Shown in pieces: positions 1 to 28,796 of a DNA stretch of 28,796 bases. The stretch lies in contig JBIOZG010000038.1 in NCBI GenBank assembly GCA_044870765.1, positions 1 through 28,796 of the forward strand. The letters run 5' to 3'. How positions within the stretch are numbered: position 1 is the stretch's first letter; every line of letters starts with the position of its first letter. The notes beneath the pieces are model-generated. The model was not told the DNA's origin. It was given only the letters and a program-made list of their open reading frames with translations, and did not search any database. Origin of the DNA: Nitrososphaeraceae archaeon (GTDB lineage: Archaea > Thermoproteota > Nitrososphaeria > Nitrososphaerales > Nitrososphaeraceae). The translations under genes were made by a program, and so were the position numbers.

Positions 1-117
1 GGTACAGCTGATGTTAGATTAGTCATATTTCCAAGAGCTGGTACAGCTGATGTTAGATTAGTCATATTTCCAAGAGCTGGTACAGCTGATGTTAGATTAG
101 TCATATTTCCAGGAGCT
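1..117. repeat. 39-bp tandem repeat, at least 3 copies (coding; GNMTNLTSAVPAL)
   Basis: GGTACAGCTGATGTTAGATTAGTCATATTTCCAAGAGCT at 1-39 and 40-78, and at 79-117 with one mismatch; cut by the window edge. Confidence 0.97.
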
Positions 118-515
118 GGCAAATTCAATGTTACATTAGTAGTCAGGTTGGCTAGGGGGGCCAAAATACTCGAAGAATTTATTGTTCCTTCTACCAGTTT
201 ACCTTCAACTAATCCTGATGGTTCTGTTGAATTTAATAATGATACAAGTACTTGTCCATTTTCTGAATCATCGCCTTTGTACAGGGATACACCTGTAACT
301 TTGTCTAGAGATGTAACATTTATTTGATATTTGAGACTACTATCGTTACCAGCAATAAGAGCGCTACCAGTAGATTCGCTGAAAATGGGAGGTACTTCAG
401 CTTCGCCCACCAAATCTGTCCTAAAACTAAGCTGTGCAAAGCCAACATTAACAGTCAAAATAAACGCCAAAACCCCTAAAATGGCAGCAGCGACTAAATA
501 ACTTGAATTGTTCAT
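1..515 (-). CDS. Secreted CHRD-like domain protein with 13-aa tandem repeats (runs off the window at its 3' end)
   Basis: Manual translation from ATG at 515: MNNSSYLVAAAILGVLAFILTVNVGFAQLSFRTDLVGEAEVPPIFSESTGSALIAGNDSSLKYQINVT...ENGQVLVSL...GTINSS..., open to base 1. Signal-peptide-like N-terminus; L-G-x-x-EVPP...TG-A...Y-I-V...ENG-V-V-L pattern of CHRD domains. Not in the ORF track. Confidence 0.8.
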   Translation of the reverse strand, partial: MNNSSYLVAAAILGVLAFILTVNVGFAQLSFRTDLVGEAEVPPIFSESTGSALIAGNDSSLKYQINVTSLDKVTGVSLYKGDDSENGQVLVSLLNSTEPSGLVEGKLVEGTINSSSILAPLANLTTNVTLNLPAPGNMTNLTSAVPALGNMTNLTSAVPALGNMTNLTSAV

Positions 516-727
516 GACTATTGTTTACTTAACCCTTATAAAAAAATTATGAAATCTAATTATATGTGACAATAAATAAAAGGCAAAAGGAACTCTTATG
601 ATAAATAATCAACCTGAAAATATTGGATGCTTGAAAGCTTATTACTATTTTTTAGTAAATTTATCAATTTTCACTTAAAAATTATCACATGGACATGGAC
701 CATTTAGAATTTAGATTTCTATTCATG

Positions 728-1777
728 TTACTTGTCTTTTAATATTTGCTTTAAAGCATCAACCAAGCCATCTGCATATCCAATCGACAAAACTGCCAGC
801 TCCATCCTTCCTTGCCTCAAGAATTGAATTGCATCATCCAAATAATATTCTGCATTTTCAAGCAATTCCAATTGTGCCTTACTTTCACTTTTAGAACCAA
901 TAGATTCTCTAACTTGTTTAATTTCATTTCGGATCATTGGTTCGTACTTGTTTATCATTTGAGTGGAAATATTTTCAAGTCTCTCCGTGTTGTCCGTAGG
1001 TTTGTCCAAAACCTCGGTCAAATTTATTAATGCTTCCTCCTCTGTAAAATGCAGGTTGGCTGGAAATATGATAGAATGAGGCCCCTTATCGTAATCAACA
1101 GCTAAAAGGGATTTGATGCTGCCACTGAATATTTTTTGGTCATCACAGCCAATTCTAGAAGCTACAATTAAGAATGTGTCTTCTGAAACAATTCCATATT
1201 TGATGTCCTTTTCGACTTCGAGTAATTTTGAGATTGCATGATTTGGTTTCAAGAAAAATTCTGAACCATCTTCACACTGCCTATACTCAGTTAGAATAAT
1301 TGTATGACAATTCAGGTTTAGATTGCCAAAAACAGTACCATATACGCTTACTGCGGATTGCTTTTCTTCCATTATTGTAACCAATTTTCCTATCTTGTAG
1401 ATCTGCAAGCCGCATTCGCCCACAATAGAAGTTATACCTGAAGCGGCATGTAGGACTTTCACTTGTATGTTATTTTTTATCGCCCTTATTCTCAATTCCG
1501 TGAAGGTTGTTGCTATGGCCGGATCTCCATAGCTTATCAATCCAACATTTAAAGTCCTCGATTCTTCCAATAATTGTCTTCCATCTTCTACAAACCACCT
1601 TTTTACAAATTCGATTTTTTTTTCGGGTCCTATGGCTGACTTGACAATTTTGATAAAGTTGCCGGAAAGCGGTGAGGTGAATTTCTCGACGTACACTTTA
1701 TCACAATTTTTCAATATTTCAATCGAATTGCTCGTTTCAAAAGTATCATAGATTCCGGTTCCAAGCAAATACAGCAT
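728..1777 (-). CDS. dph5: Diphthine synthase with C-terminal DUF357-like domain
   Basis: MLYLLGTG start, VYVEKFTS, YGDPAIATTF, HAASGITS, GLQIYKIGK and GPHSIIFPANLHFTE motifs; the C-terminal ENAEYYLDDA...LSIGYADGLVDAL resembles DUF357. Confidence 0.92.
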   Translation of the reverse strand: MLYLLGTGIYDTFETSNSIEILKNCDKVYVEKFTSPLSGNFIKIVKSAIGPEKKIEFVKRWFVEDGRQLLEESRTLNVGLISYGDPAIATTFTELRIRAIKNNIQVKVLHAASGITSIVGECGLQIYKIGKLVTIMEEKQSAVSVYGTVFGNLNLNCHTIILTEYRQCEDGSEFFLKPNHAISKLLEVEKDIKYGIVSEDTFLIVASRIGCDDQKIFSGSIKSLLAVDYDKGPHSIIFPANLHFTEEEALINLTEVLDKPTDNTERLENISTQMINKYEPMIRNEIKQVRESIGSKSESKAQLELLENAEYYLDDAIQFLRQGRMELAVLSIGYADGLVDALKQILKDK

Positions 1778-1786
1778 ATTAACTAT

Positions 1787-2914
1787 TCATTTGATACTGC
1801 TGGCCCTCTTATTATGGTGTAGTCTTGATGTGTGAAAAAGAGCCCTATTGTAAATTTCTATACATGTTAGATACGATTGTATCTCCACTCTTTCGTCCTT
1901 TGAATGTGAAACATGTGGTTCACCTGGTCCGTAAGTCACAACTGGTATATTTAGTGAATTTCCAAGCACATTCATATCCCCCGTTCCTGTCTTTTTTAGT
2001 AGTATGGGACGTATTTTACAAACGTCTAATATTGATAATGAAAGAGCTCTGACTATTGGTGATGAATGATCGGCTTCGAAGGGTTCTGTCATGTCCTCAA
2101 TTCGATAGGTAACTTTCACTTTCCGTATTTCCGAAATTTTCTCTATAGATTTGTCCAGGGAATCCAAGACTTCCAGGCACTTTACTCCGTTTGGTACTCT
2201 AATGTCAATGGTAATCTTACATTTTTGAGGTGTAACATTATGACTTGAACCGCCTGAAATTTCGGTGAGACTGAGAGTTACAGATTCACTCTTTTTATCA
2301 GTCTTGTTATATTTGGATGAAATTTCGTTACTAAGTATCTTCCACACTTCATATGCTTCTTCAATAGAATTCTTTGATAGCCACGGTGCGCTTGCATGAG
2401 CACTGTCAATGACATCGCAGGTAAGTCTTAAGGCGAGTCTTCCTTTATACGCTACAGTAATCTTATTAATTCCACTTGGTTCGCCAAAAATCGCGTAGTC
2501 AACGGACAACTTATTTTTGACCAATTCCTTAATTCCAGTAGCGTTCCCTTCCTCATCTACGACTCCCGCAAAAATTATCGTTCCACTTTGCTTGAATTCC
2601 GAGCACGCAAGAAGCATGGATATGAGTGGAGCTTTTGCATCTGAGGCTCCTCTGCCAAAAAGATATCCCGAATCAATCCTAACTGGTATCTGTCCTGGTA
2701 CAGTGTCCATATGTCCGCATAAGAGGATTTTTGGATCTCCACTTCCTTTAGTTGCTATCACATTTCCCACACTATCGATACTAACTCTTTCAAATCCTAA
2801 ATCATCCAAACATTTTTGCTTAATCAAGTTGGCAAGCTGTGCTTCTGATCTTGACGGTGTGTATATTTCAAGAGCCTTTTTTAATAATTCAATGGCATAC
2901 GCAGAAGAGATCAA
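1787..2914 (-). CDS. lysK: [LysW]-lysine/[LysW]-ornithine hydrolase (M20 family, LysK/ArgE-like)
   Basis: GHMDTVPG, GRGASDAK, DEEG, FGEPS and HSKDE M20 metal ligands; lies in the lysW cluster; TTG start. Confidence 0.9.
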   Translation of the reverse strand: MISSAYAIELLKKALEIYTPSRSEAQLANLIKQKCLDDLGFERVSIDSVGNVIATKGSGDPKILLCGHMDTVPGQIPVRIDSGYLFGRGASDAKAPLISMLLACSEFKQSGTIIFAGVVDEEGNATGIKELVKNKLSVDYAIFGEPSGINKITVAYKGRLALRLTCDVIDSAHASAPWLSKNSIEEAYEVWKILSNEISSKYNKTDKKSESVTLSLTEISGGSSHNVTPQKCKITIDIRVPNGVKCLEVLDSLDKSIEKISEIRKVKVTYRIEDMTEPFEADHSSPIVRALSLSILDVCKIRPILLKKTGTGDMNVLGNSLNIPVVTYGPGEPHVSHSKDERVEIQSYLTCIEIYNRALFHTSRLHHNKRASSIK

Positions 2915-2923
2915 TTTTGCTAA

Positions 2924-3793
2924 TTACTTATTCGAGTTTACAAGATGATCTATAATAAGAGAAGGAATATCAACTTCAGTAACCCTTACAGTATTCTTGA
3001 ATTCTGTAGTATTGTTTACTTCATGAACAAGCAAACCATTATCATCACTTTCCATTAGATCTACTCCCAAAATCTCCCCTTTCATGGTCTTTGCTGCTCT
3101 TAAACAAATATCTTCCATTTCGTTGGTTACTTTACAGGTTTCTGCCTTTCCACCAAGCGCCATATTTGTTTTCCATTCATTGTTTCCGGAGTATCTGTAG
3201 ATTGCAGCGACCACTTTATCTCCAACTACTATGCTTCTAATGTCTCTAGGGGGTCTTTTCACAAACTCCTCAAAATAAAATACATGATAAAGTGGGTACA
3301 TATGTTCTCTGTCCTCAATCACCGCTTCCGCTGCCTCTTTATCCTTCAATAGCGCTATCATCCTTCCCCAACTGCCTACTACAGGTTTGATAACCTTTGG
3401 ATAACCGTTCTTATCTAGGATACTCATAGCAGATTGATTCGAAAATGCACAATAAGCTTTGGGAATGGCTATCCCTGATTTTGACAATTCCATATGAGTG
3501 AACAATTTATTTCCGCACATTATGGCGGTATAAAGAGAGTTAATCACTTTTGCTCCAAGTCCCTCAAAAGCAGCAGTCGAATGCAGATTATTATAATAGC
3601 TCACACATCTCTGCAAGATAATGTCGTCGCAATAGATGGATTTATCCTTGTCGAGCTCAATCGAATTTTCTCTACAATTGATAACCTCTAGATTGATATC
3701 TCTTTTTTTCGCAGTTTCGATTAACGATTTTTCTTCCCATCTTAGTTGATCATAAAGAATGAAAAAGGAAGTTTTGTTTTTATTCCCTTTCAC
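2924..3793 (-). CDS. lysX: Alpha-aminoadipate--LysW ligase (RimK-family ATP-grasp)
   Basis: RWEEK, KPVVGSWGR, RDIR, WKTNMALGG and EVNNTTEFKN motifs; directly follows hcs-lysW1. Start placed at GTG 3793 (GTGA overlap with the lysW1 stop); the ORF track uses TTG 3802. Confidence 0.9.
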   Translation of the reverse strand: MKGNKNKTSFFILYDQLRWEEKSLIETAKKRDINLEVINCRENSIELDKDKSIYCDDIILQRCVSYYNNLHSTAAFEGLGAKVINSLYTAIMCGNKLFTHMELSKSGIAIPKAYCAFSNQSAMSILDKNGYPKVIKPVVGSWGRMIALLKDKEAAEAVIEDREHMYPLYHVFYFEEFVKRPPRDIRSIVVGDKVVAAIYRYSGNNEWKTNMALGGKAETCKVTNEMEDICLRAAKTMKGEILGVDLMESDDNGLLVHEVNNTTEFKNTVRVTEVDIPSLIIDHLVNSNK

Positions 3794-3957
3794 TCTCCCC
3801 AATCCTCTCCGACAGACTGTGCAGGTCTGATGGCGAACCCATCGTTTGACTTGATTAATTCATAACTTGCGCCGCAATCAGGACACGTCACAATTTCGTT
3901 TTCCATGGCATCACTGGGAATTTTGATTTCTGCATCGCATTCAGTACATTTTATCAT
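3790..3957 (-). CDS. lysW: Amino-group carrier protein LysW (copy 1, canonical EDWGE end), 55 aa
   Basis: Manual translation MIKCTECDAEIKIPSDAMENEIVTCPDCGASYELIKSNDGFAIRPAQSVGEDWGE*; two CxxC pairs; AGGAG ribosome-binding site at 3964-3968. Below the ORF-track size cut-off. Confidence 0.96.
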   Translation of the reverse strand: MIKCTECDAEIKIPSDAMENEIVTCPDCGASYELIKSNDGFAIRPAQSVGEDWGE

Positions 3958-3968
3958 TACTATCTCCT

Positions 3969-5162
3969 CTACTTTGATAATGCATCGTTAAGTATTTTTC
4001 TTTCTAATCTTTCGTCAAGGTATAATTCCAATATATCACCCATACGTAATTCTTTCAAACCTTTGGCCATTTTTTCGGCCTCAACTTTTGAAGATTCAAG
4101 TCCCAAAAGAGAAAGCAAATATGCTGCGCCATTTTTTCCTGCAAGCTCACCAAAGACTATTTTTCTCCTGTTTCCCACTAAATGAGGTTCAAGGATTTCA
4201 TATGCCGATGGATTCTGCAAAATGGCAGCTAGGTGCGTACCTGCCTTGTGTTTATAAGCACTTTCTCCAACTATTGGCTTGGATTCTGGTGTTTCAATAT
4301 GTGTGTAATCTACAATTGTTCTTGAAAGATCTTTTAACATGTGCAATCTAAAATCATTTGGCATTCCATAAATGACGGATAAAGCGACTGCTGTCTCGGC
4401 TAGGGATGGAATTCCTGTTCTTTCACCAAACCCATCTATGGTTGTGTGAATTTGATTGGCTCCAGCTTCGCATCCTGCAAGTGCATTAGCGAGTGCAAGG
4501 CCTACATCATTATGGCAATGTACGTCTAGCGATGAAATACTTGTGTCAATATTATCATGTACCATCTTTACCAGGTTGTACATCCCTTGCGGGCGCATTA
4601 TTCCTACAGTATCCGGAATACTTATTCTTTCGATTCCTCGAGAATTCATTTCTTTGCACATTTCAATCAGAAATAATGGATCCGTTCTGCTTGCGTCTTC
4701 CATTGTAAAACGAGATTTCAATCCATGTGATTTTATAAAGTCCGCAACTTCAAGAGCTCTAACTTTGGCTTCTTCTCTCGAGATTTTCAACTTTGTGGCA
4801 AGATGGATGTCCGAGATTCCCATATATGTTGCGACCCATGTTGCATTACAGTCAATTGCGACTTCTACATCTGATTTTAGGGCTCTCACATGAGCCAAAA
4901 TGTCTGCCTTCAGCCCTTGTTTGATAATTGTCTTGGTCGCTTCGAAATGGTCATGCGATACAACGGGACTTATTTCGATTTGGTTCACACCAAACGAATC
5001 TAATAGCCAGGCAATCTGTATTCTTTGTTTAATTGTAAACGAAACTCCAGGATGCTGCTCTCCTTCACGCAGTGTTGAATCAAGTATCCTTATCTCCTTA
5101 TTCGTTATTGTTTTATTGTACATGTTCGCAAAATGGTTAGGATCATCTGAAATTAGTGACAT
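3969..5162 (-). CDS. hcs: Homocitrate synthase (LeuA/DRE-TIM family)
   Basis: DSTLREGEQ, IPDTVG, HCHNDVG, GFGERTG and HKAGTH motifs; lacks the long LeuA regulatory tail. Specificity is inferred from its position before lysW-lysX-lysK. Confidence 0.82.
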   Translation of the reverse strand: MSLISDDPNHFANMYNKTITNKEIRILDSTLREGEQHPGVSFTIKQRIQIAWLLDSFGVNQIEISPVVSHDHFEATKTIIKQGLKADILAHVRALKSDVEVAIDCNATWVATYMGISDIHLATKLKISREEAKVRALEVADFIKSHGLKSRFTMEDASRTDPLFLIEMCKEMNSRGIERISIPDTVGIMRPQGMYNLVKMVHDNIDTSISSLDVHCHNDVGLALANALAGCEAGANQIHTTIDGFGERTGIPSLAETAVALSVIYGMPNDFRLHMLKDLSRTIVDYTHIETPESKPIVGESAYKHKAGTHLAAILQNPSAYEILEPHLVGNRRKIVFGELAGKNGAAYLLSLLGLESSKVEAEKMAKGLKELRMGDILELYLDERLERKILNDALSK

Positions 5163-5192
5163 TTATGTTGAATAAAACATTATTTCGAATAG

Positions 5193-5208
5193 AATATAAA
5201 TCTTTTCG
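5193..5208 (-). promoter_or_regulatory. Archaeal BRE-TATA promoter for hcs-lysW1-lysX-lysK
   Basis: Minus strand CGAAAAG-A-TTTATATT, with the TATA element about 30 nt upstream of the hcs ATG. Confidence 0.65.
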
Positions 5209-5227
5209 GCTTTCGTGTAAAATTCAG

Positions 5228-5650
5228 CTAGGTAAGCGTTCTCAATATTATCACTGTATCCGTATTTGACACTCCCTGTATTCTTCTTATTTCGTCAATA
5301 CTACTATTAATTTCGTTTATAGAGTCTGCTGATATAATCACGGCTACATCATATTGTCCAGTTATTTCATAAATAACCTTAACACCATCGATGTCTTGCA
5401 ATTTAGAAGCAACTGAATTTGTGTCAGTTGTGGAGCTGACAGAAAGCAAAGTTATTGCGCTAGTTTTCTTGCTAGAATTTTCTTCAATCGTAAATCTCGA
5501 TATTATCCCATTATCAATTAAATTCTTAATCCTTCGTCTTATTGCAGATTCCGATAATCCCAGCTCCTTCCCAATATCTACAAATGATTTTCTAGAATCC
5601 ACTCGCAAAATCTCTAAGATTCGCTGGTCAAATTCATTTTCTTTGGACAT
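5228..5650 (-). CDS. lysM: Lrp/AsnC-family transcriptional regulator LysM
   Basis: DQRILEILRVDSRKSFVDIGKELGLSESAIRRRI HTH and YEITGQYD RAM-domain motif; start taken at ATG 5650, overlapping the end of lysJ. Confidence 0.88.
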   Translation of the reverse strand: MSKENEFDQRILEILRVDSRKSFVDIGKELGLSESAIRRRIKNLIDNGIISRFTIEENSSKKTSAITLLSVSSTTDTNSVASKLQDIDGVKVIYEITGQYDVAVIISADSINEINSSIDEIRRIQGVSNTDTVIILRTLT

Positions 5651-6824
5651 TACGCCTCTTCTCCTCTTCACTTAAGATATCATCCATTATTTCAACAGCT
5701 CTGCTCACTTGCTCCTTCTTCATAACTAAAGGTGGAAGTAGCCGAATTACTGTTCTTCCAGAGTATAACATCAAAAGCCCATTTTTTATTCCATCCATCA
5801 ATATATCTCTGACATCGAACCGTGATTCTAAGGCAAGCATCATTCCCATGCCTCTGACATCTCTTATTATGGGATGCTTTTCCTTCAATTCAATGAGCTT
5901 ATCTTTGAAATACCTTCCTGTGTCTGAGGCTCTTGAGGGCAAGTCTTTTTTTATTATTGTGTCAATCGTGGCACTTCCTGCCGAGCACGCAATCGGATTT
6001 CCAGCAAAGGTTGAAGAATGTTCTCCTACGTTCATACAGTTGGCAATTTCCTCCTTAACAAATGTTACACCAGCAGGAACTCCAGAAGCCACTCCCTTTG
6101 CTACACACATTATATCAGGAACAGCGTTCCAATTTTGGCCGGCCCACATTTTTCCTGTTCGTCCAAGCCCGGTCTGAATTTCGTCAAATATCAACACTAG
6201 GTTTTTTTCTGTACATACTTCTCTTACTGCCTTCACATAATCTTCTGGCGGCATAATTATGCCAGATTCCCCTTGAATTGGTTCGACGATCACAGTACCA
6301 ATACTTTCATCTATGGCATCCGTAAGAGAAGATATATCTCCAAAAGGAACGAATTTTACTCCATCTAACAAAGGATTGAACGACTTACGATATTTTGCGT
6401 TATACGTGACAGACAGTGCACCAAACGTTTTCCCGTGATAACCACCATACATGGAAATAACCCCATTTTTTTGTGAAAATTTTCGTGAGAATTTTAATGC
6501 AGCCTCTATAGATTCAGCTCCACTATTACTAAAGAAAATCTTCCCGAGGTTATCAGGTGATATAGATTTTAACTTTGACAGAAATTCTAGTCTGCTATCA
6601 TTGTAGGTAGACATATGGCATACCATGATCCTGTTTATTTGCAATGTTATTGCATTAATGACATCTCTATTGCAATGTCCTATGATAGCGACCCCATATC
6701 CGCCCATACAGTCAATGTATTCCTTTCCTGATGTGTCCCAAATTGTTGCATCTTGGGCTCTATCGATAGTAACAGGAAATCTTTGATATAGATTTATCAA
6801 AAATGCGTCTTCATTGAGATTCAA
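5634..6824 (-). CDS. lysJ: [LysW]-aminoadipate semialdehyde/glutamate semialdehyde transaminase (LysJ/ArgD)
   Basis: Class-III PLP motifs NSGAES, YHGKT, EPIQGESG, FDEIQTGLGRTG, AKG and STFAGNP; start taken at TTG 6824 (TTGA overlap with the lysZ stop). Confidence 0.9.
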   Translation of the reverse strand: MNLNEDAFLINLYQRFPVTIDRAQDATIWDTSGKEYIDCMGGYGVAIIGHCNRDVINAITLQINRIMVCHMSTYNDSRLEFLSKLKSISPDNLGKIFFSNSGAESIEAALKFSRKFSQKNGVISMYGGYHGKTFGALSVTYNAKYRKSFNPLLDGVKFVPFGDISSLTDAIDESIGTVIVEPIQGESGIIMPPEDYVKAVREVCTEKNLVLIFDEIQTGLGRTGKMWAGQNWNAVPDIMCVAKGVASGVPAGVTFVKEEIANCMNVGEHSSTFAGNPIACSAGSATIDTIIKKDLPSRASDTGRYFKDKLIELKEKHPIIRDVRGMGMMLALESRFDVRDILMDGIKNGLLMLYSGRTVIRLLPPLVMKKEQVSRAVEIMDDILSEEEKRRNVQRK

Positions 6825-7621
6825 TTCGAGATCACCGTACAATTTGTATGATTTATTGCTGACATAATCGGGTTAGATATCTTCCCTGACGATATTATCA
6901 CTTCTTTAGCCCCTATCAATAGGGCTTCTGTGCTAGCCAATATCTTTTTTTCCATTCCAAATCCTATTTTCGGCAACTGCTCTTTTGCCTCATCTCTGGT
7001 AAGTTTTTTCACCAGTTTGTCTTCTAAATGTAAGCCGTTTACATTAGTTAAAAAAATGACCTTATCTGCCTTTAGATTTCCGGCTATGTAAGCAGCGGCC
7101 CTGTCGCCATCGACATTTAAAAATTCATATTCTTCGCTCATTGCTATTGGGGATACCACAGGAACAAAGCCTCTTTCAGTGAGAGTGTACAAAAGAGACG
7201 TTTCAACAGAATTTATTTTTCCAGTATATCCCCCTTCAATAATCATTTTTCGCCCTTTTTCATTTAGCACTGTCAGCTTTGTTTTTCTTACTGCCTTCAA
7301 CATGTTATCATCTATTCCGGAAATCCCCACCGCTCTTATGCCTCCCTGGACTAGCATTCTGACAATTATCTTGTTTATTTTTCCAGACATTACCATAGTG
7401 TAAATTTCAGCCGTTTCCTTATCGGTGAATCTACTTCTTATTCCACTGGGAGAAACGATAAATTTCTGTTCCTTTCCAAGCTTTGTAGCGACATTGGTTA
7501 CTTCATTTCCTCCACCATGAATCAGTACTAGTTTCTCTTTTTGCGAAATTTGGCGAATATCATCAATTATTGATGGATGCAATTCATAGAGAACACTTCC
7601 ACCAAACTTTATGACAATCAT
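6821..7621 (-). CDS. lysZ: [LysW]-aminoadipate/[LysW]-glutamate kinase (LysZ/ArgB)
   Basis: IVIKFGGS, HGGG, SPSGIRSRFTD, LNVDGDRAAA and GMEKK motifs of LysZ-type kinases. Confidence 0.92.
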   Translation of the reverse strand: MIVIKFGGSVLYELHPSIIDDIRQISQKEKLVLIHGGGNEVTNVATKLGKEQKFIVSPSGIRSRFTDKETAEIYTMVMSGKINKIIVRMLVQGGIRAVGISGIDDNMLKAVRKTKLTVLNEKGRKMIIEGGYTGKINSVETSLLYTLTERGFVPVVSPIAMSEEYEFLNVDGDRAAAYIAGNLKADKVIFLTNVNGLHLEDKLVKKLTRDEAKEQLPKIGFGMEKKILASTEALLIGAKEVIISSGKISNPIMSAINHTNCTVISN

Positions 7622-8670
7622 ACCGGTGTTAATGGTGTATACCTGAGTCCATCAGTTTCACTGAACCCGCACATTAGATTCATGTTCTGCACGGCAGAAC
7701 CTGCAGCTCCCTTCATTAAATTATCCGAGGCTGAAAGTGCAACTATTCGGTTTGTGTTTTCATCCATATCGAAACCCACATCACAGAAATTAGAACCTAC
7801 AACGAATTTTGGATCAGGGAATTTATAGAATCCCTTTTTATCTCTTATTAGTCGAATGAAGGGTTCTTCCTTATACGAATTTCTATAAACCTTCCATAGT
7901 TCAAGCTCTGACATTGGTGAATTAAGAAATACATGATTTGTTGTTAATATTCCCCTTACTAGATTTACGGCATGAGGACTCATACTCACTTTAATTTTCT
8001 CACCTGATAGGATGCTTAATTCTTGTTCTATTTCACCTGTGTGTCTGTGTTTTGCGGGTTTATATGGTCTTATCACCCCATATCTCATTGCATGATGGGT
8101 TCCCGCGCTGTCATTCGAACCCGCGCCAGAAGAGCCTATTTTACTATCTACAATAATATGATCAGTATCAATCAATTTATTTTCAATTAATGGCTTTAGC
8201 GCCAAAATTGAGGTTACTGCCATGCACCCAGGACATGATACTAATTGTGCATCTTTGATTTTATTTCTATGAATCTCCGGAATGCCGTAAACTGATTTGG
8301 AAAGTAAATCAGGATAAGGATGTTCCCAACCATACCATTTTACATAATCGTCTGCATTCTTCAAACGGAAATCTGCTGATAGATCTACAATCTTTATTCC
8401 TGTACTGTATAATTCCTTGACTATGTTTAATGCGTTACCATGAGGAACAGATACAAATATCAAATCACATTGTTTTGTTAATTTGTCCAATTCCATCGAC
8501 GAGAATGTTAGATTTATGAAACCTTTCAAACTGGGATGTATTCTGTGGACGTACTCTCCTGCGTTCTGCCTAGAAGTTAAAACACTTAATTCAACATCCG
8601 GATGAACTACTAGCAACCGTAATAGTTCACCACCAACATATCCCGAAGCGCCGATTACTCCTACTTTCAT
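7618..8670 (-). CDS. argC: [LysW]-aminoacyl-phosphate reductase (ArgC/LysY)
   Basis: GASGYVGGEL, DLSADFR, catalytic PGC, HRHTGE, RGIL and DNLMKGAAGSAVQNMN motifs. Confidence 0.94.
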   Translation of the reverse strand: MKVGVIGASGYVGGELLRLLVVHPDVELSVLTSRQNAGEYVHRIHPSLKGFINLTFSSMELDKLTKQCDLIFVSVPHGNALNIVKELYSTGIKIVDLSADFRLKNADDYVKWYGWEHPYPDLLSKSVYGIPEIHRNKIKDAQLVSCPGCMAVTSILALKPLIENKLIDTDHIIVDSKIGSSGAGSNDSAGTHHAMRYGVIRPYKPAKHRHTGEIEQELSILSGEKIKVSMSPHAVNLVRGILTTNHVFLNSPMSELELWKVYRNSYKEEPFIRLIRDKKGFYKFPDPKFVVGSNFCDVGFDMDENTNRIVALSASDNLMKGAAGSAVQNMNLMCGFSETDGLRYTPLTPV

Positions 8671-8787
8671 TTCAATTTTTTCCTTTACCGAAATTTCTAC
8701 TATGACATCTTATGAATTTTGTTATCCAAAACGTAGCAATTGGTTGTGCCGCTTGCAGTTCTAGAGTATTTTTATTATAACACAATT

Positions 8788-9648
8788 TTATTTTGTGGAT
8801 AATTTTACCAAATAGTCTGTAATTGCTCCGGCTATGTCAGACTTACATACGGTCGATGCTCCTCTAAATTCTACAGTATTGTTCAGCTCATGCACCAAAT
8901 AGCCTCTTTGTTTATCTTCCATGAGATCTACTCCCAAGATTCCGCCTCCTACAGCGCTTGAAGCTTTTAGGACAATCTCTTGTAATTCTGCTGTCATTGG
9001 GGCCTCTTCTGTTCTGCCACCAACAGCTACATTTGTTCTCCATTCATTTTCTGAAGAGTATCTATACACCGAGGCTACTATTTGATCTCCTATAACAATG
9101 CATCTAATATCACGTGAAGGACGATCAACTAATTCCTGGAAATAGTAGATTCTAGAAAATGAATTATCGTTATCTTGTCTTGAATCCAACAACATTTCAG
9201 CCATTGATTGATCTTTTATTTGGTAAACACCACGACCCCATGAACCAATAATTGGTTTAACTACCAGCGGATATCCAAGATTTTTCATACACTCTCTTGC
9301 TGACTCCGTACTAAAGGCAAAAGTAGTTTTGGGAGTTGGCACATTATTCTTTTTCAAAACCATAGAGGTGATTAGCTTGTTCCCGCAAATTTCGCCGACA
9401 TTGAATGTATTTACAACAGAGAAGCCTATTTGTTCCAGACAGTAAGTTAAATGTAAGCCCCTGTTATGGCTTATAACTCGCTGTAATATAATATCGCCAA
9501 ACGAAAGATTGTGTTTCCTTGATTCGGTATCAAATGTTATTAATTTCCCGTCTACTAATGTTGCGTCTAATCCTTTTTCTTTGACCTTGCTGTATATTTT
9601 TTTTTCTTCAAATCTTAGTTTGTCATATATTATGCATATTGTATTCAA
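8788..9648 (-). CDS. argX: Second LysX/ArgX-family ATP-grasp ligase, probable glutamate--LysW ligase
   Basis: RFEEK, KPIIGSWGR, RDIRCIVIG, EWRTNVAVGG and ELNNTVEFRG motifs; lies between argG-lysW2 and argC. The family is clear; the ArgX specificity is inferred from context and recalled motif similarity. Confidence 0.8.
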   Translation of the reverse strand: MNTICIIYDKLRFEEKKIYSKVKEKGLDATLVDGKLITFDTESRKHNLSFGDIILQRVISHNRGLHLTYCLEQIGFSVVNTFNVGEICGNKLITSMVLKKNNVPTPKTTFAFSTESARECMKNLGYPLVVKPIIGSWGRGVYQIKDQSMAEMLLDSRQDNDNSFSRIYYFQELVDRPSRDIRCIVIGDQIVASVYRYSSENEWRTNVAVGGRTEEAPMTAELQEIVLKASSAVGGGILGVDLMEDKQRGYLVHELNNTVEFRGASTVCKSDIAGAITDYLVKLSTK

Positions 9649-9822
9649 CTATTGTCCCCAGTCTTCCCCGACTGATTCGGCTTGTTTCATCTCCACACTA
9701 TTCTGAGTCTTTGATACTATCTCAAAGTCGGTGCCGCAGTCTGGACATGTAATGATTTCTCCAACCATCGCGTCTTCCGGTATGGTCAATTCAGCTCCAC
9801 AATCCTTACATTCTTTTTTCAC
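9649..9822 (-). CDS. lysW: Amino-group carrier protein LysW/ArgW (copy 2, ends EDWGQ), 57 aa
   Basis: Manual translation from GTG 9822: MKKECKDCGAELTIPEDAMVGEIITCPDCGTDFEIVSKTQNSVEMKQAESVGEDWGQ*; two CxxC pairs; AGGAG upstream; its stop abuts the ligase TTG start. Not in the ORF track. Confidence 0.95.
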   Translation of the reverse strand: MKKECKDCGAELTIPEDAMVGEIITCPDCGTDFEIVSKTQNSVEMKQAESVGEDWGQ

Positions 9823-9828
9823 TTTTAT

Positions 9829-11034
9829 TTATCTCCTTTTCTCTTTTGATAAGTTCTTTGATAATTTATTAGCAATAACTGTTTCCATCCCCCATAACTC
9901 TATAAAACCCTTTGCAAGGTTTTGGTCGAATACAGAGTCTGAAGCATATGTCGCCAACGTCTGTCTGTAAAGTGAATTCTTGGATTTTCTTCCCACTACT
10001 CTGAAAGATCCATTTTGCAATTTCATTTTAACTTTTCCTGAAACTCTATTTTGAGTTGCATCTATAAACCTATCCAAGTCTTCTCTAAGAGGATCAAACC
10101 ATAACCCGGAATAAACCATCCAACTCCACTTATCTTCCACCAATTGCTTGAAACTTAATTCATGTTGAGTCAGAACAAGTTGTTCCAGATCTTTGTGGGC
10201 TGCGAGGATAGTCTGAGCTGCAGGGGCTTCGTATATTTCCCTTGTTTTTATTCCGACTACTCTGTCTTCTATGTGGTCTACTACACCAACTCCGTGTTTA
10301 CCGGCTTTAACATTCAAATATCTAATAATGTCCAACAAACTCATTTTTTTATTGTCAACTCCCACTGGCGTGCCTTTCTCAAATTGTATTTCTAAATATT
10401 CAGGCGGTATCATCTTATTCTTGACCAAACTAAAAATTTCTTCTGGAGGTTCTTTCCAAGGATCTTCTAGTTGACCTGCTTCGATAGCTCTTCCCCATAT
10501 ATTTGTGTCAGTGCTATACTTTTTAATTTCATCATTTAGTGGAACATTATTTTTTTTTGCGTATGCTAGTTCACGATCCCGTGTCAAATTCATTTCCCTT
10601 ATTGGTGCAATTATCTTGATAGTTGGATCAATTGATGACATTGCAATATCAAACCTAACCTGGTCGTTTCCCTTTCCCGTGCACCCATGTGCAACTGCAG
10701 TTGCACCTTCTTGCGCGGCAACTTCCATTATTTTCTCCGCAATCAATGGACGAGCTAGAGCAGTAGCAAGAGGATATTTTCCTTGATAGAGACCGTTTGC
10801 CCTAATTGATCTGTATACATATTTCTCTACAAACTCTTTTTTTGCATCGACGTTGATATGCTTTATAGCACCAAGCATCTTTGATTTTTTTCTAATTGCA
10901 TCAAAGTCATCTTCTTGACCGCAGTCAACGGTGGTCGTAATTACATCCATTTTCTGCTTATTTTGCAGATATTTTACGCATACTGATGTGTCCAAACCAC
11001 CAGAGAAAGCTAATACAACTTTTTTATTGGACAT
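9829..11034 (-). CDS. argG: Argininosuccinate synthase
   Basis: VVLAFSGGLDTS, YPLATALARP, HGCTGKGNDQVRF and EDRVVGIKTREIYEAP motifs; start taken at ATG 11034 (MSNKKVV). Confidence 0.97.
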   Translation of the reverse strand: MSNKKVVLAFSGGLDTSVCVKYLQNKQKMDVITTTVDCGQEDDFDAIRKKSKMLGAIKHINVDAKKEFVEKYVYRSIRANGLYQGKYPLATALARPLIAEKIMEVAAQEGATAVAHGCTGKGNDQVRFDIAMSSIDPTIKIIAPIREMNLTRDRELAYAKKNNVPLNDEIKKYSTDTNIWGRAIEAGQLEDPWKEPPEEIFSLVKNKMIPPEYLEIQFEKGTPVGVDNKKMSLLDIIRYLNVKAGKHGVGVVDHIEDRVVGIKTREIYEAPAAQTILAAHKDLEQLVLTQHELSFKQLVEDKWSWMVYSGLWFDPLREDLDRFIDATQNRVSGKVKMKLQNGSFRVVGRKSKNSLYRQTLATYASDSVFDQNLAKGFIELWGMETVIANKLSKNLSKEKRR

Positions 11035-11140
11035 TACTAATGCAACCCATATCATAATCGACTTATATTTTTTGGTTAATCTCAGAAACATGGTTGTGAA
11101 AATGAAAACTATTAAAACCATACGTGATCAATAACTTCGT
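11035..11140. promoter_or_regulatory. Divergent promoter region (argG operon / HTH regulator)
   Basis: Minus-strand AAAAAATATAAG about 27 nt before the argG ATG; plus-strand GAAAAC-TATTAAAA (11104-11117) about 24 nt before ATG 11141. Both spacings fit leaderless archaeal transcripts. Confidence 0.55.
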
Positions 11141-12051
11141 ATGCATTACGGGTATAACTTTGAAGAAGTAAAACAAAAAGTATTTTCTGCTTTATCTGAA
11201 AACTACGCTGGTCTATCCGGAATTGAATTGGCCTCAAAGACCAAGATAAATCGAATGACCCTTACAAAATACTTGAACCTAATGCTGGCACAAGGATTAA
11301 TTCGAAAAAAAAAATTGGAACGGTTAATGTATGGTACTTGGACAAAGATGCTCCCCAAATTGAATTTCCAATAAATATCCACAATTTACAACAAAAATTT
11401 TTAGATTGTCTGGTTCAGGGTAATGAATCACAAGCAATTAACATAATTTCTAATTTGTTATTTTCAACGATATCAAAGGAGAGAATAATATTTGATATTA
11501 TTTTACCAACTTTGAATATATTAAATGATATGTATGATAGAGGCAAAATAAGTGAAAGTGAAAAATTGCTAGTTTCTAATACTGCCATAGATCTTGTATT
11601 GATGACAAAGTTTGTTTCTACGACAGACACTCCAAAATTAAGAGCTTATTCCATAGTCGTTTCTGGGTCCGAAGAGGCAACATACTTGGCAAGAATTGCC
11701 TCTGTAACTTTGCATTTAATGGGGTGGCATTCGCTTTATTTGGGAAACGTTGAAAATAAGATAGATCCATTTTTCGACATAGATATTCAAAGGCTTATTT
11801 CTAAAAAATTAAAAAATGTAAATGGGTTGTCTGCTGTGATGATTTTTTCCTTTAATGCTAACACATTAAAATTCCTGTCAAATACTATCAATGCATTAAG
11901 GAAGAAGATTGAAAATAATTTACGAATTGCAGTATATACTAACAACGACTTGTTGCAAGTATCACATGAAATGGATGTTGATTACAGTACAACAGAATTA
12001 AAAGCACTTATTGATTGGGCGAAAGATGAATATCGCAACACATTATCTTAA
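11141..12051 (+). CDS. HTH plus cobalamin-binding-like domain transcriptional regulator, frameshifted at an A10 run (pseudogene, slippage or sequencing error)
   Basis: ORF 11141-11374 encodes a winged HTH (LSGIELASKTKINRMTLTKYL). ORF 11338-12051 has a four-helix cap (MYDRGKISESE) and a GWHSLYLG Rossmann segment. One extra A in 11305-11314 joins them as GLIRKKKIGTVNVWYLDKD, giving 303 aa. Confidence 0.78.
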
Positions 12052-12363
12052 ATTTATTTCAAAAGTACGGAGAGCGAATTTCATTTTTTTGGGCTGTTGT
12101 TACCCGAAATAAGAACCTATATCTCCCTACTCTGCAGAATATGCAGAACGAATATTGTAAAATTTTCAGTATACATCTTTCATGGATCTGTAATTTGGAA
12201 TTTGCTATTCGCCTTCATAGACATGCAACTTGGAAATCATTGGCAAGATGTAGATAATTATTCAGTATATCTTGAAATCTTGCTATTGGCAGCTTGCTCC
12301 GGATTTGTAATTTGGTACATAATAAAAAACCACAAGATAATTTTATTCATTATCTGCTTTTAA
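12052..12363 (+). pseudogene. DedA-family membrane protein remnant (C-terminal half)
   Basis: Reads LFQKYGERISFF / GLLLPEIRTYISL...KFSVYIFHGSVIWNLLFAFIDMQLG, matching the DedA F-x-x-YG...FFGR-x-x-P-x-x-RT-x-IS...F...GS-x-IW pattern. It has a frameshift in T7 (12084-12090), the conserved Arg and PAG are lost, and there is no N-terminal half. Confidence 0.68.
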
Positions 12364-12397
12364 TGGCATTATATCAAGGATTGAATGTATTTACAAG

Positions 12398-12471
12398 TGG
12401 GCCGAAAGGGATTTGAACCCTCGGCCTTTCGATTATCAGTCGAACGCTCCGCCAAGCTGAGCTATCGGCCC
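12398..12471 (-). tRNA. tRNA-Ile(GAT)
   Basis: GGGCCGATAGCTCAGCTTGGCGGAGCGTTCGACT-GAT-AATCGAAAGGCCGAGGGTTCAAATCCCTTTCGGCCCA folds as a cloverleaf; no intron; CCA not encoded. Confidence 0.97.
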
Positions 12472-12568
12472 ATAAATCGAATTAATATGACGATATTTAT
12501 TCGTGTGGATATGAAAACGACGGACAAAAATGCATTTAAGTCATGCAGCAAACTATCTAACTTGTTAA

Positions 12569-13390
12569 TTGGTACCTCGGATAAAAAATGTCGCTATTGT
12601 CACAAAAATTAAAAATGACTTGGCAAAAAATGCCGCTCGAAATGTTGCAAAGTTTCTGGATGAAAAAAAGGTTAAGGTATTCTCAATAGAACAACTTGGT
12701 GCTAATAATAATGTTCATCTAGTTAATCCTTCCGCGCTTGCCAAAACCGATCTTGATCTAGTTTTTGCCATAGGGGGAGATGGTACGACTCTGCGTGCCT
12801 TTAGAATAATAAATAAAAGTACACCGGTTTTCAGCCTAAATATAGGAGGAACCAGAGGGATATTGGCAGAGGCTAATACAAAACCAATTGACCAACAGTT
12901 GCAGGATATTTTCAATGGAAAATATTTCTATGATAAAAGACTACGATTGCAGGCAAATATTGATGGAAAAATGGTTGGCGCCGCACTCAACGACATAGTT
13001 ATAACAAGGACAAATTTGACCAAGACTCCTGTTGTTACTATTAAAGTACTCGATTACCCTATATCACAGAAAATGGATGGAGTTATAATTTCTACTCCTA
13101 CAGGTTCAACTGGACATGCTCTTTCTTTAGGTGGACCTATAGTTCATGAGAATATGAAATGTGTCATGATATTACCAATTGCCCCCGTTAACAAGACACC
13201 AGCACTGATTGTTGATATAAATGATATTGTTATCAGTTCTACTGACAGCTCAAAGATAATTATTGACGGTCAACAGGTTTTTGACTCGAAGTGGAAAAGT
13301 AACATCGCCATCTCTAGATATCCATATGATGGAGTATTCCTACGGATTGGTAAAAGGGGTATAAGGCAGCTTGAAAAACTTGGATTCTAG
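12569..13390 (+). CDS. nadK: NAD(+)/NADH kinase
   Basis: GGDGTTL, ALND and DGVIISTPTGSTGHALSLGGP motifs; TTG start. Confidence 0.94.
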   Translation: MVPRIKNVAIVTKIKNDLAKNAARNVAKFLDEKKVKVFSIEQLGANNNVHLVNPSALAKTDLDLVFAIGGDGTTLRAFRIINKSTPVFSLNIGGTRGILAEANTKPIDQQLQDIFNGKYFYDKRLRLQANIDGKMVGAALNDIVITRTNLTKTPVVTIKVLDYPISQKMDGVIISTPTGSTGHALSLGGPIVHENMKCVMILPIAPVNKTPALIVDINDIVISSTDSSKIIIDGQQVFDSKWKSNIAISRYPYDGVFLRIGKRGIRQLEKLGF

Positions 13391-13892
13391 AGCAGAATCA
13401 AAATTTGCCTTGGACGCAACAGCATTTTACCAGGGATTTCATTTGAAGTCCAAAAGTACTTGCATTACATCAGATTTAGTATTTGACGAGATTTCCCATA
13501 TTCAAAGGAATCTTTCAATTTTGGACACTTTGGTATCAAATAGGAGAATCATGATATTTGAGCCTGATATTATGTCATTGAGATTGGTCCGAGATGCTGC
13601 AAAACAAACGGGGGAAGAGAGACTTACTGATGCTGATATTTCAATCCTTGCTCTTGCGAAAGGTAATGATGCAACACTAGTTACCGATGACTTTGCTGTC
13701 TGTAATCTTGCAAACATTTTGTCAATTAAATTACTTAACTTAGGAACAAAGGGTATTAGGGAGACAAGAAAATGGGTTAAGTTTTGCAAAAGTTGTGGAA
13801 GAGGGTATGCGCCAAAGCATACGATCTGTGCTATTTGTGGTAACAAGTTGAGTATTCGATATAAAAAAATGACAAAATCAGAAATTACTTAA
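13371..13892 (+). CDS. nob1: Nob1-family PIN endonuclease with zinc ribbon (rRNA maturation)
   Basis: PIN acidic residues in LDATAF, VFDEI, LTDADISILALA and VTDDFAV; CKSC...CAIC zinc ribbon. Confidence 0.88.
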   Translation: MKNLDSRAESKFALDATAFYQGFHLKSKSTCITSDLVFDEISHIQRNLSILDTLVSNRRIMIFEPDIMSLRLVRDAAKQTGEERLTDADISILALAKGNDATLVTDDFAVCNLANILSIKLLNLGTKGIRETRKWVKFCKSCGRGYAPKHTICAICGNKLSIRYKKMTKSEIT

Positions 13893-13926
13893 TTAGAATT
13901 GGGTGATGATGTCATTATTTGAGTAC

Positions 13927-15123
13927 CTAATTCACATGAATGACGTTTGGATTTAGGATCTTTATGTATATTGAATTTGTATTTTTTTCACTATGGTCAT
14001 GGATAATTTTTGAATCGTTTCCAAATTTTTTGATATAAGCAGTGATGATTAATATCCAAGGTACAATTGATTTTTCCTTCGAGTCAAAATGAAGTTTTAG
14101 CATATTGTTTTGGGGTTCATAGTTTAGATACCCTGAGTAGCTTATCTTTAGGGCTGAATCTACGATACGTATTATGTCATCAATACTTTGACAGGTTATG
14201 TCACTACTAAATTTTTCAATCTCACCAATTAATGATGAATAATTACTATCTTCCTTGATTGACAAGTCTAGTAATATTTGTGTAAGATCATCTTCTACCA
14301 ATTTAGACAAAATTATTGCCTCCTTTGGGATCCTGTTACCCAGTAAACTAGGATTTATTCTAAGAGCTTTTTTCCATTTCTCGTCAAATAATTTGATATA
14401 AGAATTACCAAATGCATCCGGTGTCAATATTAGAGATGCCTTTCCATTGGTACTGTCGATGAAAATTATTTTTTTGAAATCGAAAATTATTATATTCCCA
14501 GAAACATTGTCCGACCTAACTTCTACTCCGGTTGGAAACGTTACATCATTGTCATTAGCAAAAGATTGAATACCAAGTAGAATATTGATTTTTATACCTC
14601 TTTTAACGGCCTCTGTCAAAGAAGCTTTAGATTGAAAGACAACATTTTGTCCCCATGAGTCCAGAATAAAGTCAATATTTGATTTGGTTGAAGAAACTAG
14701 TTCTTCAATTTTTTGCACGACTGCGTTAGGTTCGAGAACCAGGTACTTTTTTTCTTCATATGGCTTTTTTCCCTCATCTCTCAATTTCTTCAGACTATTC
14801 AAAATGGTATGCATCGACGCCAATCTCCCTTGTTGCATAGTAATTAGCTCACCGAAAGCTTCGTCAGGCGGTGTTGCTGTGGCTATCATTGGTTTCTGAC
14901 TTGAAATTGTTGAAAGCTTTTTTCTTTCTAATTTTTTTAAAGTCGTGTAAATCTTTGTTCGAGGAACATTCGAATAATAGGCTATCTCACTTGCTCCTAA
15001 TGTTCCTTTTGAAACCAATGTGATATATGCCATAGACTCATATTTTGATAGCCCGAATTCTTCAAGATTCGCTACGAGATCCAGGTAATTTGGTATATCA
15101 TCAGGACGTTTAATCATGAGCAC
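13927..15123 (-). CDS. TrmB-family transcriptional regulator
   Basis: LEEFGLSKYESMAYITL...ASEIAYYSNVPRTKIYTTLKKL TrmB HTH, then an effector-like domain (AVKRGIKINILL). The start may be ATG 15117. Confidence 0.88.
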   Translation of the reverse strand: MLMIKRPDDIPNYLDLVANLEEFGLSKYESMAYITLVSKGTLGASEIAYYSNVPRTKIYTTLKKLERKKLSTISSQKPMIATATPPDEAFGELITMQQGRLASMHTILNSLKKLRDEGKKPYEEKKYLVLEPNAVVQKIEELVSSTKSNIDFILDSWGQNVVFQSKASLTEAVKRGIKINILLGIQSFANDNDVTFPTGVEVRSDNVSGNIIIFDFKKIIFIDSTNGKASLILTPDAFGNSYIKLFDEKWKKALRINPSLLGNRIPKEAIILSKLVEDDLTQILLDLSIKEDSNYSSLIGEIEKFSSDITCQSIDDIIRIVDSALKISYSGYLNYEPQNNMLKLHFDSKEKSIVPWILIITAYIKKFGNDSKIIHDHSEKNTNSIYIKILNPNVIHVN

Positions 15124-15457
15124 TTTTTTTTAAATATGGACGTAAAGCAGGATGTCAATTTGATTGGACAAAAGATAAGAAAATTTAAAAGCTGAATATG
15201 GCAACACAACCTAACGTCTATGAATATGCTCACAATGAGGTTTTGTCCTATCGCCTCACAAGCACAAATTTATCAATTAAGAACTTCCAAATCAAATGCA
15301 AAACATTATTTTGAGATAATATTATTGAAATTTTTCTTGTCTTTTTCACAGATTTTTGATAATTTTTCTTAGTCTTTGTTCAATTTATTTTGTTCCTTGA
15401 CCAATATAGATTCACAATGTATTACTTCAAAGAAATACTCAGAGTTTTAGTGATTAT

Positions 15458-16687
15458 ATGAGTTTAGCTCCACAGGAACTAGAGAATAGTGCCAGTAAAT
15501 ACGCAGCTGAAGCAATTAGATTGGACTCGGAGGGTTCCAATGGACATGCAATTAGTGCTTATCAACGAGCAGTTGAAGCGTTGGTAAAGTTGGTGCAAAT
15601 CTATCCTGATTACAAGTTGAATAAAATTTACATGGAGAGGGCAAATTCCTATAGAAATAGAATCAAGGCCCTGCAGATGTCTAATTCATTATATGACTCT
15701 GAAATCAACAAGAGAGGACAATTTGATCAGAAATCAGTAAATTCAACGAATTCAATTCTTAACAATATACGTACTTCAAAGAAGACGAACGGACCCAACG
15801 GGGGATTCAGTTTGGACTTTGAAGAATTACTTATGACTGACAAACCGAAGGTAACATGGAACGAAGTAATTGGTTTAGATGATGCCAAGAGAGCTATGAG
15901 GGAATCCATAGTCTATCCGACTATAAGACCAGATCTGTTGCCACTGGGCTGGGCAAGGGGAATTTTGTTGTTTGGACCTCCTGGTTGTGGAAAGACTTTA
16001 CTTGCAGCAGCAGCAGCGGCCGAAATTGATGGATATTTCATTAATGTTGACGCCGCTTCGATGATGAGCAAATGGCTGGGCGAGGCAGAAAAAAATGTTT
16101 CAAAATTATTTTCCATGGCGCGCAAGTTACATGATAGTGAGGGTGTTCCTGTCTTGATTTTTGTTGATGAAATAGATTCTCTTTTGGGAAATAGAAACAG
16201 CGAAGTGGGAGGCGAAGTCAGGGTAAAAAATCAATTCCTTACCGAGATGGATGGCATAAACGGGAAATCAAGAGAATCAAAACTATATGTTATTGGTGCA
16301 ACTAACAAACCTTGGAGCTTGGAGGCAGGTTTTCTTAGAAGATTTCAAAAGAGGATTTATGTTTCGCTTCCCGATAGAGCTTCTAGAATCAACCTTTTTG
16401 GTCAGTATACTACAAGATTGCAAATGGAATCTTCATTGAAAATTGAAGATCTTGCAAAGTTATCAGAAGGTTACAGTGGCAGTGACGTCAAGGACATATG
16501 CCAATCTGCTCAACTGCGAGTCGTAGACGAGCTATTTCAAAGCGGCAAGGGGCTGGATAGTGATGCAAGCACACGATCAATTACTGAATCAGATTTTAAA
16601 GAAATTCTAAAGATGAGAAAGCCTAGTGTCAGTGTGGATATGATTCGGGCATACATGAGATGGAGCGAACAGTTTAAAGCTCTCTAG
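15458..16687 (+). CDS. cdvC: Vps4/CdvC AAA+ ATPase with N-terminal MIT domain
   Basis: MIT-like helices (AAEAIRLD...YQRAVEAL...YRNRIKAL), Walker A GPPGCGKT, pore loop SKWLGE, Walker B FVDE, ATNKPW, RRFQKR and C-terminal FKAL. Confidence 0.9.
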   Translation: MSLAPQELENSASKYAAEAIRLDSEGSNGHAISAYQRAVEALVKLVQIYPDYKLNKIYMERANSYRNRIKALQMSNSLYDSEINKRGQFDQKSVNSTNSILNNIRTSKKTNGPNGGFSLDFEELLMTDKPKVTWNEVIGLDDAKRAMRESIVYPTIRPDLLPLGWARGILLFGPPGCGKTLLAAAAAAEIDGYFINVDAASMMSKWLGEAEKNVSKLFSMARKLHDSEGVPVLIFVDEIDSLLGNRNSEVGGEVRVKNQFLTEMDGINGKSRESKLYVIGATNKPWSLEAGFLRRFQKRIYVSLPDRASRINLFGQYTTRLQMESSLKIEDLAKLSEGYSGSDVKDICQSAQLRVVDELFQSGKGLDSDASTRSITESDFKEILKMRKPSVSVDMIRAYMRWSEQFKAL

Positions 16688-17223
16688 TTTGATTTTCCCT
16701 TTTCGTAACTCTCAATAGCCTGAGTAATTTTTTCTAGTGCCGATTCCTTACCTTCCCAACCTGAAATCTTTACAAATTTCCCTTTCTCTAATTCTTTGTA
16801 ATGTTCAAAGAAGTGTTTTATTTGGTCTTTCAAATACTGGGGTATGTTTTCGATATCACGAATAGCAGAGAAACTCGGGTCAATTTTCGACGTCGGTACA
16901 GCCACTATTTTTGAATCATGACCTTCTTCATCTTCAGTCTGCAGTACGCCTACTGGTATCACTCTAATTAGAGATAATGGCGCCAAGGGCGATTCTCCCA
17001 GTACGAGTACATCAACAGGATCTCCATCTTTTTCCAGTGTGTTTGGTAAAAATCCATAATTGCACGGATAATACATTGCTGTAAACAATCTCCTGTCTAC
17101 TTTGATAAAACCGCTTTTGGTGTCAAATTCATATTTTATATTACTGCCCTTGGGGATTTCTATAATTGCTGAACACTCATCAGGCGATTGCTTGATAGAC
17201 CCAATTCCTTGATTTGTTGTCAT
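16684..17223 (-). CDS. ppa: Inorganic pyrophosphatase (family I)
   Basis: IEIPKGSNIKYE, YPCNYG, DGDPVDV and HFFEHYKELE motifs. Confidence 0.97.
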   Translation of the reverse strand: MTTNQGIGSIKQSPDECSAIIEIPKGSNIKYEFDTKSGFIKVDRRLFTAMYYPCNYGFLPNTLEKDGDPVDVLVLGESPLAPLSLIRVIPVGVLQTEDEEGHDSKIVAVPTSKIDPSFSAIRDIENIPQYLKDQIKHFFEHYKELEKGKFVKISGWEGKESALEKITQAIESYEKGKSN

Positions 17224-17385
17224 GCTATTTTGTTATTTGGTGCTATTTATATTCGAAAAGGTTCCCGTTAAATAATGAATTTACCATTTGTAATGATCAT
17301 TGACCCAAAATTGAATTTTTTCAGATTATTTATTTTGAATTTTGATAAAATTATAAAAGAGTGAAAAGAACTGACGTTCGCATTA

Positions 17386-20300
17386 ATGAAACTGGGCCCA
17401 AAATATGATCCAAAAGAAATAGAATCTGAAATCAATTCGTATCTTGAACGAATTGATCAGCGATCATTAATTGAAAATGAATTGTTATCCCGCGAGAAAA
17501 TTGGATATGTTGAGGGACCCCCTACGCTTAATGGTGAACCGCACATTGGACATTTGCGAGGAAGGATCATAAAGGATCTTTGGTACAGATACAAGACCCT
17601 GCAAAAAAATAGAGTGGAATTTCGAGCAGGATGGGATACTCAAGGCTTACCAGTTGAATTACAGGCAGAGAAGAATCTAGGACTAACTGGAAGTAAAGCA
17701 GAGAATATCAAAAAAGTTGGCATTTCAAGAATTGTTGAAGAATGTAAGGATCTAATTAAAAAGAACGCCGAAAAATGGATTAAAGTTGATTCTCTCCTTG
17801 CCATGTCGTTTGATTATGAAAAAGCATACTGGACCTATAAAGACACGTATATCGAAAGGGAATGGCAGATCCTCAAAAAGGCATGGGAACTGGGCATTCT
17901 TAAAGAATGGTTTAGAGTAGTTGCATATTGCCCTTCATGCCAAACTTCTTTAAGCAACGCTGAAGTTAATCAGGGATACAAAATTGTCGAGGATCCCTCT
18001 TTTTATTACAAGATGAGATTAAAGGAAGAGAACACTTTTTTAGTCGTATGGACTACAATGCCCTTCACTTTAGTAACAGATGAGTTAATAGGTGTCAATC
18101 CAGACTCTGAATATGTCTACATATCTGTCGAAAAGGAAACATGGATTGTTGGATATGATAGGTTAAATGATTTGATGAATGCATTTGGGATTCAGAAATT
18201 CAGAGTCGAAAGGGTGGTAAAAGGCATCGAACTTGATGGCAAAAGATATGTTCACCCATTATTAGAATCAATTCCGGGGCTCAAGGAGCTAAGTGATGAC
18301 AACAAGATACATTTTGTAGTCGCGGAAAATTTCGTAGATGCTACTACCGGAAGCGGAGTAGTGCATCTGTCTCCAGCCAATGGTCAAGAAGATTTTGATA
18401 TAGCCGTCAAACGAAATGTTCCAATTTTTGTACCTATAAACGACAATGTTGAATTCACCGAAGCCGCTGGTATTTTTAGGGGCCAGTTTGTTCGGGATTC
18501 TGACCTTCTGGTAGTAGACAAAATGAAAGAAGCTGGAGGATACTTGAAGTTGAGCAAGATCAAACATCAGTATCCAACGTGCTGGAGGTCGAATCACAAG
18601 GTTGTTTGGCTTGCAAGGAGAGAATATTTTTACATAATAGATAAACTTGGAAATAAACCAATAACTGCTATTTCTAATGTTAATTTCTTTTTTGACTCAC
18701 CAAAAAATAGGTTCTCAGAAATAATAAAGGAACAAGTACCATGGTGCATATCCCGGGAAAGAGTATGGGGCACTCCTCTTCCAATATGGAGCTGCAATAG
18801 GTGCGGGAAGAAAGAACCTTTATTTTCTAGAGATGAAATTATCAAAAGGGCATCAAAGTTACCGGATGGAGAACGATTCGAATTGCATAGGCCCTGGATA
18901 GATAATATCGAAATTAATTGTTCCAAATGTAGTAACATAATGAATCGAGAACCATTTGTTCTTGATACTTGGCACAACAGTGGCGCGTCGCCCTATGCAT
19001 CATTTTCCGATGAAGAATACAAGGATCTAATACCAGCCGCATTTTTGACAGAAGGAATAGACCAAACAAGAGGGTGGGCATACACATTACTGATGGAGAA
19101 CGTAATAATGACAAATGAGGCTAGACCGCCTTTTCAATCGTTTCTATTTCAAGGTCATATCTTGGATGAAAAAGGAAATAAAATGAGTAAGAGTCTGGGT
19201 AATGTGTTGGATGCAAACGATCTCTTGATTAAAAATTCCGTGGATGCGATTAGATTTTATTTTATGTGGAAATCTTCTCCCATTGAATCGTTAAGTTTTA
19301 GCCTAAGTGAAATGGGTTCTAGGCCATATCAAGTGCTTAGTACCCTCTATTATCTGCATATCTACCTAATGCAAAATGGAACATATGACAAATTTGACTC
19401 TAGAATAATCGACATAGATTCAGTCATGAAGAGCAATAATTTTACAATGACTGAATCCTGGATTTTATCAAAATTGCAAACGATGATCAAAACAGTAACA
19501 ACACAATTAGATTCTTGCAGATTTAATGAAGCCGCAAAAAATATAGAAGAATTCATAATCAATGATCTCAGTCAAACTTATGTTCCGATGACTAGGGATG
19601 ATATATGGGACGACAGCCTAGAGACCATAGATCGAAGAAACGTAATTTATGCAGTACTTGGATTTACATTATCTCAAATTGACATAATTCTTCATGTATA
19701 TTGTCCATTCATTACAAATTATTTGTATTTGATCTGTTTCAAGAATAAAGATATGGTTTTGCTGGAAAATTGGCCGATCTTTAACGGTAAATTAGTAGAC
19801 GTTAATGCTGAACAGACAATAGACAAGGCAAAAAATATTATTTCTATAGTTAATGCCGCGAGGATGAAAGCGAAATTTAAGAGGAGATGGCCCGTTAACA
19901 ATGTTATCATATTAGCTCAGGATACGAATCTTCTAGAATCAAATGAATTATTAGAAATATTGAAGAAACAGCTCAATACCGTCTCACTTAACATTAAAAC
20001 CTTAGATTTTAGTAATTTTCTTGCAAAAATCAATAGACTATATCGAGAGAAACTGGTTTCCTTAAATGCAAAGCTCAAGATAAATAAAATTGCTCCTCGA
20101 TTAAAAAACGATCTAAATAAAGCCCTGCAGGCATTTGAGAAAATAAATTATAATGATTTATTTAACCAATTGATGTCAAAAGACAAATTCAATTTAAAGT
20201 ATGATTCTGGAGAGATTGACCTTTCAAAAGATGATGTAGAATTTACTTATACCGGAGAAACACCCTATGTCATGGTCGAATCAGATCAAGAGAATATTGC

Positions 20301-20598
20301 TGTGTTTATTGATACTACTAGAAGTAACGAATTGATAGCAGTTGGCCTTATGAAAGATATTGCAAGAAATATACAACAGCTGAGAAAGGAAAGGGGTTTT
20401 GTTCCTACAGAAATATTGTCGTATGCCCACATTTCAAAACTAGACGCAGATGATGTAGCATCACTTGAAAATCATAAAGAAGAACTGGCTTACTTCGTGA
20501 GAGTAAAAAGCGTCGTTATCACTCAAGACATATTGCAAGATATTGAATACAAAGAAATCGAAATAGAGGGTAAGAAAATACTAATTTCTGTGCAATAG
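17386..20598 (+). CDS. ileS: Isoleucine--tRNA ligase
   Basis: EGPP...PHIGH, GWDTQGLPVE, WTTMPFTL, WCISRER, EGIDQTRGW and KMSKS motifs. Confidence 0.97.
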   Translation: MKLGPKYDPKEIESEINSYLERIDQRSLIENELLSREKIGYVEGPPTLNGEPHIGHLRGRIIKDLWYRYKTLQKNRVEFRAGWDTQGLPVELQAEKNLGLTGSKAENIKKVGISRIVEECKDLIKKNAEKWIKVDSLLAMSFDYEKAYWTYKDTYIEREWQILKKAWELGILKEWFRVVAYCPSCQTSLSNAEVNQGYKIVEDPSFYYKMRLKEENTFLVVWTTMPFTLVTDELIGVNPDSEYVYISVEKETWIVGYDRLNDLMNAFGIQKFRVERVVKGIELDGKRYVHPLLESIPGLKELSDDNKIHFVVAENFVDATTGSGVVHLSPANGQEDFDIAVKRNVPIFVPINDNVEFTEAAGIFRGQFVRDSDLLVVDKMKEAGGYLKLSKIKHQYPTCWRSNHKVVWLARREYFYIIDKLGNKPITAISNVNFFFDSPKNRFSEIIKEQVPWCISRERVWGTPLPIWSCNRCGKKEPLFSRDEIIKRASKLPDGERFELHRPWIDNIEINCSKCSNIMNREPFVLDTWHNSGASPYASFSDEEYKDLIPAAFLTEGIDQTRGWAYTLLMENVIMTNEARPPFQSFLFQGHILDEKGNKMSKSLGNVLDANDLLIKNSVDAIRFYFMWKSSPIESLSFSLSEMGSRPYQVLSTLYYLHIYLMQNGTYDKFDSRIIDIDSVMKSNNFTMTESWILSKLQTMIKTVTTQLDSCRFNEAAKNIEEFIINDLSQTYVPMTRDDIWDDSLETIDRRNVIYAVLGFTLSQIDIILHVYCPFITNYLYLICFKNKDMVLLENWPIFNGKLVDVNAEQTIDKAKNIISIVNAARMKAKFKRRWPVNNVIILAQDTNLLESNELLEILKKQLNTVSLNIKTLDFSNFLAKINRLYREKLVSLNAKLKINKIAPRLKNDLNKALQAFEKINYNDLFNQLMSKDKFNLKYDSGEIDLSKDDVEFTYTGETPYVMVESDQENIAVFIDTTRSNELIAVGLMKDIARNIQQLRKERGFVPTEILSYAHISKLDADDVASLENHKEELAYFVRVKSVVITQDILQDIEYKEIEIEGKKILISVQ

Positions 20599-20740
20599 TT
20601 ATATTGTTACCAATAATTGGATTCTATGAATTAAGATCTGAATCTTCCAGACGTTATTTAATTATGCAAGAAAATTTGTAACTGCAATAATCATGTCTTT
20701 GTTAAAAGTCAAATAGTAGTTGGATTAGAACCCTTTGTCA

Positions 20741-20932
20741 TTAATTTAAATTTTGATTCGTGGCAAAATTGCCAAGGTTTTCGACATTATTAGCTGCGAT
20801 TGAATTTCGGATTAATTGATAGCTTCTATCATGACAATTACAGGAACAGAAATTTCTCAATATTTCATTCTCACTTAATAATCCTTTACAACCCCCCTGA
20901 TTATTGCAAATACATATTGGGGATTTAGGCAA
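20741..20932 (-). CDS. Small Cys-rich hypothetical protein (about 63 aa)
   Basis: PKSPICICNNQGGCKGLLSENEILRNFCSCNCHD, in an otherwise empty 418-bp gap. TTG 20932 lies about 26 nt after an AAAAATATA element; the ORF track extends it to 21007. Confidence 0.5.
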   Translation of the reverse strand: MPKSPICICNNQGGCKGLLSENEILRNFCSCNCHDRSYQLIRNSIAANNVENLGNFATNQNLN

Positions 20933-21016
20933 TAATTGTAATTTAGTGAAACTATTGTATATTTTTACTACAAAAAACATGGCAATAATTAAATTATACT
21001 TTTCCATTGTTTTTTT

Positions 21017-21358
21017 GTGGAAGTTTACTCAGAAAAAAGACCATGGGGATCCTTTGAAAAATTCAATGAGAATGAACAGTGTACGGTAAAATTGCTCCAC
21101 ATAACGCCTGGTTCCAGATTGAGCCTTCAATACCACCATAAACGAAAGGAGTTTTGGAAAATAGTTAAGGGATCTGCGACCGTACAAGTTCAGAACAAAC
21201 AATCGTCTCTTAAAGAAGGCGACGATATCATTATTCCATCTGGCGCAAAACATCGAATTCAAGCGACTAATTCTGGCTGTACCGTCTTGGAGATTTCTTA
21301 CGGTAGCTTTGATGAAAACGATATTGTAAGAATTGAAGACGACTATGAAAGAGCATAA
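21017..21358 (+). CDS. Stand-alone cupin, mannose-6-phosphate isomerase type II C-terminal-like
   Basis: RPWGSF, SLQYHHKRKEFW, IPSGAKHR and EISYGSFDENDIVRIEDDYER motifs. Confidence 0.9.
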   Translation: MEVYSEKRPWGSFEKFNENEQCTVKLLHITPGSRLSLQYHHKRKEFWKIVKGSATVQVQNKQSSLKEGDDIIIPSGAKHRIQATNSGCTVLEISYGSFDENDIVRIEDDYERA

Positions 21359-21488
21359 ATTCTCCATGTTACATTCGTAACTATTACTCAGTATCCCGAC
21401 AGGTAACCGATGGAAACAAATCGATTCAAAATAATTTGTGTTGTATTTAACGAAATACAAATAAAGCCCTAATATCGCTTCTAATCTA

Positions 21489-22805
21489 ATGAGCGCAAGT
21501 AAAAAACCCCACATGAATCTTGTGGTTGTGGGACACGTTGATAATGGTAAATCTACTATTGTTGGTCATTTATTAGTAGATATGGGTGTGATCGATCAAA
21601 GAACTATTGATTCTTTTGCCAAAGAGTCCGAAGAAACCGGAAAGGGTGACACTTTCAAGTACGCTTGGGTGCTAGATAGCATAAAGGACGAAAGAGAAAG
21701 AGGAATCACAATTGATCTGGCTTTCCAAAAATTTGAAACTTCTAAATATTTTTACACCTTGATTGACGCCCCTGGGCATAGAGACTTTATCAAAAACATG
21801 ATTACTGGAGCCTCAGAAGCAGATGCCGCAATTCTTGTGGTGTCAGTAAAACCCGGAGAAACTGAAGCTGCTACTGATCCAGGAGGTCAAGCCAGAGAGC
21901 ACGCATTTTTGTCCAGAACTCTTGGTGTAAGCCAAATTGTTGTTGCATTAAACAAAATGGATGATTCTGGCTATTCGGAAGCGCGTTATAACGAAGTCAA
22001 GGAAATTGTAGAAAAAATGTTGAAACTCGTAGGCTATAATGTTTCCAAGATAAGCTTCATACCAGTTTCTGGCTGGAAAGGAGATAACCTAATCAAGAAA
22101 TCGGAAAATATGGCGTGGTATAAGGGACCAACATTAGGTGAATCACTTGATCTCTTTGAGCCTCCAGAAAAACCGTTGGGAAAACCACTCAGGATACCTA
22201 TCCAGGATGTTTACTCAATTACCGGTGTAGGTACTGTACCTGTTGGTAGAGTGGAAACAGGAGTTCTAAAGGCCAATCAAAAGGTAATGGTAATGCCTTC
22301 TGGCGTTACTGGTGAAGTCAAATCCATAGAAACTCATCATACGCAAATGGAGTCTGCAGAAGCAGGTGATAACATTGGCTTTAACCTTAGAGGTGTCGAT
22401 AAGAAATCGATTAAACGTGGAGATGTAATTGGCCCTGTCGATAATCCACCAAATGCTGCGAAAGAATTCGAAGCGCAAATAATTATAATTCATCACCCTA
22501 CAGCAATGGCACCAGGATATACTCCAGTGCTTCATGCTCATACGGCGCAGGTTGCTGCTACCTTATCTGAATTTGTGGCAAAAATTGATCCAAAAACTGG
22601 AGGAGCTGTTGAAGAGAAACCAAAGTTTCTAAAAACTGGCGATGCTGCAATTGTTAGAATAAAACCTGTTAGACCACTTGCAATAGAGACGTTTAAAGAA
22701 TTCCCGGAAATTGGTAGATTTGCTCTAAGAGATATGGGAACAACAATAGCTGCTGGTGTCGTTAAATCTATTATAGAAAAATACGACCCAAGCGCCAAAA
22801 AGTGA
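21489..22805 (+). CDS. tuf: Translation elongation factor EF-1alpha
   Basis: GHVDNGKST, ERERGITID, DAPGHRDFIKNMITG, NKMD and GRFALRDMG motifs. Confidence 0.99.
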   Translation: MSASKKPHMNLVVVGHVDNGKSTIVGHLLVDMGVIDQRTIDSFAKESEETGKGDTFKYAWVLDSIKDERERGITIDLAFQKFETSKYFYTLIDAPGHRDFIKNMITGASEADAAILVVSVKPGETEAATDPGGQAREHAFLSRTLGVSQIVVALNKMDDSGYSEARYNEVKEIVEKMLKLVGYNVSKISFIPVSGWKGDNLIKKSENMAWYKGPTLGESLDLFEPPEKPLGKPLRIPIQDVYSITGVGTVPVGRVETGVLKANQKVMVMPSGVTGEVKSIETHHTQMESAEAGDNIGFNLRGVDKKSIKRGDVIGPVDNPPNAAKEFEAQIIIIHHPTAMAPGYTPVLHAHTAQVAATLSEFVAKIDPKTGGAVEEKPKFLKTGDAAIVRIKPVRPLAIETFKEFPEIGRFALRDMGTTIAAGVVKSIIEKYDPSAKK

Positions 22806-22814
22806 GTCTTATTA

Positions 22815-23123
22815 ATGACTCAGGAAGCCCGAATTAAATTAACTAGTACCAATCTTGTCATGTTAGAAAACGTATGCCATGAGATAAAGGGTATTGGAGA
22901 GAAAAACGGAATTAAATTTAGAGGCCCACATCCTCTTCCGACAAAGAAAATGAAAGTCGTTACGAGGAAATCTCCTTGCGGTCAAGGCACTAATACATGG
23001 GATAAATATGAGTTAAGAATTCATAGGCGCGTTATTGATCTGGGGGCTGACGATAGATCAATCAGACAACTAATGAGATTAAAAATTCCTGATGACGTAT
23101 ACATTGAAGTTTCTCTGACGTAA
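22815..23123 (+). CDS. rpsJ: 30S ribosomal protein S10 (uS10)
   Basis: ARIKLTS, GPHPLPTK, TRKSPCGQGTNTWDKYELRIHRR; directly follows tuf. Confidence 0.98.
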   Translation: MTQEARIKLTSTNLVMLENVCHEIKGIGEKNGIKFRGPHPLPTKKMKVVTRKSPCGQGTNTWDKYELRIHRRVIDLGADDRSIRQLMRLKIPDDVYIEVSLT

Positions 23124-23152
23124 TTGCTATAGTATTATTCTAGTCATCTAGA

Positions 23153-24076
23153 CTAATTCTTTTTTATTCTAACATATGCATTCGATGGAGTAATCAAATT
23201 GGAAAAGGGTTGTGGATTAAAAATTTTGGCAAGTATTTCGATACCTGTTATTATCCTGGGACTAGGCCTACTAAAATACGAAAGCGCGTCTAGTGCAAAG
23301 ACCATATCGGTTTGAACTGCTCTCAGAGAATTCCACTGGTGATTATGACATAGGGACTCGTATTCTCTTATTATCCTTTCAAGATCAAACCCACAAGGTA
23401 GAAGAATCAAAATGTCTGGATCGAATTCAACTATTTCCGAAAAGTCCATCTTGCGAGATCGCTCCCCAGTTATGCTAATTCCATTTATTCCTCCTGCAAT
23501 TTCGACCATTTGTGGGACCCAGTGGCCGCAGATGTAAAATGGATCAAACCATTCCAGACAAATTACCTTTGGTTTATTACTTTTAAAAGTAGTTGAGATG
23601 TTTTCGATTCTTTTTGTAAAGGAGGCACGGATTTGTCTTCCGTCCGTCTCCTTTCCTACAGTTTTAGCCACATCGATAATATTTTGTAGTATATCGTCAA
23701 CATTGTGAGGATCAAGAACTAGAGTTTGTGGCTTTTCATCTAAGTAACGTATCGCCTTATCTGTTTCTTTAGTGTGTGGTGAACATACTTCACACAATCC
23801 TTGGGATATGATAATGTCTGGCCGTAATTCCTTTAGTAGTTCAAAATCTATTATGAAGTAATCTTTTTGTAAGCTTGAAAGTTCCTGGATCTTTTCCTCG
23901 ATTTGCATACTTGTCATTGATTCCGAATCAAAAACTGGTTTTATTACCTGAGGCTTGTTTTTTGCCTCTGGTGGAAAATTGCATTGGTGAGTTACTCCAA
24001 ATAGCTGATCCTGAGATCCTAGCAAGTACAGTATTTCTGTTGCACTTGGAAGGAATGAAACAATTCTTGTAAACAT
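23153..24076 (-). CDS. BtuF/TroA-superfamily cobalamin/iron-chelate binding-like protein without signal peptide
   Basis: RIVSFLPSATEIL, GVTHQC, PDIIISQGLCEVC, CLEWFDP, GHWVPQMV and FSRPSPRI motifs; start taken at ATG 24076. Confidence 0.85.
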   Translation of the reverse strand: MFTRIVSFLPSATEILYLLGSQDQLFGVTHQCNFPPEAKNKPQVIKPVFDSESMTSMQIEEKIQELSSLQKDYFIIDFELLKELRPDIIISQGLCEVCSPHTKETDKAIRYLDEKPQTLVLDPHNVDDILQNIIDVAKTVGKETDGRQIRASFTKRIENISTTFKSNKPKVICLEWFDPFYICGHWVPQMVEIAGGINGISITGERSRKMDFSEIVEFDPDILILLPCGFDLERIIREYESLCHNHQWNSLRAVQTDMVFALDALSYFSRPSPRIITGIEILAKIFNPQPFSNLITPSNAYVRIKKN

Positions 24077-24215
24077 TAAAAATTGTAATTTTCTTGATTC
24101 TATTAAAGAGCTTGCTTGCGTCTGTCTTATCTGGCGTCCAAACAAATGACGACTTGCCGAGGTTCATCAATTGTGAATACTTTAATAAACTGAAATGGAG
24201 TTAAAGGTGTTAACA

Positions 24216-24524
24216 ATGAGCAAATTCGCATTGACAAATGGAATGGATCAAAATGAAATTGATCGGCGTACCAAAAGTCTTTTGGATTTATTTAAGCGTA
24301 ATTTTCTCCAAAGCAATAGCGATGACTTTGTATCGGACGCTTTGGCAAATATGATGGTATGTAATTCTGTATATGCAAAGATATTCGAAGGTTATCTAGC
24401 TATTGCTGAAAAGAGGAATATACCGCAGGAGATGACTGACGGTTTTGTTAAATGGGTGTCTGATCAGTTGGATGAACTTAAAATAAAACTGACTGAAAAA
24501 TATCAGAAAATTGATATGAGGTAA
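24216..24524 (+). CDS. Hypothetical helical protein
   Basis: Clean ORF with normal composition; TTTAATAA at 24181 and AGGTG at 24205 precede ATG 24216 (alternative start 24195). No family recognised. Confidence 0.7.
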   Translation: MSKFALTNGMDQNEIDRRTKSLLDLFKRNFLQSNSDDFVSDALANMMVCNSVYAKIFEGYLAIAEKRNIPQEMTDGFVKWVSDQLDELKIKLTEKYQKIDMR

Positions 24525-24703
24525 GATGGGCCTGATAGATTTTACAATTTGATTGTTTATACCCATTTTGCTTCTGGACCAAATTTTACGTGAAAGCGGT
24601 CATTTTTTGGTGGGAAAGTTCTCGATTTTATTCATCCAAAACCATTTGATACGGGAAATTACCAATAGAAACGTCTATATGATTACTTTGACGGATTTTT
24701 TGT

Positions 24704-25843
24704 ATGAAAATCGCTCCATTTATTGTAGTGGCTATGATCGTTTTCGTGTTTTCGGGTATAATACTCTATGCTGGGCATCTTGAAATTTTTGGGCAGTCAG
24801 ACGACACCAGAAATTCCACCTCGATTTCAATTAGCAAGATCTTTAAGGATGTACAGGGATCAGTTGTTCAGATTACTCGTGAAAATAAGCAAGCTCCTGA
24901 TTCTCCAGAAGACGAAAACGTTACTAGTCTGGGATCTGGATTTGTTTTCGATAAAGAGGGTAGAATAATAACTAATCATCACGTGGTACAAGACTCCAAA
25001 AGCGTAGACGTTACTTTCATTGATGGTAATCGGTATGTAGCATCTGTAATTGGAAGTGATCCGTTCAATGATGTTGCTGTTATAAAAATTACACAAAATA
25101 TATCTGAAAAACTTCGTCCACTAATACTCGGAAATTCATCAGGCGTGGAAGTAGGCGACCAGGTTATTGCAATTGGTAACCCTTATGGACTTGCTGGATC
25201 AATGTCCCTCGGTATTGTCAGTCAAAAAGGAAGATTGATTTCAACTGAAGGATCGGCATTTAGTATTCCTAGTGTAATTCAAACAGATGCATTGATAAAC
25301 CCAGGCAATTCGGGAGGACCCTTGCTTAATATTCAAGAAGAAGTAATTGGAATGAACACTGCAGGAGTATTGTCGGATTCCGGAGGATTTTCTGGAATTG
25401 GTTTGGCCGTTCCTTCCAACACAATTTCTAAAATAGTTCCTGTTCTCATTAGTAAGGGGAATTATACCCATCCGTGGCTTGGTGTCTCTGCCAGCACATT
25501 AACTTCTAAATTAACAGAGAATTTTGAGAATTTGAGTAGAGACTTTAAGGGAGTTTATGTCGATTCAATAACAAAGGATGGACCAGCTGATAAGGCAGGG
25601 CTTCGCGGAAGCACTACTGATCAATATGGTGATAAACATGGAACGGATATAATTACTGCAGTTGACAATCATAATGTTACTTATATGGAAGATCTAGTAT
25701 CATACTTAGATGAAAATAAAAAACCAGGAGAGAAATTAAATCTAACAGTTCTTAGAAATCAATCTTATTTGGATGTTGGTGTTCTATTAGGCGATCGTAG
25801 TAACAGTACTAAGACTAATGACACAAATGATCCATATGATTAA
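24704..25843 (+). CDS. htrA: HtrA/DegP-type serine protease with PDZ domain and N-terminal membrane anchor
   Basis: GSGF, TNHHV, NDVAV, IGNPYGL and QTDALINPGNSGGPL triad motifs; HPWLGV...GPADKAGL PDZ segment. Confidence 0.93.
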   Translation: MKIAPFIVVAMIVFVFSGIILYAGHLEIFGQSDDTRNSTSISISKIFKDVQGSVVQITRENKQAPDSPEDENVTSLGSGFVFDKEGRIITNHHVVQDSKSVDVTFIDGNRYVASVIGSDPFNDVAVIKITQNISEKLRPLILGNSSGVEVGDQVIAIGNPYGLAGSMSLGIVSQKGRLISTEGSAFSIPSVIQTDALINPGNSGGPLLNIQEEVIGMNTAGVLSDSGGFSGIGLAVPSNTISKIVPVLISKGNYTHPWLGVSASTLTSKLTENFENLSRDFKGVYVDSITKDGPADKAGLRGSTTDQYGDKHGTDIITAVDNHNVTYMEDLVSYLDENKKPGEKLNLTVLRNQSYLDVGVLLGDRSNSTKTNDTNDPYD

Positions 25844-25909
25844 GCTTTGCCGATGAACAAAATATGCCATTTCCAATATACATATCAAATATCATAGTCA
25901 TCTATAAAT

Positions 25910-26932
25910 TCAAGAATTCATAAAAAATTGTAATCCGATGCTTGCAATATACATTACTAAAAGTATGAATCCTGTCCTTATTCCAATCTCCTTTCTGAAC
26001 AGTAAACCCACGGCAATCAACGTAACTGCCGTAGCCAATATCATTTGTTGTGTTAATATTTCACTTCTGTCTATACTCGCACCAAGACCGCTGTGATAGA
26101 TAGCTCCGAATACGGCAAACGCAAGTAATAACGTGTTGTTTAATATCTTTGAACCAAGTACATTGGCAATCGCAATAGATGTTCCATGTGCCCCTTTTCT
26201 CGCAAGTAACATCAACGATATTTTCTCTGGCATTTCACCGGCAATCGGGCTTATTACTACTGAAAGGATTATTGGTGAAACACCTATATCGACGGAGACG
26301 TGTTTTAATGATTCGATGAAGGGTTCTGCACCTAAAAAGATACCAATCGTTCCTATCATAAAGATTATCCCAGATTTTATTAACTGTTTTTGATTACTGG
26401 GAAGATTGATGTTCTCCGAAGAATTACTATGTTCCTCGATAACTTTTTCCTTGTCTTTCTTCTTTTCAATTCTCATTTCATAAAATGCTATGAATACATA
26501 TACCAAGAATAAACCAGTAAACACTATTCCGTCCATGAAATGGTAACCATCGATGAACAGAATCGCACTTATTACTGCAGTTAGTAATAGGAAAATCTTG
26601 TCCAGTTTAAATGAGCTGACATCTATTTTCTTGATAGGTTTTTTAGAAAGACGCGTAGTTGCGATTAAGAGCATTATTGCTAGCCCAAGTGTCATCATCA
26701 GGATGTTGCTTCCCAAACCTGCTCCCAAAGCGATACCATACGAACCAGCCGAAGCTGCATATACAACTATGGCAATTTCAGGTAGAGTAGTTGCCACGCT
26801 TAGCAATGTTCTTCCTACGAACTTAGCACCAAATCTAACTGCCAGATGTTCGGCACCATATGAAAGTAACCAGCTTGCCAAGGTCAATTCTCCCAGCCAC
26901 ATCAGCATGAGTAGAATATTATTTGATTCCAA
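25910..26932 (-). CDS. Sodium:calcium antiporter (CaCA) family membrane protein
   Basis: About 10 hydrophobic segments in two halves; alpha-repeats ATTLPE...LGSN and AGEMPEK...NVLGSK. Confidence 0.85.
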   Translation of the reverse strand: MESNNILLMLMWLGELTLASWLLSYGAEHLAVRFGAKFVGRTLLSVATTLPEIAIVVYAASAGSYGIALGAGLGSNILMMTLGLAIMLLIATTRLSKKPIKKIDVSSFKLDKIFLLLTAVISAILFIDGYHFMDGIVFTGLFLVYVFIAFYEMRIEKKKDKEKVIEEHSNSSENINLPSNQKQLIKSGIIFMIGTIGIFLGAEPFIESLKHVSVDIGVSPIILSVVISPIAGEMPEKISLMLLARKGAHGTSIAIANVLGSKILNNTLLLAFAVFGAIYHSGLGASIDRSEILTQQMILATAVTLIAVGLLFRKEIGIRTGFILLVMYIASIGLQFFMNS

Positions 26933-27073
26933 ACAAGTTCTGACTACTAAGTCTACAGAATATAAATCATAATACGATATTATGCTGTCGTACTAAAAAA
27001 AAGTCGGACGGTTAATCCATTGTAAAAGTTAGTAATCTTGTTGCATTTGTTCTACCAACATTCGATAGACATT

Positions 27074-27460
27074 TCAAGTTATAGGTACATTTGTCATGTT
27101 TGATATTGGTATCTTGATTTTCAAGACACCATTTGCATAGTCTGCTTTAGTCTTTGCATTGTCATCTTCTGGTATCGAATAAGGGAGAGGTATCTTTTTT
27201 TCAATTCTACTTGGTCGTTGGCTAAAATGAATAGTGTGTGATTCAACGTCGATATCACGCTTTGCCCTTAGCGTAAGGATATCCTTAGAGACTTTTACAT
27301 GAATATCCTTTTTCTGAAAACCGGGAAGGTCTACAATGATAACAAGTTCTGTACCGTCCTCGTAGATATCCACTGGCGGTAAAACGAATTCATAAAATTC
27401 TTTCGAACGGTTGCCAATTTCCTTCATAATCTCTCTAGCGACGTATCGACTTACACCCAT
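27074..27460 (-). CDS. Small heat-shock protein (Hsp20/alpha-crystallin family)
   Basis: PPVDIYED, VDLPGFQKKDI and ADYANGVLKIKIP motifs; TTTATA about 23 nt upstream of the ATG. Confidence 0.93.
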   Translation of the reverse strand: MGVSRYVAREIMKEIGNRSKEFYEFVLPPVDIYEDGTELVIIVDLPGFQKKDIHVKVSKDILTLRAKRDIDVESHTIHFSQRPSRIEKKIPLPYSIPEDDNAKTKADYANGVLKIKIPISNMTNVPIT

Positions 27461-27562
27461 ATAATATCTGTGGTCATCTTTGTATAAATTCTTTATTTTA
27501 AATTCTGCTATGGCTGGAAAAAAAGGCTGAAAAACTTTAGAGCAAAGGAGCTCAAACTATTA

Positions 27563-27739
27563 CTAGTCTGCTATCATAATTGCATGATATCCAGAACTAC
27601 ATTCAGGACAACATGCATGGTCACATAAACACTCCAGACAATATCTATGGGCATCATAAAACGTACAAATACTATCAGCGTGCAGGCAGTTTTCACAAAT
27701 TACAAATTTTCTACATGGATTCGACTCTAATCTATCCAC
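27563..27739 (-). CDS. Small Cys/His-rich putative metal-binding protein (about 58 aa)
   Basis: CRKFVICENCLHADSICTFYDAHRYCLECLCDHACCPECSSGYH. GTG 27739 lies about 24 nt after a TTAATA element and a T-run follows the stop; the ORF track extends it to 27823. Confidence 0.62.
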   Translation of the reverse strand: MDRLESNPCRKFVICENCLHADSICTFYDAHRYCLECLCDHACCPECSSGYHAIMIAD

Positions 27740-27903
27740 AATTTCAATTGTCCCAAATCGTATATTAAGCTTTATAGGCAAATAATAGAGTGCTAAATTA
27801 TCATCAAAACAACTGAAATCCAAGTTAAAAATATTTTCGCACTGTTATAGACTTGATGTATCAAACAAGAAATAAAAATAATGTTCTTGAGAATTAATGG
27901 ACT

Positions 27904-28796
27904 ATGCGTAGAGATGTTCCCAATATTGACAAAATGGCAGGCATCAAATTATACTCAACCAGATTTGAAGGCATTGGTGGCTCAATAAAGCTAAAAAATG
28001 AAGATTTTAAAGTTCTAGAACTGCTTGTTGACTCTATTTCAAACGACATATCCAGCTTTCCTGATAAATCATACCGATTTCCAGTATTTTTACTACATAA
28101 AAGTGGGTTGGATTCGAATCACGCCATTATTGAGATATCGAATCAGCTGGGAACAAGAATCAAAGTACTTGGAATCAAGGATTCTAAAGCAGATACTACG
28201 CAATATGCTACGTCTGATGGCAAAAAATTTAGAGAAGGCAAGACAACCCACACTAATTTAACTTTGCTTGGATATTCAAGGAAATCATTAAAGAAATCAC
28301 ACATAATGGGAAACCAATTTCAAATAAAAATTTCAAACTTAACAAAAAGTAATATTTCTGAATTTATTACTGAAATACGAAACATTCCAAATTTTTACGG
28401 GCTTCAACGCTTTGGTAGTGAAAGGCTTGTTACTCATTTAGTGGGCAGAGAGATAATCAAAAGGAATTTTAAGAGGGCAGTTGAGCTATTTTTATGTCAT
28501 ACGACAGAGTACGATACCCAATTTAGTAAAGAAATACGAGAAAAATGCAGGGATCCAAACAATTATGGGCGAGTTGTGGAAATTGTTCCAAGAGGCATGG
28601 ATCTAGAACGTAACATCTTACGAGCCCTCATTAATGGTAAGGATTACATTGGCGCTCTAAGATCCGTCCCTATAAACATAAGAAGATTGTTTGTTCATGC
28701 TTATCAGGCATATATGTTTAATCAAACTTTGAGCGGCATTATTGAAGATGGAGAATCAATCAATAATTGCTCTAAGAATGATTTTTGTTTCAAGTT
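27904..28796 (+). CDS. truD: tRNA pseudouridine(13) synthase TruD (runs off the window)
   Basis: Manual translation from ATG 27904: ...GIGGSIKLKNEDFKV...LGIKDSKADTTQY...GNQFQI...IPNFYGLQRFG...LFVHAYQAYMFN; open to the window end and not in the ORF track. Confidence 0.94.
   Translation, partial: MRRDVPNIDKMAGIKLYSTRFEGIGGSIKLKNEDFKVLELLVDSISNDISSFPDKSYRFPVFLLHKSGLDSNHAIIEISNQLGTRIKVLGIKDSKADTTQYATSDGKKFREGKTTHTNLTLLGYSRKSLKKSHIMGNQFQIKISNLTKSNISEFITEIRNIPNFYGLQRFGSERLVTHLVGREIIKRNFKRAVELFLCHTTEYDTQFSKEIREKCRDPNNYGRVVEIVPRGMDLERNILRALINGKDYIGALRSVPINIRRLFVHAYQAYMFNQTLSGIIEDGESINNCSKNDFCFK

What the first reader, a model, noticed from the sequence alone, without database searches (positions are those of the whole stretch)
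9649..9822. LysW carrier ending EDWGQ: the substrate-attachment Glu is replaced by Gln
Seen: the lysW between argG and the second ligase ends TGG GGA CAA TAG (W-G-Q-stop) but otherwise looks intact (two CxxC pairs, acidic surface, AGGAG site, stop abutting the ligase start). Established: LysX/ArgX join aminoadipate or glutamate to the gamma-carboxyl of the C-terminal Glu of EDWGE, and Gln has no such carboxyl. Inference: this may be a different carrier chemistry. Options are (a) ligation to the alpha-carboxylate, as RimK does on ribosomal protein S6; (b) a pro-carrier switched on by deamidation, which could tie arginine synthesis to nitrogen status in an ammonia oxidiser; (c) a non-chargeable decoy that titrates the shared enzymes. 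I have an unverified recollection that Q-ending LysW copies occur in other ammonia-oxidising archaea. CAA is one base from GAA, so error or drift must be excluded.
Basis: partly seen in the sequence, partly recalled or inferred. Interest (0 to 1): 0.85.

Follow-up and report, generated by a model that had tools for sequence, protein, structure and literature searches.

The report
LysW carrier protein ending in glutamine
A small carrier protein for arginine and lysine synthesis ends in glutamine instead of the glutamate that normally holds the cargo; this is a conserved natural variant in hundreds of archaeal species, and how it is loaded is unknown.

Summary
Window 9649..9822 (- strand) encodes a 57-aa LysW ending EDWGQ (CAA TAG). 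It lies between argG and an ArgX-type ligase. A second LysW, ending EDWGE, lies in the lysine module.

It is not an error. Contigs of one independent DNA run and three RNA libraries show the same codon. All 15 same-genus genomes have one Q and one E copy.

The Q ending is widespread: 305 of 401 genomes of the class, two further families of the phylum, and 15 of 129 short LysW cluster representatives.

In most ammonia oxidisers the Q copy sits in the lysine module, not the arginine one. The state has flipped at least 7 times. In a second sample of the window's family, 55 of 77 genomes with a match show only Q-ending copies. Complete genomes exist whose only LysW ends in Q.

So it is a working carrier, not a decoy, and not tied to arginine or ammonia oxidation.

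No ligase residue tracks E or Q. The kinase, reductase and hydrolase are single-copy, and the EDWG tail is unchanged.

Best reading (0.42): Gln is a masked Glu, converted before or at first loading, as with Pup. Rival (0.33): RimK-like loading on the alpha-carboxylate.

I found no mention in print.

The parts
9649..9822 (-). lysW/argW paralogue of the arginine module, 57 aa, Zn-ribbon carrier ending EDWGQ
   Evidence: PF21344 51 bits; NF041070 88.7 bits against cut-off 75
9652..9654 (-). terminal CAA (Gln) codon in the place of the attachment Glu, followed by TAG 9649..9651
   Evidence: no other letter in contigs of 4 runs
8788..9648 (-). RimK-family ATP-grasp ligase, ArgX-like (signature I-V-V-GA; GSWGR motif kept); TTG start abuts the lysW stop
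   Evidence: TIGR02144 292.1 bits against 275.6; signature positions taken from the paper read
9829..11121 (-). argG, argininosuccinate synthase, first gene of the arginine module
7618..8670 (-). argC/lysY semialdehyde dehydrogenase; the only close copy in the genome
6821..7621 (-). argB/lysZ amino-acid kinase; single copy in the genome
5634..6842 (-). argD/lysJ class-III aminotransferase
5228..5671 (-). Lrp/AsnC-type regulator between the two modules
3969..5162 (-). homocitrate synthase, first gene of the lysine module
3790..3957 (-). second lysW (lysine module), 55 aa, ends EDWGE
2924..3802 (-). RimK-family ligase, LysX-like (signature I-I-M-NT; GSWGR kept)
   Evidence: TIGR02144 326.9 bits
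1787..2914 (-). M20 amidohydrolase, LysK-like ([LysW]-lysine hydrolase); the only M20 homologue found in the genome
   Evidence: (TIGR01902 272.6 bits against 163.1; NF003367 275.7 bits, below its cut-off of 363)

Best explanation
The gene encodes a working amino-group carrier of the LysW family whose attachment residue is written as Gln. Shown: it is conserved, it sits in complete pathway operons, and in many genomes it is the only carrier. Inferred mechanism: the Gln is a masked Glu. The tail binds the ligase in the usual pose, with the last side chain pointing at ATP. The amide is removed before or during the first loading. The possible agents are the LysK-type hydrolase (which already cleaves gamma-glutamyl amide bonds on LysW), the ligase itself by a Dop-like route, or an unidentified deamidase. 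After that first step the carrier cycles as ordinary LysW-Glu, carrying glutamate or aminoadipate on the gamma-carboxyl. The single shared kinase, reductase, aminotransferase and hydrolase would then need no change. This is the logic of Pup, which many actinobacteria encode with a C-terminal Gln that Dop deamidates before PafA ligates through the side chain.
For: Working carrier. The Q ending occurs in 305 of 401 genomes of the class and in all 15 same-genus genomes. Of the 120 best homologues of the window protein, 103 end in Q, 15 in E and 2 are broken. Q-only genomes exist: the one-contig genomes G159 and G120 have a single LysW, ending in Q, and two ligases. In G446, G460, G612, G453 and G591, in other classes, 5 of 5 have one LysW over the Pfam cut-off, and it ends in Q inside argC-argB-lysW-ligase-argD...M20 operons. 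RNA-library contigs of 3 studies cover the gene. Same chemistry for E and Q. No alignment column separates ligases partnered with Q from those partnered with E: 43 against 61, and 58 against 55 when grouped by lineage with 5% tolerance. The GSWGR motif is kept in both window ligases (motif named). The EDWG tail and its length are unchanged between E and Q orthologues. E and Q have flipped at least 7 times on a tree of 115 ligases, once within a genus by a single base (G185 against six others). Among tails that keep the EDWG motif only E or Q is seen, apart from one poor EDWGK singleton. The own genome has one kinase, one close reductase and one M20 hydrolase for both carriers. In Natrinema, ArgW E54A, which keeps a free alpha-carboxylate, is an arginine auxotroph (PMC10433800, passages). 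Precedent: PupQ is deamidated by Dop, and an amide oxygen can attack ATP in that active site (PMC8599861, passages).
Against: No deamidase was identified. M20 enzymes normally need a carboxylate on the leaving group (recalled, not from a call), so LysK acting on a plain amide is a guess. ATP-grasp enzymes are not known to me to activate amides. If Q mattered only for the first cycle, its long retention is hard to explain. One family keeps Q in the lysine module in 220 of 224 genomes and E in the arginine module, while the neighbouring Gly codon's third base varies freely. That looks like selection on a state present in the mature carrier. The missing ligase signature is negative evidence and is confounded by phylogeny. 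I could not read the structural papers that would show which carboxylate the ligase anchors.
Confidence: 0.42

Rival explanations
1. Alpha-carboxylate loading. The ligase activates the only carboxylate a C-terminal Gln has and joins glutamate or aminoadipate by an ordinary peptide bond, as RimK does on ribosomal protein S6. The downstream enzymes act on the peptide-linked cargo. LysK releases the product as a carboxypeptidase. The Gln stays in the mature carrier.
For: It needs no extra enzyme. The ligases are RimK-family members (TIGR00768 254.1 and 292.7 bits against a cut-off of 143.4). The other named members of that family in the same output are alpha-L-glutamate ligases (RimK, CofF, MptN). 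M20 enzymes include carboxypeptidases (glutamate carboxypeptidase is among the weaker hits of the window's LysK). Long retention of Q, in 220 of 224 genomes of one family and 12 of 12 genomes of genus g96 in another class, fits a residue that matters in every cycle.
Against: No ligase column tracks the Q partner. The EDWG motif and tail length are unchanged although the reactive carbon would sit two atoms nearer the backbone. One set of downstream enzymes would have to handle both linkages in the same cell. Natrinema ArgW E54A, with a free alpha-carboxylate, does not work (passages). Both ligases score far below the S6-glutamate ligase model (82.8 and 96.3 bits against 331).
Confidence: 0.33
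2. Some other chemistry. Examples are ligase-catalysed transamidation in which the amide nitrogen leaves as ammonia on every cycle, attachment elsewhere on the tail, or a role of the Q form outside lysine and arginine synthesis.
For: Neither main model explains why Q is kept by selection. Most genomes of two ammonia-oxidiser families keep at least one Q copy, whichever module holds it.
Against: There is no positive evidence. After any gamma-route cycle LysK would leave a Glu, so per-cycle amide chemistry cannot recur without re-amidation. Exceptions with two E copies exist (G131 and G353; G406).
Confidence: 0.15
3. A non-chargeable decoy or regulator that titrates the shared enzymes.
For: In the window's own genome an E-ending LysW is also present, so a decoy role cannot be excluded for this one organism from sequence alone.
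Against: Many genomes have only Q-ending LysW, including complete ones. These include record titles of cultured or enriched ammonia oxidisers, which I recall as growing on mineral medium. The Q gene heads the arginine operon and its stop abuts the ligase start.
Confidence: 0.03
4. Sequencing or assembly error, or a recent neutral mutation in this genome.
For: CAA is one base from GAA.
Against: Four runs from four studies show the same codon. All 15 same-genus genomes and 103 of the 120 best homologues share Q.
Confidence: 0.01

Closest known systems
LysW with LysX (Thermus thermophilus) and LysW with LysX/ArgX (Sulfolobus, Thermococcus kodakarensis)
   Same: Same protein family, Zn-ribbon, acidic surface and EDWG tail. 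Same partner ligase family with the GSWGR motif. Same downstream kinase, reductase, aminotransferase and M20 hydrolase.
   Different: The characterised carriers end in Glu and carry cargo on its gamma-carboxyl (PMC10433800 and PMC12998189, passages). This one ends in Gln, which has no such group.
ArgW/ArgX of Natrinema gari
   Same: A carrier dedicated to arginine synthesis, next to an ArgX-type ligase in an arg operon.
   Different: ArgW ends EDWGE, and its E54A mutant is an arginine auxotroph (passages). Here nature has replaced the same residue by Gln and kept the gene.
Pup (C-terminal GGQ) with Dop and PafA in actinobacteria
   Same: A small protein whose last residue is the ligation point and is encoded as Gln in some lineages and Glu in others. 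The ligase works through a side-chain acyl-phosphate (passages).
   Different: Unrelated proteins and folds (glutamine-synthetase-like enzymes, not ATP-grasp). A dedicated deamidase is known there. None is known here, and I did not search for Dop or PafA homologues.
RimK with ribosomal protein S6
   Same: The ligase belongs to the same family, and the acceptor is the C-terminus of a small acidic protein tail.
   Different: RimK adds glutamates to the alpha-carboxylate of a terminal Glu of S6. Whether the ligases here use the alpha-carboxylate is untested, and they score well below the S6-ligase model.

Membership tests
LysW/ArgW amino-group carrier protein | Sequence family: the Zn-ribbon LysW models are passed | tested here: met
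   PF21344 51 bits against 27. NF041070 88.7 bits against 75, aligned 2-57 of 57. TIGR01206 40.8 bits, below its cut-off of 53.2, as for the E-ending paralogue (36.2 bits).
LysW/ArgW amino-group carrier protein | Four Zn-binding Cys in two CxxC pairs | tested here: met
   CKDC and CPDC in the translation
LysW/ArgW amino-group carrier protein | C-terminal EDWGE motif whose last Glu gives the gamma-carboxyl for attachment | tested here: not met
   The tail is EDWGQ, confirmed in contigs of 4 runs. So it is a homologue of the family but departs from its functional definition.
LysW/ArgW amino-group carrier protein | Gene next to a LysX/ArgX ligase within the lysine or arginine pathway cluster | tested here: met
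   argG-lysW-ligase-argC-argB-argD. The same order was found in relatives.
LysW/ArgW amino-group carrier protein | Is covalently charged with glutamate or aminoadipate and discharged by LysK | not testable with these tools
   Needs biochemistry
RimK-type alpha-L-glutamate ligase with a protein acceptor | Ligase belongs to the RimK family | tested here: met
   TIGR00768 254.1 and 292.7 bits against 143.4
RimK-type alpha-L-glutamate ligase with a protein acceptor | Ligase matches the S6-glutamate ligase model; acceptor is S6 | tested here: not met
   NF007764 82.8 and 96.3 bits against 331. The acceptor is a LysW homologue.
RimK-type alpha-L-glutamate ligase with a protein acceptor | The bond is made on the acceptor's alpha-carboxylate | not testable with these tools
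   Needs linkage mapping
Pup-like pro-form (Gln-encoded ligation residue) | The ligation residue is encoded as Gln in some lineages and Glu in close relatives | tested here: met
Pup-like pro-form (Gln-encoded ligation residue) | An enzyme that deamidates the terminal Gln | not tested
   No candidate was identified. LysK and the ligase are only proposed.

The most novel reading that the evidence does not exclude
Gln-ending LysW carriers are loaded on the alpha-carboxylate. A large share of archaea, including most ammonia oxidisers, would then make lysine and/or arginine on peptide-linked (alpha) carrier intermediates. This would be a second regiochemistry of the amino-group carrier pathway, with LysK acting as a carboxypeptidase.
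Probability: 0.33. Interest if true: 0.85.

Novelty: new variant of a known kind. Interest (0 to 1): 0.75.

Why it matters
The whole LysW mechanism, as described for Thermus, Sulfolobus, Thermococcus and Natrinema, rests on the gamma-carboxyl of the last Glu. Here that residue is Gln in hundreds of species, among them the globally abundant ammonia-oxidising archaea and at least two other archaeal families. In many of them it is the only carrier. Either these organisms need an unrecognised maturation step, a Pup/Dop-like logic in primary metabolism, or they use a different linkage. Both outcomes would change how lysine and arginine synthesis is drawn and modelled for these organisms. The gap-filled Nitrosopumilus model (PMC6038301, passages) names only one lysW, next to the argX homologue. 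The question can be settled with a few recombinant proteins and mass spectrometry.

Tried and rejected
Error or drift is rejected. Decoy is rejected as a general reading.

The idea that the Q form is specific to arginine is rejected. In 24 of 24 Q loci of family f2 and 5 of 5 Q-ending lysW genes found in genus g27, the Q gene is followed by the LysX-like ligase and M20 LysK, with HCS upstream wherever the locus reaches that far (20 of the 24 f2 loci). The partner Arg-module copy ends in E in the 6 f2 loci and 1 g27 locus fetched.

Ligase covariation found nothing useful. One Arg-module column (reference position 58) separates Q from E partners, but it follows phylogeny and is C in LysX-like ligases whatever the partner. 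Position 253 (H against N/S) separates the other-class Q lineages, but Thermus LysX, an E partner, also has N there.

The Jordarchaeia MAG with lysW(Q) at the head of a full operon looked like an independent conserved origin. However, 6 of 6 nearest homologues end in E, so it is a singleton and carries little weight.

13 of its 121 matches are chance hits in bacterial genes. By my own estimate from the pattern and the collection size, over a hundred chance hits are expected in the whole collection.

The Atlas look-up gave only LysW clusters with few taxon records. I did not run complex prediction or structure prediction: the pair resembles solved complexes, and a pass would not tell alpha from gamma. 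I did not test LysK covariation or look for a deamidase by phylogenetic profile.

Literature: searches found no mention of a Gln-ending LysW, and 'EDWGQ' occurs in 0 papers of the held library. One search was badly framed and added nothing. Subscription papers (Horie 2009, Ouchi 2013) and all supplements were not seen and may show such sequences in alignments.

Full report
WHAT IS THERE. On the - strand the window carries one long cluster: argG (11121..9829), lysW (9822..9649), a RimK-family ligase (9648..8788), argC/lysY, argB/lysZ, argD/lysJ, an Lrp-type regulator, homocitrate synthase (5162..3969), a second lysW (3957..3790), a second ligase (3802..2924) and an M20 hydrolase of the LysK type (2914..1787). 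The first lysW is the finding. It has 57 aa, two CxxC pairs and 13 acidic against 5 basic residues. Its tail is ...SVGEDWGQ, with CAA TAG followed directly by the TTG start of the ligase. The second lysW ends ...SVGEDWGE. Both pass the archaeal LysW/ArgW model (88.7 and 86.1 bits, cut-off 75), and both ligases pass the LysX model (292.1 and 326.9 bits, cut-off 275.6).

I mapped the five-residue specificity signature described for LysX-type enzymes (PMC12998189, section 6: LysX F-I-T-NS, ArgX I-Y-V-GF) onto the alignments with Thermus LysX. The ligase after the Q carrier reads I-V-V-GA, nearer ArgX. The other reads I-I-M-NT, nearer LysX. This agrees with their neighbours, argG and homocitrate synthase.

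The genome (96.65% complete) holds just these two LysW, two ligases, one kinase, one close reductase and one M20 hydrolase. The downstream enzymes must therefore serve both carriers.

NOT AN ERROR. Twenty public runs from 15 studies hold the stretch. I laid four of them: one DNA run from a study other than the possible source, and three RNA libraries from three studies. Their contigs cover the gene and show no other letter at 9652..9654, while 13 other variable places were reported in the 1001 bases. These are contigs, so they show presence and not levels, and RNA libraries can contain DNA.

All 15 other genomes of the genus have exactly one Q-ending and at least one E-ending match. In the 7 of them listed with coordinates, plus the window, the Q copy is the upstream (arginine) one. 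Of the 120 best homologues of the protein, 103 end EDWGQ, 15 end EDWGE and 2 have broken tails.

HOW WIDE. I ran a pattern for EDWG[E/Q]-stop over 401 genomes of the class. It found 380 with a match. The Q-only pattern found 305. By the tool's family codes:
- f1 (the window's family): 77 of 77.
- f2: 220 of 224.
- f3: 6 of 10 (all 6 of genus g27).
- f5: 1 of 4.
- The other 16 families: 0 of 86.

Orders outside the ammonia-oxidiser order have one LysW, ending in E, in lysW-ligase-argC order. Basal families of the order (f4, f6, f10, and genera g33 and g41 of f3) have two copies, both E.

By record titles, Q-ending copies occur in Nitrosopumilus, Nitrosarchaeum, Nitrosotenuis, Nitrosopelagicus, Nitrosotalea, Nitrososphaera and Nitrosocosmicus records, and in one Nitrosocaldus MAG.

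Outside the class, a 401-genome sample of the phylum gave Q matches in family f29 (14 of 17; genus g96 12 of 12), f35 (9 of 24) and three single genomes. Ten of 11 such loci that I inspected are true lysW genes inside argC-argB-lysW-ligase-argD...M20 clusters; L226 is not. In 5 of 5 of these genomes the Q-ending gene is the only LysW over the Pfam cut-off.

In a search of 1.84 billion cluster representatives, 129 of the best 150 hits are short proteins. Of these, 86 end xxWGE, 15 end xxWGQ, 2 have other tails that still end W-G/A-E or W-G/A-Q, and 26 have truncated or unrelated tails.

THE MODULE IS NOT FIXED. In f2 and in genus g27 the Q copy is the lysine-module gene: it is followed by the LysX-like ligase and LysK, with Lrp and HCS upstream wherever the locus reaches that far. 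The arginine-module copy ends in E (24 of 24 f2 Q loci and 5 of 5 Q-ending lysW genes found in g27 loci lie in the lysine module; the 6 f2 and 1 g27 arginine-module copies fetched end in E).

A second sample of the window's family covered 81 genomes in 18 genera, of which 77 had a match. I assigned modules by gene order where both genes lie 5.8-6.0 kb apart on one contig, and checked neighbours. The states were:
- Arg Q with Lys E: 15 genomes (genus g1 8 of 8, g10 6, g85 1).
- Arg E with Lys Q: 6 genomes, all of genus g4. The seventh g4 genome, G185, is Q/Q and differs by one base.
- Q/Q: 30 genomes.
- A single match ending in Q: 25 genomes.
- E/E: 1 genome (G406, 81% complete).

In genus g2, which includes two one-contig genomes, argG is followed directly by the ArgX-like ligase. 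The only LysW in the genome is the Q-ending lysine-module copy.

Two f2 genomes are E/E (G131 and G353). On a FastTree of 115 ligases, the Lys-module clade has 96% support and the Arg-plus-single clade 99%. On that tree the partner's last residue needs at least 7 changes.

Among tails that keep the EDWG motif, only E or Q was seen at the last position, apart from one poor-quality EDWGK singleton. My genome patterns could detect only E or Q, so this rests on the protein searches.

WHAT THIS SETTLES. The Q form is a functional carrier. It heads or sits within complete operons, it is the sole LysW in complete genomes of several lineages, and it has been kept across whole families. A decoy role is not tenable as a general reading. 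A special tie to arginine or to ammonia oxidation is not supported.

Q is under selection rather than drifting. In f2 the first base of the last codon is held, while the third base of the preceding Gly codon takes all four letters.

MECHANISM. Two readings survive.

(1) Masked Glu. The amide is removed, and the carrier then behaves as ordinary LysW. In favour:
- No ligase column tracks the partner's E or Q, whether grouped by partner or by lineage.
- The GSWGR motif, said to recognise EDWGE (PMC10433800, passages), is kept.
- The EDWG motif and tail length are unchanged.
- Flips happen within a genus.
- Only the isosteric pair E/Q is tolerated.
- One set of downstream enzymes serves both carriers.
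- In Natrinema an E54A carrier, which still has a free alpha-carboxylate, fails.
- Pup/Dop is an exact logical precedent: Gln-encoded Pup is deamidated before side-chain ligation, and an amide oxygen can attack ATP in that site (PMC8599861, passages).

By analogy, LysK already hydrolyses the gamma-glutamyl amide bond of LysW and is the natural first candidate. This is inference.

(2) Alpha loading, as by RimK. In favour:
- It needs no extra activity.
- The ligase family is mostly made of alpha-L-glutamate ligases (names).
- M20 enzymes include carboxypeptidases.
- Long retention of Q fits a residue that acts in every cycle.

Against (1): no deamidase is known, and the benefit of Q is unexplained. 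Against (2): there is no compensating change in tail or ligase, and the shared enzymes would face two linkages.

I put (1) at 0.42, (2) at 0.33, other chemistry at 0.15, and decoy and error together at about 0.04. The rest is unassigned.

KNOWN OR NEW. I found no description of a Gln-ending LysW in the held literature: and 'EDWGQ' occurs in no held paper. The databases name these proteins LysW without comment. The founding papers and all supplements were not available to me. The carrier is a clear homologue of LysW, but it fails the family's functional hallmark, the terminal Glu. I therefore file it as a new variant of a known kind.

LIMITS.
- Family and genus codes are the tool's own. I did not match them to names, except through the titles of separately fetched records.
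- The genomes are samples of their groups.
- Kin are not independent, so I report counts and not tests.
- Several tallies include unpublished genomes: G231, G132, G326, G282 and G364, and G436 and G364. No claim depends on them alone.

Noticed in passing
window 728..1777 (-); also L178, L165, L133, L102, L104, L105: A 349-aa gene with a tetrapyrrole-methylase domain plus DUF357 (diphthine-synthase-like) follows lysK in the window. It also follows lysK in loci of both large ammonia-oxidiser families. The conserved neighbourhood has no obvious link to the pathway.
   Followed up: partly
window 12397..12471 (-): A tRNA-Ile (GAU) gene. The ORF listed at 12385..12612 (+) overlaps it and is probably not a gene.
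   Followed up: partly
L117 (Jordarchaeia MAG record), 348..5564: A full lysW-ligase-argC-argB-argD-M20 operon whose LysW ends EDWGQ, while 6 of 6 nearest homologues (81-88% identical) end EDWGE. It is a lone flip or an error in that assembly.
   Followed up: yes
G406; G131 and G353: Rare genomes inside the Q-bearing families whose two LysW both end in E. They would be natural controls for any benefit of Q.
   Followed up: no
window 9649..9682, run X5 record 13: A 291-base contig matches only the last 34 bases of lysW-Q and then runs on unlike the window on both sides. It is probably another organism's conserved tail (tables 7 and 8).
   Followed up: no
P0160 and P0215: Odd tails among lysine-module homologues: one ends EDWGQWDWGQ (a repeat of the motif) and one ends EDWGK on a 1-kb contig with other unusual residues. 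They are likely assembly or sequencing artefacts.
   Followed up: no
window 12569..28796: The rest of the window, including a 1070-aa ORF at 17386..20598 and an AAA-ATPase-like ORF at 15458..16687, was not examined beyond the ORF list.
   Followed up: no
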